DNA of 64,000 bases from NCBI RefSeq assembly GCF_048260245.1, contig NZ_JBLXGZ010000011.1:960-64959 (forward strand), in the 5' to 3' direction. The position numbers were made by a program, and so were the translations under genes. Below, piece after piece: positions 1 through 64,000 of the stretch. Each line of letters begins with the position of its first letter. Position 1 is the first letter of the stretch. The notes beneath the pieces are model-generated. The model made no database searches, was not told the origin of the DNA, and was given only the letters and a program-made list of their open reading frames with translations. The stretch comes from Kordiimonas sp. GTDB taxonomy: Bacteria > Pseudomonadota > Alphaproteobacteria > Sphingomonadales > Kordiimonadaceae.

Positions 1-287
1 GCGACAGCGCCCCGAAGTGGATAGTTGACCGAGGCGGCGAGCATGGCGGGGGCGGTGGCCTCCGAGGCGCTGGCTTCAAAATGCACATCAAGCGATTCGA
101 GCAGTTCATTGGCGTCGGCGAAGACATCCATCAGATGGCTGATTGGCGAGCCTTGATACCCGCCAACATAAGCCACGCCCGATTGCAGAAGCGCCTTTGT
201 TACAGCCAGAATGCCTTCTCCGCGAAAGACTTCGCCTGCCTGTGCTTCCAGCTTTAGAACTTCGGACTTGAAAGAGCGCTCTGCCAT
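1..287 (-). CDS. N-terminal part of a thiamine-diphosphate-dependent 2-oxoacid:ferredoxin oxidoreductase of the indolepyruvate ferredoxin oxidoreductase (IorA-like) family; continues past the left window edge
   Basis: Own translation of the minus strand from ATG 287-285: MAERSFKSEVLKLEAQAGEVFRGEGILAVTKALLQSGVAYVGGYQGSPISHLMDVFADANELL...SVNYPLRGAV. The frame is open to base 1; it is absent from the ORF track because no stop lies in the window. It starts 4 nt after the cyclase stop, so it is probably co-transcribed. Confidence 0.55.
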   Translation of the reverse strand, partial: MAERSFKSEVLKLEAQAGEVFRGEGILAVTKALLQSGVAYVGGYQGSPISHLMDVFADANELLESLDVHFEASASEATAPAMLAASVNYPLRGAV

Positions 288-291
288 CGTT

Positions 292-1074
292 TTATCCTGC
301 CACCAGAGCCAGCACGCGCAGCGGACTGCCTGAGCCTTCGCTGATTTTAAGCGGAGCGGCAACAATCACGGCACCGGTTGGGGGCAGTTGATCGAGGTTC
401 TCCAGACACTGAAGCCCGTATTTGCCGGCGCCGTGCAAAAGAGTGTGTGCTGGATACTGCGGTTCAAGCAGGTGCGCTTGCCCGGCATCCGTGCCGATCG
501 TCTCCACACCAAAGCCGATGATGTCGCGCTTTTCGATCAGGAAGCGCACGGCTTCTGTTGACGGTCCAGGCGTATGTGCGCCGTCCTCATACCTGTTGGT
601 ATAGGCATCCACATCGCGTTTTGACCAATCCGTCCGGAATAAAACCCAGGTGCCGGCAGGAATTTCACCGTGTGCGGCTTCCCAGGCCTCAATATGAGAA
701 ACTTCCAGAAGGAAATCAGGATCTGCCGCTGCTTCGACCGAACAGTCAATCACAACAGCCGCGCCAATAAAGTCTGCAGGGGGCAGGAGGTCAACGGTAT
801 TGTCCTCAAGGTCCTTGCCAGATATCCAGTGTGCCGGTGCGTCGAAGTGTGTACCGGTGTGTTCGCAAACCGTGAAGTTGCTCCAGTACCAGGCAACGCC
901 GCGTTCGTCATAACGAGAAATCACCTCGCGGGAGAATTTCGCGCATTGCCCAAACTGTGGTGGCAGCTCGAGGACCGGTGTTTCCTCGGACAACATCTGG
1001 GTCAGATCGATGACACGAATAGCACCTGATGCGATATCCGTTGCGAATTGCGCTAAGGTTTGTTTGCTGGACAT
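292..1074 (-). CDS. cyclase family protein (kynurenine-formamidase-like metal hydrolase fold)
   Basis: 260-aa ORF. The HxGTHxDxPxH signature of the putative cyclase family is present as CEHTGTHFDAPAHW. Confidence 0.85.
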   Translation of the reverse strand: MSSKQTLAQFATDIASGAIRVIDLTQMLSEETPVLELPPQFGQCAKFSREVISRYDERGVAWYWSNFTVCEHTGTHFDAPAHWISGKDLEDNTVDLLPPADFIGAAVVIDCSVEAAADPDFLLEVSHIEAWEAAHGEIPAGTWVLFRTDWSKRDVDAYTNRYEDGAHTPGPSTEAVRFLIEKRDIIGFGVETIGTDAGQAHLLEPQYPAHTLLHGAGKYGLQCLENLDQLPPTGAVIVAAPLKISEGSGSPLRVLALVAG

Positions 1075-1118
1075 AGCCCCTCCTTTGGCTCATTGATGAC
1101 AAAAGAGTGTCGAATAAA

Positions 1119-1134
1119 ACTTGCATATGCAAGT
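1119..1134. promoter_or_regulatory. perfect 16-bp palindrome ACTTGCATATGCAAGT, candidate MarR operator
   Basis: The sequence equals its own reverse complement. It is centred in the 86-bp gap between the divergent cyclase (start 1074) and MarR (start 1161) genes. Confidence 0.6.
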
Positions 1135-1160
1135 AATATTTTCAGTGGAGACCAAGCTGT

Positions 1161-1625
1161 ATGGTGAAGGACCGACGCCCTTATGGGGATCCGGGAAGCG
1201 ATTTATTTCAGGTCGAGGCTTACCCTTTTTACCTGCTCAATCGGGCTGTAAGCCGGTACAATGTTGTCATTGAAGCCGAACTGCGTAGCATTGATATCGA
1301 TATACCTTCTTGGCGCGTATTGATGATCCTGGGTGAACAGTCACCGCTGGCAGTTGGGCAGGTGGCCCGTTCCGCTGTGATTAATCTGTCGACAATGATG
1401 CGCGTGATTGAACGCATGGAAAAGGCTGGCTTGGTCAGCACGCAACCTGCCGAAGAGGACCGAAGGGTTACGGCGATTTCATTGACCGAGGCCGGGCGTG
1501 CCAAGTTGGTGGCGGCGCGTGAAGCAACGGCGCCGATCTACCGGAAGCTTATCAGGGGTTTTTCCGCCGGGGACTTTTCTCGCCTGTTGACGTTGCTCAA
1601 TCGGCTTCACGACAATCTGGCCTGA
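1161..1625 (+). CDS. MarR family transcriptional regulator
   Basis: 154 aa. The winged-helix stretch SPLAVGQVARSAVINLSTMMRVIERMEKAGLVSTQPAEEDRRV and the overall length are typical of MarR. GGAG lies upstream of the ATG. Confidence 0.85.
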   Translation: MVKDRRPYGDPGSDLFQVEAYPFYLLNRAVSRYNVVIEAELRSIDIDIPSWRVLMILGEQSPLAVGQVARSAVINLSTMMRVIERMEKAGLVSTQPAEEDRRVTAISLTEAGRAKLVAAREATAPIYRKLIRGFSAGDFSRLLTLLNRLHDNLA

Positions 1626-1773
1626 TCAGCTTGCCAACGCTAAAATGTTTAAACCGGCGCATAATGAAATTGTCTGAAAAGCAACGGTTATGTCTATTTC
1701 TAGTCATTGAAGGCACATATTCCCCAGAGGTAGGCTCAGACATCGTCATGGTTTCCAGCAAGGAGAATTGCGC

Positions 1774-2271
1774 GTGATAGCCAAGGTTTTGAAAAAAATT
1801 GCATTCGCTGTCGTACTCTGGAGCGGTGCGCTTGCGCTACTCGCGCCGGTACAGGCTGACGCCATGCAAACCCCGACTGAACTCACGCAAATGTTTAGCT
1901 GGTGGAACAAGGCTTTCAAGACGGAGGGTGGTTTCACTCGTGAAGGTTTCGCGCGCCATTTCACCGAAGACGGCGCGATTATGATTGATGGGCACATGCG
2001 TGTGCAGGGACTAGACAATCTCGTTGCACATTTTCAGGGCATCCAGAGCCGTACCGACAGTGTTGAAATTGTACTGCCTTTCAAAGAAGAATTCCGGTCT
2101 GGTGACAAAATATTCACCTACCACTTGATCAAATCTGTCGCAGGGGAACAGCAAAACCTCACGCACGCGATGGGATATGCCGAGGTGAGAGACGGTAAAA
2201 TCTCGCTGATTCATCTGGTCCGCAGTGCTGAGTCTGACCGCAATGCCGTCAATGCAATATTTGATAACTGA
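1774..2271 (+). CDS. secreted NTF2/SnoaL-fold protein of unknown function
   Basis: The ORF track starts at TTG 1768. I prefer GTG 1774, which lies 8 nt after AAGGAG (1760-1765). The N-terminus MIAKVLKKIAFAVVLWSGALALLAPVQADA looks like a Sec signal. The mature part is about 135 aa and is a clear paralogue of 15694-16173 (shared MF-WWN-AFK-EG-FT, IIDG, RIFTYH, VRDGKIS blocks). Confidence 0.65.
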   Translation: MIAKVLKKIAFAVVLWSGALALLAPVQADAMQTPTELTQMFSWWNKAFKTEGGFTREGFARHFTEDGAIMIDGHMRVQGLDNLVAHFQGIQSRTDSVEIVLPFKEEFRSGDKIFTYHLIKSVAGEQQNLTHAMGYAEVRDGKISLIHLVRSAESDRNAVNAIFDN

Positions 2272-2329
2272 GAACGGCGCCATTAAAGGCCTGATTCTTA
2301 AAAAGATATAACCCAAGAAAGGAAAGCAA

Positions 2330-3631
2330 ATGCGTGGCATTAACTTGCGCCATGGCCTCATGTCGGCCCTGATTGCGACTATGTCGACAACGGCTTTTTC
2401 CGCAGCTTCCCATGCCGCTGAACTGATAGCGCTGGTCGGCGGAAATGTTATTGATGTCGAAAGCGGCAAAACTATCAAAAATGCGACAGTGCTGATCGAA
2501 GATGAGCGTATCAGCCAAATTGGTGCGCGCAATGACGTCAGCATCCCCGATGGCGCTGAAGTGGTTGAGATGACCGGTAAGTATTTGGCGCCGGGTCTGA
2601 TCAACATGCACACACATTTCACACTGGTTCTCCCGGGCACGCAGGCAATGGCTTTGCAGCACGAAACCGAGGCGGAGATGGCTTACCGCGCTGCGGAAAA
2701 CGCACGTAAATCGCTGCTTGCCGGCACAACAACGGTACGCACACCCGGTGAAGACAAGCATGTCTCCCTCGCGCTGAACAAAGCCATCAAGATGGGCTAT
2801 GAGATTGGCCCGCGGATCTTCAGTGCCGGTATCCCGGTAACGCCAACGGGTGGGCACAGTGGCGATCTTGTCCTCAATGGTGTCGATGGTCCAACCGAGG
2901 TCGCCAAACATGTGCGCCGGCAAATCCTTGCAGGGGCAACCTGGATCAAATTGATGAGCACCCGTGGTTTGGCAGACCCGCACGGTGCTATCGCGTCGTC
3001 TGACCTCACCGTGGAGGAGATGACGAAAGCCGTTGAAATTGCGCACGGACACGGCGCAAAGGTCACAGCGCATTGTTCCAATAAAACAGCGGCGCTGCAG
3101 GCCCTTGAGGCAGGTGTTGACAGTTTTGAGCATGGTTACTTCTTCGATGAAGAAACATACAGAGCGATGAAGAAGGCAGATGCATGGTATATCCCCACCA
3201 TCGTGGTGAGCCAGAAAGGTGCTATGGAATTCTTTGAGAAGATCGGTTCGCCGCAGTGGTATCTGGACCGTGCCGCCCAAGTTGGCGAACAGCATTGGAA
3301 GTCATTGCAGACCGCGATCAAGATGGGCGTGAATATCGCGATGGGGAGTGACCAGTTCCCCTATGAGCCAAACGAGGGAACAGTAGCATCGATCCGCGAG
3401 ACAGAGCTTTACGTGGAAGCGGGAATGACACCTGCACAGGCACTGCGCACAGCAACACTTAACCCGGCCCGACTGTTGGGAGCGGATAAGGATGTCGGCT
3501 CGCTCAAGGCAGGCAAATACGCAGACATTCTGGTTCTCACAGAAAACCCGCTGGAAGACATTCGGGCGCTGCGCACTTTGGGCATGGTCCTGAAAGGTGG
3601 CGAAGTCGTTCGTAACGACTGGGCTCAGTAA
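2330..3631 (+). CDS. secreted amidohydrolase-superfamily metallohydrolase
   Basis: 433 aa. GGAAAG RBS; signal-like N-terminus ending TTAFSAASHAAE; HxH metal motif INMHTHF; C-terminal GSLKAGKYADILVL block typical of amidohydrolases. Confidence 0.85.
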   Translation: MRGINLRHGLMSALIATMSTTAFSAASHAAELIALVGGNVIDVESGKTIKNATVLIEDERISQIGARNDVSIPDGAEVVEMTGKYLAPGLINMHTHFTLVLPGTQAMALQHETEAEMAYRAAENARKSLLAGTTTVRTPGEDKHVSLALNKAIKMGYEIGPRIFSAGIPVTPTGGHSGDLVLNGVDGPTEVAKHVRRQILAGATWIKLMSTRGLADPHGAIASSDLTVEEMTKAVEIAHGHGAKVTAHCSNKTAALQALEAGVDSFEHGYFFDEETYRAMKKADAWYIPTIVVSQKGAMEFFEKIGSPQWYLDRAAQVGEQHWKSLQTAIKMGVNIAMGSDQFPYEPNEGTVASIRETELYVEAGMTPAQALRTATLNPARLLGADKDVGSLKAGKYADILVLTENPLEDIRALRTLGMVLKGGEVVRNDWAQ

Positions 3632-3678
3632 CCTCGCTCTTTCCAAGCCGCAATAGCCCCTCCGGCAGTTGCAGGTTT

Positions 3679-3713
3679 CCCGCAGGCTTTTTCCCAAGCC
3701 TGCGGGATTTTTT
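3679..3713 (+). terminator. Rho-independent terminator after the amidohydrolase gene
   Basis: Stem CCCGCAGGC (3679-3687) pairs with GCCTGCGGG (3698-3706). It is followed by ATTTTTTAT. Confidence 0.8.
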
Positions 3714-3732
3714 ATGTGTAAAGTCAGAGCGC

Positions 3733-3770
3733 ATAAAAAATGCCGCACCTCGGGGAAGGAGTGCGGCATT
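3733..3770 (-). terminator. Rho-independent terminator after the RidA gene
   Basis: On the minus strand, AATGCCGCAC (3770-3761) pairs with GTGCGGCATT (3748-3739) and is followed by TTTTTATGC. It lies 30 nt after the RidA stop. Confidence 0.8.
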
Positions 3771-3799
3771 CTACCACGGGAGGTGGGAGGGAAGAGTGT

Positions 3800-4207
3800 C
3801 TAGGCAGCAATCATTGCCGTGACTTCCACTTCAATCAGGAAGCCGGGCATTGCAAGGGCAGCGACGCCCAGCAAGGTATTGGCGGCAGGCATGCTGTCAC
3901 CATAAAAAGCCGCAATTGCGGGGCCAACCACATCCAGTTTATCGGGGCTGTAGTCAACCACATACGTACGCATGCGGACGACGTCGGCGGGTGTGGCTCC
4001 CGCAGCGGCAAGGACTTCCTTAAGGTTTTTAAAGACCTGATCACACTGCACAGCCAGGTCATCCTCGCCGACAAGGTTATGGTCTTTGTCCCAGGCTACT
4101 TGTCCGGCACAGTGTATTGTCTTCGCTGCGCTGGATGCAACTGCGTGAGAGAAGCCGAACTGTACGGTTTCATACATGCTGGCGGGGTTAATGATTTCTC
4201 TGTTCAT
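3800..4207 (-). CDS. RidA/YjgF/L-PSP family enamine/imine deaminase
   Basis: The track start at 4258 would overlap the upstream VOC gene. The internal ATG 4207 is preceded by AAGGAA and gives 135 aa (MNREIINPASMYETVQFGFSHAV...GFLIEVEVTAMIAA), the normal RidA length. Confidence 0.85.
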   Translation of the reverse strand: MNREIINPASMYETVQFGFSHAVASSAAKTIHCAGQVAWDKDHNLVGEDDLAVQCDQVFKNLKEVLAAAGATPADVVRMRTYVVDYSPDKLDVVGPAIAAFYGDSMPAANTLLGVAALAMPGFLIEVEVTAMIAA

Positions 4208-4223
4208 GGGAGTTCCTTTAGTT

Positions 4224-4763
4224 TCAGGCTTGTGCTTTGGTTCCGTAGGGATAAACACCGGTTTCAGCCATGAAGCCTTGTTCCGCGTATTCCATCAGTT
4301 CCATGTAATTACCGAAAGGATCCCGTAGGTACTGTGCCCGCGACCCCACTGTTGGCCCTTCATCCATGACGATAGGCCCGGCCATGGCGGTACAACCCTC
4401 TTTTTCCAGATAGGCGACGGCTTTTTCGATATTCTCGACTTTAAAGGCAAGGTGATGGCCACCGATATCGCAGTTGCGAGGGGGGGCAGACCGCTGATTT
4501 TCGCCTCTTTCATATTCAAAAAGTTCGATCATGAGATTGGATGCCAGTTTTAACATGCAGATCGAAAGTCGTGCGCCTTTGACGTCTACATGAGCTTCGG
4601 TCCAGTCGCGACCATCTTCCATTTCCGGTATTTCGTCAGCATCAAATGGCCCCATGCGATACGCGATCTCGGCACCGAACACTTTGCAGTAGAAGTCGAC
4701 AGCCTTGTCCAGATTGGCAACGGTGATGGACACATGGTCCACATGGCAATATCCAGGGATCAT
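4224..4763 (-). CDS. VOC (glyoxalase/bleomycin-resistance/extradiol dioxygenase) superfamily protein
   Basis: 179 aa with two VOC-like modules (HVSITVANLDKAVDFY and GGHHLAFKVENIEKAVAYL). GGGAGGAAAA RBS. Confidence 0.8.
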   Translation of the reverse strand: MIPGYCHVDHVSITVANLDKAVDFYCKVFGAEIAYRMGPFDADEIPEMEDGRDWTEAHVDVKGARLSICMLKLASNLMIELFEYERGENQRSAPPRNCDIGGHHLAFKVENIEKAVAYLEKEGCTAMAGPIVMDEGPTVGSRAQYLRDPFGNYMELMEYAEQGFMAETGVYPYGTKAQA

Positions 4764-4788
4764 ATTTTCCTCCCGAAACGAGTTGAAG

Positions 4789-6147
4789 TTAAAGCAGGTT
4801 GATCAGGAAAACGGCCCCGATGACGGCGGGCACCACGAAGCGGATCAGGAACAACCACACCCGGAATAAAAGTGTGTCCCCCACCTGCAGCTCATCCAGA
4901 AGGCTCACCTTTCCGAGGCCCCAGCCAGCAAGCACGGCCATACAGATACCGCCAAGCGGCATGAGGATGTTTGAGACCAGATAGTCCAGCAGGCCAAAGA
5001 TTGTTTTTTCTTCGAACAAGGGAATGAAGGACAGCGGATAGACATGAGCCCATATGTTGTTGGAGAAAACAGTCAGGAGGCCAAGCAGCCAAAGAAGTGC
5101 CGACGCTATAATGGTCAGCCGGACCCGGCTCATCGACGTCAGATCTTCAAGGCACGCGACGATGGTCTCAAGCAATGTGATGGCTGATGTCAGGGCTGCC
5201 ACGGACAGCAGCAGAAAAAACAATGGCCCAAAGATCAATCCCCCCGGCATTTGCCCAAAGGCGACGGGAAGTGTTGCGAAGATCAGGCCCGGTCCTTCTG
5301 CGGGAGACAGGCCGTGTGCGAAAACGATTGGGAAAATTGCCAGCCCGGCAAGTAGCGCCACGCCACCGTCCGCTGCGGCTACAATAACGGCAGACCGAAT
5401 GAGCGGGGTCTTTTTGTCCATATAGGAGGCGATGGTCATCAACACCCCGACACCAACACCGAGAGAGAAAAAGGCCTGACCGACAGCCATCAGTACAATG
5501 GTGGGTGTCAGCGTGGAAAAGTCTGGCGTGAATAGGAAGGACAGAGCTTTTTCCATGTTGCCATAGAGAAAGGCATATCCAAGCAGAACGCCAAGAATGA
5601 TAAAGAGCCCGGGTGTCATCCAGCCAAGCATTTTCTCAAGGCCATTTTTGACACCAAATGCCACGGTGGCAGCGGTTACCGCAATGAAGACCGCCTGATA
5701 AAACATCATCCGTGTGGGATCGGCCAGCATGTTGCTCAAATTGCTTGCCGCTGTGGCTGTGTCTGATACCTGCCCGTCCGGTGTGAGGGACGTTATGAAA
5801 TAATCCACTGTCCAGCCGGCAACAACACTGTAAAAGCTAAGCGCAATGAAAACGGCGGTAACAGCCAACCATCCGTAGGACCGCCACTTTGGCGAGACTC
5901 CTTCGGCTCTAGCCAGGACATCCATACTGCGCACGACGCCTTGGCCGCCGCGGCGGCCGATCACGAATTCGGCGATCAGGGCGGGTAGCGCCACACAGGT
6001 TAAGGCAAGCACATAGACCAGGATGAAGGCGCCGCCGCCATTTTCGCCTGCAACATAAGTGAATTTCCAGATGTTGGAGATCCCGATGGCGCTGCCGATG
6101 GCTGCTGCCAGAAAATACAGTTTCGAGGTCCATTTACGTTGTTGCAT
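4789..6147 (-). CDS. sodium-dependent transporter, neurotransmitter:sodium symporter (SNF) family
   Basis: Signature AIGSAIGISNIWKFTYVAGENGGGAF and many hydrophobic segments. I moved the start from 6279 to ATG 6147 (MQQRKWTSKLYF...) because the 44 extra residues are not family-like. Confidence 0.9.
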   Translation of the reverse strand: MQQRKWTSKLYFLAAAIGSAIGISNIWKFTYVAGENGGGAFILVYVLALTCVALPALIAEFVIGRRGGQGVVRSMDVLARAEGVSPKWRSYGWLAVTAVFIALSFYSVVAGWTVDYFITSLTPDGQVSDTATAASNLSNMLADPTRMMFYQAVFIAVTAATVAFGVKNGLEKMLGWMTPGLFIILGVLLGYAFLYGNMEKALSFLFTPDFSTLTPTIVLMAVGQAFFSLGVGVGVLMTIASYMDKKTPLIRSAVIVAAADGGVALLAGLAIFPIVFAHGLSPAEGPGLIFATLPVAFGQMPGGLIFGPLFFLLLSVAALTSAITLLETIVACLEDLTSMSRVRLTIIASALLWLLGLLTVFSNNIWAHVYPLSFIPLFEEKTIFGLLDYLVSNILMPLGGICMAVLAGWGLGKVSLLDELQVGDTLLFRVWLFLIRFVVPAVIGAVFLINLL

Positions 6148-6365
6148 CTTGTTTCCTGCAGTTTCGGGCGGGTTTGGGCACGAATGTTTCAGGTGGCGGC
6201 AGGCAACAGATATGTTGCTGATGGCACCCGATGCCTGCGTTTGAAGCCATATATCCCCCAAGGCCCGATATTCAAACACACCGGATGGTCGGGCTGGGCT
6301 TATGTTATTTCAATGACAATCAGTTGCGAAAACCATTGCATTGTGTGCAACAGTCTCGGCATGGC

Positions 6366-7271
6366 TCAGGCCAGTTCATTATTGAAATAGGATTGCAGGT
6401 ATTTCAGGCACTCCCGCGCTGCAATTGGCAACACACGTCCAAGGCGCGTCACAATTTCGGCAGAGGTGTTGGACAGGCTGTTACTTGCCAGCGGTATGGA
6501 AACCAGTTGGCCGGTTTTCAGTTCCTTCAATATTGCGATGTCGGGCAGGATAGTGGCCCCGTTTGTAGTCATTGCCATGTTTTTAAGAATGAGCAGGGAA
6601 TTGGAGGTCACTGTCGGCGAGATGACAACCTTCTCTTTCAGGGCTGCCTGATCAATGATCTCGCGTATCCGAAAATTCTTGAGCGGCAAGGCGCAGTTGC
6701 ACCCACTTAATTGCTCCAGCGTCAGGCTCTTGTTGTTGGCGAGCTTGTGGTCGGCTGCCATGACGGCCTTGAGGGGCTGGTCATAAGCTTTCTGGACAGA
6801 AATTTTCGGCGATGGCGGACAATCAAAGACCATCCCGATGTGGGCTTCGTCTTCTTCAACCATCGACAGCACCTGATTGGTGCCAGACACCCGGATGTCG
6901 AGCTGTATTTCAGGGTAGCGCGTGCTGAAGGCCTGCATGCTTTCAGACAGCAGGTCGCTGACATATCCTTCGCCCATCGATATTGTGACCGTGCCGCGCC
7001 TGAGGCCGCGAATGTCATTCAAATGAGAGGAAAGCATTTCTTTTTGGGTCAGGTCTTCCCGGTAGTAGCGCACCACCATTTCACCGGCTTCTGTTAGTTT
7101 GGCCGTGCCGCGCCCGCGTTCCAGCACTCCCACACCCAGTTCATCTTCCAGCGTGGCGATCTGGCGGCTGACTGACGATGGCGCAACATTCATCTTCTCG
7201 CTCGCGGCGCGCATCGAGCCACACTGCGCCACTTCATAAAGATAACGAAGTCGGGAAAGACTAAGATGCAT
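6366..7271 (-). CDS. LysR family transcriptional regulator
   Basis: N-terminal HTH LRYLYEVAQCGSMRAASEKMNVAPSSVSRQIATLE. I moved the start to ATG 7271, which is preceded by GGAGG. It is divergent from the DapA-like operon. Confidence 0.9.
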   Translation of the reverse strand: MHLSLSRLRYLYEVAQCGSMRAASEKMNVAPSSVSRQIATLEDELGVGVLERGRGTAKLTEAGEMVVRYYREDLTQKEMLSSHLNDIRGLRRGTVTISMGEGYVSDLLSESMQAFSTRYPEIQLDIRVSGTNQVLSMVEEDEAHIGMVFDCPPSPKISVQKAYDQPLKAVMAADHKLANNKSLTLEQLSGCNCALPLKNFRIREIIDQAALKEKVVISPTVTSNSLLILKNMAMTTNGATILPDIAILKELKTGQLVSIPLASNSLSNTSAEIVTRLGRVLPIAARECLKYLQSYFNNELA

Positions 7272-7447
7272 GGAGCGGCCTCCCTTACTTTGTAGTTTGC
7301 GCAAAAAGCAACATAATCTGTTATTCATTGTAGTTGGAGAACGTTGGTCGGACCAGTAAAAATTATTCCGTTAACGCCTCTGCCTGAGATCACTGAAATT
7401 TTCCAGATACTTAGCGGAAGTGAAAAAGAAAAACGGGGAATTCCGGT

Positions 7448-8365
7448 ATGGACAGAACTTTTATTGACTGGCGCGGTTACATTCCAGCCATTACGACGCC
7501 GTTCAATCAGAAGGGTGCGTTTGATCCTGGTATGCTAGATGCTCTATTGGCTTGGCTACACCAAGAAGGAATGCATGGTGTTGTGGTAGCCGGCACAACC
7601 GGCGAATGGTTTTCGATGACCGTGGAAGAGAAAAAATTACTCTACAAAACCACCGGTGCGGCCATGGCTGGCAAGATGACTATCATCGCGGGCTGTAACG
7701 CCTTTACCGCAGAACAAGCCATCGCATCGGCACATGTTGCTGCAGATTGTGGTTTTGATGGCATCCTGCTTACCCCGCCTCCCTACGTAAAGCCGGCTCC
7801 TCGGGAAATTTATGCCTTTTATGCTGACGTGTGCGAGCAAAGCCCGCTGCCTATCTGTGTGTATAATTGGCCGCCCGGTACCGGTGTTGACATGGATCTA
7901 GACCTGCTGGAGCTGATTTGCGCGCTTGATAAGGTTGTCGCATTGAAAAACTCGACCGGTAGTGCTGCAAAGTATCTGGAAGTTGCCCAGGCGCTGCACA
8001 CCAAAGTGCGTGTTTTCGGAGCACCGATGAACGAAGCTGGCGCCAACATGCTCGAGAGTGGCCTTTCCGACGGTCTCATGGGCAGTGGCGGCGTGTTGGG
8101 CCGAAATCAACCGGCCTTTTTTGATGAACTCTGGGCTGGAAACCGAAGCAAAGCGCTGGCTTACGGGGCGATGGACCGCCGGGTCATGGAAGATTGGTTT
8201 GATGTAAACTATATCGCTCGTTTCGGTTCGGCTCAGGCCATCATGAAAACGGCGCTCAATCTGCAAGATCTCCCCGGCGGGTTGCCCAGAAGGCCTATCC
8301 TGCCATTGCTGGACAATGAAGTTGACATTATCCGGGGGACATTGACAGACTTGGGTATACTATAA
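7448..8365 (+). CDS. dihydrodipicolinate synthase/N-acetylneuraminate lyase (DapA) family class I aldolase or deaminase
   Basis: 305 aa. VVAGTTGEWFSM (GTTGE motif), Schiff-base lysine context VVALKNSTGS, and LTPPPY. Confidence 0.85.
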   Translation: MDRTFIDWRGYIPAITTPFNQKGAFDPGMLDALLAWLHQEGMHGVVVAGTTGEWFSMTVEEKKLLYKTTGAAMAGKMTIIAGCNAFTAEQAIASAHVAADCGFDGILLTPPPYVKPAPREIYAFYADVCEQSPLPICVYNWPPGTGVDMDLDLLELICALDKVVALKNSTGSAAKYLEVAQALHTKVRVFGAPMNEAGANMLESGLSDGLMGSGGVLGRNQPAFFDELWAGNRSKALAYGAMDRRVMEDWFDVNYIARFGSAQAIMKTALNLQDLPGGLPRRPILPLLDNEVDIIRGTLTDLGIL

Positions 8366-8408
8366 GCGGAATTTGATTTCCCAAAGTAACCCGATACTGA
8401 TTTGCCCT

Positions 8409-9608
8409 ATGGAAAAATATGACGTTCTGATAATTGGTGGCGGGTTAGTGGGGTGCGCCAGTGCCTGGCACCTTGCTGATGCCGGTGCGTCTGTCCTTCT
8501 GGCGGAAAAGGGTGAAATCAATCGTCTTGCCTCCGGGCAGAATGCAGGATCGCTGCACTTTCAGCTTGAACACCGCCTGATTGAACATGGCGACGCCATG
8601 GCGGAACAGTTCGCCCAGATCATTCCCCTTAACAAACTTGCCGCCGAACTTTGGGCTAGGCTTGAGACAGACCTTGGTGAAGGCCTTGAGGTTGTGATGA
8701 AGGGCGGCATCATGGCCGCGATGACCGACGAAGAAGTTCTCCTGCTGAAGAAGAAGTTCGCCATGGAATCCCGGCACGGTATGCAGACCGAGCTGTTAAC
8801 GCGGGATGAAGCGAAAAACCTGGCGCCATATCTGACGGATAAAATTCTTGCCGCTGCCCATTTCCCGGATGAAGGACATGCGAACCCGAGGCTGGTAACG
8901 CCTGCATACGCTCGCGCGGCAAGCCGTGCCGGTGCGGATATCAAAACCAGATGCGAGGTAATCTCTATCCAGCGACAGCATGGCTGCTGGACAACCACGA
9001 TTCGGGATGAAGCAAGCGGCGAGTTGCAGGAAGTTGTGGTTGACAAAATCCTGAATGCTGCGGGCGCATGGGCCGGGCATAGTGCTCTTATGGCAAACAT
9101 TCACATGCCGGTGTTTCCCGTGCCGCTGATGATGAACGTGACCGAGCGCACGGGCCCCTGGTTACCGCATTTGTTACAGCGTGCGGGTGCCCGGTTGTCC
9201 ATGAAGCAGGTTGCCTCGGGCAATTTGCTGATAGGCGGTGGCTGGTCGTCGCGGTTTGTCTACAAGAATGGCCAGCCCGACTTAAACAGGCGCCCTGAGT
9301 TGATTGAACGCAATGTAGTCAGGAATTTGGAACTTGCTGCGGGTCTTGTCCCCGATGTGGCCCCGCTACACCTGCTAAGATGCTGGACCGGCGTGGTCGG
9401 CGTGACGTCCGATCAGTTGCCGCTTCTAGGTGAGGTCGGTGGTTTCCCGGGCTATTATATTGCAACAGGCGGGTCCGGTTTTACCCTCGGGCCGGTGTAT
9501 GCCAAATTGATTGCCGAACTCATGACTGAGGGTCGGTCAAGCTACGATATATCACTCTATAGCCCCAGCAGGTTTGGCCATATCAATGGCTTCATGACGG
9601 GAAAATAA
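8409..9608 (+). CDS. FAD-dependent oxidoreductase (DAO family; beta-subunit-like of HcnC/opine oxidase B/D-hydroxyproline dehydrogenase type)
   Basis: Dinucleotide fold YDVLIIGGGLVGCASAWHLA. I moved the start to ATG 8409; the track starts at TTG 8373. Confidence 0.85.
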   Translation: MEKYDVLIIGGGLVGCASAWHLADAGASVLLAEKGEINRLASGQNAGSLHFQLEHRLIEHGDAMAEQFAQIIPLNKLAAELWARLETDLGEGLEVVMKGGIMAAMTDEEVLLLKKKFAMESRHGMQTELLTRDEAKNLAPYLTDKILAAAHFPDEGHANPRLVTPAYARAASRAGADIKTRCEVISIQRQHGCWTTTIRDEASGELQEVVVDKILNAAGAWAGHSALMANIHMPVFPVPLMMNVTERTGPWLPHLLQRAGARLSMKQVASGNLLIGGGWSSRFVYKNGQPDLNRRPELIERNVVRNLELAAGLVPDVAPLHLLRCWTGVVGVTSDQLPLLGEVGGFPGYYIATGGSGFTLGPVYAKLIAELMTEGRSSYDISLYSPSRFGHINGFMTGK

Positions 9609-9611
9609 CCG

Positions 9612-9926
9612 ATGGCGAAACGTGTAACAGATCATGTCACCCGGTCCGGTCAGGTTACTGTCCACTTGAACGGAAAAGATGTCACGGCCTATGAGGGCGA
9701 AACGGTGGCGGCGGTTCTTATGCTGTCTGCCGGACGTGCAACGGGCGTAGATCCACTTGGCAAACCCCGGGCCCCATTCTGCAATATGGGGGTTTGCTAT
9801 GACTGTATGGTTGATATTGCCGCGAGCGGCGACGTTTCGCGTTCTCGCAAATTGCGCGCCTGCATGACGCCGGTTACGGACGGCATGGTCGTTGTCACAT
9901 CTGCGCCTGAGGTGAAGAAGCCCTGA
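9612..9926 (+). CDS. small (2Fe-2S)-binding subunit (HcnA/opine oxidase-associated type)
   Basis: 104 aa with a Cys cluster (PFCNMGVCYDCMVDI...LRACM). It sits between the two flavoprotein genes, 3 nt after the upstream stop. Confidence 0.7.
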   Translation: MAKRVTDHVTRSGQVTVHLNGKDVTAYEGETVAAVLMLSAGRATGVDPLGKPRAPFCNMGVCYDCMVDIAASGDVSRSRKLRACMTPVTDGMVVVTSAPEVKKP

Positions 9927-11398
9927 TGAATTCTGATGAGAGCAATATGACACGCGAAGTTTACGACGTAGCAATCATTGGTGCCGGGCCGGCTGGCCTT
10001 GCCGCAGCGTCTGAACTGGTCAGTGCTGGCGTGCACATTGTGGTTCTTGATGAGCAACAGCGTCCAGGCGGTCAGATATTGCGTCAGCCTCCGTCCGGCT
10101 TCAACGTCACGAACTGGCTCAAGGGACCATTATATAGTGGTCTGAAAAATCTGTTGTTTGACATGGAACAACACCCCGGGGTCGAGTGGCATTTTGCAAC
10201 GACCGTCAGCGGTATTACCCAGTCGGGACCAGAGTTATTCGAAGTTTGGCATCAAGGGCCGGAAGGGCTTGCAGGAATTCTGGCGCGCCGGGTTCTGGTG
10301 GCAACGGGCGCTTACGAGAGGCCGTTAGCTTTTCCGGGCTCAACAGTGCCCGGGGTCATGGGGGCTGGTGCCATTCAGACCCTGCTGAAAAGCCAGCAGG
10401 TACTCGGTGGCGACAGCTTTGTTTTCGCGGGCGCCCATCCTTTGCAGCTGGTTGTGGCCGAGCAGGTATTGGCAGCGGGTGGCCATATTGAAGCCGTTGT
10501 TTTTGCCCAGCCCTTTTCCCGCAGCCTTTCCATACTAAAGTCCCCATTTTTGCCTCTCATGCACGGGCGGACATTTATGGCGGCCCTGAAGTCTTTCCGT
10601 GCGCTGAGAAAAGCCGGTGTACCGGTGCTCTTCGGCCAGACTGTATCGAGAGCTTACGGTGTGGATGCCCTGGAGAGGATCGAGGTATGCCCGGTTACGC
10701 CTGATGGGAGGCTCAAATCAGAAGGGGCCCAGCATTTCACCGCTGATACTCTGGGCCTTTGCTACGGCTTTCAGGTGTCGTCTGAGTTGGCCAGACAAGT
10801 GGGAGCAGAGACCTTTTGGGGTGGTGACACCGCCGGGGGCTGGTTGGTTAGCCATGACCGCTGGGGTGAAACCAGTGTCGTCGGCCTTTTTGCGGCGGGC
10901 GAGACAACAGGCATGGCCGGGGCCGATGCGGGCGTGGCGGAAGGACACATTGCAGGCATTGGCCTGCTGCGGTCGCTGGGGAAACGGGATGACCGCGCAT
11001 GCAACGCGGATGCACGGGGCCACCGAAAGCGGCTGGGTCATTATCAGAGGTTTGCGACTTATCTGCGCAGCTTTTCAGAGCTGCCTGAGCATTTGGTGGC
11101 GGGCATGATGACGCCGGAGAGTTATATATGTCGGTGTGAAACGGTCAGTTGTGCAGAGCTCAGCACTGTGCTGCATGAGAATAAACATCTTGCAGACGCG
11201 GGCAGTATCAAACTACTGAGCCGGGTTGGGATGGGGCGGTGTCAGGGACGGCTTTGTTATGCAAATTTTGCTGATATGGTGCGCAGCGAAACCGGAAAGA
11301 CAGAGGCTGATATTGGTCCGTTTCAAGCCCGTTGGCCTGCAAAGCCACTGGTGATCGGTGATATACTGGCAGATGAGGAAAACCCCGGGAACAACTAA
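9926..11398 (+). CDS. FAD/NAD(P)-binding oxidoreductase with a BFD-like [2Fe-2S] domain (HcnB/opine oxidase A type alpha subunit)
   Basis: YDVAIIGAGPAGLAAA Rossmann motif. Cys pairs CRCETVSC and GRCQGRLC. The start overlaps the upstream stop (TGATG). Confidence 0.8.
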   Translation: MNSDESNMTREVYDVAIIGAGPAGLAAASELVSAGVHIVVLDEQQRPGGQILRQPPSGFNVTNWLKGPLYSGLKNLLFDMEQHPGVEWHFATTVSGITQSGPELFEVWHQGPEGLAGILARRVLVATGAYERPLAFPGSTVPGVMGAGAIQTLLKSQQVLGGDSFVFAGAHPLQLVVAEQVLAAGGHIEAVVFAQPFSRSLSILKSPFLPLMHGRTFMAALKSFRALRKAGVPVLFGQTVSRAYGVDALERIEVCPVTPDGRLKSEGAQHFTADTLGLCYGFQVSSELARQVGAETFWGGDTAGGWLVSHDRWGETSVVGLFAAGETTGMAGADAGVAEGHIAGIGLLRSLGKRDDRACNADARGHRKRLGHYQRFATYLRSFSELPEHLVAGMMTPESYICRCETVSCAELSTVLHENKHLADAGSIKLLSRVGMGRCQGRLCYANFADMVRSETGKTEADIGPFQARWPAKPLVIGDILADEENPGNN

Positions 11399-11416
11399 TC
11401 CCCGGGGTCCGTTTTA
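11383..11416. terminator. bidirectional hairpin terminator between convergent genes
   Basis: CCCCGGG (11383-11389) pairs with CCCGGGG (11401-11407). A T-run follows on the plus strand (TCCGTTTTA) and on the minus strand (TTTTCCTC). Confidence 0.45.
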
Positions 11417-11430
11417 TGATTGTCAGGTGT

Positions 11431-13290
11431 CTATTTTTCGGCTGAAGCGGCTTGCTTTTGTCTGACCCACGCCATGACCGACTCTTCCATCGATTTCAGC
11501 GAGATGCTGCCATGGCGAAGTGCCGCAAAATGGAACTCCCGGATGTCGAACTTTTCACCCAGCATCTTTCGGGCCTTTTCCCTGACCTCAATAATGCGGT
11601 TCATGCCGACCTTGAAGGCCGTAGCTTGGCCGGGTACGGCAAGATACCGGTCCACTGCACGATAATTTGCCTCGGGCGGGCTGGAGGTGTTTTCGTTCAG
11701 GTAGTCAACGGCCTGTTCACGGCTCCAGCGCTTGTAATGCAAACCACTATCTACTACGAGACGGCACGCACGCCATAGCTCGCCGGCTAAACGACCAAAG
11801 TCGGAATAGGGGTCTTTGTAGAAGCCAAGCTCCCGTGCATAGCTTTCCGCATAAAGCGCCCAGCCTTCTGTCAGGGCTGTATTGGACCACCAGATCTCAT
11901 AAGTCCGAATCTTAGGGATTTCGGGCAGGCTGTTGATCAGCGAATATTGCATGTGGTGGCCGGGGATGCCCTCATGAAACATAAGCGCTTCCATATCCAC
12001 CTTTGAGACGCCACTCATGTCGTAGAGATTCACGTAGATCGTGCCAGGGCGTTTTCCGTCTGCGCTGCCGCTTTCGTAGAAGGCGCCAGGGGAGGATTTT
12101 TCCCGGTATTCCTCAAAGCGTTTGATCACCAGATTGCTGGGCGGCCGATAAGGCAGGATTTCATCCATCCGCTGCGACATCCGTTCCAGCGTATCGCGCG
12201 CGGCCGCCAGATAGCCGTTTCTTCCTTCATCCGTGTTCTCAAAATAGAATTGTTTGTCTTCTTTAAGGAAAGTGAAGAATTCGTTGAGAGTGCCCTTAAA
12301 GCCAACTTTTGACATGATTTTGAGCATCTCGCCGTGGATGCGGTCAACTTCAGACAAGCCGAGTTGGTGCACTTCCTCAGGCGTCATGTCGGTCGTCGTA
12401 AACTGGCGGATCAGAAATTGATAAAACTTATCACCGCCCGGCAGGTTCCAGACGCCATAGTCGTCATCAGCAAGCGGTTTTTGTTCTTCCAGTGCTGTTA
12501 TCAGGTCGCGGTAAGCCGGGCCAAAGTCAGTTTTCAGCGCGGCTTCGGCATCTGAAATCAGTGTGGCTTTGTGGTCTGCAGGAATGTCAAGCAAGCCGAT
12601 CTTCCGTTTGAAATCGGAAAACACCACATTGTCCATGCTGCTTTCCGCGTCGAACGGTCTGCCGCTGATGGATTGTTCCGCTCCGCCGATCAGACGCGGA
12701 ATAAGATGCTTGGGCAGATAAATGCCCTTGTCCTGACGAAGTTTGATCTGGTCGATGAGTTGGTCGATTGGCGTGGCGACAGTTTTTACGCGGTTGATAT
12801 AAGCCTGAGCATCTTCAACGCTGCCGATGCCGTGGTAGTTGACCAGCGTGCCAACGATCAATACATGCAACCCGACAATCTGGTTCAACGGATAGAGGTT
12901 GTCACGCCAGCCGTGGCGTTCGATCCGCAGTTTCAGCTCTTCTTCGAGGACGCGGTAGTTGAACTGTCCGTCGGCATCAAGGCTGTCATAATCGAAATCT
13001 GTATGGAGCTTTTGCAGGGACTGCCAAAGAAACGCTAGGTCCGCGTTTTTGGCGTCTACCGATATGTCGTCCCACTCGGCATGGATGCCGGGTTCACCCT
13101 GTTGGCTTTGCAGCATAGGGCTAACAGCCAGATTTTGCTGGTATATTTCTCCTAAGAAACTTAGGAGCCGCTCGGATTCTGCTTGTACAGATATGTCTGC
13201 GGTGGCCTGGTCTGGTGCTGCGATTACCTGTGGTGGCTGAAGGCCACCAAGAAAGGCAGCTGTGCTCAGCAGAAGCAGGTGCTTTTTCAT
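11431..13290 (-). CDS. secreted DUF885 family protein (putative metallopeptidase-like)
   Basis: 619 aa. Signal peptide MKKHLLLLSTAAFLGGLQPPQVIAAP. The HEGIPGHHMQ motif is characteristic of DUF885. Confidence 0.8.
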   Translation of the reverse strand: MKKHLLLLSTAAFLGGLQPPQVIAAPDQATADISVQAESERLLSFLGEIYQQNLAVSPMLQSQQGEPGIHAEWDDISVDAKNADLAFLWQSLQKLHTDFDYDSLDADGQFNYRVLEEELKLRIERHGWRDNLYPLNQIVGLHVLIVGTLVNYHGIGSVEDAQAYINRVKTVATPIDQLIDQIKLRQDKGIYLPKHLIPRLIGGAEQSISGRPFDAESSMDNVVFSDFKRKIGLLDIPADHKATLISDAEAALKTDFGPAYRDLITALEEQKPLADDDYGVWNLPGGDKFYQFLIRQFTTTDMTPEEVHQLGLSEVDRIHGEMLKIMSKVGFKGTLNEFFTFLKEDKQFYFENTDEGRNGYLAAARDTLERMSQRMDEILPYRPPSNLVIKRFEEYREKSSPGAFYESGSADGKRPGTIYVNLYDMSGVSKVDMEALMFHEGIPGHHMQYSLINSLPEIPKIRTYEIWWSNTALTEGWALYAESYARELGFYKDPYSDFGRLAGELWRACRLVVDSGLHYKRWSREQAVDYLNENTSSPPEANYRAVDRYLAVPGQATAFKVGMNRIIEVREKARKMLGEKFDIREFHFAALRHGSISLKSMEESVMAWVRQKQAASAEK

Positions 13291-13315
13291 TCCAAATCCT
13301 TTCCGGTTAAGAAAG

Positions 13316-13342
13316 AGCCACCGGCCCTTAAGGCCGGTGGCT
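13316..13342 (-). promoter_or_regulatory. intercistronic GC hairpin (attenuator or partial terminator) between the TonB-dependent receptor and DUF885 genes
   Basis: AGCCACCGGCC (13316-13326) pairs perfectly with GGCCGGTGGCT (13332-13342) around a 5-nt loop. On the minus strand it is followed by CTTTCTT. Confidence 0.6.
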
Positions 13343-13376
13343 GTATCGTGCCGACTAAATCTCTATAGCAGAGATA

Positions 13377-15635
13377 TTAGTTGGTTTTGAAGGACAGTCG
13401 GATACCGACGGTCCGTACTGATGGCTCGACAAACAGGCCGCCGACAAAGGCCTTTTGGTATGCATTGGTGTAATAGTTGTTGTCGAAGACGTTCTCGACG
13501 TAGGCGACAATGCTGTACTGATCGTTGCCCATGCCAACACGGACGTTGGTGCTGTTATAGTCCGGCACTTCGTATGGGAAACCCGACTTGATCAGATAGT
13601 CTTTGTTCGAAACGGTGTCACCACGGTAGAACCACTCAGCGCGGATGTAGCCTTCATAGTCGCCCACAACCGGGAAGGTATACTCTGCATCACCGCTCAG
13701 TGTCCATTTGGGTGAGTTCGGGATGGTGTAACCGTCCAGCGTGTAGTTCTGACCTTCAATGTAAGAAACGAAGTTCTCGTATTTGGCGTTGAGGTAACCG
13801 ATGGACGCACCCATGGTCAGGTTCTCGGTTACGAGGCCGGTGAACTCGGCTTCGACACCATAGCTGCGAGCTGAATCGGCGTTTTCAATGCCGGTGACAA
13901 AGGCAATGTCCCCGTTCTCATTGATGATGCCATCCTGGAATTCAGTCTGCAGGTCTTTCCACTTCATATAGAAGGCAGCAATATTCATCCGCAGGCGACG
14001 GTCCAGCAATTCTGACTTCAGGCCCGCTTCAAAGTTCCAGAGTGTTTCAGGATCGTAGGTTTTATCCGGCAGCAATTGATTGGTTTGCACGCCACCTGAC
14101 TTGAAGGCTTTGGATACGGTCGCATAAGCTGTTGTATTGTCATTGATGCTATAGCCAACAGAAACCTTGGGTGAGATGTCTGAGAAAGAGGCTGTTTCAT
14201 CCACAGAGTCAGAGATGATGCCGCCGGACACATTCACTTGAACACTGTCGATTTTCTCATGTGTCCAGCGCAGGCCGCCTGTTACAGAAAGACGGTCTGT
14301 CAGGTGATAGGTTGCTTCACCAAACACGGCCACACTGGTTGTTTTGCCGTTGGTCTGGGTCTCGGTTACAGTGGTGCCTTCAGGAAGACCGAATGCGTTT
14401 TCGGCTCCGGCATAGGTATATTGCTCAACATTTCCCTTGTCGCGTGCCAGCAAACCGCCGATCACCCATTCGAGGTCAGAAGAACCGGTGGACTGCAAAC
14501 GCAACTCCTGGCTCAGCGACGTGCGGTACAGGTCCTTGGTTTCATACCAGCCATCAACGCTGCCGCCATCGATATCGCCGGCGAGGAAGCCTTTGGAATC
14601 CATGTAGCCGGTGATACTGGTCAGGGTTATTTCGTCGAAGTCGTAGGCGACTTTACCGGTCGTGTACCAGAAGTGGGTACCAACCTCCTGCGGGCGGTTG
14701 AAGTTTACCTTGTCGCGGTTTTCAGGATAGAAGCCCACCCCATCCGGATCTGGTTGACCGTTCAGGTAACCAAAGAGGGTGTTGCCTGCAAACTCGGAAA
14801 AGACACCGGACGGCACGCCTTCGCGCATGCCGGAGACCTCGTCTGTGACACTGACATTTACGTCCACAGTCAGTCTATCGGTTGGAGTGTAACGAATCGC
14901 AGTACGGCCGTTGATATATTCAGAGTCGTTACCACCGCCAATAGGATTGATATTCTCAATGTTACCGTCCGTTTTGGTCCACTTCATGTTGCCACGAATA
15001 GCCAATACGTCTTGTACGATCGGTACGTTGATGATGGCTTCAACGTCTTTCGTATCGAAACTGGAGTAACCGATTTTCGCCTGTGCGAAGAGATCATTGT
15101 CAGGCTTCTTGGTGGTGACGTTGATGGCCCCACCAACGGCATTCCGCCCAAAATAGGTGCCTTGCGGCCCCCGCAGGACCTCAATTCGTTCGATGTCCAT
15201 CATTGGCGGGTTTACAGAGCCGCCACCAACGCTGAAATCGTCAAGATAGAAAGCTACAGTGCTTGGACGAACATCCTGATCAACGCTGAGAAAGTTCGTG
15301 ATACCCCGGATGCTGATAGATTTCCGGTCACGGCCACCACTCGAGATGAAGCTGACGTTTGGCGTGCGCGACAGGTAGTCGTCTACACCCTGAAAGTTGT
15401 TCCGTTCAATGGCGGTCGATGTGAAAGCAGATACGCTGACAGGCACGTCCTGCAGGCTTTGCTCACGGCGCTGAGCCGTTACGGTGATTTCCTCCAGAGA
15501 AAATTCTGTCTTGGGCTCAGCAGACTGAGCGTAAACAGAAGGTGCAATCAGAGATAACCCCAGCGCTGTGGTCGCGAGCAGGGTGTGGCTTTTGCTGGAT
15601 GCGGCCGCCGTGATTGAGCGTGAAGTCTTACTCAT
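13377..15635 (-). CDS. TonB-dependent receptor
   Basis: 752 aa. Signal peptide; plug region EEITVTAQRREQSLQDVPVSVSAF...RIEVLRGPQGTYFGRNAVGGAINV; long beta-barrel with alternating aromatic residues. Confidence 0.9.
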   Translation of the reverse strand: MSKTSRSITAAASSKSHTLLATTALGLSLIAPSVYAQSAEPKTEFSLEEITVTAQRREQSLQDVPVSVSAFTSTAIERNNFQGVDDYLSRTPNVSFISSGGRDRKSISIRGITNFLSVDQDVRPSTVAFYLDDFSVGGGSVNPPMMDIERIEVLRGPQGTYFGRNAVGGAINVTTKKPDNDLFAQAKIGYSSFDTKDVEAIINVPIVQDVLAIRGNMKWTKTDGNIENINPIGGGNDSEYINGRTAIRYTPTDRLTVDVNVSVTDEVSGMREGVPSGVFSEFAGNTLFGYLNGQPDPDGVGFYPENRDKVNFNRPQEVGTHFWYTTGKVAYDFDEITLTSITGYMDSKGFLAGDIDGGSVDGWYETKDLYRTSLSQELRLQSTGSSDLEWVIGGLLARDKGNVEQYTYAGAENAFGLPEGTTVTETQTNGKTTSVAVFGEATYHLTDRLSVTGGLRWTHEKIDSVQVNVSGGIISDSVDETASFSDISPKVSVGYSINDNTTAYATVSKAFKSGGVQTNQLLPDKTYDPETLWNFEAGLKSELLDRRLRMNIAAFYMKWKDLQTEFQDGIINENGDIAFVTGIENADSARSYGVEAEFTGLVTENLTMGASIGYLNAKYENFVSYIEGQNYTLDGYTIPNSPKWTLSGDAEYTFPVVGDYEGYIRAEWFYRGDTVSNKDYLIKSGFPYEVPDYNSTNVRVGMGNDQYSIVAYVENVFDNNYYTNAYQKAFVGGLFVEPSVRTVGIRLSFKTN

Positions 15636-15693
15636 CGTTTCCTCTCTTTCATCCTATTCGGATCGTATTGGTTTTGTTGTTGGTGCCGGTAAG

Positions 15694-16173
15694 CTATTTC
15701 TCGGCGCGTTCGCGAAGGCTGAGCTCCCGCGCGGCGTCTTCGTTCATATTGACGAAGTTTATTTTTGAGATTTTCCCATCACGTACCACCACATAGCCCA
15801 TGACATAACCGGTGCTGTCCTGACCTTGGTGGTGCACAAGTTCCTTGTGGTAAGTGAAGATACGATCTCCCTGGCGGAAGCTTTCGATAGGCGGCATTTT
15901 TATAATGACGCTCTCGACCGAACCCTGAATTCGGTTGAAGTTGCGGGATAGCTCTTTCAGGCCGGTTGCTCTAACCGAACCATCAATGATCATGACCGCA
16001 TCGTCAGTGAAATGTTTGCCAAAAGCTTCCGGGGTGAAACTGCCTTCAATTTTGAAGGCTTCATTCCACCAGTTGAACATTTCAACCATAATATTTGAAG
16101 AAGACTGATTGGCCGTCGCGGGAGTTGCATACAGTAACGCTGAGACGAAAACTAAAGAAAAAAACTTTCTCAT
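15694..16173 (-). CDS. secreted NTF2/SnoaL-fold protein, paralogue of 1774-2271
   Basis: 159 aa. Signal peptide MRKFFSLVFVSALLYATPATA. Roughly half of the aligned residues are identical to the 1774-2271 product by eye. It is the first gene of the receptor/DUF885 operon. Confidence 0.65.
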   Translation of the reverse strand: MRKFFSLVFVSALLYATPATANQSSSNIMVEMFNWWNEAFKIEGSFTPEAFGKHFTDDAVMIIDGSVRATGLKELSRNFNRIQGSVESVIIKMPPIESFRQGDRIFTYHKELVHHQGQDSTGYVMGYVVVRDGKISKINFVNMNEDAARELSLRERAEK

Positions 16174-16224
16174 ATCAAAACCCCTAACGGCTTAATAAAT
16201 AGTCGGAGAAAACTATCTATATTT

Positions 16225-16239
16225 CCTCAAATATTGAGG
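16225..16239. promoter_or_regulatory. short inverted repeat CCTCAA-ATA-TTGAGG upstream of the NTF2/receptor operon
   Basis: 6-bp perfect arms, located about 50-65 nt upstream of the start at 16173. It is short and sits in AT-rich DNA, so it may be chance. Confidence 0.25.
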
Positions 16240-16650
16240 TTGTATTTAAACACGTCGGCAATCTGTCGACTTTTAGGGATATTGCGCGAGCTGTTGTCAG
16301 AGAGATTTAGAATATCTGACTTTATCAACTCAATCACAAACCCCCCGGTTGCCTGTTATGGTACGAATGAGTTGCTAATTGTTTCAATAACATTGCGTAG
16401 CGATTAATGTTGTCTTTTGCGCACTCTGCGGCTGACAGGCTGACGCTAAATGCTGCTTTTCTTGGGTGGTGCCATTCGGCAAGGTCAGGACGCAAGCGGC
16501 AGCCCCCAACGGCGGCGTGCTGTGCCGCTAGTGTGCATTGAATTCGCTGTAGTGGGCCCCGGATCTTCTTCAGTATGCGTGGCGTAGAAGCAGAACGCCT
16601 CGCGGCCAGACAACCTGACGCAGAAAAGTTAAGATGAAGGCAGGGGGTTG

Positions 16651-17646
16651 TTATTTGGTCCGGCTGAATACGGGGCGCTTGGCCGCGCGGGTGTACTCGT
16701 AAGCGAGGCGCTGAACAATGGCGGCGGCCGGTTCAATCTTGTGAACGTTGCCAACGCCGTGTCCGGCGGACCAAACGTCGCGCCATGCTTTGATCTTGCC
16801 CTGAGAGTCAGCAAAGTCTGGGCCATCCTTGTGGCCGGGATTATCCGGGTTTATACCCATGCGTTTAAGACTGGCCTTAAGATAATATGCTTCAGCGCCA
16901 GACAGCGCGCTTGTGAGGATGAGGTCTTCAAACTCTGCGGCGAGCAACATTGATTTATAGTCTTCTCCGGCCATGCTTTCTTCCGCCGCGATAAAGCCGG
17001 TGCCCACATAGGCGAGGTCGGCACCAAGTATTTCCGCGGCACGTACGGCCTCTCCGTTTGATATGCTGCCTCCAAGGATAAGGGGCCCGTCAAAAAAGGC
17101 GCGGACGGCCGTCACGAAAGCGAAGGCTGACATGGCTCCCGTGTGGCCTCCAGCGCCAGCTGAGACAAGCACAAGCCCGTCAGCGCCAGCCTGCAGTGCT
17201 TTCTTCGCATAAGGCACGTTATTAACGTCAGCAAACACAAGCCCGCCATAGGCGTGCACCACATCGGTTATAGCGCCAGGGCTGCCGAGCGCGGTAATGA
17301 CGACAGGCGGTTGGTATTTTTTCACAAGCTCTAGCTCAGCCTTCAGCCGGTCATAGGAGCGATGCGCAACCATATTAGCCGCGAAAGGCCCGATGGGAGC
17401 GTCTGGTTCGGATTCAAGCCAACGAGAGCGTGTCTGGGTGATCGTACTCAGCCATTCATCCAGGTCGTCGATTGTGCGGGCGTTCGGGAAAGGAAGGCTT
17501 GCCATAACCCCTGCGCGCATGGCCGCTAACACAAGGTCCGGGCCGGAGACCAGAAACATCGGCGCGGCGACGACGGGTAATAGCATATTTGTCGTCAAGT
17601 GATTAAAGCGATCACGTACTGGTTGGCTGGAAGCGTTCAGGCGCAT
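16651..17646 (-). CDS. nitronate monooxygenase (NMO/2-nitropropane dioxygenase) family FMN oxidoreductase
   Basis: 331 aa. LPVVAAPMFLVSGPDLV and GGSISNGEAVRAAEILGADLAYVGTGFIAAEES are typical of the family. Confidence 0.85.
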   Translation of the reverse strand: MRLNASSQPVRDRFNHLTTNMLLPVVAAPMFLVSGPDLVLAAMRAGVMASLPFPNARTIDDLDEWLSTITQTRSRWLESEPDAPIGPFAANMVAHRSYDRLKAELELVKKYQPPVVITALGSPGAITDVVHAYGGLVFADVNNVPYAKKALQAGADGLVLVSAGAGGHTGAMSAFAFVTAVRAFFDGPLILGGSISNGEAVRAAEILGADLAYVGTGFIAAEESMAGEDYKSMLLAAEFEDLILTSALSGAEAYYLKASLKRMGINPDNPGHKDGPDFADSQGKIKAWRDVWSAGHGVGNVHKIEPAAAIVQRLAYEYTRAAKRPVFSRTK

Positions 17647-17664
17647 TGTGTTCTCACGATTCTA

Positions 17665-17683
17665 TGACTTTCATAAAAATACC
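17665..17683 (+). promoter_or_regulatory. island motif copy a: TGACTTTCATAAAAATACC
   Basis: Matches the 19-bp consensus TTACTTKCATAAARATACC. It lies in the NMO/HCCA-isomerase divergent gap. Confidence 0.6.
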
Positions 17684-17733
17684 TATATTAGGCATAGCCG
17701 GAGCATCTCTGTTTGGCAATCGCTGTTCACATG

Positions 17734-17752
17734 TTACTTGCAAAATAATACC
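17734..17752 (+). promoter_or_regulatory. island motif copy b: TTACTTGCAAAATAATACC
   Basis: Second copy in the same gap, 45-63 nt upstream of ATG 17797. Confidence 0.6.
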
Positions 17753-17796
17753 AATACTCTATCTTACCAGGCAGGTTGCTGTTTTGGGAGGAAGGC

Positions 17797-18390
17797 ATGC
17801 GTTCGGAACTGATTTTTTATTTCGATTTTTCGTCGGCCTATTCATATATCGCCCAAGCTCGGATCGACGCGGTGTTTGCCGATGTTGATGCAGATATCCG
17901 CTGGCGGCCAATCTTGTTGGGAGCAATTTTCCGAGAAAACGGCTGGGTGCCGGTAAGCCCTGGCTCCCCCAAGGGTGACTATACTTTCCGTGATGTGGAA
18001 CGGACTGCACGGCTCGCGGGTCTTGAATTCGGTTGGCCGAAGATTTTTCCGTTTAACGGCATGCTGGCCGCTCGGCTGTTTTATGCTCTGGATAGCGTGG
18101 ATGCTGTGGCTTTTGCGCGGGCGGTGTTCCACGCGGCTTATGTATCTGGCCAGGATGTCACAAACCCGGCCGTGCTGGAGGGGCTGGTGGGCGATCTTGG
18201 TCTTGATTGTGCCGCGGTGACGGCACGTAGCGAGCTTGAGGAGGTGAAAGCCCGGCTCAGGGATGAAACGACGGCTGCGATGAAGGCAGGTGTTTTTGGT
18301 GCACCGAGTTTTGTTGTGAACGGGGAGGTCTTCTGGGGGGCCGACAGGATGACGGATGCCCGGGATTGGGCCGCAAGCGGCGGCTGGTAG
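17797..18390 (+). CDS. 2-hydroxychromene-2-carboxylate isomerase family protein (DsbA-like/GST-kappa fold)
   Basis: I moved the start to ATG 17797 after GGGAGGAAGG. LIFYFDFSSAYSY and VFGAPSFVVNGEVFWGADRM are hallmark blocks of the family. Confidence 0.85.
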   Translation: MRSELIFYFDFSSAYSYIAQARIDAVFADVDADIRWRPILLGAIFRENGWVPVSPGSPKGDYTFRDVERTARLAGLEFGWPKIFPFNGMLAARLFYALDSVDAVAFARAVFHAAYVSGQDVTNPAVLEGLVGDLGLDCAAVTARSELEEVKARLRDETTAAMKAGVFGAPSFVVNGEVFWGADRMTDARDWAASGGW

Positions 18391-18407
18391 CGAACGGAGA
18401 CATGTAA

Positions 18408-19646
18408 ATGGCGAATGATATATTTATCCTTGGTGGGCACCAGACTGATTTTGCGCGGAATTGGGCGCGCGAAGGCCTCGAGCTTATGGATATGTTTCGC
18501 GAAACGCTGGAACAGGGGCTGGCGGCAGCCGCTCTTGACGCGGCTGAAGTTGATGCGGCCCATGTGGGTAACTTTACCGCTGAGCTTTTCTGCAATCAGG
18601 GCCATTTGGGCGGTTTTCTTGCCGAAGCCGTGCCGGCAATGAGCGGTATCCCCGCTGGCCGGCATGAGGCCGCCTGTGCATCCAGCAGTATCGCTACCCT
18701 AGCGGCAACCGCTGAGATAGAGGCCGGGCGCTACGATATTGTTGCCGTGCTGGGTATTGAGATGATGCGCAACGTACCAGGTGATCAGGCGGCCCAATAT
18801 ATCGGCGGCCCTGCCATGTGGTCTGGCCATGAATGTCTGGACGTGAAATATCCATGGCCGCATATGTTTGCCCGTCTCGGGGACGAGTATGACCGGCGTT
18901 ACGGACTGAAGCATGAGCATCTGGCGGGCATCGCTGAAATTAACTATGCTAACGCGAAACGAAACCCCAATGCGCAAACCCGGGGCTGGGAGTTTAACGA
19001 TAAAAGTTTTACCGAGGACAGCGAGGCCAACCCGGTGATCGACGGTCGTATTCGCCGGCAGGACTGTGGTCAGGTCTCAGACGGCGCCGCTGTCGTGTTT
19101 CTTGCCAGTGAAAAGGGTGCGCGGGCCTACTGCCGTAAACGTGGTTTGGATATCGCTGCCCTGCCGCGTATCCGGGGCTGGGGCCATACCGTGGCCCCGA
19201 TCTCATTCGACGCGAAGCTTCGGGAAGGGCAGCAAGCCAACTCACCGTATATCTTTCCGCATGTTCGGGGGGCTATTGAGGCTGCGTTTGGACGTGCCGG
19301 GCTTTCTGGTGTGGCGGAATTGGACGCAATTGAGACCCACGACTGTTTCACGACCACGGAATATATGGCGATCGACCATTTTGGTATTACGGCGCCCGGC
19401 GAAAGCTGGAAGGCGGTGGAAGACGGTACCATTGCGTTTGATGGCCGCCTGCCGGTGAACCCCAGCGGCGGACTTATCGGGCTGGGCCACCCGGTTGGTG
19501 CCACCGGTGCGCGCATGCTTCTCGATGCATCCAGGCAGGTTGCGGGAAAAGCCGGTGATTATCAGGTAGATGGTGCGGGCACAGTTGCAACGCTCAATAT
19601 TGGCGGGAGTGCTACGACCACGGTGTCCTTCATCGTTGGTCGGTGA
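18408..19646 (+). CDS. SCP2/SCP-x-type thiolase-like protein
   Basis: 412 aa. Nucleophile context EAACASSSIA, HDCF motif (IETHDCFTTTE) and NPSGGLIGLGHPVGATG. Confidence 0.8.
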   Translation: MANDIFILGGHQTDFARNWAREGLELMDMFRETLEQGLAAAALDAAEVDAAHVGNFTAELFCNQGHLGGFLAEAVPAMSGIPAGRHEAACASSSIATLAATAEIEAGRYDIVAVLGIEMMRNVPGDQAAQYIGGPAMWSGHECLDVKYPWPHMFARLGDEYDRRYGLKHEHLAGIAEINYANAKRNPNAQTRGWEFNDKSFTEDSEANPVIDGRIRRQDCGQVSDGAAVVFLASEKGARAYCRKRGLDIAALPRIRGWGHTVAPISFDAKLREGQQANSPYIFPHVRGAIEAAFGRAGLSGVAELDAIETHDCFTTTEYMAIDHFGITAPGESWKAVEDGTIAFDGRLPVNPSGGLIGLGHPVGATGARMLLDASRQVAGKAGDYQVDGAGTVATLNIGGSATTTVSFIVGR

Positions 19647-19661
19647 CGCCTCTCAGGCATT

Positions 19662-19696
19662 GGTGGGAGGGCTGCGGTGGGTTGCAGCCCTCCACC
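19662..19696. terminator. GC-rich hairpin between convergent genes; no clear U-tract
   Basis: GGTGGGAGGGCTGC (19662-19675) pairs with GCAGCCCTCCACC (19684-19696) with one bulged G and an 8-nt loop. Confidence 0.5.
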
Positions 19697-19699
19697 ATA

Positions 19700-21385
19700 T
19701 TACAGCAAGCCCCGCAGTTCGCTCCGGATCACCTTGTTCATACTGTTACGCGGTAACGTGTCGCCAAGCACCAATTGCTCGGGCCATTTGAATTTGGCGA
19801 CACCGCATTCAGCGAGATACGAGGTAAGTTCCGCCAGTGTCAGGGTTTCACCTGCGTTGGTGACAACTACAGCGGCGACCTTTTCTCCCATCACCCGGTC
19901 ACTAAAGCCGACGACCGCAGCTTCCGAAACAAGGGGATGGTCGGTGATTACATGATCCAATTCCTCGGGTGAGATGTTCATGCCCCCGCGGATGATCAGT
20001 TCCTTGCGGCGGCCAACAAAACGGTAAAAACGATTATCTTCCCCTCCGATCTCAAACAGGTCGCCGGTGCGGAAATATCCCTCATTATCAAAGACACCTT
20101 CGGTTTTAGCGGCGTCGCCCAGATAACCGTCAAATACATTGGGCCCAGTGATTAAAAGCTCACCGGCGATACCCGGTTCGGTGATCTCGCGGTCATCCGC
20201 CTGCCAGTCTACCAGTTTGGTACGGCAGCGGTTGGCAAACCGGTTGCTCCAGTTGATCTCAGGGCGCCCAAAACGCGGGAACAGTGTGGCCCGGACCTCG
20301 GGGTCCGGTATGTCGCTCGGCCCGCCGACCAGCCCGGCACCTTCGTTGGAACCGTAGAAATTGACAATCTCCACATCAAATAAATCCTTGAAACCCTTTG
20401 TCATGGAGGGGCTGAGCGGGGCTGAGCCTGACGCAATATAATCGACATGGCTCAGATCCACGGTCTTGTGCAGTTCCGTGTGTTGCAAAAACATATTGAG
20501 GACCGCAGGCGGCGCAATGGTATAGGCCACCTTCTCCGCAACAATTTGGGAGAGGAAAACCTGCAGGTCAAAGGGGTGGTGCATGACAAGGCAGGCTTTT
20601 GCCATGGGCCAGTAATACAGGAACCCTGAGATTGCCCCCATGTTGGTCAGCGGGAAGGGATTGAGCATAACCGCCCCGTCCCTGACGGGCGCAGCGTCAG
20701 CCACGGCGCCGACCTGACTGGTCCAGTGGTTGTGATGGCGCGGCACACCCTTGGGCACGCCGGTTGTGCCTGATGTCCAGCATATGGTGAAGATCTCGTT
20801 GGGCGAAATATCGGGGCGTGTGACGGTGGGGACGTCTTCATCAGCGTCGATAGTGGGAAAAAAGAGCAGGGCAACGTGTGTCCCCTTGGTTTGGCTGTTG
20901 TCTTCAAACGCCAAAATGGTGGTATCTGCCCCGAACGCCGCCGTGCGGTCCGCCAGATGATCTACACCCCGGAAAGCGGTAACGGTCAGATAGGCCCTGG
21001 CCTTCGTTACCTCTGCAGCGCGGGCCAATTCAAATCGGCCGTATTGCATTGGCATGGGGCTGATGATGGCGCCAAGCCGGTCAGTCGCGATATAGGCGAT
21101 GACAAGTTCCGCAATGTTGGGCAATTGCACGATGATCACATCACCGGTGCCGACGCCGTTTTCTGATAAAGTGCTGGCAAGACGGTCCGCAAGGCGTGAA
21201 ACCTGAGCATATGTCAGCCGACACGGTGCGCCTGCGACAAGGTCCTTGCGGTTAGGCGGATCAATCAGGGCAAGGCGGTCCGGCGCATCGTTGACCGCAT
21301 CGGCGATCAGGCTAGCGAAGGTGGTGTCACCCCACCAGCCGCGGTCTGTATACTGTTTGACGGTTTCGCTGTCAGTTGATCGCAT
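19700..21385 (-). CDS. AMP-dependent acyl-CoA synthetase/ligase
   Basis: 561 aa. AMP-binding motif TSGTTGVPKGV, YRTGDL-like FRTGDLF, and C-terminal NSMNKVIRSEL. Confidence 0.85.
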   Translation of the reverse strand: MRSTDSETVKQYTDRGWWGDTTFASLIADAVNDAPDRLALIDPPNRKDLVAGAPCRLTYAQVSRLADRLASTLSENGVGTGDVIIVQLPNIAELVIAYIATDRLGAIISPMPMQYGRFELARAAEVTKARAYLTVTAFRGVDHLADRTAAFGADTTILAFEDNSQTKGTHVALLFFPTIDADEDVPTVTRPDISPNEIFTICWTSGTTGVPKGVPRHHNHWTSQVGAVADAAPVRDGAVMLNPFPLTNMGAISGFLYYWPMAKACLVMHHPFDLQVFLSQIVAEKVAYTIAPPAVLNMFLQHTELHKTVDLSHVDYIASGSAPLSPSMTKGFKDLFDVEIVNFYGSNEGAGLVGGPSDIPDPEVRATLFPRFGRPEINWSNRFANRCRTKLVDWQADDREITEPGIAGELLITGPNVFDGYLGDAAKTEGVFDNEGYFRTGDLFEIGGEDNRFYRFVGRRKELIIRGGMNISPEELDHVITDHPLVSEAAVVGFSDRVMGEKVAAVVVTNAGETLTLAELTSYLAECGVAKFKWPEQLVLGDTLPRNSMNKVIRSELRGLL

Positions 21386-21409
21386 GTGCTTCCCCTCCCG
21401 TGTGATTTA

Positions 21410-21428
21410 TTACTTGCATAAAGATACC
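21410..21428 (+). promoter_or_regulatory. island motif copy c: TTACTTGCATAAAGATACC
   Basis: Lies 25-43 nt upstream of the ligase start (opposite strand) and about 120-140 nt upstream of the tandem HxlR gene. Confidence 0.6.
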
Positions 21429-21550
21429 ATTAAGGAGCGCCGTTCAAATGTCAACAAGGCTCAGCGTATCTGCCGGCAAACTGCGGCCAATCCGCTGGTG
21501 GCCTAGACTAACAGGCGAATATAGGTATTATCGGCGAACGGACGCAGCTG

Positions 21551-22546
21551 ATGTTTTGCTGGTCTCCATCAATAACGGGGTGTTTTGTGGCGGAAACAAA
21601 ATTTATTCGCACATGTTCTATCTGGCGGGCTCTTGGAGTAGTGGGTGATTTCGCCACGCTGCTAATTCTCGAATCGATCTGGCAGGGCGCCCGGCGGTTC
21701 AGCGAAATTCAAAGCCGTACCGACATGTTGAAGGCGCTGCTGAGTGGCAGGCTAAAGCAATTAGTGGCAAATGGTCTTCTTGTGAAAGTGGCCTATACGG
21801 ATACGCCCAAGCGTTATGAATACCGCATGACGGAGAAATGCCGGGAGTTATACTGGACGGCACTTATGATGCTGCGGTGGGAAAAGCGCTGGAGTTCTGG
21901 ACACGCAAAAACCAGCGTGATTTTGACCCACAAGGGCTGCGGCCAGGAATTCGACCCCATACCAAGCTGCAGTGATTGTGAAAAAGAGATTTTTGCCCGT
22001 GATGTGACGTGGCAAGAGGGGCCGGGGGTCGGCTGGATGGCGCCAACCTATAGCCGGCGCCGCCAAGGTGAAGGGCGCCAGGCGGCGGGTGAGCGCACAA
22101 GCCTGTTTCATGAAATTGCCCTTGTGACTGGTGATCGCTGGGCTGGGCTTATTCTGCGCTCCGTCTTTACAAGGCTGCGCAAATTCGACGAGATCCGTAA
22201 GGATACGGGCATTGCGACCAATATTTTATCTGACAGGTTAAACCAGTTGGTGGAAAGCGGTTTTCTGTTCACGCATGCCTATCAGGACGCTCCCAAGCGC
22301 TATGAATACCGGCTGACCGATAAGGGCTGGGATTATTATCCTGTGTTGCTGATGCTGCTGCAGTGGGGTGACAAATGGTATGCGTCCCCGGAGGGTCCGC
22401 CCTTGTTGCTGAATCATAAACTATGCGGTCATGAGCTGACACCAACGGTTAATTGCTCAGCCTGTGGTGGCGTGATTTCGCCTGATGACGTCAGCTACAC
22501 GCTGGTGGAAGGTGCTAAAAAGGCGCCGTCCTTGGCTGAAGGATAG
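21551..22546 (+). CDS. fused tandem HxlR-type winged-helix transcriptional regulator (two HxlR modules in one chain)
   Basis: 331 aa. Module 1 is CSIWRALGVVGDFATLLILESIWQGARRFSEI...TPKRYEYRMTEKCRELY. Module 2 is IALVTGDRWAGLILRSVFTRLRKFDEI...APKRYEYRLTDKGWDYY. Each module is followed by H-x2-C-x9-C-x2-C. The start is uncertain: ATG 21551 or GTG 21587. Confidence 0.8.
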   Translation: MFCWSPSITGCFVAETKFIRTCSIWRALGVVGDFATLLILESIWQGARRFSEIQSRTDMLKALLSGRLKQLVANGLLVKVAYTDTPKRYEYRMTEKCRELYWTALMMLRWEKRWSSGHAKTSVILTHKGCGQEFDPIPSCSDCEKEIFARDVTWQEGPGVGWMAPTYSRRRQGEGRQAAGERTSLFHEIALVTGDRWAGLILRSVFTRLRKFDEIRKDTGIATNILSDRLNQLVESGFLFTHAYQDAPKRYEYRLTDKGWDYYPVLLMLLQWGDKWYASPEGPPLLLNHKLCGHELTPTVNCSACGGVISPDDVSYTLVEGAKKAPSLAEG

Positions 22547-22559
22547 GCGCGCTAAAAAG

Positions 22560-22578
22560 TAACTTTCAAAAACATACC
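22560..22578 (+). promoter_or_regulatory. island motif copy d: TAACTTTCAAAAACATACC
   Basis: Lies 40-58 nt upstream of ATG 22618, the first gene of the seven-gene operon. Confidence 0.6.
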
Positions 22579-22617
22579 ATTGGTGCTAGGGTCTTCTGAC
22601 TGACAGGGGAGCCTAGT

Positions 22618-23529
22618 ATGTCATCAAGCGCGTCGTTGCATCATCGTAGCGTCATTATTACCGGGGCTGGTAAAGGCCTTGGTCGGGCTTTTGCTCACGA
22701 TCTTGCGCAGCGCGGCTGCCGGGTTGTCGTGAATAATCGTGCTCATGAAGGCGTGCCCAGCGCTGCGGAATCCGTGGCTTCTGAAATTCATTCGGCAGGC
22801 GGCGACGCGGTAGCCGATCACAGTGACATGCAGGATGCAGGCGTTGGTGAGGCATTGGTCAACACTGCTTTGGCGCATTATGGCGCTATCGATGGCCTCA
22901 TACTGAATGCTGGTATCACGGGTCCTGCTGCAAAGGTGGCCGACAGCAGTTTTGTCGACCTAAGGTCTGTTTTTGAAACTAACTTCTTCTCTGCCGTTTC
23001 GATTGTGATGGCGGCGCTTCCCAGCTTGCGAAAATCGACAGATGCCAGAGTAGTGTTTGTCGCATCTACTGCAGGCCTGTATGGCGTGCGGGGGCGCGCG
23101 CCATATGCAGCGTCCAAGGCGGCGATGGTTGCTTATGCCCTGACCTTGGCGGCGGAGCTCAAGCGGGAGGGTGTGGGGGTAAACATCCTTGTGCCCTACG
23201 CGGAAACCCAAATGACCGCCGGGCTGGGTGATAGTGGGCTGGACCTGAGCCCCGCTCTGGTGGCGCCCGTTACAAGCTGGCTGATGTCGCCAGAGTGCCA
23301 TGCAAGTGGCGAGATATGGGTTTCGGGCGGCGGATACGTCAGGCGGGCGCGCATGGAGGAAGGCCTGGGGGCCGCATTGCCAACGGATGGCTGCGACCCT
23401 GTGGCGTGGCTTGCGGCAAACGCGCATCAAGCAGGCGACATGCAGGCAGGCAGGGGTTTCCCCGGTGCCGAGGCTGCGTTCACTGATCTGATGACGCGCC
23501 TGCAGGCTGCACGGGGAGGTGCAGCGTGA
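22618..23529 (+). CDS. SDR family oxidoreductase (3-hydroxyacyl-CoA-dehydrogenase-like)
   Basis: 303 aa. ITGAGKGLGRAFA cofactor motif and catalytic YAASKAA. Confidence 0.85.
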   Translation: MSSSASLHHRSVIITGAGKGLGRAFAHDLAQRGCRVVVNNRAHEGVPSAAESVASEIHSAGGDAVADHSDMQDAGVGEALVNTALAHYGAIDGLILNAGITGPAAKVADSSFVDLRSVFETNFFSAVSIVMAALPSLRKSTDARVVFVASTAGLYGVRGRAPYAASKAAMVAYALTLAAELKREGVGVNILVPYAETQMTAGLGDSGLDLSPALVAPVTSWLMSPECHASGEIWVSGGGYVRRARMEEGLGAALPTDGCDPVAWLAANAHQAGDMQAGRGFPGAEAAFTDLMTRLQAARGGAA

Positions 23530-24584
23530 GCTACCGCGTTATTCAATGGGCGACGGGGGCCATGGGCAAGACTTGCTTGCGCGCAGTGATTGATCATCCT
23601 GACCTCGAGCTTGTCGGGTTATATGTTTATAATGCCAAAAAGGCGGGTGTTGACGCGGGCGATATCGCTCACCGCGAGAAAACTGGTGTGCTGGCGACAC
23701 GGGATATAGATGACATTCTGGCACTTGAAGCCGATGTGGTGATTTTTGCGCCCATGCTGCAGCCGCCGTATATAAGCCATGATGCCACCATCATGCAGTT
23801 GTTGGCATCAGGCAAAAACGTTATCAGTATCAACGGCCAAAGCTATCCCGTGCATTGGGGGGGCGAGCACGCGGGCAAGTTTGATACAGCCTGCAAATCG
23901 GGCAGCAGCACGCTGCTTGGGGGTGGGCTGAACCCTGGATTTATTGTCGAGCGTATCGCCGCAGCCGCAACAGGCATATGCACCCGGCTTGACCGTGTCA
24001 AGGTTCAGGAAATTGTGCATTGTCAGGCGATGCGGAGCCCGGCGTATGTTTTTGATATGCTTGGTTTCGGCGCTGACGCGGGCAGCATTGATCCCAATAA
24101 TAGGGGGTGGGCACCGGCCGAGTTGCTGAACGGATTGTATAGCGAAGTTGTCGCGGGCTTCGTGGCCCGCCTGGGGCAGAAACTCGACCGGGTTGAGACC
24201 GCTCACCGTATGCTACCAGCCAGCAAGGATATTGAGATCGCGGCAGGGCAAATTCGCGCAGGCACAGTAAGCCACACACAGTGGTGTTGGCATGGCATTG
24301 TCGGTGGCCAGCGGCTTTTCACCTTACAAATCGACTGGATCATGGAAACCGCGCATCTGGAAAATCCGAACCAGCCTATTTGGCAGGTGTCGGTGTCAGG
24401 CGACCCCATGGTTGATATCCGCATAGACCTTGACCGCCGCGAGGGGGACAGCTTCAAGACGTCACCTGAACAATACGGCGTGGCGGGCTCTGTACTCAAT
24501 TCAATCCCGGCGCTTGTGAACGCGCCACCGGGGCTGATGCTGATGCCTTCAGCTCCATCATTCCAAAGCCACATGGCACCCTGA
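23526..24584 (+). CDS. NAD(P)-binding oxidoreductase of the dihydrodipicolinate-reductase-N-terminal-like (amine dehydrogenase) family
   Basis: 352 aa. N-terminus RVIQWATGAMGKTCLRAVIDHPDLELVGLYVY resembles DapB-like Rossmann proteins. GTG start overlaps the upstream stop (GTGA). Confidence 0.6.
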   Translation: MSYRVIQWATGAMGKTCLRAVIDHPDLELVGLYVYNAKKAGVDAGDIAHREKTGVLATRDIDDILALEADVVIFAPMLQPPYISHDATIMQLLASGKNVISINGQSYPVHWGGEHAGKFDTACKSGSSTLLGGGLNPGFIVERIAAAATGICTRLDRVKVQEIVHCQAMRSPAYVFDMLGFGADAGSIDPNNRGWAPAELLNGLYSEVVAGFVARLGQKLDRVETAHRMLPASKDIEIAAGQIRAGTVSHTQWCWHGIVGGQRLFTLQIDWIMETAHLENPNQPIWQVSVSGDPMVDIRIDLDRREGDSFKTSPEQYGVAGSVLNSIPALVNAPPGLMLMPSAPSFQSHMAP

Positions 24585-24605
24585 ATACACGTGAGGGAGA
24601 AACAG

Positions 24606-26081
24606 ATGACTGCCACACTGGTCAACACGGTCGAGACCACCATCAAGCCCAACGAACACCCCTATATGAACGGTGCCTGGACACCGGTGCATGCAGAATA
24701 TGATGCTACGGATATGCAGGTGATTGGTGATATTCCAACAGACATTGCCGGGGTATATGTGCGCAATAGTGAAAACCCGGTGCATGACCCTATCGGAAAG
24801 TACCACCCTTTCGACGGTGACGCTATGCTACACATGATGCGTTTCCGAGACGGTAAGGCCGAATATCGCAACCGTTTTGTGCGTACCGATGGTTTTATCG
24901 CAGAAGCTGACGCTGGCCATGCGCTTTGGGCAGGCATTGCGGAAAACCCGAAAAAATCCCTGCGGCCGGGATGGGGCGCGCAGGGTGCACTGAAGGATTC
25001 CTCGTCAACTGATGTGGTAATCCATGCGGGCAAGGTGTTGTCTACCTTCTATCAATGCGGTGAGGGATACAGGCTCGACCCCTACACACTGGAGGGTTTA
25101 GGCAAGGAAGGCTGGGTGCCGGCAGATGGTATTTCCGCTCACCCCAAGGTAGACGAAGCGACCGGCGAGATGCTGTTTTTCAATTATTCAAAGAATGCCC
25201 CGTTCATGCATTATGGTGTGGTGGGTGCAGATAATGAGCTCAAGCATTATATCCCGGTGGAATTGCCCGGCCCGCGTCTGCCGCACGACATGGGGTTTAC
25301 CGAAAATTATTCGATCCTCGGCGACTTTCCCCTGTTCTGGGACCCTGAAGGGCTAAAACATGGTTTTCACACCAGCCGCTTTTTCCCTGATATGCCGTCG
25401 CGATTTGCCATAATCCCGCGGTTTGGCGACGTATCAGATATCAAATGGTTTGAGGCTGCGCCCACCTATATGCTGCACTGGATGAACGCCTACGAAGAAG
25501 GTGACGAGGTCGTGCTGGACGGTTATTTCCAGGAAGAGCCTTATCCAAAACCACTGGAAGGATTACCGCCAGGGGCCGGGTTGATGATGGCCTTTCTGGA
25601 TGAACATTCCTTCAAGCCAAAACTGCACCGCTGGCGCTTCAATCTGAAAACCGGTGAGACAAAGGAAGAACGTCTGGATGACCGCATTCTTGAGTTCGGT
25701 TCCTTCAACCAGAAGATTGCGGGCAGGCGTGGTCGCTACCTCTATAGCACGACAACAAGGCCGGGTTGGTTCCTGTTTACGGGGGTGGTCAAACATGACC
25801 TCGACACCGGTAAAAGCTGGTCATGCGATTTTGGCAAGGGCCGCTTTGGCAGCGAGGCGCCGTTTGTGCCGCGACTGAACGCCAAAACCGAAGATGATGG
25901 CTATCTGATCAGCTTTATCACAGACATGGTTGAAGACCGGTCCGAGTGTGTGTTGCTGGATGCTCAGCACGTTGAGGCTGGCCCTGTGTGCCGCATTATC
26001 CTGCCGCACCGTATTTCAAGCGGTACCCACGCCTGTTGGGCCAATGACAGTGACATAGAAAACCCGGGCGGCCATGCCTGA
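24606..26081 (+). CDS. carotenoid oxygenase family protein (carotenoid/apocarotenoid/stilbene-cleaving dioxygenase type)
   Basis: I moved the start to ATG 24606 after GAGGGAGAAA. NGAWTPV...HPFDGDAMLH, and four His contexts (SAHPKVD, LPHDMGFTENY, YMLHWMNAYE, SSGTHACW) match the four-His iron site of the family. Confidence 0.9.
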   Translation: MTATLVNTVETTIKPNEHPYMNGAWTPVHAEYDATDMQVIGDIPTDIAGVYVRNSENPVHDPIGKYHPFDGDAMLHMMRFRDGKAEYRNRFVRTDGFIAEADAGHALWAGIAENPKKSLRPGWGAQGALKDSSSTDVVIHAGKVLSTFYQCGEGYRLDPYTLEGLGKEGWVPADGISAHPKVDEATGEMLFFNYSKNAPFMHYGVVGADNELKHYIPVELPGPRLPHDMGFTENYSILGDFPLFWDPEGLKHGFHTSRFFPDMPSRFAIIPRFGDVSDIKWFEAAPTYMLHWMNAYEEGDEVVLDGYFQEEPYPKPLEGLPPGAGLMMAFLDEHSFKPKLHRWRFNLKTGETKEERLDDRILEFGSFNQKIAGRRGRYLYSTTTRPGWFLFTGVVKHDLDTGKSWSCDFGKGRFGSEAPFVPRLNAKTEDDGYLISFITDMVEDRSECVLLDAQHVEAGPVCRIILPHRISSGTHACWANDSDIENPGGHA

Positions 26082-26119
26082 AGGACAATGAGCCTGCAGT
26101 ATAATGGGGGAGAGTATCA

Positions 26120-26917
26120 ATGGGTTCTGTAAGTTTGCCTGAGTTACTGGCATATGACTTTCTTGTGCTGATCGGCTGTATGCTGCTGCTGTGGCTTATT
26201 TCGATACGGCTAGGCGATGTATCGTTTGTGGACAGCTTTTGGGCCGCCGGGTTTGTGGTGGTCGCCGCGTTTGCCTATTGCTTCGCAGGGGGAGACGGCG
26301 CGCAGAGGCAGCTCGTGTTGATCGTCACGGCGGTATGGGGGTCAAGGCTGGCGCTTTACCTGTTCTGGCGGTGGCGGCATGACGGGCCGGACGCACGTTA
26401 TGTCGCGATGGTTGCCAGAGTGAAGGGCAGCGTTCCCTTGTTCACCCTGAAGAACGTTTTCCTGCTGCAGGGCGTGATGCTTTGGATTGTCTCCCTGCCG
26501 ATCCAGTTTGTGATGGCGGCCCCGGCGGGGGCAATGCTGGGAAGCCTCGCACTTGCCGGTGGCATCCTTGCGGCTATCGGCATTTTCTTCGAGACAGTGG
26601 GTGATTGGCAGATGGCACGGTTTCGGGCCGACCCTGCCAACAAAGGGCAGGTGATGGACCGGGGCCTGTGGCGCTACACCCGGCATCCCAACTATTTTGG
26701 CGACGCCTGTGTTTTCTGGGGGCTGTATTTGGTCGCACTTGAGGTTGAACACGGCATGTGGTCGGTGTTTGGCCCGCTTCTGTTGACCTGGACGCTGGTA
26801 AAATGGTCGGGCGCCGCCCTGCTGGAGCGGCGGCTTTCGCGCTCAAAGCCTGGCTATGAGGCTTATCTTGCGCGCACCAGCAGCTTTATTCCCTGGTTTC
26901 CAAAGAAGGGTAAGTAG
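26120..26917 (+). CDS. DUF1295 family membrane protein (steroid-5-alpha-reductase/ICMT-like fold)
   Basis: 265 aa and multi-pass hydrophobic. RYTRHPNYFGDACVFWGL block. Confidence 0.8.
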   Translation: MGSVSLPELLAYDFLVLIGCMLLLWLISIRLGDVSFVDSFWAAGFVVVAAFAYCFAGGDGAQRQLVLIVTAVWGSRLALYLFWRWRHDGPDARYVAMVARVKGSVPLFTLKNVFLLQGVMLWIVSLPIQFVMAAPAGAMLGSLALAGGILAAIGIFFETVGDWQMARFRADPANKGQVMDRGLWRYTRHPNYFGDACVFWGLYLVALEVEHGMWSVFGPLLLTWTLVKWSGAALLERRLSRSKPGYEAYLARTSSFIPWFPKKGK

Positions 26918-26918
26918 A

Positions 26919-27461
26919 ATGCAGTATGACGATAAAGCCATCCGTGCGTTGCTTGACAAAAAGGCGATCGAAGAGGTGCTTGTACGCTATTGCCGTGGTG
27001 CTGACCGGGGTGATGCCGACCTGATTGCAAGCGCCTACCACGACGACGCAGTGGAAGATCACGGCGGCACCTTTCTGGGGTCTGCCCGTGACTATCTTGA
27101 CCTCTTGCGCAAAGTACTGCCTGCGGCCGGCCGCATGAGCCATGCCATTACCAACATGCTGGTGGAGCTTGAGGATGACACCCAAGCTACAAGCGAGTGT
27201 TACATCCTGACTTTCTCCCGGCGTGGTGAGGGAGAGGACGGTTACGACAGCCTCACAATGGCGCGCCTCATTGACAAGTTTGAAAAGCGTGACGGGGAAT
27301 GGCGCATTGCCCATCGTCGGTTGGCGTGGGAATGGAACCATGAAATGCCCATCCGCGAAACCTGGGGCCGGGGTATGATTGCCCCTGACCCGGATAGCCT
27401 GATACGCGGCGGCAAGGTGCCGGATGATATTCTCTATAATTTCAGTTTCGGGAGGGATTAA
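26919..27461 (+). CDS. NTF2-fold protein, SnoaL_4-like
   Basis: I moved the start to ATG 26919, 1 nt after the upstream stop. KKAIEEVLVRYCRGADRGDADLIASAYHDDA...RDGEWRIAHRRLAWEWN. Paralogue of 28213-28740. Confidence 0.75.
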   Translation: MQYDDKAIRALLDKKAIEEVLVRYCRGADRGDADLIASAYHDDAVEDHGGTFLGSARDYLDLLRKVLPAAGRMSHAITNMLVELEDDTQATSECYILTFSRRGEGEDGYDSLTMARLIDKFEKRDGEWRIAHRRLAWEWNHEMPIRETWGRGMIAPDPDSLIRGGKVPDDILYNFSFGRD

Positions 27462-28195
27462 TGGACATTGAAGGCTGTGTTGCCCTGGTGACGGGAGGTA
27501 ACCGGGGGATCGGTTTGGGCTTTGTGTCCGAGTTGGTCAGGGCAGGAGCCAAAAAGGTGTATGTCGGCTGCCGATCACTGGCTGACGGTGAGGCCATTGC
27601 AGCTACTGACCCCGAGTATCTTGTTGCCCTTGAGCTTGATGTGACAAATGCGGATCAGGTTGCTGCCGCCGCTGCCAAATGCACGGACGTGTCGCTGTTG
27701 GTTAATAATGCTGGGGCTTTCCTCAATCAGCGGCTGATTAGAGCGGACACCATGGATGCGATGCGTACCGAGATGGAGGTCAATTATTTCGGTGTCGTGG
27801 CGATGTGCCGTGCGTTTGCGCCCGTGCTCAAGTCGAACGGCGGGGGTGCCATTGTGAATGTGCTGTCGGCGGGCGGTATTGTCGCTGTGCCGGGCATGGG
27901 CGGCTACAGCCCGTCAAAATTCGCGTCGCGGGCAGCAAGTACCTGTATGCGTGCGGAACTGGCGGGGCAGGGTACCACCATATCGGCGTTGATTGTCGGC
28001 TCGGTTGATACCCGCATGGCGGCACATATCAAGCGGGATAAATCCTCACCGGAGGCCATTGGTCGTGCGGGTATCGCGGCCGCAAAATCCGGCGTTGAAG
28101 AAATGGACACTGACGCGCACGCCATGGAAGTGCGCGCTGCGCTGCACCGTGACCCGAAGGGGTTGGCGGACGCAATGGCGGCGGCGGTTCGCTAG
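27461..28195 (+). CDS. SDR family oxidoreductase
   Basis: 244 aa. ALVTGGNRGIGLGF and catalytic YSPSKFA. The start overlaps the upstream stop (TAATG). Confidence 0.85.
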   Translation: MDIEGCVALVTGGNRGIGLGFVSELVRAGAKKVYVGCRSLADGEAIAATDPEYLVALELDVTNADQVAAAAAKCTDVSLLVNNAGAFLNQRLIRADTMDAMRTEMEVNYFGVVAMCRAFAPVLKSNGGGAIVNVLSAGGIVAVPGMGGYSPSKFASRAASTCMRAELAGQGTTISALIVGSVDTRMAAHIKRDKSSPEAIGRAGIAAAKSGVEEMDTDAHAMEVRAALHRDPKGLADAMAAAVR

Positions 28196-28212
28196 AGAAG
28201 GAATTATTATTT

Positions 28213-28740
28213 ATGGCTAATACAGTTGAGACCATGCTTGCCAAGCAGGATATCCGTGATGTGCTGACCAATTATGCCCGTGCGGTCGACCGGGCTGACG
28301 CACCACTGTTGAAATCTTGCTATCACGCGGATGCGATTGAAGAACACGGCAATACTTACACAGGTCCTGCACATGCTTATGCGGACGGTGCGGCGGAGCG
28401 GTTGATGAAGCTCAAGCACCCGATGGCGCACTATGTTTGCAATATCCATGTCGACCTTGATCTTGAGGCGGGTGTGGCATTTGTGGAAAGTTACCTGCTG
28501 ACTTTCGCCCGGTTCGACAAGGGGCAAGAGCCATGGGACACGCTCACCGGCGGGCGTATTGTTGACCGGTTTGAATGTCGGGATGGTGAGTGGAAAATTG
28601 CCCACCGTAAAATGGCGTTTGACTGGAACCGCGATATGCCTGTAGCCGAGGGTTGGTGCCTTGGCCTCTTCAAGCCGGAAGACCCGCGGGTGATCATGGG
28701 GACACGGGGAAGCGCCGATCTTTCATATCAGCGTTTTTAA
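28213..28740 (+). CDS. NTF2-fold protein, SnoaL_4-like
   Basis: 175 aa. KQDIRDVLTNYARAVDRADAPLLKSCYHADA...RDGEWKIAHRKMAFDWN. Confidence 0.75.
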   Translation: MANTVETMLAKQDIRDVLTNYARAVDRADAPLLKSCYHADAIEEHGNTYTGPAHAYADGAAERLMKLKHPMAHYVCNIHVDLDLEAGVAFVESYLLTFARFDKGQEPWDTLTGGRIVDRFECRDGEWKIAHRKMAFDWNRDMPVAEGWCLGLFKPEDPRVIMGTRGSADLSYQRF

Positions 28741-28770
28741 CCCGCCCTGGTCCGCAGCGAGTATGCTGGC

Positions 28771-29193
28771 TCAGCGTTCAAGGTCGGCAACAAGGTTGTC
28801 CCAGACTGCGCTGGACCTGGCGGCCTTCGCCGCTTTGAGCACATCATAATCAAAATAGTCGCGCCAGCGCCGCACCTTGCCGTCCTCGAATTCCATGACA
28901 CCCATGTAAGGCATACGGACAGTAATGCCTTCCGGGTCGGTATATTCGTCAATACCCTCAATCATCAGGGTATCGCCGACTTCAAACGCGCGGATGATAC
29001 GCCAGCGAATATCTGACTGGCCTTTGCCGAATTTAAGCAGGAAACGCTCGACATTGTTGCGCCCCTCAAGGGGCGGTGTCCCAACATGGTAGTGATAAAC
29101 GACATCCGGGTGCAGGTGGTCTAGCACAGCTTCGACATCATCGACCTTCCAGGCGTTGATAACGGCGTCAAGCGTTGCACGATGGTTGCTCAT
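28771..29193 (-). CDS. NTF2-fold protein, limonene-1,2-epoxide-hydrolase-like
   Basis: 140 aa with no signal peptide. C-terminal block FEDGKVRRWRDYFDY resembles the LEH family. Paralogue of 31326-31808. Confidence 0.6.
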   Translation of the reverse strand: MSNHRATLDAVINAWKVDDVEAVLDHLHPDVVYHYHVGTPPLEGRNNVERFLLKFGKGQSDIRWRIIRAFEVGDTLMIEGIDEYTDPEGITVRMPYMGVMEFEDGKVRRWRDYFDYDVLKAAKAARSSAVWDNLVADLER

Positions 29194-29258
29194 ATCTTTC
29201 CTTCCTTAGCGAGGTTGTGAGGTGTGCCGTTTTCCGTTGGCATAGCTTCTGTCTTTTG

Positions 29259-29277
29259 TTACTTTCATAACAAAACC
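29259..29277 (+). promoter_or_regulatory. island motif copy e: TTACTTTCATAACAAAACC
   Basis: Lies in the divergent gap between 28771-29193 (-) and the ligase gene (+), 106-124 nt upstream of ATG 29383. Confidence 0.6.
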
Positions 29278-29382
29278 TTATAGGGCGTGGGGCACTGCGT
29301 CAATTGAGAAGATGTGCGGCATAAGCCTATATATTTTCGGTATAAGCCTCGAATGGACAATGACGTTGGGGAGGATAAAAGT

Positions 29383-31233
29383 ATGATAAAGCAACTTGAT
29401 TTAGGGTCTATTCCTTACCGCTCAATCGACCTGCCGGCGGTCGATATCAGCCGTGTGGAACGCCCGGACGGGACCTTGATCCTTGAAAACAATATCGCCC
29501 TGCCGCCTTTCGATCCCCTGTTATATGGTCACCTGAAAAGACAGGCATCTGCGCAGCCAACAAAAACTGCACTGGCAGAGCGAAACCGGGAGACAGGTGA
29601 GTGGCGCTGCCTCAGCTTTGCGGAGATGTTTGCTTATGTATGTTCGGCCGCGCAGGGGCTGCTCAATCTGGGTGGCGGCCCTGACCGGCCATTGATGATC
29701 CTGTCCGGTAACAGTATAGCCCATGCGCTGATGCGGTTTGGCGCCATTGTCGCTGGTGTGCCGGTATGCCCGGTGAGCGAAAACTATGCGCTGATGCCCG
29801 GAAGCCATGACCGGTTGAAACATGTGTATCAACTGGTGAAGCCTGGTATTTTGTTTGCGGAAGGCGGCGCGCCCTTTAATGCGGCTCTTTTATCGCTGGG
29901 GCTTGATGGTCAAACGGTGATCAGCGCCGATCCAGACGGTCTACCCGTGCCGGGACTTAAACTTGAAACCCTGTTAAACACGGTGCCAGCGCCGGACCTT
30001 GAGACACACATCCTCAGCCGTGACCCGGACCAGCACGCAGCCTATATGCTGACCTCGGGCTCCACTGGCCGGCCAAAGGCGGTGGTCCACAGCCAGCGTA
30101 TGGTATTGACAAGCCTGTTTCAGGCGTATGCCGTATTGGGCGAGGCCATGGGCTGGCAGGATCGTTTGCTGGACTGGCTGCCCTGGAGTCATGTCTCAGG
30201 CGCGACCAACTTGACGGGCGCTACAGTTTTTGGCGGTAGCTTTTATGTCGATGACGGTAAACCCGCGCCGGGCCTTTTTGAGAAAACCCTTCGTAATCTT
30301 AAAGATCTCTCCGTGCCGTACTTCGCCAATGTGCCCTTTGGCTATGCGATGCTGGTGGATGCACTGGAGGCAGATGCCGACCTGAGGCGTGCTTTTTTCA
30401 AGAATCTGCATCTTATGCTTTATGGTGGGGCTGGCTTGCCGCAAGCGACGTATGAGCGCCTTCAGTCGATGGCTGTCGAAGAAGTAGGGGCCAGAATATT
30501 CATTACCACTGGTTACGGCGCTACTGAAACGACATCGGGATGCATGGCAATTTTCTTTGATAGCCATATGGTTGGCGTTGGCCTGCCGTTGCCGGGTCTT
30601 ACTGTCAAGTTGGTGCCGGCGGGAGATGCGTTTGAGGTGCGAATGAAGGGCGACAATGTGATGTCGGGCTATCTCGATGACCCGGCTCAAACGTCTAAAA
30701 GTTTTGACGAGGAGGGCTTCTACCAACTTGGTGACAAGTTAAATTTTCATGAACCAGACAATATCGCGGCAGGCTTATATTTTGCTGGGCGACTGGCGGA
30801 GGAGTTCAAGTTAGGGACAGGGTCCTGGGTATCGGGCGGCAGGGTGCGCGGTGGGCTGATTGCGGCGCTGTCGCCACTGGTTAGTGATCTTATTCTTTGC
30901 GGCGAAGGGCGTGATGAACTGGCAGTTTTGGCGGTGCCGAACGCCTTGGGGCTCGCGGGCCTCGCTGGAGGTGAGGTGGCTGGGAACCCGCTGGAAAATA
31001 TTGCCATCAGGCGGGCGATGTCCGGGAAGCTGCAAAGCTGGAACGCTGCCAACCCCGGGAAATCAACGCGTATCGGGCGCTTTGCCTTTCTTGAAAAACC
31101 GCTCAGTGCTGACTGTCACGAGGTTTCGGATAAAGGCACGATCAACCAAGCGGCTGCTATCCGCAACCGAGCGGAGGAAGTGGAGCAGCTATACGCAGAT
31201 AGTCCGGGCGAATTTGTTTTGGCTTGTGACTGA
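29383..31233 (+). CDS. AMP-binding acyl-CoA synthetase, feruloyl-CoA-synthase-like
   Basis: I moved the start to ATG 29383 after GGGGAGGATAAAAGT. LTSGSTGRPKAV motif, GYGATETT, and a long N-terminal region like Fcs-type ligases. Confidence 0.8.
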   Translation: MIKQLDLGSIPYRSIDLPAVDISRVERPDGTLILENNIALPPFDPLLYGHLKRQASAQPTKTALAERNRETGEWRCLSFAEMFAYVCSAAQGLLNLGGGPDRPLMILSGNSIAHALMRFGAIVAGVPVCPVSENYALMPGSHDRLKHVYQLVKPGILFAEGGAPFNAALLSLGLDGQTVISADPDGLPVPGLKLETLLNTVPAPDLETHILSRDPDQHAAYMLTSGSTGRPKAVVHSQRMVLTSLFQAYAVLGEAMGWQDRLLDWLPWSHVSGATNLTGATVFGGSFYVDDGKPAPGLFEKTLRNLKDLSVPYFANVPFGYAMLVDALEADADLRRAFFKNLHLMLYGGAGLPQATYERLQSMAVEEVGARIFITTGYGATETTSGCMAIFFDSHMVGVGLPLPGLTVKLVPAGDAFEVRMKGDNVMSGYLDDPAQTSKSFDEEGFYQLGDKLNFHEPDNIAAGLYFAGRLAEEFKLGTGSWVSGGRVRGGLIAALSPLVSDLILCGEGRDELAVLAVPNALGLAGLAGGEVAGNPLENIAIRRAMSGKLQSWNAANPGKSTRIGRFAFLEKPLSADCHEVSDKGTINQAAAIRNRAEEVEQLYADSPGEFVLACD

Positions 31234-31250
31234 CAAAGCAGTGTTCAGGC

Positions 31251-31280
31251 ATAAAAAAGCCCCGCACAGAGATGCGGGGC
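31251..31280 (-). terminator. Rho-independent terminator for the minus-strand NTF2 gene
   Basis: GCCCCGCA (31259-31266) pairs with TGCGGGGC (31273-31280). On the minus strand it is followed by TTTTTTAT. Confidence 0.7.
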
Positions 31281-31296
31281 GTAAGGCGAAAAACCC

Positions 31297-31321
31297 GGGG
31301 GCCAGACCCCCCTGAATTTTT
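31297..31321 (+). terminator. Rho-independent terminator for the plus-strand ligase gene
   Basis: GGGGG (31297-31301) pairs with CCCCC (31307-31311), followed by CTGAATTTTT. The stem is short. Confidence 0.5.
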
Positions 31322-31325
31322 ACGC

Positions 31326-31808
31326 CTAATGTTTTTCAAGAGCTGGGCTGTCGATTTCACGGATCCCCATTTGGCCGAGTAACTGAGCCCGGTCATAATA
31401 TTCGCGCCATTCCTGTACATGGCCGTCCTTGATTACAAGTACGCCGACCACTGGCACAGCACCGTGTAGATCACCGATGTTGAAATCGTCTACCCTTTCC
31501 AGGAAAACGACGTTTCCGTTTACGGCAACATTCTTGAGTGTCAGTTCCAGACGGGTTGCGCCGTTCAATACCGCGCCGATATGAGTGCGCAGCATTTCAC
31601 GGCCCTGAATGGGGTCAATCATCACCGAATGCAGCACGCCGTCTTCGGCGAACAATTCAGCGATGCGATTGACGTCGAGGTCGTTCCAGGCCTGGACCAT
31701 CGCATTTGCGACCTCCAGTGCGCCGGTTTCTTCATCAGATTGCGCGCAGACCTGAGGGCTGGCAGCGAGGAGCAGCCCGATTGCTGCGGTTTTGAGACTT
31801 TTGATCAT
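31326..31808 (-). CDS. secreted NTF2-fold protein, limonene-1,2-epoxide-hydrolase-like
   Basis: The track start at 31943 overlaps the receptor gene. ATG 31808 gives MIKSLKTAAIGLLLAASPQVCAQSDEE (signal peptide) and 160 aa. The block IKDGHVQEWREYYD is LEH-like. Confidence 0.65.
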   Translation of the reverse strand: MIKSLKTAAIGLLLAASPQVCAQSDEETGALEVANAMVQAWNDLDVNRIAELFAEDGVLHSVMIDPIQGREMLRTHIGAVLNGATRLELTLKNVAVNGNVVFLERVDDFNIGDLHGAVPVVGVLVIKDGHVQEWREYYDRAQLLGQMGIREIDSPALEKH

Positions 31809-31836
31809 GATTATACTCCGGGGTTTGGAAGGAGAG

Positions 31837-31871
31837 GGCGGGCCTGTGGACACTACCGTGCCAGGCCCGCC
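31837..31871 (-). promoter_or_regulatory. intercistronic 10-bp perfect hairpin between the receptor and secreted NTF2 genes
   Basis: GGCGGGCCTG (31837-31846) pairs with CAGGCCCGCC (31862-31871) around a 15-nt loop. There is no U-tract. Confidence 0.6.
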
Positions 31872-31878
31872 GACATAT

Positions 31879-34203
31879 TTAGAAATCCAGCGAGAGTTCG
31901 AAACCGTAGGTCCGCGGGGTTCCAAGGGTGGACACTTCATCACCCAAAAAGGCGATGATGTTCGTGCGGTATAAGGTGTTGGTCAGGTTTTTGCCCCAGA
32001 CCGAGAAAGTCCAATTGGCGTCTGCCGGGCTGAGGCTGATGCGGGCATCAAGAAGGCCGTAACTATCCTCATACTGGAAGTTGTCCGGCAGCCAATATAG
32101 TTTGCCTTGCTGGGAGTAGTTGACCCGCATGCTGAGCGCATCACTCATGTCCATGAAGTCGGTGGTCAGCTCTGCGCCCACATTAAACTGATAGTTTGGT
32201 GTACGCTGTAGGTTGCCGCCTGAATTATCCAGGCCGTTGCCGTCAATGAAGTCCTTATACTCGGTATCGAGCAAAGTGCCCGCTGCCCATAGGAATAGCG
32301 CATCGGTTACGACAAACTGCAACTCGGTCTCGACGCCGCGGATCGTCGCATCCGCGGCATTATCGGTGATGTTGCAAAGGCAACCGTCATCGGTCTGGGT
32401 AACCTGAAGGTTTTTGTAGTCCATGGAGAAAGCGGCGGTGTTGAGCCGGGCCCGGCCGTCGAGAAATTCCCACTTCATGCCAAGCTCGAAACTGGTCACT
32501 GTCTCCGGATCATAGGCGATCTGCGCAGCGGTGGCATTGGCGGGCGTGTCTTCAAACCCGCCCCCTTTATACCCTTTGGCCGCACTGGCGTAGAGCATGA
32601 TGTCCGTGGTTGGTGTGAACTCTAGTATCGCTTGTGGTGTAACCTCGCTCCAGCTTTCGCCATAGTCGGTGGTGAAACTTTCACCTTCAAGCAAACCGAC
32701 AATCGGGGTCAGGGAGACGGGGTCGTCAGGGTTGAACTGGTCGCCGGTCTCGATCGCGGTGCCGGTGACAGTACCGGTTTTTTTGTCATGAGAGTAACGC
32801 ACGCCTGCGGTCAGCTTCCAGGCTTCGGCAAACTGATAGCCAGCTTGCGCAAAGGCAGCATAGTTGGTTGTTTTACCCACGTTGTCCCAATGGGATTCGC
32901 CGGAGATAGTGGGTAGCGGGAACGGAATTTCGCCCCAATATTTGTCGAACTTGTCCACTTTGTCATGCTGGAAATAGGCGCCGACGATCCAGTCGAACTT
33001 GCTATCGGCATAATCGCTGGTGAGCCTGAGTTCCTGACTGATCTGTTTAATGTCTTCTTCTTCGTTCACAGGGAACGAGAATGCGAACGGGCTGATTACA
33101 CCAAACCCGCTGTCCGGTCCTGCGCCCGATTGATCATACACACCTGTCGCGTCACCACTGCGGTACCCTGTGATACTGGTCAGGACCATGTCGTCACCCA
33201 ACGGCTTTTCCATATTCAGGGTGATACTGAAGGCTTCACGGTCATGGCCCTGGGGGGTGTCAAAACTGTCCCCTTTGTAGCGCGGGTGCTCAGGCAGACT
33301 TTCGCGGATATCAAGTCCTCCCTCACGGTTTGCGGCAATAAAGGCACGGGTGGTGCTCCATGGATTGGCGCCGGGGTTGTTCGGGTCAGGGATAGCGACC
33401 CGATGAATACCGTTGGAGCTGTCTTTCATATAATCGATGATCAGGCGCGCCTGAAAATCGGAATCGTCCGGTGTGAACATCAACTGACCGCGCATCTGGA
33501 TAGAATCAAGATTGTCCAAGTCCCGCTCATGCAACACATCACGGTTATATCCGTCATGGTGACGTGCCTGAAAAGAGAAGCGTCCGGAAACGCTGTCGCT
33601 CAAGCCGCCAGTGACGTAGCCTGACGCATGCACGGCATTATAGTTACCGTAGCCGAACGTCATGTGCGCCACCCCTTCTTGCTGCGGCTTTGCCGTGATG
33701 ATGCTGATAGCGCCACCAACAACATTTCGTCCCAGAAGTACACCTTGCGGTCCGCGAACAACCTCTACGCGCTCAATGTCGTAAAAATCTGCGTTCAGTA
33801 GTCCGGAGCGGCCAACATAAACGTCATCGACAAAAATGCCGATCGATTGGTCGGCTGATGGCGCGTCAAGGCGAGTGTTGGTAATGCCCCGGATGTTGAA
33901 CTCCTGATCGAGTGGCGAATTCTCAGTGTAAGAAAGTGACGCCACGCTGCGCGCTAGGTCAGAGTAGTTATAGATACGATCTTTTTCGAGAGTGGCGCCT
34001 GTTACTGCCGATACCGCCAGAGCACTATCTTGCAGCCCAACCTCCCGACGTTGGGACGTGATGACAATTTCCTCCAGTCTGGAGACTGTTTCGGCGTCTT
34101 GTTCAGCGATTCCGGTATCTGCGGTTTGGCCTGCGTAAGTGGCTGACGAGGCGAGCAGAGCCGTCATGACCGCAACAAAAGATGTTGCTGTTTTATAATG
34201 CAT
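31879..34203 (-). CDS. TonB-dependent receptor
   Basis: I moved the start to ATG 34203 after GGAAGGAAACAGAC. Signal peptide MHYKTATSFVAVMTALLASSATYAG; plug EEIVITSQRREVGLQDSALAVSAV; terminal ELSLDF with C-terminal Phe. Confidence 0.9.
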   Translation of the reverse strand: MHYKTATSFVAVMTALLASSATYAGQTADTGIAEQDAETVSRLEEIVITSQRREVGLQDSALAVSAVTGATLEKDRIYNYSDLARSVASLSYTENSPLDQEFNIRGITNTRLDAPSADQSIGIFVDDVYVGRSGLLNADFYDIERVEVVRGPQGVLLGRNVVGGAISIITAKPQQEGVAHMTFGYGNYNAVHASGYVTGGLSDSVSGRFSFQARHHDGYNRDVLHERDLDNLDSIQMRGQLMFTPDDSDFQARLIIDYMKDSSNGIHRVAIPDPNNPGANPWSTTRAFIAANREGGLDIRESLPEHPRYKGDSFDTPQGHDREAFSITLNMEKPLGDDMVLTSITGYRSGDATGVYDQSGAGPDSGFGVISPFAFSFPVNEEEDIKQISQELRLTSDYADSKFDWIVGAYFQHDKVDKFDKYWGEIPFPLPTISGESHWDNVGKTTNYAAFAQAGYQFAEAWKLTAGVRYSHDKKTGTVTGTAIETGDQFNPDDPVSLTPIVGLLEGESFTTDYGESWSEVTPQAILEFTPTTDIMLYASAAKGYKGGGFEDTPANATAAQIAYDPETVTSFELGMKWEFLDGRARLNTAAFSMDYKNLQVTQTDDGCLCNITDNAADATIRGVETELQFVVTDALFLWAAGTLLDTEYKDFIDGNGLDNSGGNLQRTPNYQFNVGAELTTDFMDMSDALSMRVNYSQQGKLYWLPDNFQYEDSYGLLDARISLSPADANWTFSVWGKNLTNTLYRTNIIAFLGDEVSTLGTPRTYGFELSLDF

Positions 34204-34319
34204 GTCTGTTTCCTTCCCCATGGTGTCCCGGCGCCGCCTTCCCTGCCGCGCCCCCTTGCTGGTCGTTTGATCCGAAAGGGGTGGGAGCCTCCGGTTATCA
34301 CGTTAAGCGCGATATAGTA

Positions 34320-34338
34320 GGTATGTCAATGCAAGTTT
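34320..34338 (-). promoter_or_regulatory. island motif copy f: AAACTTGCATTGACATACC (minus-strand reading)
   Basis: Lies 117-135 nt upstream of the receptor start at 34203 and is oriented with that gene. Confidence 0.6.
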
Positions 34339-34410
34339 ATATAGGAGTGGGTAAATAGAAAAATATCGGCTTATTAATAACATTAATAGGTCTTGTCGTG
34401 AGGGTTCTAA

Positions 34411-34429
34411 TTAGTTTTATAAAAATACC
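34411..34429 (+). promoter_or_regulatory. island motif copy g: TTAGTTTTATAAAAATACC
   Basis: Lies in the 570-bp receptor/thiolase divergent gap. Confidence 0.5.
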
Positions 34430-34543
34430 AAAGGTTGAAAGGAAACCTACAGCGTCGTCGGAAGTGCTTGAAAATCAGCAGCTATTTGTCTGCGAACAAT
34501 CGCCAAAGTAGCGTTTTTCTATTTGTTGGTATTGACCCTAGCA

Positions 34544-34562
34544 TAAATTGCATACCGATACC
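34544..34562 (+). promoter_or_regulatory. island motif copy h: TAAATTGCATACCGATACC
   Basis: Same gap, 212-230 nt upstream of ATG 34774. Confidence 0.5.
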
Positions 34563-34681
34563 ATAAATGCCGAATGCCGGGTAAATCCGTTGGTGGCGAT
34601 CCTCGTGGAAGCTAAAAATAGGAAAAAAATATCGATTCTTTGTCAGGGTCAGAGTCATTGACAGCGCGGTTTTGCCTCAAT

Positions 34682-34700
34682 AGTATTGTTAAGCAAGTTA
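34682..34700 (-). promoter_or_regulatory. island motif copy i: TAACTTGCTTAACAATACT (minus-strand reading)
   Basis: Same gap, 74-92 nt upstream of ATG 34774. This is the weakest of the nine copies. Confidence 0.45.
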
Positions 34701-34773
34701 TGTAGCAGCTGACCATTAGCTGGCCATGGCCGGTGCCGTTCCGGGCCGCGCTTATCAAGGTCCGGAGAACTTT

Positions 34774-35979
34774 ATGTCCCCAGTATTTATCCTAGACGCC
34801 CTTCGTACACCCCGCGGCAAAGCCCGGCACGGCGGGGGCCTGAGCACCACAAAGCCGGTCGATATGGTGGCGACTTTGTTACGAGCGGTAGAAAAGAGAA
34901 CCGCCTTCCCGACAGGCAGGGTAGAAGATGTCTTGCTGGGATGTGTAACCCAGATCGGAGATCAGGGAGGCAACGTGGCGCGCACGGCGGTGTTGGTGGC
35001 TGACTGGCCTGCCAAGGTGCCCGGCTTGATGATTAATCGCTTTTGTACATCAGGTCTGGATGCGGCGGTGCTTGCCGGTGCCAAGCTATCGTCAGGCATG
35101 AATGATATCATAATCGCGGGCGGTGTTGAAGCGATGTCGCGGGTGCCGATCCTGTCCGATAATGGTGCGTATTATGCCGACCCGGATATTGCTGCCCGTG
35201 CGCCTTTTGTGCCGTTGGGAATCGCGGCTGATCTTGTTGCGAGCCTGGACGGTATTTCGCGACAAGAGGCCGATGCATATGCCGTCTTGACGCAGGCACG
35301 TGCGGCTGATGCGCGGTCAAAGAGCTATTTCACCAAATCGCTGATCGCGGTGCCTTCACCGGACGGTGGCGCGCCGTTCACCGAGGATGAAACCATACGT
35401 GACGGTGTGACAGCTGAAAGCCTTGCTGCTCTTGAACCATCCTTTGATGGCATAGGCGCAGGCCACTACGACAGATTGGCGCTTGCCCGGTTTAACGAGG
35501 TTGGCGCGGTCCGGCATATTCATACGCCGGGTAACTCTCCCGCGATGGCGGACGGAGCCTCTTTGCTGCTGATGGCAAACCAGCAGGCTGTTCAACACCA
35601 TGGGTTCAAGCCCAGGGCGCGGCTGCGGTCGGTCGCAAATACCAGCGTTGATCCTGTGCTGATGCTGACAGGTGGCATAGAGGCTTCAAAAATTGCCCTG
35701 ACCCGCGCGGGCATGACGGCTGCGGATATTGATTTGGTGGAATTTAACGAGGCGTTTGCCGCGGTTACCATCAAGTTTATCCGTGACATGGGCTTTAAAG
35801 AAGATCAGGTGAATGTGAATGGCGGTGCCATTGCGCTTGGCCACGCAATGGGGGCGACGGGTACCAGTTTGATCGGCACCGTGCTCGATGAGTTGGAGCG
35901 CCGTGGCCTCTCAACCGGTCTGGTGGCAATCTCCGGCGGGGCTGGTGTGGGCACCGCGGTCATTATCGAGCGCGTGTAG
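34774..35979 (+). CDS. thiolase family protein (acetyl-CoA C-acyltransferase type)
   Basis: I moved the start to ATG 34774 after GGAGAAC (MSPVFILDALRTPRGKAR). Nucleophile context NRFCTSGLDA, NEAFAAV, and GGAIALGHAMGATG. The usual C-terminal CxGGGxG reads ISGGAGVG (see findings). Confidence 0.85.
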   Translation: MSPVFILDALRTPRGKARHGGGLSTTKPVDMVATLLRAVEKRTAFPTGRVEDVLLGCVTQIGDQGGNVARTAVLVADWPAKVPGLMINRFCTSGLDAAVLAGAKLSSGMNDIIIAGGVEAMSRVPILSDNGAYYADPDIAARAPFVPLGIAADLVASLDGISRQEADAYAVLTQARAADARSKSYFTKSLIAVPSPDGGAPFTEDETIRDGVTAESLAALEPSFDGIGAGHYDRLALARFNEVGAVRHIHTPGNSPAMADGASLLLMANQQAVQHHGFKPRARLRSVANTSVDPVLMLTGGIEASKIALTRAGMTAADIDLVEFNEAFAAVTIKFIRDMGFKEDQVNVNGGAIALGHAMGATGTSLIGTVLDELERRGLSTGLVAISGGAGVGTAVIIERV

Positions 35980-36150
35980 GAAAAGCTGATTTGAGCGACA
36001 AAGGCGCGTGTCATTGTGGCTTCTTCGCAATAGCTGAGCAGTAAAAACCGAAAATTAGGTCACAGTGTCCGCTTTTCACCATAATTGTTGTCAAAACTCA
36101 TGGAAGCCCTGACAGTCGGGGCAAGAGCTCAGCAAATCTTGGGGGACATC

Positions 36151-39100
36151 ATGCGCCGTTATCTCGCCAGCCTTTTCATTGCTATTATTCTGTCTTCAGG
36201 GGCCATGTTCAGTGCGCCTGCGATTTTTGCGCAGGATGTTCCCGCGATCGAGAGCCACACTACAGAAGCCGACAGGTTTTTAACGCGTGCGGAAGACCTG
36301 AAGGCACGGCTTGGAGAGTTGCAGGCTGAGGCGAAAATTGATGACATGAGCCTGCTGGAAGTGCTGGCGCACAAAGGTCTTGAAGAAAACGTCGCCGATT
36401 TTGTGAAGTCAAACCGGATCGAGCTTGAGTTAGCCGCTGATCCAGCGTCAGCCGTGGCATGGCTGAAGGCATCAGGGGCGCTGAGTAAAGTTGAACGCGA
36501 GGAAGACGCGTTGGCCGCAGCGTGGAAGGCCTATGACCTTGCGGAAAAGGATGGCATCAAAGCGCAAGCGCTGGATGCCCTTGCCATGCATGCGCGAGAT
36601 GCAGGTCGCGGTCAGCATGCTCTCGCCATTTTGGAATACGCCTTGTCATTACAAGACAGCAAGGACAGGCGCGCGCACCGCGATGCAGTGCAGGGGCAAT
36701 TTACCCTGCGGGTCATCGACGTTGCCATAGACGTGGAGGCATTTTCGCCCACGGTTTGTCTGGTACTGTCGGAACAGCTGGCAACGGGCACTGCCGCAAA
36801 GGTGGAAGATTATCTGAGGCTACCATCCGGTTTTGACGCCAGCCTGCGCGCCAATGGCAACCGAATCTGTGTGACAGGACTTACGTACGGGCAGGAATTC
36901 AAGGTCACGGTGCTTGCGGGTCTCATGGGCACGGATGGCAGTCGTCTTTATAATGACATCACTCGAACCGTCACGGTGCCGAACAGGGAGCCGCGCGTCA
37001 ATTTTGGCAATGGCACCTATGTGCTGCCGCGTATGGGTGATGAGACGGTCCCCTTGAAGACAGTAAACATGAGCGCCGTAGACCTGAAGCTTTACCGCGT
37101 GTCCGATCGTGGCCTGGTGCCGCTCCTCAACAGCGGTGTCAAAAGCGACGCACTTTATGAATGGAGTGAAGGCCGCCTTGGTGGAGAATATGGCAGGCTT
37201 GTGTGGGAAGGCGCGATGGATGTCGAAAACATTCCCAACAAGGATGTAACCACACTTGTGCCCGTGCGGGACCTTATTGATGACAAGGGGCCGGGCATGT
37301 ATGCGCTTGTTGCCTCAGACCCGGCGGAAGATGAGAACCGGCGCTACCGGTATGAGCATCAGGCTCAGTGGCTCCTGATTTCCGACCTTGGCATGATGAC
37401 CCTGTCGGGGGATGACGGCTTGCATGTGTTCATGCATTCGCTCGAAACCGCAAAGGCGCTTCGCGGCGTGAACCTGAAGCTTGTGGCGCGCGACAACAGC
37501 ATCCTCAAAACGCTTGATACTGATCGCAGCGGCCATGCCGTCTTCGCACCTGCACTACTACGCGGTAAAGGCGGCGCAAGCCCGGCTGCCATTGTGGCTG
37601 AAACCGACAAGGGCGATTACGCCTTCCTCACATTGGACGGTCCTGCGCTAGACCTCAGCGACCGGGGCACGGACGGACGCAAGGCGTCTGGCCCGCTTGA
37701 TGCCTATATGTTTACCGAACGCGGGGTCTACCGCCCCGGCGAGACGGTGCATCTCTCCGCCCTGTTGCGGGACACCCGGGCCATGGCCGTGCCAGGGCTT
37801 CCCCTGACCTTCAAGGTTTTCCGGCCCGACGGGATGGAGGCTGAGAAGACAACCCTCAAGGGTGATCGTTTGGGCGGTTACGCTTATGACCTAACACTCT
37901 CGTCCGGTGCCCGTACGGGCCTTTGGCGGGCGGCTTTGTTCGCGGATGATGACGACAAAAGTATTGGCGAAGTGCGCTTCTCGGTCGACGAGTTTGTGCC
38001 CGAGCGCTTAAGCGCGACCCTGGATACCGCAGTGAAACAGGTGTCAGGTGACGCGCCTGTAGAAACCACGGTGCAGGCGGATTTCCTCTATGGTGCACCG
38101 GGGGCGGATCTCGCCGGCACGTTGGAAGTACAGCTTGAACGCGATCCGCAGCCTTTCCCGGATTATAAGGCCTATGACTTCGGTCTTGTACAGGAGGAGT
38201 ATAAACCGGCACCAGCGACACAGCAGAGTTTTGTTACAAATGAGACTGGCAGTGCTCAGGTTGCGGTCAGTTTCGCCCAGTTGCCGGACACCAGCCAGCC
38301 ATTGCGCGCACGGTTAAAGGCAGAGGTGGTTGATGTGGGCGGCCGTCCGGTGGCCGACACGGTTTTCCTACCGGTGAGACAGTCCCCTGTAATGTTGGGC
38401 GTGAAGACCAAAAATGCAGAGAGTTTTGACGAAGGTGAGCCGGCTAACATCGATGTGGTTGCGCTTTCCGCAGATGGACAGCCGCTCGGTGGCCATGGTC
38501 TGACCGTCGTGTGGGTGCGCGAACATTACCAGTATAACTGGTATCGGCTTGATGGTATGTGGCAGTTTCGCAGCACTAGCGTTGACGAGGTAATCGCGGA
38601 GCAGGAACTGTCAACCGGAACAGACGGCATGCTTTCACTCGAGCGCATGCTGGGCAATGGTCGTTACCGGGTTGATGTATTTGCCCACGACGACGAGGCG
38701 GCAAGCAGCACGCGGTTCCACGTCGGCTGGTGGTCGGCTGGCACCTCACCCGACGTGCCGGACGCGCTTGAGCTCACACTTGAGAGCTCCGCATTGAAGG
38801 CCGGTGATCGGTTACGCGGTTTTGTAAAGGCGCCATTTGAAGGCCGCGCACTTATTACTATCGTTAACGACCAACTGGTCGAACACAAACTCATCACCCT
38901 TGAGAGAAATGGCAGCGCCTTCGATTTTAAGGTCGCTGCTGAATGGGGGCCGGGGGCTTATGTGCTGGCAACCGCGCTCAGGCCCGATGCGGGTGAAGTT
39001 TCGCGCCTGCCGGTGCGGGCGACGGGACTTGCGTGGTTCTCGGTTGGGCGCACAGGCCATGTTGCAAAGCTTGAGATCGACGCGCCCGAAGTGGCGCTGC

Positions 39101-41403
39101 CGGGCAAAGCGGTAAAGCTGCCGATCCGTGTCAAAGGCGGTAAACCGGGTGAGGAGATGAAAGTTATCCTCGCCGCGGTGGATGAAGGCATCCTGAATAT
39201 TACGCGCTTTAAAAGCCCCAACCCGGACGCGTTTTATTATGGCCAGCGCGCTTTCTCAATGGACCTACGCGATGTATATGGTCGCTTGATACGGTCGGAA
39301 GAAGGCAGGCGTGGCTCCTTGCGCACGGGCGGTGATACCATGATGGTGACAGGTGCCCGCCTGACCGCTGAAGAACGCGCAGTTGATAACCTGTTTGCGG
39401 CTATCACGCGCACCGCCCGCACCGTGGCCGTTATCCGCCGTGATATCACCTTGGCGGAAGACGGTACGGCCACCGTTGAGCTGGACCTGCCGGATTTTGC
39501 CGGTCGACTGCGGCTGATGGCTGTGGCGTACGGGGCAACCATGGTCGGCGTTGGCGAAAGCGCGCTCACCGTGCGAACGCCAATTGTGGCAGAACTGATT
39601 TTGCCGCGTTTCCTGGCACCCGGTGACACGGCAGAGGCAACTTTGAGCGTGCAGAACCTCTCTGGAGCGACATCTGATGTGCAAGTCTCGCTGATGAGCG
39701 ATGGCTCGGCCATCGAACTTGCAGCAGGCACGGAAAACAGCTTAACGCTGGCACACAAGGAACGCCGGGATATCCCGGTTACGCTTCGCGGCCTGGTTCC
39801 GGGCGACGCGGGCCTGCACCTGACACTGGTTCGCAGCGGCGCGGAGGACATAAAACGCGATTGGGGCATCACAGTGCGCGCCGCATGGCCCTATTCAACA
39901 CAGCGCGAAAGCGAAGGCATTGCCCCCGGCGAGACAATGGAAATTGCAGCCACTGACATGGAGGCGTTTTACCAACAGACAGTGTCGGGGCAGCTTACTC
40001 TGTCGTCGCGCCCAAACCTTGAAGCTGACCGCATGATGCGTGCCCTGAATTTGTACGCTTACTGGTGTACGGAGCAGACCGTCTCGCGCGCCATGCCCGC
40101 ACTCAATCATTCACCGCTGTCGAAGCTCTATGATTTACCCATGAGTAAGACGGAGGCGGACGGCGCCGTAGAACGCGCACTTGTGGCGCTGCTTGACCGG
40201 CAAAAGGGCGATGGTAGCTTCGGTGTCTGGTCGCTCATGGGCAACAGAGATGCATGGCTAGATGCCTATGTCACCGACTTCCTGCTGCGTGCGGGTGAGG
40301 CTGGGTATACCGTGCCGGACGCGACCACCAGACTGTCGCTGAGGCGGCTTAAAAGCATAGCAGACCGCCATGGGCGCGGCCATATTGAGGCGCAAGCCTA
40401 TGCGCTTTATGTGCTGGCCCGCGTGGGCGACGTGTCTGCCAGTGAAGTGCGCTATTTTGCCGACCAATTTGCCAGCAAACTGCGTACACCTCTCGCACGC
40501 GCGCAGGTGGCAGCAGCGTTGAGCCATGTCGGTGAGCAGCAAACCGCTGAAGCCATGTTTGCAAGGGCTTACAAAAGCGCAAGGACCGAGGGCTATCATG
40601 CGGACTATGGCACCCGGATGCGGGACCAGGCGGCCTTCGCGGCCTTGCTGGCGGAGGTGATGCCAGACGCGCCTTACATGGCAGAATTAGCAGACCTGCT
40701 GGAGCGTGAGGTTGCCTATGAAGGCTGGCTCAGCACGCAGGAAATGGCCTGGATCGCCCGTGCGGCTGCTGCGTTTGCTGTTGAGGGGGATGGTCAGCTT
40801 TCAGCCACGCTGAACGGTGACGACAGGGTCAGCGCTGCCAGGGGTCTGTGGACGGGCAGCATTGGTAGCGACCTGCCCGATGGTGCATTGACGGTCACCA
40901 ATACGGGCAACAGTGCGATCCGGGCGGTGAAAACAGTGCGCGGTATTCCGGTAGCAGCACCAGAGCCAGTGGCAGAAGGTATGCGTATCAGCCGCGCCTA
41001 TTTCACCATGGACGGCAAGCCGGTGGACATGGCTGCTCTCAAGCGAAACGACCGTGTTGTGGTGTTGATCGAAGGTGTGGCCACGGCTGCGGCGGTGCGC
41101 GATACGCTTGTGGTGGATATGCTGCCGGCAGGGCTTGAGATCGAGACAACGGATGTCTCCTCTTTTGCGTTTCTGCCCACGCTTTCGTCCACCGAGTTTA
41201 CCGATGCCCGTGACGACCGTTTTGTCGGCGTGATCAAGCTTGGGCAATGGGGCGATTGGCGTAAGAATCGTTTCCGCCTTGCCTATGTCGTGCGGGGGAT
41301 TACGCCGGGGGACTATGTCATGCCCGGGGCATTCGCCGAAGACATGTACAAGCCTGAATTTCACACGCAAGGGCCGGTAAGTCGTATACGGATTGTGAAA
41401 TAG
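36151..41403 (+). CDS. bacterial alpha-2-macroglobulin family protein (YfhM type)
   Basis: About 1750 aa. Start placed at ATG 36151 (MRRYLASLFIAIILSSGAMFSAPAIFAQ signal peptide; the track starts at 36085). Thioester motif CTEQ is present, and the gene is followed directly by pbpC. Confidence 0.9.
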   Translation: MRRYLASLFIAIILSSGAMFSAPAIFAQDVPAIESHTTEADRFLTRAEDLKARLGELQAEAKIDDMSLLEVLAHKGLEENVADFVKSNRIELELAADPASAVAWLKASGALSKVEREEDALAAAWKAYDLAEKDGIKAQALDALAMHARDAGRGQHALAILEYALSLQDSKDRRAHRDAVQGQFTLRVIDVAIDVEAFSPTVCLVLSEQLATGTAAKVEDYLRLPSGFDASLRANGNRICVTGLTYGQEFKVTVLAGLMGTDGSRLYNDITRTVTVPNREPRVNFGNGTYVLPRMGDETVPLKTVNMSAVDLKLYRVSDRGLVPLLNSGVKSDALYEWSEGRLGGEYGRLVWEGAMDVENIPNKDVTTLVPVRDLIDDKGPGMYALVASDPAEDENRRYRYEHQAQWLLISDLGMMTLSGDDGLHVFMHSLETAKALRGVNLKLVARDNSILKTLDTDRSGHAVFAPALLRGKGGASPAAIVAETDKGDYAFLTLDGPALDLSDRGTDGRKASGPLDAYMFTERGVYRPGETVHLSALLRDTRAMAVPGLPLTFKVFRPDGMEAEKTTLKGDRLGGYAYDLTLSSGARTGLWRAALFADDDDKSIGEVRFSVDEFVPERLSATLDTAVKQVSGDAPVETTVQADFLYGAPGADLAGTLEVQLERDPQPFPDYKAYDFGLVQEEYKPAPATQQSFVTNETGSAQVAVSFAQLPDTSQPLRARLKAEVVDVGGRPVADTVFLPVRQSPVMLGVKTKNAESFDEGEPANIDVVALSADGQPLGGHGLTVVWVREHYQYNWYRLDGMWQFRSTSVDEVIAEQELSTGTDGMLSLERMLGNGRYRVDVFAHDDEAASSTRFHVGWWSAGTSPDVPDALELTLESSALKAGDRLRGFVKAPFEGRALITIVNDQLVEHKLITLERNGSAFDFKVAAEWGPGAYVLATALRPDAGEVSRLPVRATGLAWFSVGRTGHVAKLEIDAPEVALPGKAVKLPIRVKGGKPGEEMKVILAAVDEGILNITRFKSPNPDAFYYGQRAFSMDLRDVYGRLIRSEEGRRGSLRTGGDTMMVTGARLTAEERAVDNLFAAITRTARTVAVIRRDITLAEDGTATVELDLPDFAGRLRLMAVAYGATMVGVGESALTVRTPIVAELILPRFLAPGDTAEATLSVQNLSGATSDVQVSLMSDGSAIELAAGTENSLTLAHKERRDIPVTLRGLVPGDAGLHLTLVRSGAEDIKRDWGITVRAAWPYSTQRESEGIAPGETMEIAATDMEAFYQQTVSGQLTLSSRPNLEADRMMRALNLYAYWCTEQTVSRAMPALNHSPLSKLYDLPMSKTEADGAVERALVALLDRQKGDGSFGVWSLMGNRDAWLDAYVTDFLLRAGEAGYTVPDATTRLSLRRLKSIADRHGRGHIEAQAYALYVLARVGDVSASEVRYFADQFASKLRTPLARAQVAAALSHVGEQQTAEAMFARAYKSARTEGYHADYGTRMRDQAAFAALLAEVMPDAPYMAELADLLEREVAYEGWLSTQEMAWIARAAAAFAVEGDGQLSATLNGDDRVSAARGLWTGSIGSDLPDGALTVTNTGNSAIRAVKTVRGIPVAAPEPVAEGMRISRAYFTMDGKPVDMAALKRNDRVVVLIEGVATAAAVRDTLVVDMLPAGLEIETTDVSSFAFLPTLSSTEFTDARDDRFVGVIKLGQWGDWRKNRFRLAYVVRGITPGDYVMPGAFAEDMYKPEFHTQGPVSRIRIVK
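40066..40077 (+). other. thioester motif CTEQ of the alpha-2-macroglobulin
   Basis: TGT ACG GAG CAG lies in frame in the context YAYWCTEQTVSRA, matching the CxEQ thioester signature. Confidence 0.8.
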
Positions 41404-41406
41404 CCC

Positions 41407-43512
41407 GTGCTGGCAGGCCTATGGGCATACCGGAAGTGGGGCATCATGGGGCTGGTGGGGGTCATCCTCGCCTTTTTCATCGGCCTGCGCGTAATGGACC
41501 GTCTTTATCCGCCTGAACTGTCGCGTTATCACACTACGTCAGGTGAGGTACATGCCGCCGATGGGCGCCTTATGAGGCTTTTCACGGTTGAAGACGGTAT
41601 TCTCCGCCGCGCCGCGCATATTGAAGATGTGGACCCGCTCTATCTTCATATGCTGGTCGCCTACGAGGACAAGCGGTACTATGAGCATGGCGGCATTGAC
41701 TATCTCGCGCTTGCCCGGGCTTTGTGGCAGGCGGTCAAACATGGCGAAGTTGTCTCGGGTGCCTCAACGCTGACGATGCAAACAGCGCGCCTGCTGGAGC
41801 CGAGGCCACGGACCGTCAGGTCCAAACTGATTGAGATGTTTCGGGCGTGGCAGCTTGAACGCCGCTTTTCCAAGCGCGAAATACTTGAGATATACCTCAC
41901 CCTTGCGCCCTTCGGCGGCAATATTGAGGGGGTCAAGGCGGCCGCATACGCCTATTTGGGTCACGACGGCACACGGCTGACAGCCGACGAAGCAGCGCTT
42001 TTGGTTATTCTGCCGCAATCGCCAACGCGGCTAAGGCCTGACCGTCATGCGGACCGCGCGAAGACAGCGCGCAACAAGGTGCTGAACCGGGTAGCGGCGG
42101 ACATTGGCCTTGACGCCAGGGTGCATGACCTTGCGCTCAGGGCACCGGTGCCAGACAACCGTCATCATCTCACAATCGTTGCACCCCATCTCGCTGCTCG
42201 GTTGCGCATGGGCGGGCTGAAGGGCGTGGCGGTGACGCCGGTTGACTACGGCTTGCAGACAGAACTTGAGCGGCTTGTCAAAGTGCGCGCCGGTGCCGTG
42301 CATAAGCGCGCCAGTGCGGCCATTCTGGTGGTGGAAAACCGGTCGCGCCATGTGCTGGCCTATGTGGGTTCGGCCGGCATAGATGCACCCTCCCGGCTTG
42401 GGTATGTGGACATGGTAAGCGCCTTGCGTTCGCCCGGTTCCACCTTGAAACCGTTTATCTACGGCATGGCGTTTGATCGCGGGCTTGCCCATGCCGAAAC
42501 CCGTGTGCGCGATGAAGAACGCCGCTTTGGCAGCTATGCGCCCAGTAACTTCATGGACCGGCACTATGGTGATGTTTCCATTCGTGAGGCGCTTGTACGC
42601 TCGCTGAATGTACCTGCGGTTGCTGTTCTGGACCGGCTGGGGCCGGTGGCTTTCGCGGCGGAGATGCGCAGTGCCGGGGTGGTATTTCGCCTGCCGGGGA
42701 ACGAACCGCCAGGTCTGGCAGTGGCCCTCGGTGGGGTCGGCATGTCCCTTGAGGGGCTGGCACAATTATATACCGCGCTCGCGAGCGATGGTCTTGTGCG
42801 GCCCCTTGTGTATGAATTGAGCAAACCTCCCGTGCTGCCTGCCACTGGCGAAATACTGACGGCGCACGCGCGGTTGACGCTGTCGAATATCCTGTCTGCC
42901 GCCCGCCCGCCGGAGGACCGTTTGCCGGATGCGTATCATAGCCGCGCACGACCTCTGGCTTATAAAACCGGCACCAGCTATGGCTTTCGCGATGCGTGGG
43001 CCATTGGCTATGACGCTGATTTTACGGTGGCGGTATGGGTTGGCCGCGCTGACGGCACGCCGCTACCGGGCCATTTTGGCGCTAGCACGGCAGCGCCTAT
43101 TCTTTTTGATGTGTTTGACCGTTTGCCTGCCTCCGCTGCGCCCGAATGGGCAACCGGTTCGGGTGACCGGCGCAGTTTCAAGGACTTACCCCCTGCGCTT
43201 AAATATTTTGACGCCCCGGAACGACTGATGCTGGCAGGCGCGGGTGAGCAGCGATTGAGCATAAAATTCCCGCTGGATGGTAGCGTGATTGAGATACAGA
43301 AAGCCGATATGGTGCTATCTCTTAGCGCACATGGCGGTGCCCGCCCTCTGCAGTGGTTCGTGGATGGCAGACCACTCAAGACGAACCGCTGGTCCCGACA
43401 GGCCAGCTTTCGCCTTGAGAGCGAGGGGTTTTACCAGATCACAGTTGCGGATGCTGTCGGCCAAACCGCACATGCCCGTATTCGGGCTGCCCTACGCCCG
43501 CCTTCGCGTTAG
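41407..43512 (+). CDS. pbpC: penicillin-binding protein 1C (bifunctional transglycosylase/transpeptidase)
   Basis: 701 aa with a GTG start 4 nt after the A2M stop. Glycosyltransferase block EDKRYYEHGGID. Transpeptidase motifs STLK, SLN and KTGTS. Confidence 0.9.
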   Translation: MLAGLWAYRKWGIMGLVGVILAFFIGLRVMDRLYPPELSRYHTTSGEVHAADGRLMRLFTVEDGILRRAAHIEDVDPLYLHMLVAYEDKRYYEHGGIDYLALARALWQAVKHGEVVSGASTLTMQTARLLEPRPRTVRSKLIEMFRAWQLERRFSKREILEIYLTLAPFGGNIEGVKAAAYAYLGHDGTRLTADEAALLVILPQSPTRLRPDRHADRAKTARNKVLNRVAADIGLDARVHDLALRAPVPDNRHHLTIVAPHLAARLRMGGLKGVAVTPVDYGLQTELERLVKVRAGAVHKRASAAILVVENRSRHVLAYVGSAGIDAPSRLGYVDMVSALRSPGSTLKPFIYGMAFDRGLAHAETRVRDEERRFGSYAPSNFMDRHYGDVSIREALVRSLNVPAVAVLDRLGPVAFAAEMRSAGVVFRLPGNEPPGLAVALGGVGMSLEGLAQLYTALASDGLVRPLVYELSKPPVLPATGEILTAHARLTLSNILSAARPPEDRLPDAYHSRARPLAYKTGTSYGFRDAWAIGYDADFTVAVWVGRADGTPLPGHFGASTAAPILFDVFDRLPASAAPEWATGSGDRRSFKDLPPALKYFDAPERLMLAGAGEQRLSIKFPLDGSVIEIQKADMVLSLSAHGGARPLQWFVDGRPLKTNRWSRQASFRLESEGFYQITVADAVGQTAHARIRAALRPPSR

Positions 43513-45030
43513 TTAGTCCACCCGGATCAGGCGAAACCCGACAAGCTTATGTCGGGCTTCAAAGGCCATCTCCTGCCGCAATTGCATGGCCAACAGGACC
43601 GGGACCGTGAGGTTGGTCGCGCCGCGTATCACGCCGCTTTGGCAATTTTGCTGAACGGGTGCGGCACCAAATTCGGGACTCCAGCAATCATCCACCCATT
43701 CGGCAACATTGCCCAGCATGTCATATAACCTGAAGCTGTTGGGGGCGGCTCTGCCCACCGGAAAGGTGGCGTCTGCGCCAATACGGTCATCACAGTCCAG
43801 ACAGGACTGGAATGCTTTTTCAAAGGCCGCTTTCTGAGCTGTGATCTGGCTATTGCGACCGCGAGCCATATATGCCCATTCCACTTCACTGGGCAAGCGC
43901 CACTTGCCTGTCCCACCCGCCGCCCGCCATGCGGCGTTCAGCCATGCGGTGTAAGTGTCTATATCTGTGCGGGTGACATTGATCACGGGGCGGTTAAGCC
44001 GTCCCCACCCCTCATCATTTGGCCCGTCAGCGGTGCAGGTGCCAGAGCGAACGCATGCGTCCCACATCTCGAAGGTTACTTCATAGGTCATGGCGGTAAA
44101 AGGGGCGGTGATCTCAAAAGTTTTTGGTGCAGCCAGCTTGCCAGGGCTGATTTGCGGCCGGTAGACAAAAAAACCGGCAGGAATATTAACAGTGGGGCCC
44201 GACAGCGCCCTCAAGGGCTCGCGAGTGCGCGCGACATTCAGTGCTTTTTGAGCTTCCCCCCGATAGGTTCCCATGGGATAGCGGGTCAGAAAGCCTTGCA
44301 GCGCAATAACGGAGCCATCAGTGCTGGCGCGGGTAAAGGCGAGAGTCTGTTCGCGCTCGGATGCCTGCAGGACATAGGTTCCGCGCGGATATGAGGCCCG
44401 ATAGTTTTGGTAGCTCTCCACCGTATTTTGCTGCCTGGCTTCGCGGAAGGCGGCTAGGTCGGCGCTGCGTTCTGCATCCACGCTAAACCTGCCTTGCGGC
44501 CAATAGTGTAAATAGCGCAGGTAGGATATTTCGGCGTTGACTTCCTTGGCACGCCGATAGCTGAGGAAGTCCGCCTGCTCCACGTTGGTGCTGGCCGGAT
44601 AAGCGTCACGAAACGCGGCGTAGGCAAAAATGGTGTGCTGGCCTTGTGCATAGTCGAAAGCTGTTTTCTCAGATGCGCCAAATGCTTTGACGGCGTCCTC
44701 AATGGACGCTTTCAATTTTATGGCTTCCTCTGCTGCTGCGCCCACACCGTGAAAGCCCAGATAGCGTTCTATCAGGTCGCTTGCACGCTCATATTGGCCG
44801 CTGCCATAAGCGGCTTGAGCAGCCAGATAATAATATTCCTGATTGCGGCGGTTTTCTTGCAGCAGCGACTGGAGGATTTCGTCGGCAAGGCGGAAGCGTC
44901 CGGCTTCAATGGCCTCGATCGCTCCTTCAAGTGAAGGGGCCACATGCGGCTCTGCCACTTCCGTCTCGGCCGGGTCCGCCATTGCGATTAGAATAAAACT
45001 CAGCGTTATCAGCGCTATATATCTGATCAT
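43513..45030 (-). CDS. secreted protein with four YPxGxY-type repeats and a C-terminal FGE-sulfatase (SUMF1/EgtB/PvdO) domain
   Basis: Signal peptide MIRYIALITLSFILIAMA (ATG 45030; the track gives GTG 45042). FGE-domain blocks WRLPSEVEWAYMARG, FRLYDMLGNVAEWVDDCW and VIRGA. Confidence 0.8.
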   Translation of the reverse strand: MIRYIALITLSFILIAMADPAETEVAEPHVAPSLEGAIEAIEAGRFRLADEILQSLLQENRRNQEYYYLAAQAAYGSGQYERASDLIERYLGFHGVGAAAEEAIKLKASIEDAVKAFGASEKTAFDYAQGQHTIFAYAAFRDAYPASTNVEQADFLSYRRAKEVNAEISYLRYLHYWPQGRFSVDAERSADLAAFREARQQNTVESYQNYRASYPRGTYVLQASEREQTLAFTRASTDGSVIALQGFLTRYPMGTYRGEAQKALNVARTREPLRALSGPTVNIPAGFFVYRPQISPGKLAAPKTFEITAPFTAMTYEVTFEMWDACVRSGTCTADGPNDEGWGRLNRPVINVTRTDIDTYTAWLNAAWRAAGGTGKWRLPSEVEWAYMARGRNSQITAQKAAFEKAFQSCLDCDDRIGADATFPVGRAAPNSFRLYDMLGNVAEWVDDCWSPEFGAAPVQQNCQSGVIRGATNLTVPVLLAMQLRQEMAFEARHKLVGFRLIRVD

Positions 45031-45125
45031 TCCGCGTCCCACTTCACTTAGCGTGTTTTACCACATAAAACTTATGCGAAATTCTAGGGTGAAAGTGCAG
45101 CGGGATGCTAGATATATCGCTTCAC

Positions 45126-46124
45126 TTACCGGCTGATCTTGCCAAGCAACCGCAATCGGCTGATACCGCCGTCGGGGTATATGTTGATGCGCACATGACT
45201 GATGGTACCTGTGCCCGCAACGGGCCGGAAATGATGCTCAGCGTCGGCCTTAAGGGGTTGCCGGTCAAGAAGTTCATGCCAGAACTGACTTTGCACCGGC
45301 AGGCTGTCTTCTGTGCCGCCCGCCACAAGCGCGCCCTGAAGCGAGATCTGGCCGGGGTAATTGCCTTTGAAAAAAGCGGTGTCGACGATAATGTCTTCAA
45401 TAATGCCCGCATGGCCCAGCGCCAAAATTGCCCAGTCGTTACCCGGCTCGCGGCGGCGGCGGGTTTCCCAACCGTCACCCATGTTAAGGCCCTTGCCCGG
45501 CAAGGTGATGTTCGAGAGAGCGCCAAAATGTTCGTCATTGGCGACAATGCCGCGCCCGCCGTTTTCCATCGCCAGCAAATCGATGCGGGTATCCGCGTCA
45601 AAGCCAGCCCAGTCCTTGTGCATCAGGCCATACACGCGCAGGCGGGCCACACCACCGTCCGGGTAGATATTCAGGCGGATATGGGTCCAGGGCGTCTTGC
45701 TCTCGCAGGCCACATGATGGTGGCTGTTACCCTTAAGGCTCATAGAGGCGACCACTTCGGTCCAGACCGCGCCTGAGCCGGGCACATCTTCATTTGAGAT
45801 GCACGCGTCGATGCTGGTGGCAGGCGGGAAGTTGCCGGTGAAATGGCTTGTGTCGATGTCAAATCCCTTGATGGTGCCGGGCGCGCCAAGGCGGATGACA
45901 GCATGGTCATAGCCTGTGCCGCGCTTACGGCGGCTTTCCCAGCCGTCCATCCACTTGCCGTTTTCGTCATATTTTCCGGGGATGAACACAGCATCTGCGG
46001 GGTCGATCAACCGGGCCTTATCGGCAAAAAAGTCATCGCTTGCGAAGGTAACTTTGGCACCGAGGCGCGGGTTCGCGAGGTTGATGCAGTTGCGTGTGAA
46101 GGCTGGAGGTACGGTGTCAGACAT
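45126..46124 (-). CDS. alc: allantoicase
   Basis: I moved the start to ATG 46124, 16 nt after the uraD stop. Two allantoicase repeats (FASDDFFADKARLI...GWESRRKR and NDEHFGALSNI...GWETRRRR). Confidence 0.9.
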   Translation of the reverse strand: MSDTVPPAFTRNCINLANPRLGAKVTFASDDFFADKARLIDPADAVFIPGKYDENGKWMDGWESRRKRGTGYDHAVIRLGAPGTIKGFDIDTSHFTGNFPPATSIDACISNEDVPGSGAVWTEVVASMSLKGNSHHHVACESKTPWTHIRLNIYPDGGVARLRVYGLMHKDWAGFDADTRIDLLAMENGGRGIVANDEHFGALSNITLPGKGLNMGDGWETRRRREPGNDWAILALGHAGIIEDIIVDTAFFKGNYPGQISLQGALVAGGTEDSLPVQSQFWHELLDRQPLKADAEHHFRPVAGTGTISHVRINIYPDGGISRLRLLGKISR

Positions 46125-46140
46125 GGGTTGGTTCTCTCTT

Positions 46141-46656
46141 TCAACCTGCCAAAGCTTCAAGCCGTAAGCGGGCTATCTTGTGAATTTCATTGATGGCGGT
46201 CTTGAACTCACGTTCGCGGTTATGGTTTAGCCGCGCGCCAAAGGCCGCCAGAATGCTGTGGCGGTTGTGCCCCTTCACTGCGATGATGAAGGGGAAACCA
46301 AATTTGTTTTTGTAGGCTTTGTTCAGGCTCTGGAACTCGTTGAACTCTGCGGGTGTGCAGGCATCAAGCCCGGCGCCGGATTGCTCAGCTTTTGATTCGG
46401 CGGTCAGTTCCCCGCGAACGGCGGCCTTGCCGGCTAGGTCCGGGTGAGCGCAAATCAGGCGTTCCTGTTGTTCCTCACTGGCGGCGTTCACTACGTCAGC
46501 CATTACGCTGTGAAGCCCGTCCACGCTATTGAGGTTTTTGTCGCCACGCTTGGCCCACGCGCCCTCCGCCACCCAGCGGGAGTGCTCGTAAATGCTGCCA
46601 TAAAGCTCAAGGAATTGCTCATGGCTCAGGTCGCATGGGCGCTCCCTCAGTATCAT
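46141..46656 (-). CDS. uraD: 2-oxo-4-hydroxy-4-carboxy-5-ureidoimidazoline (OHCU) decarboxylase
   Basis: 171 aa. LYGSIYEHSRWVAEGAW, ICAHPDLAGK and SKAEQSGAGL blocks. The ATG overlaps the puuE stop (ATGA). Confidence 0.85.
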   Translation of the reverse strand: MILRERPCDLSHEQFLELYGSIYEHSRWVAEGAWAKRGDKNLNSVDGLHSVMADVVNAASEEQQERLICAHPDLAGKAAVRGELTAESKAEQSGAGLDACTPAEFNEFQSLNKAYKNKFGFPFIIAVKGHNRHSILAAFGARLNHNREREFKTAINEIHKIARLRLEALAG

Positions 46657-47573
46657 CTGCCGTCTCCCTCATAGGGGTGGTGCTCACGCCAGTGCCGCGC
46701 GATGTCCACCCGGCGGCAGAACCAGACATCCTTGAAACTGCGTGCATATTCAAAAAACCGCTCCAGCGCGCGGATTCGCCCCGGCCGGCCAATCAGGCGA
46801 CAATGCAGGCCAATGCTCATCATCTTGGGGCTGTCTGCGCCCTCGGCATAAAGCGTATCAAACGCGTCGCGCACGTAGGAGAAAAACTGGTCCCCCGAAT
46901 TGAAGCCCTGCACGGATGCAAAGCGCATGTCATTGACATCCAGTGTATAGGGCACAACCAGATGCGCGCCATTTTCCATACGTGACCAGAAGGGCAGGTC
47001 ATCGGAATAATCGTCTGCGTCATAAAGAAAACCACCATGCTCAGCTACCAGCCGGCGGGTGTTGGGGCTGGTGCGGCCGGTATACCAGCCTGCCGGTGCC
47101 TCGCCGGTGACCTCAGTGATGATACGCACGGCCTCCCTGATATGCTCGCGCTCCACCTCTTCCGGCATATTCTGGTAATTGATCCACTTAAACCCGTGGG
47201 AGCAGATTTCATAGCCGCGATCCGTGAAGGCTTTGGCCATCTCGGGGTAGCGTTTCAATGCTTCGGCGACCGCGAAGATGGTGACGGGGATGTCGTATTT
47301 CCCGAACAGGCGCAACAGCCGCCACACACCCGCGCGGCTGCCGTATTCATAAACGGATTCCATGCTCATGTGCCGCGCGCCTTCAATAACAGGGGCGCTG
47401 ACAATCTCTGAGAGGAAGGTTTCCGCGCCTGCATCGCCGTGCAGCACGCAGTTTTCACCGCCTTCTTCATAATTCAGTACGACCTGCACCGCGATGCGCG
47501 CGCCACCGGGCCAGTTTGCATGCGGCACGTGTTCGCCGTATCCTTTCAGGTCGCGCGGGTAATTGTCCGTCAT
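46653..47573 (-). CDS. puuE: allantoinase PuuE (polysaccharide deacetylase fold)
   Basis: 306 aa. PRDLKGYGEHVPHANWPGGARIAVQVVLNYEEGGE is typical of PuuE. Confidence 0.9.
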   Translation of the reverse strand: MTDNYPRDLKGYGEHVPHANWPGGARIAVQVVLNYEEGGENCVLHGDAGAETFLSEIVSAPVIEGARHMSMESVYEYGSRAGVWRLLRLFGKYDIPVTIFAVAEALKRYPEMAKAFTDRGYEICSHGFKWINYQNMPEEVEREHIREAVRIITEVTGEAPAGWYTGRTSPNTRRLVAEHGGFLYDADDYSDDLPFWSRMENGAHLVVPYTLDVNDMRFASVQGFNSGDQFFSYVRDAFDTLYAEGADSPKMMSIGLHCRLIGRPGRIRALERFFEYARSFKDVWFCRRVDIARHWREHHPYEGDGR

Positions 47574-47594
47574 TGTCTCGCTTTCATGCTTTTG

Positions 47595-48302
47595 TCAGCT
47601 GGCACGCGCCATGCCGAAAATCTGGTGCAGATCATCGCCGCCTGCAGCGCGCTCAAACCTGAGGGTCGCTTCAATGTCGTTCAGGTGGTGTGTCAGTATT
47701 TCCTGTGCGGCCACAATGTCGCGTCGCTCCAGCGCGTCCACAAGGCGGGTATGTTCATCTCCTGTGCAGCTTTGCACTGATTGGCCGTGTCGACCATATA
47801 GTGTGATAATGAGTGAACTTCTGAACACCAGTTGCTCAAGGAAATGATACATCGGTGTGTTACCCGCGAGCTTTGCCACATGCAGGTGAAACTCTCCCGT
47901 CAGGCGTATCCAGCGCGCGATATCAGCTTTTGCCAGTGCGTCTCTCTCCTGTGCCAGATGGCCCCGCAGGTTTTTGATATCGTTCGTGTCGGCAACTTCT
48001 GACGCGCGGGCGAGAAGGGCGGCCTCCACCGTGTGACGTGCTTCAAAAACCTGCTGCGCTTCATCGGGGCTGGGTGAAGCGATTACCGCCCCCTTGTTCT
48101 TTTGCAGCTCCACAATATTGTCGCGAGAAAGCAGCAGGAAGGCGCGGCGCACAGTTGTGCGGCCAACGCCAAAGACACCGCATAGCGACTCTTCCGTCAG
48201 CTTGGTGCCAGGCGCAAGGCGTTGCTCCAGTACGCTGTCACGTACCCGCTGGCAGATGTCCTCTTCCGTCAGGGCAGCTTCTTTCGGTTTCTGTCTTGTC
48301 AT
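47595..48302 (-). CDS. GntR family (FadR/FCD subfamily) transcriptional regulator
   Basis: 235 aa. N-terminal wHTH LAPGTKLTEESLCGVFGVGRTTVRRAFLLL and an all-helical C-terminal domain. It heads the minus-strand purine operon. Confidence 0.85.
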   Translation of the reverse strand: MTRQKPKEAALTEEDICQRVRDSVLEQRLAPGTKLTEESLCGVFGVGRTTVRRAFLLLSRDNIVELQKNKGAVIASPSPDEAQQVFEARHTVEAALLARASEVADTNDIKNLRGHLAQERDALAKADIARWIRLTGEFHLHVAKLAGNTPMYHFLEQLVFRSSLIITLYGRHGQSVQSCTGDEHTRLVDALERRDIVAAQEILTHHLNDIEATLRFERAAGGDDLHQIFGMARAS

Positions 48303-48320
48303 CGTCTGGTTCCTGATTCC

Positions 48321-48349
48321 CTTGGTAACACTCTTTTTTTGCTACCAAG
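48321..48349. promoter_or_regulatory. inverted repeat CTTGGTA-N15-TACCAAG upstream of the GntR gene
   Basis: 7-bp perfect arms at 48321-48327 and 48343-48349, located 19-47 nt upstream of the GntR start. Confidence 0.4.
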
Positions 48350-48456
48350 CGTCCTTCCGGGTTTTACCGCAACCCAGAAACAAACTCAGCGGCGGGCGTG
48401 CAGTTTTGGCGCAACCGGAAAGCTTCGTTATCGCTGAATTCTGGCCTATGACGACG

Positions 48457-48470
48457 AATTGTCAACAATT
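48457..48470. promoter_or_regulatory. palindrome AATTGT-CA-ACAATT, candidate GntR-type operator upstream of uraH-xdh
   Basis: 6-bp perfect arms with a GT...AC core as in FadR-subfamily GntR sites. It lies 96-109 nt upstream of ATG 48566. Confidence 0.45.
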
Positions 48471-48565
48471 TAGTATCTATTTTGTTGATGATATTCTTTA
48501 CAAAGCTGGTTGCTTCCGTCAGGGTGAAAGTGGAGATTTCTCAAACCAATCCACGGGGCGTATGT

Positions 48566-48922
48566 ATGGGACGGTTAACCACCCATGTGCTGGACACCGC
48601 AAACGGTTGTCCGGGAGAGGGCATTCAGATCAGGCTGTATCGGCTGGCAGAAGACGGTAGCGAGCAGTTGCTGTGTGAGGCGGTCACCAACGACGACGGT
48701 CGGGTGGACGGCCCGATCCTTGAGGGTGCCGACTTCACCGTAGGGACATATCTGCTTGAGTTCGCGGCGGGGGATTATTTTCGCGCGCGCGGCACGATGC
48801 TGCCGGAGCTTGCTTTTCTGGATGTTGTGCCCATCCGCTTTGGCCTTGCCGACGCGGGCGCGCACTATCATGTGCCTCTGTTAATTTCGCCATACGGCTA
48901 CAGCACCTACCGGGGAAGCTGA
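48566..48922 (+). CDS. uraH: 5-hydroxyisourate hydrolase (transthyretin-like)
   Basis: I moved the start to ATG 48566 ([20 protein letters not shown]). 118 aa with the C-terminal YSTYRGS signature. Confidence 0.9.
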
Positions 48923-48923
48923 T

Positions 48924-50402
48924 ATGACGGAGACGGTCAGATTCCTTCTCGACGGTGAGTATTATGAGCTCACAAACCCGGACCCGACAACGACGGTGCT
49001 GAATTTCCTGCGTTATGAACTGGCGCGCACCGGCACCAAGGAGGGCTGCGCCGAGGGAGACTGCGGTGCCTGCACAGTGGTGCTGGGCGAGTTGGTAGAC
49101 GGGCATATTCGCTACCGGGCAGTCAACGCCTGCATCCTGTTTGTGCCCACGCTTGACGGCAAGGAGTTGATCACAGTTGAAAGCCTGAGGGCAAAGGACG
49201 GCACTTTGCATCCGGTCCAGCAGGTTCTTGTCGATACCCATGGATCGCAGTGCGGTTTCTGCACGCCCGGTTTTGTCATGTCGCTCTATGCGCTGTATGA
49301 AGAAGGCGGCGCCAGGGACCGCGCCCACATCAATGATGCACTGGCGGGAAACCTGTGCCGCTGCACCGGGTATGGGCCGATCGTTGAAGCGGGGCTACGC
49401 ATGGAGCAAATGCGCGTGCCTGTGGACGCGAATGTGTTGAAGGACCGTATTGATGCGCTCAGGTCGCTCAAGCGGCATGACACATTGAAACTCAGCGTCA
49501 AGGACAAGCTTACCGGGAACCAGAAATATTATTTCGCACCCGTAAGTATTGACGATTTGGCCGATATTTCTTTGGCTTATCCAGATGCGACGTATCTGGC
49601 AGGCGGCACGGATGTTGGCCTGTGGGTGACAAAACAGCACCGCGAACTGGCGCAGATTATCTATATCGGTGACGTGGAAGAATTGAAGCATACCCACGTT
49701 ACCGACCGATCGGTTGAAATTGGGGCCGGAGCTTCCTTTACCGATGCGATAGATGTACTGGCCCGCTATTATGGCGACATGGGGCAGATCATCCGCCGGG
49801 TTGGTTCGGTCCAGATCAGGAACAGCGGAACCCTAGGCGGCAATATTGCCAATGGCTCCCCTATTGGCGACAGCATGCCAGCGCTGATTGCTGCGGGGGC
49901 CATGCTTACGCTACGCATGGGCTCACTTGAACGCACCATGCCGCTTGAGGACTATTTCATCGGTTATGGCAAACAGGACTTGCAACCGGGTGAATTTGTT
50001 GCCCGTATTTCGGTGCCGTTGCCGGCTGAGAATTTACGCTACCGTGCTTATAAAATCTCCAAACGTTTTGATCAGGATATCTCGGCTATTTGCGCTTGTT
50101 TCGGTTTCGAAATAAAATCTGGTATGGTTGAGCATGTCCGCATTGCCTATGGCGGCATGGCCGCGACACCCAAGCGTGGGCTGAAGGCTGAGCAGGCGCT
50201 CGTCGGTAAGGCGTGGAATACGGAAAATGTGGAAGCCGCGGTAGCTGCCTTGGCAGAAGATTTCGCCCCCATCAGTGACATGCGTGCCAGCGCGGACTAC
50301 CGCATGATGACTGCACAAAACCTGCTCAGGAAAGCCTTTATTGAACTGACTGCAGACGCCGACACCCGCCTTGTCGGTGACAGGGAGCTTGCGCATGCCT
50401 GA
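48924..50402 (+). CDS. xdhA: xanthine dehydrogenase small subunit (2Fe-2S plus FAD)
   Basis: 492 aa. CAEGDCGACTV and GSQCGFCTPGF iron-sulfur motifs, followed by an FAD-binding domain. Confidence 0.9.
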   Translation: MTETVRFLLDGEYYELTNPDPTTTVLNFLRYELARTGTKEGCAEGDCGACTVVLGELVDGHIRYRAVNACILFVPTLDGKELITVESLRAKDGTLHPVQQVLVDTHGSQCGFCTPGFVMSLYALYEEGGARDRAHINDALAGNLCRCTGYGPIVEAGLRMEQMRVPVDANVLKDRIDALRSLKRHDTLKLSVKDKLTGNQKYYFAPVSIDDLADISLAYPDATYLAGGTDVGLWVTKQHRELAQIIYIGDVEELKHTHVTDRSVEIGAGASFTDAIDVLARYYGDMGQIIRRVGSVQIRNSGTLGGNIANGSPIGDSMPALIAAGAMLTLRMGSLERTMPLEDYFIGYGKQDLQPGEFVARISVPLPAENLRYRAYKISKRFDQDISAICACFGFEIKSGMVEHVRIAYGGMAATPKRGLKAEQALVGKAWNTENVEAAVAALAEDFAPISDMRASADYRMMTAQNLLRKAFIELTADADTRLVGDRELAHA

Positions 50403-52755
50403 TCTCAGCAGCAGGGGTGGTCCTGTGCTCTCTGAAATCCCTGTCCCCTCTGAAATCAAGGGGGCGGTTCATAAGGAACTGAGGCACGACAGCGCCCACA
50501 AGCATGTCTCGGGTGAGGCGGTTTATATCGACGATATGCCGGAACCCAAGGACCTGCTGCATATCTATGTCGCCATGTCGGAAAAGGCCCATGCACGTGT
50601 AACATCCCTCGATTTGTCGTCCGTACGCAAAGCCAGAGGTGTGGCGCTTGTGATCAGTGCGGAAGACATCCCTGGCCATAATGATGTCAGCCCGTTCGCG
50701 GGTGATGACCCGCTCTTTGCCGATGGCCTTGTGGAATATATCGGTCAGCCGATTTTTGCCGTCGCTGCTACCAGCATCGCCGCCGCGCGCGCCGCGGCCA
50801 GCCTGGCGGCGGTTGACTATGACGAGTTGCCCGCGCTGACGACCATTGATGATGCTATGGCGGCGGAAAGTGCGATTGAACCCGCGCAAACCATGGCGCA
50901 GGGTGATGCCCGGGCCGCGCTTGAGAAGGCGAAGTATCGTCTGAAAGGCAGCTTCCGTATTGGCGGGCAGGACCATTTTTACCTTGAAGGCCAGATTGCT
51001 TTTGCCGCGCCACAGGAAGATGGCGATGTGCATGTCTTCTCGTCGACCCAGCACCCGAGCGAGGTGCAACATCTGGTGGCCCACGTGCTCGGCAAGCCAA
51101 CCAATGCGGTGACGGTTGAGGTCAGGCGCATGGGCGGCGGTTTTGGCGGCAAGGAAACCCACCCCGCCATGTTCGCTGCGATGGCGGCCCTTGTGGCGGT
51201 GAAAACCGGCCGCCCGGCCAAACTGCGGCTGGACCGCGATGACGATATGATCATGACCGGCAAGCGCCATGATTTCCGCTATGGCTATGATATCGGCTAT
51301 GACGACGATGGGCGTATCACAGGGGCGGCGATTGACCTGGCCTCGCGCTGTGGTAGGTCGACCGACCTGTCGCCCGCGATCAACGACCGCGCCATGTTCC
51401 ACACCGACAACTGCTATTATCTTGGCGATATCGAGATCACCTCGCACCGCTTGAAAACGCACACTGCCTCCAACACCGCTTTCCGCGGTTTTGGCGGGCC
51501 GCAGGGTATGCTGGGGATCGAGCATGTGATTGACCAGATTGCCCATGCGCTGGGAAAAGACCCGATCGACGTACGCCGCGCGAACCTCTACGGCACGGAT
51601 GGCCGTAATACTACACCGTTTGGCATGGTGGTTGAAGACAACATCGCTCCTGAACTGATTGACGCGCTGGCGGAAAGTGCAGGCTATCAGGCGCGGCGCT
51701 CAGCGATACGAGAATTTAACGCATCCAGCCCCTACCTGAAGAGAGGTATCGCACTGACGCCGGTCAAATTTGGCATCAGCTTCACCACTACGCATCTCAA
51801 TCAGGCTGGTGCTTTGGTGCATGTTTATGCCGATGGCAGCGTGCACCTGAACCATGGCGGCACCGAGATGGGGCAAGGGCTATTTGTCAAGGTTGCCCAG
51901 GTGGTGGCAGAAGAATTCCAGATTGATGTGGACCATATCAAGATCACGGCGACAACAACGGCGAAGGTGCCCAATACGTCGGCCACGGCGGCGTCCTCAG
52001 GCTCTGACCTTAACGGCATGGCGGCACTGGATGCAGCGCGGCGCATCAAGGCGCGGCTGGTGGATTTTGCGGCTAATAAATATGGTTGCCCCAAGGACCG
52101 GGTCACCTTTCGCAACAACAATGTTTATGTGGATAACCGGGAAATACCGTTCGCGCAGTTAACGCGCGAGGCGTATCTGGGCCGGGTGTCGTTGTCGTCC
52201 ACGGGTTTCTACAAGACGCCAAAGATCCATTATGATCGCAGCAAACACAAGGGCCGGCCCTTCCTGTATTTCTGTTACGGGGCGGCGGTGTCGGAGGTCA
52301 CCGTTGATACGCTGACGGGGGAATATAAGGTCGAGCGGGTCGACATCCTGCATGACACTGGCCGGTCGCTCAACCCTGCGATCGACAAGGGGCAGATCGA
52401 AGGTGGGTTCATTCAGGGCATGGGTTGGCTGACCACTGAAGAGCTCGTGTATGACAAGAGCGGTCGCCTGCACACGCACGCGCCGTCCACCTACAAAATC
52501 CCTGCCTGCAGCGACCGACCGGAACAGTTTAATATCGAGCTGTATGCCGAGGGCCGGAATGTGGAAGCCACGATCCACCGGTCAAAAGCCGTGGGAGAGC
52601 CGCCGTTCATGCTGGCGAATTCGGTGTTCCTCGCGCTGGCTGACGCTGTGTGTGCCGCGTCGGACTATAAAGTGCGGGTGATGATGAATGCGCCTGCCAC
52701 GCCGGAGGAAGTGCTGAAAGCGGTGGTGAAGGCGAAAAGCAAGGCGCGCGACTGA
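50395..52755 (+). CDS. xdhB: xanthine dehydrogenase molybdopterin-binding subunit
   Basis: I moved the start to ATG 50395, overlapping the xdhA stop by 8 nt (ATGCCTGA). GGGFGGKE, FRGFGGPQG and AVGEPPF blocks. Confidence 0.9.
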   Translation: MPDLSSRGGPVLSEIPVPSEIKGAVHKELRHDSAHKHVSGEAVYIDDMPEPKDLLHIYVAMSEKAHARVTSLDLSSVRKARGVALVISAEDIPGHNDVSPFAGDDPLFADGLVEYIGQPIFAVAATSIAAARAAASLAAVDYDELPALTTIDDAMAAESAIEPAQTMAQGDARAALEKAKYRLKGSFRIGGQDHFYLEGQIAFAAPQEDGDVHVFSSTQHPSEVQHLVAHVLGKPTNAVTVEVRRMGGGFGGKETHPAMFAAMAALVAVKTGRPAKLRLDRDDDMIMTGKRHDFRYGYDIGYDDDGRITGAAIDLASRCGRSTDLSPAINDRAMFHTDNCYYLGDIEITSHRLKTHTASNTAFRGFGGPQGMLGIEHVIDQIAHALGKDPIDVRRANLYGTDGRNTTPFGMVVEDNIAPELIDALAESAGYQARRSAIREFNASSPYLKRGIALTPVKFGISFTTTHLNQAGALVHVYADGSVHLNHGGTEMGQGLFVKVAQVVAEEFQIDVDHIKITATTTAKVPNTSATAASSGSDLNGMAALDAARRIKARLVDFAANKYGCPKDRVTFRNNNVYVDNREIPFAQLTREAYLGRVSLSSTGFYKTPKIHYDRSKHKGRPFLYFCYGAAVSEVTVDTLTGEYKVERVDILHDTGRSLNPAIDKGQIEGGFIQGMGWLTTEELVYDKSGRLHTHAPSTYKIPACSDRPEQFNIELYAEGRNVEATIHRSKAVGEPPFMLANSVFLALADAVCAASDYKVRVMMNAPATPEEVLKAVVKAKSKARD

Positions 52756-53579
52756 TGGTCTCGCGTGATCAATATACGGGTCAATATACGGGGCCTAAGG
52801 TGGCCGGTGTACTTGTCACAGTGGCGGAGACAAAGGGTTCCGCCCCGCGGGAGGCAGGTGCGACGATGTGGGTCACGGATACCGGTGCTGAGGGTACCAT
52901 CGGTGGTGGCAACCTTGAGTATCAGGCAATACAGCAGGCACGTAAACTGCTAGCCGACACGGAAAAAACGCGCATTGCACAAACCTATCCGCTGGGCCCG
53001 TTGCTGGAGCAATGCTGTGGTGGGTCAGTGGTTTTGACACTCGAGAAAATGAATGCGGACCGCGCGCGCGCAAGTCGGGATGCGGCGCTTCATGAACGTG
53101 TCAGATATCCGCTGTATATGTTTGGCGCCGGGCATGTGGGCAAGGCAGTATATGCTGCGCTGAAACCTTTGCCCTTTAATGTATACTGGGTGGATGCACG
53201 GGAAGATGAATTCCCGCCGGTGACAGAACCGCACGTGATCACAGATCATGCAAGCGACCCGGTCGATGTGGTGAAAAATGCAGTCGCGCAAGCGCTTTAC
53301 CTAATCTTTACCCATAGCCACCAACTTGATTATGAGATCACGAAGGCGGTACTGGCGCGGGGGGATGCGCTTTATTGCGGGCTTATCGGTTCGAAGACAA
53401 AACGGGCGCGGTTTGAGAATCGCTTGCTGCGCGAAACTGCGGTGGGCGAGAGTGCCCTGAGCGTCCTGACCTGCCCCATTGGGGTGCCGGGGGTCAACGG
53501 CAAGGAGCCGGAAATTATCGCGGCCAGTGTCGCGGCGGAGCTGCTGCAGCGGCGTAAAAGCCAGGATCAGAAGGGCTAG
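52755..53579 (+). CDS. xdhC: xanthine dehydrogenase accessory protein XdhC
   Basis: 274 aa. VAETKGSAPREAGATMWV and GTIGGGNLEY blocks. The start overlaps the xdhB stop (TGATG). Confidence 0.85.
   Translation: MVSRDQYTGQYTGPKVAGVLVTVAETKGSAPREAGATMWVTDTGAEGTIGGGNLEYQAIQQARKLLADTEKTRIAQTYPLGPLLEQCCGGSVVLTLEKMNADRARASRDAALHERVRYPLYMFGAGHVGKAVYAALKPLPFNVYWVDAREDEFPPVTEPHVITDHASDPVDVVKNAVAQALYLIFTHSHQLDYEITKAVLARGDALYCGLIGSKTKRARFENRLLRETAVGESALSVLTCPIGVPGVNGKEPEIIAASVAAELLQRRKSQDQKG
52769..52792 (+). repeat. perfect 12-bp tandem duplication TCAATATACGGG x2 inside the xdhC 5' end
   Basis: Copies at 52769-52780 and 52781-52792. They encode the duplicated QYTG-QYTG. Confidence 0.9.
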
Positions 53580-53583
53580 GAAC

Positions 53584-55185
53584 ATGGATATTGCCGGTTT
53601 AACGGTCATCGGCCAGACCTCAGGCGAGGCGGCTGACATCCTAAGCGAAGCGGCGCTGACATTTGTCGCGGCAGTTGAAGAGAAATTTGGTGCCAGGCGG
53701 CGTGAGCTGATGGCCTCGCGCGCGGCGTTTCAGAAGCGGCTGGATGCGGGGCATTTGCCTGATTTTCTGCTGGAAACAGCTGATATCCGCGCGAGCGAAT
53801 GGCACGTTCGCCCGGCGCCTGCGCCCCTGCTTGATCGCCGTGTGGAAATTACCGGCCCCGTTGACCGCAAGATGGTCATCAATGCACTCAACTCGGGCGC
53901 CAACTGCTTCATGGCGGATTTTGAAGACAGCTCCACCCCCACATGGGCCAACATGATGGCGGGGCAGGTGAACCTGCGTGACGCCGCCTGCGGCACTATC
54001 AGCTACACAAACCCGGCAAACGGCAAACGGTATGAACTGGGCGAGGAGACCGCGACCCTGATCGTGCGCCCACGCGGTTTGCACATGGAGGAAAAACATG
54101 TGCGTATGGGCGGCAAGCCTGTCTCAGCCGGGTTCTTCGACTTTGCCTTGTTCCTGTTCCACAGCGCCAAAGAACAATTGTCGCGCGGCGTAGGTCCCTA
54201 TTTTTACCTGCCCAAGCTGGAACACCACCTTGAAGCAAGGCTATGGGAAGATGTGATCGCTTTTTCAGAAGATTATATCGGGCTGGAACGTGGCGCCGTA
54301 CGGGTGACCGTGCTGATTGAGACCATCACCGCCGCCTTCCAGATGGATGAAATCCTCTATGAGCTCAGGGATCATATTGTTGGTCTCAATTGCGGGCGCT
54401 GGGACTATATCTTCAACTTTATCAAGCGTTTTGCGCGGCGTCCTGATTTTATCCTGCCGGACCGCGCGCAGGTTGGTATGGACAAACACTTTCTGTCATC
54501 CTACAGCCAGCTCTTGATCAAGACCTGCCACCGGCGCGGCGCTCACGCCATGGGTGGCATGGCTGCGCAGATCCCGATCAAGAATGACACCGCGGCCAAC
54601 GAGGCAGCCATTGCCAAGGTGAAAGCTGACAAGGAACGTGAAGCGAAAAACGGTCACGACGGCACGTGGGTCGCCCATCCAGACCTTATCCCGACCGCTC
54701 GTTCAGTATTTGACATAGTAATGCCGGGCCCCAATCAGCTTTTTAACTTGCGCGATGATGTGGTCGTTACGGCCGCGGACCTTCTGGCTGTGCCGGAAGG
54801 GATTATTACCGACGAAGGTGTGCGAAGCAATATATCCGTGGGTTTGATGTATCTTTCTGCGTGGATTGACGGCATGGGCTGTGTGCCTATTCATAACCTG
54901 ATGGAAGACGCAGCGACGGCGGAGATTTCGCGGACCCAGCTTTGGCAATGGCGCACGCATGGTGCCAAGCTGGAGCATGGCCGCGTGATTGACGCCGCCT
55001 ATCTGGATCAGATTACCGATGAGGAAGTGTCCAAGCTTAAAGCGCAGGACTTTGCCGGCAGCGCTCGCCTTGAGGATGCCGCCGACCTGTTCCGTTGCAT
55101 GGTGATGGATGAAGAGTTGGAAGAATTCCTTACACGCCCTGCCTACGAGCTGGTGCTTGAATATGAACCCCGGGACGACGCCTGA
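53584..55185 (+). CDS. aceB: malate synthase A
   Basis: I moved the start to ATG 53584; the product is 533 aa. DRRVEITGPVDRKMVINALNSGANCFMADFEDSSTPTW is typical of malate synthase A. Confidence 0.9.
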   Translation: MDIAGLTVIGQTSGEAADILSEAALTFVAAVEEKFGARRRELMASRAAFQKRLDAGHLPDFLLETADIRASEWHVRPAPAPLLDRRVEITGPVDRKMVINALNSGANCFMADFEDSSTPTWANMMAGQVNLRDAACGTISYTNPANGKRYELGEETATLIVRPRGLHMEEKHVRMGGKPVSAGFFDFALFLFHSAKEQLSRGVGPYFYLPKLEHHLEARLWEDVIAFSEDYIGLERGAVRVTVLIETITAAFQMDEILYELRDHIVGLNCGRWDYIFNFIKRFARRPDFILPDRAQVGMDKHFLSSYSQLLIKTCHRRGAHAMGGMAAQIPIKNDTAANEAAIAKVKADKEREAKNGHDGTWVAHPDLIPTARSVFDIVMPGPNQLFNLRDDVVVTAADLLAVPEGIITDEGVRSNISVGLMYLSAWIDGMGCVPIHNLMEDAATAEISRTQLWQWRTHGAKLEHGRVIDAAYLDQITDEEVSKLKAQDFAGSARLEDAADLFRCMVMDEELEEFLTRPAYELVLEYEPRDDA

Positions 55186-55212
55186 GCGGCGCAAGCGAAA
55201 GAGCAGTACCCC

Positions 55213-56403
55213 ATGGAATTTGATATTACACCCTGGCTGAACCTTGCGATCCGTTGGCTGCATTTCATCACTGGCATCGCGTGGATAGGCTCCAGCTTCT
55301 ATTTTGTCTGGCTCGACAACCATCTTGAAGAGCCAAAGGAGAAAAAGAAGGGCATGTCGGGTGAGCTATGGTCGGTGCATGGTGGTGGCTTTTACCACAA
55401 GCAGAAATATGCTGTTGCGCCTGAACAGATGCCGGAAAAGCTGCACTGGTTCAAATGGGAAGCCTATTTCACATGGATGAGCGGATTTGCCTTGCTTGCA
55501 GTCATCTATTATCTGGGTGCGGACCTGTTCCTGATCGACAGGTCCAAGATGGAACTGAGCCAGCTACAAGCCATTGGCATCAGCCTTGCCTTCATCGTGG
55601 GGGGCTGGTTTTTTTATGACGGCCTTTGCCGTTCGCCTTTGGGCAAAAACAACAAGCTAACGGGTATCATCTGGTTCCTCAGCCTGACAGCGGCAGCTTA
55701 TGCGCTGACGCATATTTTCTCCGACCGGGCGGCCTTCATCCATGTCGGGGCGATGGCAGGCACTGCGATGGCGGCCAATGTTTTCATGGTCATTATCCCG
55801 AACCAGAAAAAGGTTGTCGCGGCGCTGACCTCAGGCGAGGCACCCGACCCGCGTCTGGGCCAGATTGGCAAGCAGCGCAGTTTGCACAATAATTACATGA
55901 CCCTGCCGGTCCTCTTTCTGATGATCTCCAACCACTATCCGATGACGTTTGCAAACCCCTACAGCTGGCTCATCCTTGCGGGCATCGGGCTTGTAGGGGT
56001 GATGGTGCGGCATTTCTTCAACCTGCGTCATAGGGGAAAAAACAGCCCTGGCCTTGTGTTTGCAGCGGTCGCCTTGTTTATCCTGATTGCTATGTTCGCC
56101 GCCGATGCGGAGAAAGCGTCCCGCGCCCGGTTTGCACAAGTGGCAGCGTCATTTTCTCAAGTTCAGGCCATCATTGGCAAACATTGCACCTCATGCCATG
56201 CCGCTACGCCAACACATGAAAGTTTTGACGAAGCCCCGGGTGGTGTGATGCTGGACAAGCCGGAACTGATCCAGCAGCACGCCCGGCGGATCATGGAGCA
56301 GACGGTCAAAGCGGACATCATGCCGCTTGGCAACGAGACCGGCATGACCGACGAGGAGCGTGCCCTGATCGGCAAGTGGATTGAAGACGGAGCCAAGCGG
56401 TGA
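55213..56403 (+). CDS. puuD: urate hydroxylase PuuD (membrane cytochrome c urate oxidase)
   Basis: 396 aa. N-terminus WLNLAIRWLHFITGIAWIGSSFYFVWLDNHL, several TM segments, and a C-terminal heme c motif CTSCH. Confidence 0.85.
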   Translation: MEFDITPWLNLAIRWLHFITGIAWIGSSFYFVWLDNHLEEPKEKKKGMSGELWSVHGGGFYHKQKYAVAPEQMPEKLHWFKWEAYFTWMSGFALLAVIYYLGADLFLIDRSKMELSQLQAIGISLAFIVGGWFFYDGLCRSPLGKNNKLTGIIWFLSLTAAAYALTHIFSDRAAFIHVGAMAGTAMAANVFMVIIPNQKKVVAALTSGEAPDPRLGQIGKQRSLHNNYMTLPVLFLMISNHYPMTFANPYSWLILAGIGLVGVMVRHFFNLRHRGKNSPGLVFAAVALFILIAMFAADAEKASRARFAQVAASFSQVQAIIGKHCTSCHAATPTHESFDEAPGGVMLDKPELIQQHARRIMEQTVKADIMPLGNETGMTDEERALIGKWIEDGAKR

Positions 56404-56912
56404 GCAAGCGCACCCTTGATATCGAGCCACTGACAGCGGCGGCATTCGCGCCATACGGTGATGTGATTGAGGCATCGGCCACTGCGCGGCAGATACCCAT
56501 CAACTATGGCAACACCATACGTTTCCACGACCTCGCGAAGCTTGAGCTGACCAGCGGCGGCGGCCAGGCAGGGGTCAGCATCTTTCGCTCGACACCCTTA
56601 CCGTTGCCGATCACGGTAAAGGTGATGGAATATCATCCGAAGTCCTCGCAGGCATTTGTGCCGCTTTCAGCCAATCCTTATTTAGTGGTGGTCGCAGAAA
56701 AAGGTGACTTTGACGCGGGCAAACTGCGAGCCTTCAGGGCAGAGCCCGGGCAGGGCATAAACTATTACGCCGGTACGTGGCATCACTTCAGCCTTGCGCT
56801 GAATGAGGTGAGCGACTTTCTGGTGATTGACCGTATTGCTGATGATGAAAACTGTATTGAACACCAACTAAGCCATACAGAACAAGTCGCCCTTACGCTT
56901 CCGATAGCGTGA
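56400..56912 (+). CDS. allA: ureidoglycolate lyase
   Basis: 170 aa with a GTG start overlapping the puuD stop (GTGA). PLTAAAFAPYGDVIE, VSIFRS and MEYHPKSSQAFVPL blocks. Confidence 0.85.
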   Translation: MSKRTLDIEPLTAAAFAPYGDVIEASATARQIPINYGNTIRFHDLAKLELTSGGGQAGVSIFRSTPLPLPITVKVMEYHPKSSQAFVPLSANPYLVVVAEKGDFDAGKLRAFRAEPGQGINYYAGTWHHFSLALNEVSDFLVIDRIADDENCIEHQLSHTEQVALTLPIA

Positions 56913-58596
56913 TCAGGCCGATTTTTGCGAAAGCAACAATAACAACCGCAATTTTGGCGGGCGAGGCTTTCAGCTTTGTTGCCAGATTAGCCACGGTCAG
57001 TCCCGGTGTCCCTTCAATAATCCGGAGGAGTTTTCCAGCTGATGGGGCGCTCGGCAGTACCTGTTTCGCATAATCAAACATCTGAAGCTTCAAGGCTTCC
57101 GCATAGCGCATGGCCAGATCGTTACCCAGAGGAGTTATTCTGGTGTTCATGGCGACAACATGCGTTGGATAGGCGGCGAAGGCCTTATAGGGGTCCATGC
57201 GAGCCGGGGCTGCCTTTGGCGCGTTTGACGGGAGATATCTATCGGCGCTTTGCTGGCGTATCGATCCTAGCTCAGTCCAGAGCGCCTGATATTGTTTATA
57301 AATCACACTCCAGTCAAACGTGGCGCGCGCATAGGTGCGACCAAAGTTTCCCATTTTTTGTCGTAGCGACGGGTCGTTGACGAGGTCACGGAAGCTCGTC
57401 GTAAGACTTGCCTGGTCCAGAGCTATGGTTTGGCATGCGTATCCGCTGTAGCGGTCATAGCTGTCTGTCCGCGCCTCATGGCGCGCTGCCAGCCTATGTA
57501 CCTCGTCGTCCACAAGGGTCCATGTCGGAATACGGAACCCTGCTTTGCCATTGGGCACGGTGTCCTTGTATCCATCCCAATCACTGACGACGACGGGCAG
57601 ACCTGCCGCCATCGCTTCGATGGGGGTAATGCCAAAGGTTTCCTGAAAATTGTCGGCCAGTGACGCGAAGATATCTGCTGCCGCCCAACTCGCGTTTCTG
57701 GCTGCGGTGTCTTTTCCATCGGTAAAGACACAACGTACACTGGGACAGATGGCTTTTGGGGTCGACTTGTAGGCTTGTTTGATTGCATCGTTGGCAAACC
57801 AGCCACATTGGATCAAAACGAGCTTTTTTCCAGTTTCCCTGGCGACATTTTCCAGCGCCAGCATCATGGCATGAGGGTGCGCCTTTGCATGGTATGACAG
57901 GCGTCCGACATATAGTATGGCGATCTCGTCATCCTGAATTTGAAGCGCCTTGCGCGCAACTTTTTTGTCATTGTCGTCAAAGACAAAATCATCACATTGA
58001 ATACCAAGGGGGATTACCGGCAATTGCGGTAAAACCGGTTCAATGTTTTTTCCGAAACGCCAGCGCAACAGATCCATCTGTGCCTCAAGGATTGTATCAA
58101 CCGTACTTTTGACGGCATTTGACGTGCATATTAGCGCATCCCATGGCATGACCGGCGCACTCAGCATGGCGGAAATGGCATCCATGGCGCCGTGACTGGC
58201 GGTGGTATGGGTGACGCCGCATATGCTGAATGCGTCTGGCCCCACACGCAGGCGCTGATTGGCATAGGTATCGAGGTTTGGACCCGGAATATATAGCGTG
58301 CCAGTGTTCTTCAGCAGGTCTGGCCGGTGCGTTGGGTACCACTGTGTCTTGACGGAAGAATTGATCGAATTTACGAGGCTGCTGAAAACTTTCGCTGATC
58401 GTTCGCTTGGGCTAAAGCAAGACAGTGGTTGCGCGCCCGCATGTGCAATAGCTGCCCGCAGGAAGCTGTTCCCCGCTGCCTGCCGCCCCATAATTTTGTC
58501 GCCTGTGACAACATATCCATCAGGCTCAAAGTAAATCGTGGCATGTGCGGCAGTTTGCATAAGGCAGTGTCCTGTTGACGGAAAAGTCTGCTGCAT
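56893..58596 (-). CDS. glycosyltransferase family 4-like (GT-B, group 1) protein with extended N- and C-terminal regions
   Basis: 567 aa; an alternative start is ATG 58560. E-x7-E region ETFGITPIEAMAAGLPVVVSDWDGY. The 3' end overlaps allA by 20 nt on the opposite strand. Confidence 0.75.
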   Translation of the reverse strand: MQQTFPSTGHCLMQTAAHATIYFEPDGYVVTGDKIMGRQAAGNSFLRAAIAHAGAQPLSCFSPSERSAKVFSSLVNSINSSVKTQWYPTHRPDLLKNTGTLYIPGPNLDTYANQRLRVGPDAFSICGVTHTTASHGAMDAISAMLSAPVMPWDALICTSNAVKSTVDTILEAQMDLLRWRFGKNIEPVLPQLPVIPLGIQCDDFVFDDNDKKVARKALQIQDDEIAILYVGRLSYHAKAHPHAMMLALENVARETGKKLVLIQCGWFANDAIKQAYKSTPKAICPSVRCVFTDGKDTAARNASWAAADIFASLADNFQETFGITPIEAMAAGLPVVVSDWDGYKDTVPNGKAGFRIPTWTLVDDEVHRLAARHEARTDSYDRYSGYACQTIALDQASLTTSFRDLVNDPSLRQKMGNFGRTYARATFDWSVIYKQYQALWTELGSIRQQSADRYLPSNAPKAAPARMDPYKAFAAYPTHVVAMNTRITPLGNDLAMRYAEALKLQMFDYAKQVLPSAPSAGKLLRIIEGTPGLTVANLATKLKASPAKIAVVIVAFAKIGLITLSEA

Positions 58597-58638
58597 ACTT
58601 CAACCAGAAGCCGCTGTTTGGCAAGACACATATGTGAC

Positions 58639-59271
58639 TTACGTGTTGGTGGCGGGGCGCCACATCAGCCACATCGGGGGGCAACCCGGCGCCGCTGTTA
58701 TTTCACGTTCGATTTCAAAACCATGGTTACGGTAGAAACCAATGTTCTGCGCCTTGGAGTTTTCCAGATAGGCGGGCATGCGGGCCTTATCAACCTCCGT
58801 GAGGGCTTCGCGCATGAGCTGTCCGCCCATGCCTTTTCCTTGCAACAGCGGATCAACCGCAATCGCAAATAAGTAGTAGTGCGGTGGGTAGGCGGCGCGG
58901 TGACGGCTCATGCAGGCGTCAATCGCCAACGAGTTCCGGAGACCGCGAACGCCGCCATGACGCAGGATCGTCTGCGCAAGCGCGACGTTGCCAAGGCCAT
59001 ATGTTTTTGGGGTTCCCGGTCTCAACCATAACGTTCCGGCCTGTGCATCCTGTGTGCAATGACCGAAGCCTCGTTTGAGATACAGGTGCCTTGCCATGAC
59101 CGTAAAGGCCGGCTTCATCGCCGCAATGCTGTTGAATGCCCAGAGATTCACCGCATCGTCCGCGAACCCGTCTGCGATAATGCGACCGATAAGGTTCGAA
59201 TCGCCAAGCCCTAGTGGGCGCACACCATGCTTGTTCATTACCTCTTGCTCCATAAAGTGAATGGTATTCAC
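58639..59271 (-). CDS. GNAT family N-acetyltransferase
   Basis: 210 aa. Acetyl-CoA motif LQGKGMGGQLMREAL and the C-terminal NIGFYRNHGFE. Confidence 0.75.
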   Translation of the reverse strand: MNTIHFMEQEVMNKHGVRPLGLGDSNLIGRIIADGFADDAVNLWAFNSIAAMKPAFTVMARHLYLKRGFGHCTQDAQAGTLWLRPGTPKTYGLGNVALAQTILRHGGVRGLRNSLAIDACMSRHRAAYPPHYYLFAIAVDPLLQGKGMGGQLMREALTEVDKARMPAYLENSKAQNIGFYRNHGFEIEREITAAPGCPPMWLMWRPATNT

Positions 59272-59338
59272 TTTATGGACGGTGCGTCAAGCCGCATGCA
59301 GTCTATCTCAGGCATGTTAGGCCTGCCGCGCGAGGCGT

Positions 59339-59557
59339 TTACGGCCTTCTGGCATCTTCAATCAGTTTGCGTGTATTTCGGTCCCGTACCACCATTATCG
59401 CCCAAACAGCGAGCACCACCCACATGATAAAGCCGGCGCCAAAAAGAGCGAGAACCCAAGCTAAAACCCAGATGATGGCGGCTAATATTGCCTGAAAAGG
59501 TTTACCGCACAGCAGTAGCGCTAGCGGGGGAATCAATAGTGCGATAAGATAAAGCAT
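59339..59557 (-). CDS. small two-TM membrane protein
   Basis: 72 aa. Two hydrophobic spans (LYLIALLIPPLALLLCG and ILAAIIWVLAWVLALFGAGFIMWVVLAVWAIMVV) followed by a basic tail. The family is not confidently recognised. Confidence 0.5.
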   Translation of the reverse strand: MLYLIALLIPPLALLLCGKPFQAILAAIIWVLAWVLALFGAGFIMWVVLAVWAIMVVRDRNTRKLIEDARRP

Positions 59558-59580
59558 GGCTTTTCCTGAAAATCCAACGG

Positions 59581-59796
59581 TCAGATTTTTGGAAGATCCT
59601 CTTCCAGAACACAGATCGACATGGCGTAGGATACCTCGCCTTCGTCTTCATCCCGGTAGACGACGCCCAAAAATTCCTCGCCAAGAACGACCTCAACTGA
59701 ATCGGGAGCCTTCGGCCGACGGACCAGTTTCAGCATGTTATTGTTAAACTTGGTCTGCAGATAAACCTGCAGCCGCGCGATTTCATTCGGGGTCAA
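59581..59796 (-). CDS. DUF3126 family protein
   Basis: The body EIARLQVYLQTKFNNNMLKLVRRPKAPDSVEVVLGEEFLGVVYRDEDEGEVSY matches my recollection of DUF3126. I propose a TTG start at 59796, 6 nt after AAGGAG (71 aa), rather than the track start at 59862. Confidence 0.6.
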   Translation of the reverse strand: MTPNEIARLQVYLQTKFNNNMLKLVRRPKAPDSVEVVLGEEFLGVVYRDEDEGEVSYAMSICVLEEDLPKI

Positions 59797-59900
59797 TGTA
59801 TGCTCCTTGCGACTCTGCTGTTTGCCAAGGTTTATCCAAGGCATGCAGCGCAATGCAAGCAAAACCGATGGCTTAAGGCGATAGATCGGAATTTTTAACC

Positions 59901-59915
59901 TTAAAGTCTTGTTAA
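59901..59915. promoter_or_regulatory. CtrA-box-like TTAA-N7-TTAA upstream of the Hpt gene
   Basis: TTAAAGTCTTGTTAA lies 51-65 nt upstream of ATG 59966. The context is AT-rich, so chance is possible. Confidence 0.3.
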
Positions 59916-59935
59916 TCTCATATATTTATTAACAA
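59909..59935. promoter_or_regulatory. 8-bp perfect inverted repeat TTGTTAAT-N11-ATTAACAA
   Basis: Arms at 59909-59916 and 59928-59935. It overlaps the CtrA-like box and lies 31-57 nt upstream of ATG 59966. Confidence 0.4.
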
Positions 59936-59965
59936 TACGTTCGAGGCGAAAATAGAAGAAGATTT

Positions 59966-60364
59966 ATGACCAGTGATCAAAGCGATTATTCTTACGCGGA
60001 AGACAAAGAGCTTGTGGACCAGTTCCTGAGCTGGACTGCTGACGCCGTGAAAGAACTGCGGGAGTTGACGGATTCGCTTGATGGCAGTGAGGGTCCCGAA
60101 TCTAGTGCTGCTGACAGAATATATGACCTCGCTCACAACGTGAAGGGCATGGGCAGTAGTTTTAATTACGATCTTATGACCACTGTTGGTACCTCTCTGT
60201 GTCGCTATATCAAAAATGGTGGTGACCGGCTGCGTCCACGCGCGATTGATGCGCATGTCCGTATCCTTGAAGTGGTGTTGGAAAATAAAATCAGGGGGGA
60301 TGGTGGCGAAAAAGGCCAGGCTCTCGAAAAACGACTCAACGAAATTATTGTTGAAGAGAGCTGA
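59966..60364 (+). CDS. single-domain histidine phosphotransfer (Hpt) protein
   Basis: 132 aa and all-helical. Phospho-His context IYDLAHNVKGMGSSFNYD matches the HxxKG Hpt signature. Confidence 0.65.
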   Translation: MTSDQSDYSYAEDKELVDQFLSWTADAVKELRELTDSLDGSEGPESSAADRIYDLAHNVKGMGSSFNYDLMTTVGTSLCRYIKNGGDRLRPRAIDAHVRILEVVLENKIRGDGGEKGQALEKRLNEIIVEES

Positions 60365-60460
60365 ATAAATACCTCTTTTTATCTGTTCACTTTATGTTCT
60401 TTTTGCTTGCCAGATCACATAGCCTTTGTAACCATACTTGCTGATTCGTAGCAGGGAGAG

Positions 60461-60973
60461 GTGAGGGTGACCAGCACAGCGATGGTGACACGGGGCGCAA
60501 TGCGGTTTCTTGTGGAATTGGGATATGCCCCACTGGCCGAAGTTTCCCTGACCAATGGCCGCAGGGCTGATATTGTCTCGCTGGACCGTGGCGGACGCTG
60601 CATTATTGTTGAGGTTAAATCCGGCCTGGCCGATTTTCGCAGCGACAATAAATGGCGCCAATATCTTGACTACTGCGAAGAGTTTTACTTTGCGGTTGAT
60701 ATGTCGTTTCCGCAGGAAGTCCTTGAGGAAAACAACAGCCTTCCCGGCCTCACGGGCGTCATCGTGGCAGATGCCTTTGGCGCGGAAATTATACGCCCGG
60801 CATGCGGCCGCACCGTCAATGCTGCCCGGCGCAGGGCTTTGGCGTTGAAAATGGCGAGGGTGGGCGCCATGCGATTGTCCGGAGGAGTATCTGGTATGGA
60901 TCGGGGGCAGGCAGCCGGGCGTCCAACACTGAATCCCGAAATGCCGGCCTCTTCGAGCAGAAACCATTTTTGA
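60461..60973 (+). CDS. MmcB family DNA repair protein (PD-(D/E)xK-like)
   Basis: LVELGYAPLAEVSLTNGRRADIVSLDRGGRCIIVEVKSGLADFRSDNKWRQYLDYCEEFYFAV. The exact start is uncertain: GTG 60461 or a downstream ATG. Confidence 0.75.
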   Translation: MRVTSTAMVTRGAMRFLVELGYAPLAEVSLTNGRRADIVSLDRGGRCIIVEVKSGLADFRSDNKWRQYLDYCEEFYFAVDMSFPQEVLEENNSLPGLTGVIVADAFGAEIIRPACGRTVNAARRRALALKMARVGAMRLSGGVSGMDRGQAAGRPTLNPEMPASSSRNHF

Positions 60974-63031
60974 TTAGTCGGCCTCTTTGATCACTTCGGT
61001 GTAGCCTTTCCAGCGTTCACGGCCGTCCTTGTTCTCCAGGGCGTTCTGTAGCGCGGCTACGGCACGGCGTTCGTATTTCAGTCCAGCTTCGCTGTTCAGA
61101 ATATCCATGGCCTTGTCGAAGCCAAGACCTGACCTGTGGGAGCGAGCCGAGACCATGCCCACAAAGGCATTCGCAACGGAGAGTATCCGCGCACCGGGCT
61201 CTATCTCTTCGCCTTTTCGGCCTTCTGGCTCACCGCTGCCGTCCCAATGCTCGCGCAGTTGCCGCAAGGTTGCTGCGACAGGGCCCTTAAAGTCCAGCCC
61301 GGCAACCAGCCCTGCCCCTTTCTGCATGCTATCGCGGACGAGAGAAAACTCTTCCTCACTGAGGGCACCCTGTTTGGTGAGAATTTCAGTGGGTACGAAA
61401 ATCTTGCCCAGATTGACCAGCTGCCCGGCGATCCGGATGCTCTCTGTTGCTTCGCTTTCCCACCCCATTTCTTGCGAGATAGTTGATGCAACATCTGCAA
61501 CACGCTCAGAGTGATGTTTGCTCCATGGGTCACGGGCATCGATAATTTGTGTAAGCGTGCTGACTAACTGTTTAAACAGCGTCTCTGACTGATCCTTGGC
61601 GGCAACGAGCGAGGAAATGTCCTGCATAACCAGCAGTGCACTCGCATGGTCGTCGGCCGCGGCCTGCAGCGGCAGCAACTGGGTTTGAAATATGCGTTCA
61701 CTGCCCTCGGCAGGAAGGCGAATCTGGAAATTTTTTGCTTCGCCCGCGGCTGCGCTTTTGGTTCCCTTGCGTATTTGCTCAGCAATTTCACTTGGGAAAG
61801 CGGTATCAAGGCGGCGGTCTTTCAAGTCGGTGACGGGCAGATTGATCACTTCGCCCATTTTCCGGTTGGCAAACCGGACCGTGAGGTCATCATCCAGAGC
61901 CGCGATCGCGTTTGGCTGGCTGTCGCTCACGGATTGCAGGAACCGGTTAAGACCCTGATTTTGTGCAGAGAGAGCTGCCTGTTCGCGGTAACTGGCTTCA
62001 AGGCGCCGCGATACACCGTGGCGCCAGCTCAGGATCAGCCCCGCCAGGACAAAGAGTGCAGCCAGCGAAAGCGTCACAATCAGGTTATTGCGCCGTGCAT
62101 TGATTTCGGCCAATGCTTCGGCGCCGCTGATGGTGCGTACGAGGATCCAGTTCACAGGTGCTGTCAGCTCGCGCCCGGTTACCAAGACATCTGTGCCCGC
62201 GTAATTTTTTTCAATGGCGAACGCGCCGGGTCGGCTGATCGCGAATGCTGCTGCGGGGTCGAGGCGGGGTTCTCCAACACGGCCACCCTCCGCGAGCGGG
62301 GTAAGCGGGGTGAGCAAGGGCCCTTCTCCGGGGGTGACGATATAGGTTTCAGCGGTGTCACTGGCAGCCCCGGGTTGCTGAAGCGTTTTAAGAAAGTCGC
62401 CATCTAGCGGCCGGGCTCCGATCACCCAGTTGATTCCCGGCGTGCTGCCGGCAAGGCCTTCATCCGTGGCGACCGGGGCGCCAAAAAGCACCAGCGGTGT
62501 TTTGTCTTCCAGCAGCGGCCCGAGCGCAATGAACGCCCCCCGCGACAGTGCGGGCCACTCTCCCGGACGCAGGACAGGCATACCACTTGTGGCGACCAGA
62601 GGCGAGCCGTCACTGCGCAGGATCGCGATGCCGGCGCGCTGTGGTCGTTTGATGTTTGCGGCCAATTGATCAATGGCCGTTTTTTCGTGAAAGCCCTGCC
62701 GCTCTGCGGCGGCTGACAGGAGTGCATAAACATAGCCGCGCTGCCCTTGGGCCGCCTCAGGCAAATCATCGAGGCTGCCGCCCGCATAAAGCTGAATGGT
62801 GGCATCGCCGGCAAGTTCTTCTACACTGGCAAGATAGCGGTTGAGCCATGCAGACACCTCTGTCGCACGGCTATCGGCAACAAGGTTAAGTCGGTCCTGC
62901 CAGCGTGCCATGTCTTGTTCGGCTTCTGATTCGGCAAACTTGAAAATTGCCAGAAAACCGATTGCTGCAATCACCAGAATGGCAATAGCTGTCAGCACCA
63001 CTGATTTGCTGTTACCCTTGTCGCCCACCAT
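60974..63031 (-). CDS. transmembrane signalling protein: TM, roughly 285-aa periplasmic domain, TM, PAS-like region, degenerate HD-GYP domain
   Basis: 685 aa. TM1 at about residues 11-31 and TM2 at about 317-335. The C-terminal domain aligns by eye to HD-GYP (KHHSERVA...LVNLGKIFVPTEILTKQG...REHWDGSGEPEG) with HD replaced by VN and GYP by GEP. AGGGGA RBS. Confidence 0.8.
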   Translation of the reverse strand: MVGDKGNSKSVVLTAIAILVIAAIGFLAIFKFAESEAEQDMARWQDRLNLVADSRATEVSAWLNRYLASVEELAGDATIQLYAGGSLDDLPEAAQGQRGYVYALLSAAAERQGFHEKTAIDQLAANIKRPQRAGIAILRSDGSPLVATSGMPVLRPGEWPALSRGAFIALGPLLEDKTPLVLFGAPVATDEGLAGSTPGINWVIGARPLDGDFLKTLQQPGAASDTAETYIVTPGEGPLLTPLTPLAEGGRVGEPRLDPAAAFAISRPGAFAIEKNYAGTDVLVTGRELTAPVNWILVRTISGAEALAEINARRNNLIVTLSLAALFVLAGLILSWRHGVSRRLEASYREQAALSAQNQGLNRFLQSVSDSQPNAIAALDDDLTVRFANRKMGEVINLPVTDLKDRRLDTAFPSEIAEQIRKGTKSAAAGEAKNFQIRLPAEGSERIFQTQLLPLQAAADDHASALLVMQDISSLVAAKDQSETLFKQLVSTLTQIIDARDPWSKHHSERVADVASTISQEMGWESEATESIRIAGQLVNLGKIFVPTEILTKQGALSEEEFSLVRDSMQKGAGLVAGLDFKGPVAATLRQLREHWDGSGEPEGRKGEEIEPGARILSVANAFVGMVSARSHRSGLGFDKAMDILNSEAGLKYERRAVAALQNALENKDGRERWKGYTEVIKEAD

Positions 63032-63189
63032 AATTCATCCCCTGCATCAATGGTTTCCCCTCCGTTGTAGCTTACTGACTGCGGGGTGGGAAGGCGATCT
63101 GTTCAAGGAAGTTACTTGGAACATCAAAGCCATCCCAGTATGTTAACGACTATGCCTTTGGGCTCAATCATTTTTCTACACGGTAATTT

Positions 63190-63885
63190 ATGCGTCGTCT
63201 TACTTGTCTCATACTGGTTTCGTTTTCTCTCATCCTACCGGCTCCGGGCTTCATGGTGGATGCCCAGGTCACACGCGGCCTTTTTGGCAGCATGGAAATC
63301 CGGTCTACCAATATGGCGAAATTCGCGAAATGGACCGAGATGTGGCGGCGATACAATTTGCCCCGGCAGACAGCAGGCGAACAAGATCAGTCAACGCAAA
63401 ACTTGTCTAAGGAGAGTTCCTGCCGGGGTTTGGCGCGCGTTCGGTGTAGCAGGGAAGCGTGGGACAATTTTATCGGGCAAAACAGGTCAACGCCGGAGAG
63501 AGAATTGCTCGACAAAGTGAATGCTTATATGAATCGGGCCTCCTATATCGTGGATCCGGTGAATTGGGGTATTCCGGATTACTGGGCAACGCCAGATGAG
63601 TTTTTTCTCAAGGATGGAGATTGCGAAGATTATGCGATCAGTAAGTATGTCACCTTGAAAAGGCTGGGCATCGCGCCGGATGCGATGCGGCTGGTTATCT
63701 TACAGGATGAAAACCTGAAAGTGGCACATGCGGTCCTTGCTGTTTCGTTGGGCGATAATATCTTTATTCTCGATAATCAGGTCGATGCGGTCTTGCCTCA
63801 CACCAAGATTTTGCATTACAGGCCTGTGTACTCGATCAACGAATCTGCATGGTGGCTGCACCGCATGATAAGCTTTTCAGGTTAA
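63190..63885 (+). CDS. bacterial transglutaminase-like cysteine proteinase (BTLCP, LapG-like), periplasmic
   Basis: 231 aa. Signal peptide MRRLTCLILVSFSLILPAPGFMVDA. Cys-His-Asp triad contexts DGDCEDYAISKY, KVAHAVLAV and FILDNQ. Confidence 0.85.
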   Translation: MRRLTCLILVSFSLILPAPGFMVDAQVTRGLFGSMEIRSTNMAKFAKWTEMWRRYNLPRQTAGEQDQSTQNLSKESSCRGLARVRCSREAWDNFIGQNRSTPERELLDKVNAYMNRASYIVDPVNWGIPDYWATPDEFFLKDGDCEDYAISKYVTLKRLGIAPDAMRLVILQDENLKVAHAVLAVSLGDNIFILDNQVDAVLPHTKILHYRPVYSINESAWWLHRMISFSG

Positions 63886-64000
63886 ATTAATAAATTATCC
63901 CCTAAGATACCGGGTCTCGGTAGTCGGGAGAAATCAGGCTGGGCAATCCAATTGAGTAAAGACGTTACAACGCTTGACCGGATGGTTGACTATGTAAAGC

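Follow-up and report, generated by a model that had tools for sequence, protein, structure and literature searches.

The window that we analyzed is a stretch of 64,000 nucleotides from a Kordiimonas-like marine alphaproteobacterium, and the locus described here lies at its end (Table 1). Two divergent open reading frames, both present where the initial annotation had placed them, encode a membrane receptor and a cysteine protease, and a third gene follows the protease gene.

Table 1. Features of the receptor–protease locus, with positions given as nucleotides of the window.
Feature	Position	Strand	Basis or remarks
DvhD-like receptor gene, 685 aa	60974..63031	-	ORF; order TM1, periplasmic dCache, TM2, PAS, degenerate HD-GYP
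Receptor TM1, residues ~11–33	62933..63001	-	Kyte-Doolittle 19-residue windows >1.6, starts at residues 6–19
Receptor periplasmic dCache, residues 34–316, 283 aa	62084..62932	-	AF2 model and Foldseek
Receptor TM2, residues ~317–336	62024..62083	-	Hydrophobicity windows starting at residues 314–319
Receptor cytoplasmic PAS, residues ~364–475	61607..61942	-	Pfam PAS_4; aligns with PAS of DvhD 9RC0
Receptor degenerate HD-GYP, residues 493–655	61067..61555	-	Pfam HD_5; PmGH ligand mapping
HD-GYP motif changes in receptor			HD to VN, HH to LR, mid His to S568, GYP to GEP, D305 equivalent to N621
Divergent intergenic region, 158 bp	63032..63189	.	Between the two start codons; both promoters presumed here
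BTLCP/LapG-like periplasmic cysteine protease gene, 231 aa	63190..63885	+	Pfam Peptidase_C93; signal peptide, C145-H180-D195, GDCED calcium-site motif
Third gene, first 16 codons, runs past window end	63952..64000	+	Frame-0 translation; soluble degenerate GGDEF-EAL protein

The receptor had been described as having a TM–periplasmic–TM topology with a periplasmic part of about 285 aa, and two hydrophobic segments, at about residues 11–33 and 316–336, do flank a periplasmic region close to this length. Its cytoplasmic output, read by eye as PAS-like plus HD-GYP, matches Pfam PAS_4 at residues 370–475 (E 1.7e-12) and, at residues 493–655, the HD-GYP model HD_5 (E 1.7e-37). Pfam found no LapD_MoxY_N, HAMP, GGDEF, or EAL domain in the receptor. 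An ortholog in K. aestuarii is 82 per cent identical across 100 per cent of the length. The AF2 model of the periplasmic domain (pLDDT 85.5, pTM 0.84) was compared using Foldseek with a library that has a release cutoff of 2026-04-08 and does not hold the DvhD entry 9RC2. The top matches were all dCache sensors (DctB, PctA, McpH, Mlp37, and Tlp3; E about 1e-7, probability 1.0). A family profile search detected no sequence similarity between this domain and the dCache domain of DvhD (9RC2), and Pfam dCache_1 matches are present in remoter members of the receptor family.

The protease matches Pfam Peptidase_C93 (PF06035, E 2.5e-16) and the LapG structures 4FGO (E 4e-22) and 4U65_E (E 6e-21). C145, H180, and D195 align with both structures; the catalytic triad is intact and was numbered correctly from the start. 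The GDCEDYA block is the same as the aligned block of LapG and is kept in 70 neighboring BTLCPs of related loci; with the acidic residues of D-C-E beside the active site, the protease is predicted to be calcium dependent. Its N-terminus (MRRLTCLILVSFSLILPAPGFMVDA) consists of MRR and then a hydrophobic run that peaks at residues 3–25, which on inspection is signal-peptide-like, as had been proposed. We also considered the protease as a LapG equivalog and rejected this assignment, as it scores 96.1 bits against the NCBIfam model for that group (NF045674), where the cutoff is 320. Its earlier placement in the LapG family holds for the homology to LapG structures and the triad, but not at the equivalog level. 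The gap between the divergent genes has the length first reported. It contains no match to the sigma-70 consensus, and the promoters of both genes presumably lie within it.

The third gene, which was out of reach of the initial annotation, begins 67 nt past the protease gene in the same orientation, probably with a TTG codon at 63952. Its translation (LSKDVTTLDRMVDYVK) matches P0241 of K. aestuarii at the N-terminus, and the K. aestuarii third-gene product is about 434 aa long. An AF2 model of the third protein (pLDDT 83.4) matches GGDEF-EAL tandems in Foldseek, including LapD (3PJW/6PWK) and FimX, and there is a weak Pfam EAL match. As modeled, the third protein resembles the cytoplasmic half of LapD in a degenerate and soluble form.

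Loss of catalytic ligands

The initial annotation had found several HD-GYP metal ligands replaced by eye and called for a formal alignment to all eight. We used PmGH as the reference, in which the eight ligands are defined (PMC4159591). Seven are replaced in the receptor (E185 to W503, H221 to V539, D222 to N540, H250 to S568, H276 to L592, H277 to R593, and D305 to N621), and one survives (H189 to H507). The same retention of 1/8 is seen throughout 33 family members, and N540 and N621 do not vary in any of them (33/33). In PmGH, activity is essentially abolished when any one of six of the eight ligands is exchanged for alanine (PMC4159591); the receptor has lost five of these six. The altered motifs were found as read by eye: LVNLGK for LHDIGK at residues 538–543 (VN at nt 61412–61417), RDSMQKG without the mid-domain His at residues 566–572, and ANAFVG in place of the ADxxDA block at residues 620–625. 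REHWDGSGEP is also present (residues 593–602), but it spans nt 61226–61255 rather than ending at 61252. Because seven of the eight metal ligands are gone, the HD-GYP domain should be unable to hydrolyse any substrate, and we predict that it is catalytically dead.

Relationship to DvhD and the nucleotide pocket

The best PDB match of the receptor is DvhD (9RC0/9RBZ), at E 2e-36 when the single sequence is searched and 4.6e-68 with the family profile. In the profile search DvhD 9RC0 is well ahead of any active HD-GYP enzyme (5Z7C, E 7.9e-37; 4MCW, E 2.2e-24). DvhD and DvhG (DVU1020 and DVU1019; PDB 9RBZ, 9RC0, and 9RC2) of Desulfovibrio (Nitratidesulfovibrio) vulgaris Hildenborough form an experimentally shown inside-out switch (PNAS 2024; Nat Commun 2026; PMC10990149; PMC13090378). 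DvhD is built of TM, dCache, TM, PAS, and HD-GYP in that order (PMC13090378); it binds c-di-GMP with a Kd of 322 nM, does not hydrolyse it, and controls DvhG in a reconstituted system (PMC10990149; PMC13090378). The published supplementary list of 78 DvhD homologs has alphaproteobacteria among them.

We favor the reading that the present locus is a DvhD/DvhG-type switch, analogous to LapD/LapG and working inside-out, to which we give a rough probability of 0.55. The initial annotation had already suggested that a dead HD-GYP domain in a LapD-like topology gates a LapG-like protease. The homology to DvhD strongly supports this, as does the conserved pairing of the two genes. Points against it are the lack of a linked T1SS or adhesin in Kordiimonadales, the two nucleotide contacts of DvhD that are not kept, the different motif signature and the 47 per cent bootstrap value for a grouping with DvhD, the low score of the protease as a LapG equivalog, and the periplasmic domain, which has no sequence similarity to that of DvhD. 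The initial annotation had also taken HD-GYP for a domain with no published part in such a switch. With the HD-GYP Lap switch published in 2024 and 2026, the idea was right but is no longer new.

We considered the receptor as an ortholog of DvhD and rejected this candidate. The receptor clade has 99 per cent bootstrap support, DvhD joins it in just 47 per cent of bootstraps, and it carries a VN/GEP motif signature where DvhD has SQ/GYP. In Sneathiella, the receptor clade coexists with a DvhD-like paralog, and the paralogs in T1SS operons have SQ/GYP in 12 of 12 cases, as DvhD does. The receptor is a member of a distinct, widespread alphaproteobacterial sister clade.

Of the eight canonical c-di-GMP contacts of DvhD, four are identical in the receptor, two are conservative, and Y621 (now E) and K582 (now F) are not kept. 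The full map runs Y523 to W503, L577 to L557, K582 to F562, Y621 to E601, M646 to M626, R650 to R630, Y652 to H632, and E668 to E648, and the bridging site maps K520 to R500, P567 to P547, and R569 to E549. Three contacts are invariant across the clade: R630 (DvhD R650, PmGH R314), R633 (PmGH K317), and R500 (DvhD K520). M626, L557, and P547 are nearly so, position 648 is E or D, and both E601 (the GYP Tyr of DvhD) and F562 are variable. The invariance of R630 and R633, with M626 and L557 nearly or fully invariant, concerns phosphate and base contacts and argues for a retained nucleotide pocket. Together with the homology to DvhD, this makes it most likely that the HD-GYP domain keeps the pocket and binds c-di-GMP.

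Gene pairing and genomic context

The initial annotation had asked whether related genomes keep the receptor and protease genes together, and they do. A divergent BTLCP neighbor lies within 700 nt of the receptor gene in 73 of 78 informative loci, which come from different species of marine Alphaproteobacteria; this pairing is far beyond chance. A relative of the receptor is encoded in at least 536 species genomes. In distant loci, pairing without the third gene was seen in 26 of 40 informative cases, and since it persists there, the protease is the constant partner of the receptor.

As had been noted, there is no adhesin substrate gene in the window, and our search of its 64,000 nt for T1SS, RTX, and giant-adhesin genes was negative. 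No HlyD/TolC genes occur across 30 Kordiimonadales loci. Within 10 kb of the pair these loci have no T1SS or adhesin gene, except for an 881-aa RTX protein in one of them (L035) that has no LapA-like N-terminus. In twelve Sneathiella loci, the orthologous pair lies directly beside a TolC/C39-ABC/HlyD T1SS, and the BTLCP of the pair is the only one there with the catalytic Cys. T1SS genes also adjoin the pair in L044, L071, L078, and L080, and giant RTX/cadherin proteins flank it in L044 and L082. Neither in the window nor in L001–L003 is the pair flanked by CPS export genes. A GT1-family gene, whose ortholog is annotated, is located at 56893–58596 in the window, 2.4 kb from the pair.

This context bears on a second reading, in which the protease acts on capsule or EPS export machinery and the receptor gates it, so that encapsulation or EPS would be controlled rather than adhesin release. 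Its model is the BTLCP HvyA (CCNA_00166), which in Caulobacter crescentus blocks capsulation from the periplasm and which shares the triad and has conserved calcium-site residues; HvyA is partly complemented by homologs of S. meliloti and of S. fredii, and BTLCPs are especially common among alphaproteobacteria (PMC4241560). The adhesin-free surroundings of the Kordiimonadales pair fit such a role, as do the distant locus L005, in which a Wzz/Wzy/Poly_export/glycosyltransferase cluster of EPS type surrounds the pair, here with two BTLCPs in tandem, the glycosyltransferases listed beside several DvhD homologs of alphaproteobacteria in the published DvhD neighborhood table, and the GT1-family gene near the pair. 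However, HvyA is controlled by its abundance and not by a receptor (PMC4241560), most loci of the clade have no polysaccharide genes beside the pair, and T1SS or RTX adhesin genes accompany it in Sneathiella and the other loci named above. We regard this reading as doubtful.

The third gene and further alternatives

The third gene follows the BTLCP gene in 27 of 28 Kordiimonadales-like loci, and the module that includes it is found in Kordiimonadales and several other lineages. This conserved cytoplasmic partner, along with the loss of the GYP Tyr and K582 nucleotide contacts, would suit a receptor that signals from the outside in: the dCache domain would sense a ligand outside the cytoplasm, which the protease might itself produce, the dead HD-GYP domain would serve as a protein-interaction output onto the soluble GGDEF-EAL-like partner, and the protease would not be sequestered. 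dCache domains are typically ligand sensors, inactive HD-GYP proteins that act by protein–protein contact are documented (bioRxiv 10.1101/2021.11.05.467447), and LapD itself is reported to signal in both directions (PMC5231407). We nonetheless find an outside-in sensor improbable, as R630, R633, M626, and L557 vary little or not at all, the pairing occurs in distant loci that lack the third gene, and the closest characterized homolog, DvhD, works inside-out.

A role for the HD-GYP domain as an active, sensor-regulated c-di-GMP phosphodiesterase beside a functionally unrelated protease would agree with the strong Pfam HD_5 and NCBIfam matches to phosphodiesterase families and with the database name of the homologs, ‘HD-GYP domain-containing protein (c-di-GMP phosphodiesterase class II)’, but it can be set aside as very improbable in view of the ligand replacements, invariant in the family and including five of the six activity-critical PmGH positions, the inactivity of the comparably degenerate DvhD with every metal tested, and the conserved protease pairing.

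Proposed mechanism

In the DvhD/DvhG-type switch that we favor, the receptor would be a dimeric inner-membrane protein whose HD-GYP domain does not hydrolyse c-di-GMP and most likely binds it, as the conserved contacts and the homology to DvhD suggest. If the crystal structures of DvhD are a guide, binding would shift the dimer of PAS and stalk helices and pass the signal across the membrane to the dCache domain. The dCache domain would bind or otherwise restrain the divergently encoded calcium-dependent protease, whose gene is its conserved neighbor. As the nucleotide level falls, the protease would be freed to cut an envelope substrate. Most likely this would be an adhesin that is type-I-secreted and whose gene lies at another place in the genome, cut in its periplasmic retention module.

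The third partner is an undescribed addition of the present lineage to the Dvh-type switch. Speculatively, its protein probably acts on the cytoplasmic side of the receptor, either as an adaptor or to add further sensing of c-di-GMP. We tentatively offer a further version, which we would not bet on, in which the Kordiimonadales module is a three-component Lap/Dvh hybrid. The receptor, minus its GYP Tyr and K582 contacts, would depend on the soluble GGDEF-EAL protein or be adjusted by it; this protein, much like the cytoplasmic module of LapD set free, would sense c-di-GMP or dock a specific diguanylate cyclase onto the receptor. The target would be some envelope component other than a linked T1SS adhesin. 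If true, this would be an undescribed wiring of c-di-GMP to periplasmic proteolysis, widespread in marine Alphaproteobacteria.

The HD-GYP Lap switch has so far been studied in Desulfovibrio only. The clade described here is a related but distinct set of receptors and proteases that is very common in marine Alphaproteobacteria, and in many genomes it is uncoupled from adhesin operons and has acquired a GGDEF-EAL-like partner that is soluble. Working out the partner and substrate would show how far the logic of a dead c-di-GMP enzyme gating a periplasmic protease has diversified, and might link the switch to the HvyA-type BTLCPs of alphaproteobacteria, which still await an explanation.

Comparison with known systems

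Xanthomonas campestris RpfG, Shewanella oneidensis HnoD, and Pectobacterium atrosepticum ECA3548 also have degenerate HD-GYP motifs and regulatory, non-enzymatic roles, but these are cytoplasmic REC-HD-GYP response regulators with neither a periplasmic domain nor a protease partner. HvyA, compared by description, is like the present protease an alphaproteobacterial, Sec-exported BTLCP with the triad and calcium-site residues and no linked LapA-type adhesin. It differs in being encoded in a capsule-export locus, in the cell-cycle-dependent control of its abundance, and in having no known membrane receptor or link to c-di-GMP.

LapG of Pseudomonas fluorescens, Legionella pneumophila, and Vibrio cholerae is a homologous protease (E about 1e-22) that shares the catalytic and calcium motif and is likewise targeted to the periplasm. 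LapD likewise uses a dead c-di-GMP-turnover domain as a receptor in a TM/periplasmic/TM arrangement, and its cytoplasmic GGDEF-EAL pair has the predicted fold of our third protein. In contrast to LapD, the receptor here has none of the LapD_MoxY_N, HAMP, GGDEF, and EAL domains, the GGDEF-EAL-like protein is soluble and separately encoded, no lapA/lapEBC genes are adjacent, and the protease falls below the LapG equivalog cutoff.

DvhD/DvhG differs from the present pair in several respects. The cytoplasmic modules are about 28 per cent identical; DvhD has SQ/MN/GYP where the receptor has VN/LR/GEP, the mid-domain His is Ser here, and two nucleotide contacts (GYP Tyr and K582) are lost. The genes form an operon there and are divergent here, and in Kordiimonadales there is no linked T1SS or adhesin and an extra soluble GGDEF-EAL-like gene follows the protease. 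DvhD and the receptor nevertheless have an identical domain order and an HD-GYP domain without its metal ligands, and they have in common the ANAF(x)xM block, the R650 equivalent, and further c-di-GMP contacts. DvhG, too, is a neighboring BTLCP with the triad and calcium motif, and in most of its orthologs there is a signal peptide as well.

Receptor and protease

Both open reading frames of the divergent pair lie at the coordinates given in the initial annotation (see table). Its motif coordinates for the receptor were likewise right except for one motif, one end of which is off by 3 nt. Pfam matches place a PAS_4 domain at receptor residues 370–475 (E = 1.7e-12) and HD_5, the HD-GYP model, at residues 493–655 (E = 1.7e-37), and hydrophobicity indicates membrane segments at approximately 11–33 and 316–336, flanking a 283-residue periplasmic region. 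The closest relatives of the receptor and protease are K. aestuarii proteins (82 and 74 per cent identity, respectively), and the source organism is a Kordiimonas-like alphaproteobacterium. A consensus scan for promoters and terminators across window positions 60800–64000 returned nothing informative.

An AF2 model of receptor residues 34–316, built from a 22-sequence alignment (pLDDT 85.5, pTM 0.84), was searched against the PDB with Foldseek. The top matches are all double-Cache sensors (DctB, PctA, McpH, Mlp37, and Tlp3; E ~1e-7, probability 1.0), and Pfam dCache_1 matches are present in more distant members of the receptor family. The long N-terminal helix of the model is broken (segments 2–41, 44–50, and 58–79), as also described for McpH and for DvhD, the receptor of a Desulfovibrio vulgaris switch (PMC13090378). 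The receptor family profile gave no sequence-level match to the DvhD dCache structure (9RC2), and that structure is newer than the Foldseek library, so the dCache assignment rests on the fold matches to other dCache sensors.

The protease matches Peptidase_C93 (BTLCP) in Pfam (E = 2.5e-16) and aligns to the LapG structures 4FGO and 4U65_E (E ~1e-22) with the GDCEDYA, AH(A/M)VL, and ILD blocks in register; the residue numbers assigned earlier (C145, H180, D195) are correct. Scanning a single genome per species, we recovered a receptor relative in at least 536 genomes. The best 80 of these loci come almost entirely from marine Alphaproteobacteria, including Kordiimonadales, Sneathiella, Emcibacter, Curvivirga, Marivibrio, Aestuariispira, and Thalassospiraceae, among others. 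Of these best 80, 78 had enough flanking sequence to judge, and 73 of those 78 have a BTLCP gene on the opposite strand, no more than 700 nt upstream of the receptor; the pairing, whose conservation the initial annotation had left to be checked, thus extends across related genomes. GDCEDYA is kept in seventy of the receptor-neighbouring BTLCPs.

Coordinates of genes and loci in the window and in related genomes (L numbers are loci from the genome scan)
Feature	Sequence	Position	Strand	Remarks
Receptor gene	window	60974-63031	-	685 aa
Protease gene	window	63190-63885	+	231 aa
Third gene, start	window	63952-64000	+	putative start codon TTG at 63952; translation LSKDVTTLDRMVDYVK
Third-gene ortholog	L001 (K. 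aestuarii)	7791-9095	-
Third-gene ortholog	L002 (Kordiimonadales)	7784-9034	-
Third-gene ortholog	L003 (Kordiimonadales)	7718-8977	-
Double pair with T1SS	L064 (Sneathiella chungangensis)	457-12109		same layout in L046, L048, L050, L051, L055, L057, L058, L062, L063, L076, L077
Giant RTX protein	L082	5220-11681	-	>2154 aa; Cadherin_5/Big_9/Cadherin_4 repeats
Giant RTX protein	L044	1-3909	+
Two tandem BTLCP genes preceding receptor	L005 (one distant relative)	8035-9808
Alpha-2-macroglobulin	window	36085-41403	+	1772 aa
Alpha-2-macroglobulin and PBP1C-type protein	window	36085-43512	+
Two putative purine-catabolism ORFs	window	55213-56912	+
ORF at position of MmcB-like gene	window	60461-60973	+	convergent with receptor gene
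RegB/RegA-type pair	L001	5892-7777
RegB/RegA-type pair	L004	7131-9037
RegB/RegA-type pair	L006	7107-9075

Lost metal ligands and retained pocket residues

The active HD-GYP enzyme PmGH has eight metal ligands (E185, H189, H221, D222, H250, H276, H277, and D305), and single alanine substitutions essentially abolish activity at every one except E185 and D305 (Bellini et al., PMC4159591). We mapped these positions by HMMER alignment to the PmGH structure 4MCW (chain index equal to residue number plus 6). The receptor carries W503, H507, V539, N540, S568, L592, R593, and N621, retaining one ligand of eight, and this formal alignment bears out the earlier description of the domain as degenerate. 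Across thirty-three family members (33–82 per cent identity), N540 and N621 are invariant, every residue at position 539 is aliphatic, and twenty-nine members have serine at 568. Judged from sequence, the HD-GYP domain is a putative pseudo-enzyme in a fixed state, not one in decay.

Substrate-holding residues are also invariant in the family: R630 (R314 in PmGH, R650 in DvhD), R633 (PmGH K317), D501 (PmGH D183), and K543 (PmGH K225). Among the eight canonical c-di-GMP contacts of DvhD, four are identical in the receptor (L557, M626, R630, and E648; numbering derived from the alignment), and W503 and H632 are conservative replacements of Y523 and Y652; the remaining two contacts are lost, with E601 standing in place of Y621 and F562 in place of K582. 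This tally makes nucleotide binding by the receptor likely but not assured, and its specificity could differ.

Relation to DvhD

In a search over all PDB sequences, the best match of the receptor was 9RC0/9RBZ, entered as ‘HD domain/sensory box protein’ (E = 2e-36). The receptor family profile scored 9RC0 at 4.6e-68, against 7.9e-37 for the active enzyme V-cGAP3 and 2.2e-24 for active PmGH. These entries are the PAS/HD-GYP and HD-GYP–c-di-GMP structures of DvhD (DVU1020) of D. vulgaris (PMC13090378). DvhD is arranged as TM, periplasmic domain, TM, PAS, and HD-GYP, and its gene adjoins that of a BTLCP, DvhG; its cytoplasmic fragment has a Kd of 322 nM for c-di-GMP, and in a reconstituted P. fluorescens system DvhD rescues biofilm formation from DvhG, an effect that depends on c-di-GMP (PMC10990149, PMC13090378). 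Its motifs are changed from HD to SQ and from HH to MN, it hydrolyses no c-di-GMP with any metal assayed, and its periplasmic domain is a dCache; c-di-GMP splays its stalk helices, the proposed driver of inside-out signalling (PMC13090378). For DvhD–DvhG, an interface between helix alpha1' and the back of the protease has been proposed. Given these features, the mechanism proposed in the initial annotation is essentially the published DvhDG model, and the claim that the domain had not been described for this role no longer holds (DvhD/DvhG was published in 2024/2026). The most likely mechanism for the locus, to which we assign a probability of roughly 0.55, is nucleotide-gated control of a periplasmic protease of the DvhDG/LapDG type.

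Alphaproteobacteria are represented among the seventy-eight published DvhD homologs (Sneathiella, Kiloniella, Pelagibius, Fodinicurvata, and others), and Kordiimonas is not in the set (PMC10990149, PMC13090378). The Sneathiella loci each contain two receptor/BTLCP pairs that flank a single T1SS, in the order receptor1 divergent from BTLCP1 (the counterpart of the window pair), TolC-like OEP, C39-ABC, HlyD, BTLCP2, and receptor2. Receptor2 shows the DvhD signature (LSQIGK, DGSGYP, RSY) in all twelve Sneathiella loci. At the HD position, all members of the window clade with a readable motif have [V/M/I]N, and the residue at the GYP-Tyr position varies within this clade (E in Kordiimonas, Q in Sneathiella, and Tyr in one of the best 80 loci). 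This residue bears no clean relationship to the presence of the third gene described below, E being typical of Kordiimonas and the position variable in other gene-bearing lineages.

Against the DvhD cytoplasmic module, receptor2 scores 165 bits, receptor1 144–158 bits, and the window protein 135 bits (28 per cent identity). In a neighbour-joining tree of the HD-GYP domain with bootstrap, rooted on V-cGAP3 (5Z7C), the window clade and the receptor2 clade are each recovered at 99 per cent, and DvhD joins either at 47 per cent each. On these sequence comparisons the window receptor is placed in a sister clade and would not be a DvhD ortholog; the case for DvhD lying nearer receptor2, the Sneathiella paralog, would consist of shared motif signatures and a small bit-score advantage (165 versus 135–158). 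The S. aquimaris accession order in the published neighbourhood table is consistent with the receptor1/T1SS/receptor2 layout. By that order, the published S. aquimaris ‘DvhD homolog’ would be receptor2, with receptor1 listed merely as a neighbouring ‘HD domain-containing phosphohydrolase’.

The Sneathiella BTLCP2, inside the T1SS operon, has Ser for the catalytic Cys (GGxSxDF) in all nine readable cases from the twelve loci, and the BTLCP paired with the window-clade receptor retains GDCEDY, which suggests an arrangement of a putative pseudo-protease plus an active protease.

A third gene

An unannotated gene of 416–434 aa lies on the same strand directly 3′ of the BTLCP gene in K. aestuarii, Kordiimonas sp. 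SCSIO 12610, and Temperatibacter marinus. Its ortholog begins within the window, whose final 49 nt contain only the start of the gene; an exact-sequence look-up of the window protease returned no record, and the third-gene product was characterized from orthologs in relatives. Of 28 informative Kordiimonadales-like loci, 27 have this gene after the BTLCP, as do 14 of 40 loci from farther afield, among them Emcibacter, Curvivirga, and Aestuariispira; none of the Sneathiella loci carries it. All fifty-six database homologs are ‘hypothetical’ or unnamed.

Neither a TM segment nor a signal peptide was found in the protein. Pfam gives a weak EAL match (32 bits in Temperatibacter, below threshold in the other orthologs). 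There is no match among PDB sequences and profile matches are weak (E = 0.015 to an EAL domain), so the identity of the protein rests on the fold search. Its AF2 model (pLDDT 83.4) consists of an alpha/beta domain at the N-terminus and a barrel at the C-terminus, joined by a disordered linker. The best Foldseek matches cover both domains of GGDEF-EAL tandems: RbdA (3e-12), MorA, PA0575, DosP, and LapD from P. fluorescens (3PJW, 3e-9) and V. cholerae (6PWK, 7e-9). FimX, a degenerate c-di-GMP receptor, is matched by the EAL half as well. K369 and Q424–G425 are conserved, unlike the catalytic GGDEF and DDFG/EGVE motifs. This fold and motif evidence indicates that the module includes a protein predicted to be built like the cytoplasmic half of LapD, but soluble. 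The gene is co-oriented with the protease gene and begins 66 nt after it, with no terminator-like site between them in the consensus scan, and this position suggests that the protein is functionally linked to the cytoplasmic side of the receptor.

Flanking genes

The ORF on the other side of the receptor gene occupies the position of a K. aestuarii MmcB-like gene (PF06319). It ends at the base directly before the receptor stop codon, with no terminator-like structure, so the two convergent genes abut with zero intergenic space. In three relatives of varying closeness, a RegB/RegA-type two-component pair (6TM_PilS-HisKA-HATPase plus REC) lies just past the module at its BTLCP end; two of these loci also show faint HTH_8/HTH_30-type matches, and in K. 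aestuarii SCO1/SenC is nearby. The arrangement probably reflects conserved synteny of the core genome and is probably not part of the system. Farther away in the window, two ORFs that adjoin malate synthase and xanthine dehydrogenase genes take the places of two K. aestuarii genes, one matching Urate_ox_N (396 aa in each organism) and the other Ureidogly_lyase (170 aa in each). The region looks like a purine-catabolism cluster with no relation to the receptor/protease pair.

Possible targets of the protease and comparison with known systems

As the initial annotation had noted for adhesin substrates, we found no T1SS, RTX, or giant-adhesin genes in the window. Its 1772-aa ORF was ruled out as an adhesin, being an ordinary bacterial alpha-2-macroglobulin (MG domains, bait region, TED) with a PBP1C-type penicillin-binding protein immediately after it, the usual periplasmic defence pair. 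No HlyD or TolC genes occur within 10 kb in any of thirty Kordiimonadales loci. One of the thirty (L035) has an 881-aa RTX protein, rejected as a substrate for its cadherin-like N-terminus without a LapA-type retention module or di-alanine motif, and large ORFs in L071 (a SAM/cyclase/AAA protein) and L018 (a PD40/amidohydrolase protein) are irrelevant.

Evidence for an adhesin target comes from other lineages. The orthologous pair abuts a T1SS in the twelve Sneathiella loci and four others, and RTX/cadherin giants flank it in two uncultured alphaproteobacteria (L044 and L082), both truncated at contig ends and thus seen without the N-terminal region that would hold a LapG-type cleavage site. 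With Ser replacing Cys in BTLCP2, BTLCP1, the counterpart of the window enzyme, is the sole BTLCP with an intact Cys beside that T1SS (nine of twelve loci with a readable motif). An unlinked substrate has a precedent in CdrA, cleaved by P. aeruginosa LapG (PMC4694147).

These linked T1SS and RTX genes weigh against the main rival, a polysaccharide target of the HvyA kind, which we consider rather unlikely. In its favour, Caulobacter HvyA is an alphaproteobacterial BTLCP that controls capsulation via an unknown target (PMC4241560), the L005 module lies inside an exopolysaccharide cluster (Poly_export, Wzz, Wzy_C, Bac_transf, and several GT4 genes), and glycosyltransferases adjoin several published alphaproteobacterial DvhD homologs (PMC10990149, PMC13090378). 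The next rival, that the receptor works as an outside-in sensor, is quite improbable.

The third component and the substrate are the points that a specialist might follow up. Nucleotide-gated protease control of this kind is already known from the 2024/2026 work, and its core idea would be no surprise to such a reader. The locus described here represents a sister clade, so far uncharacterised, whose motif signature differs, which has no secretion system linked to it, and which has an additional GGDEF-EAL-like partner.
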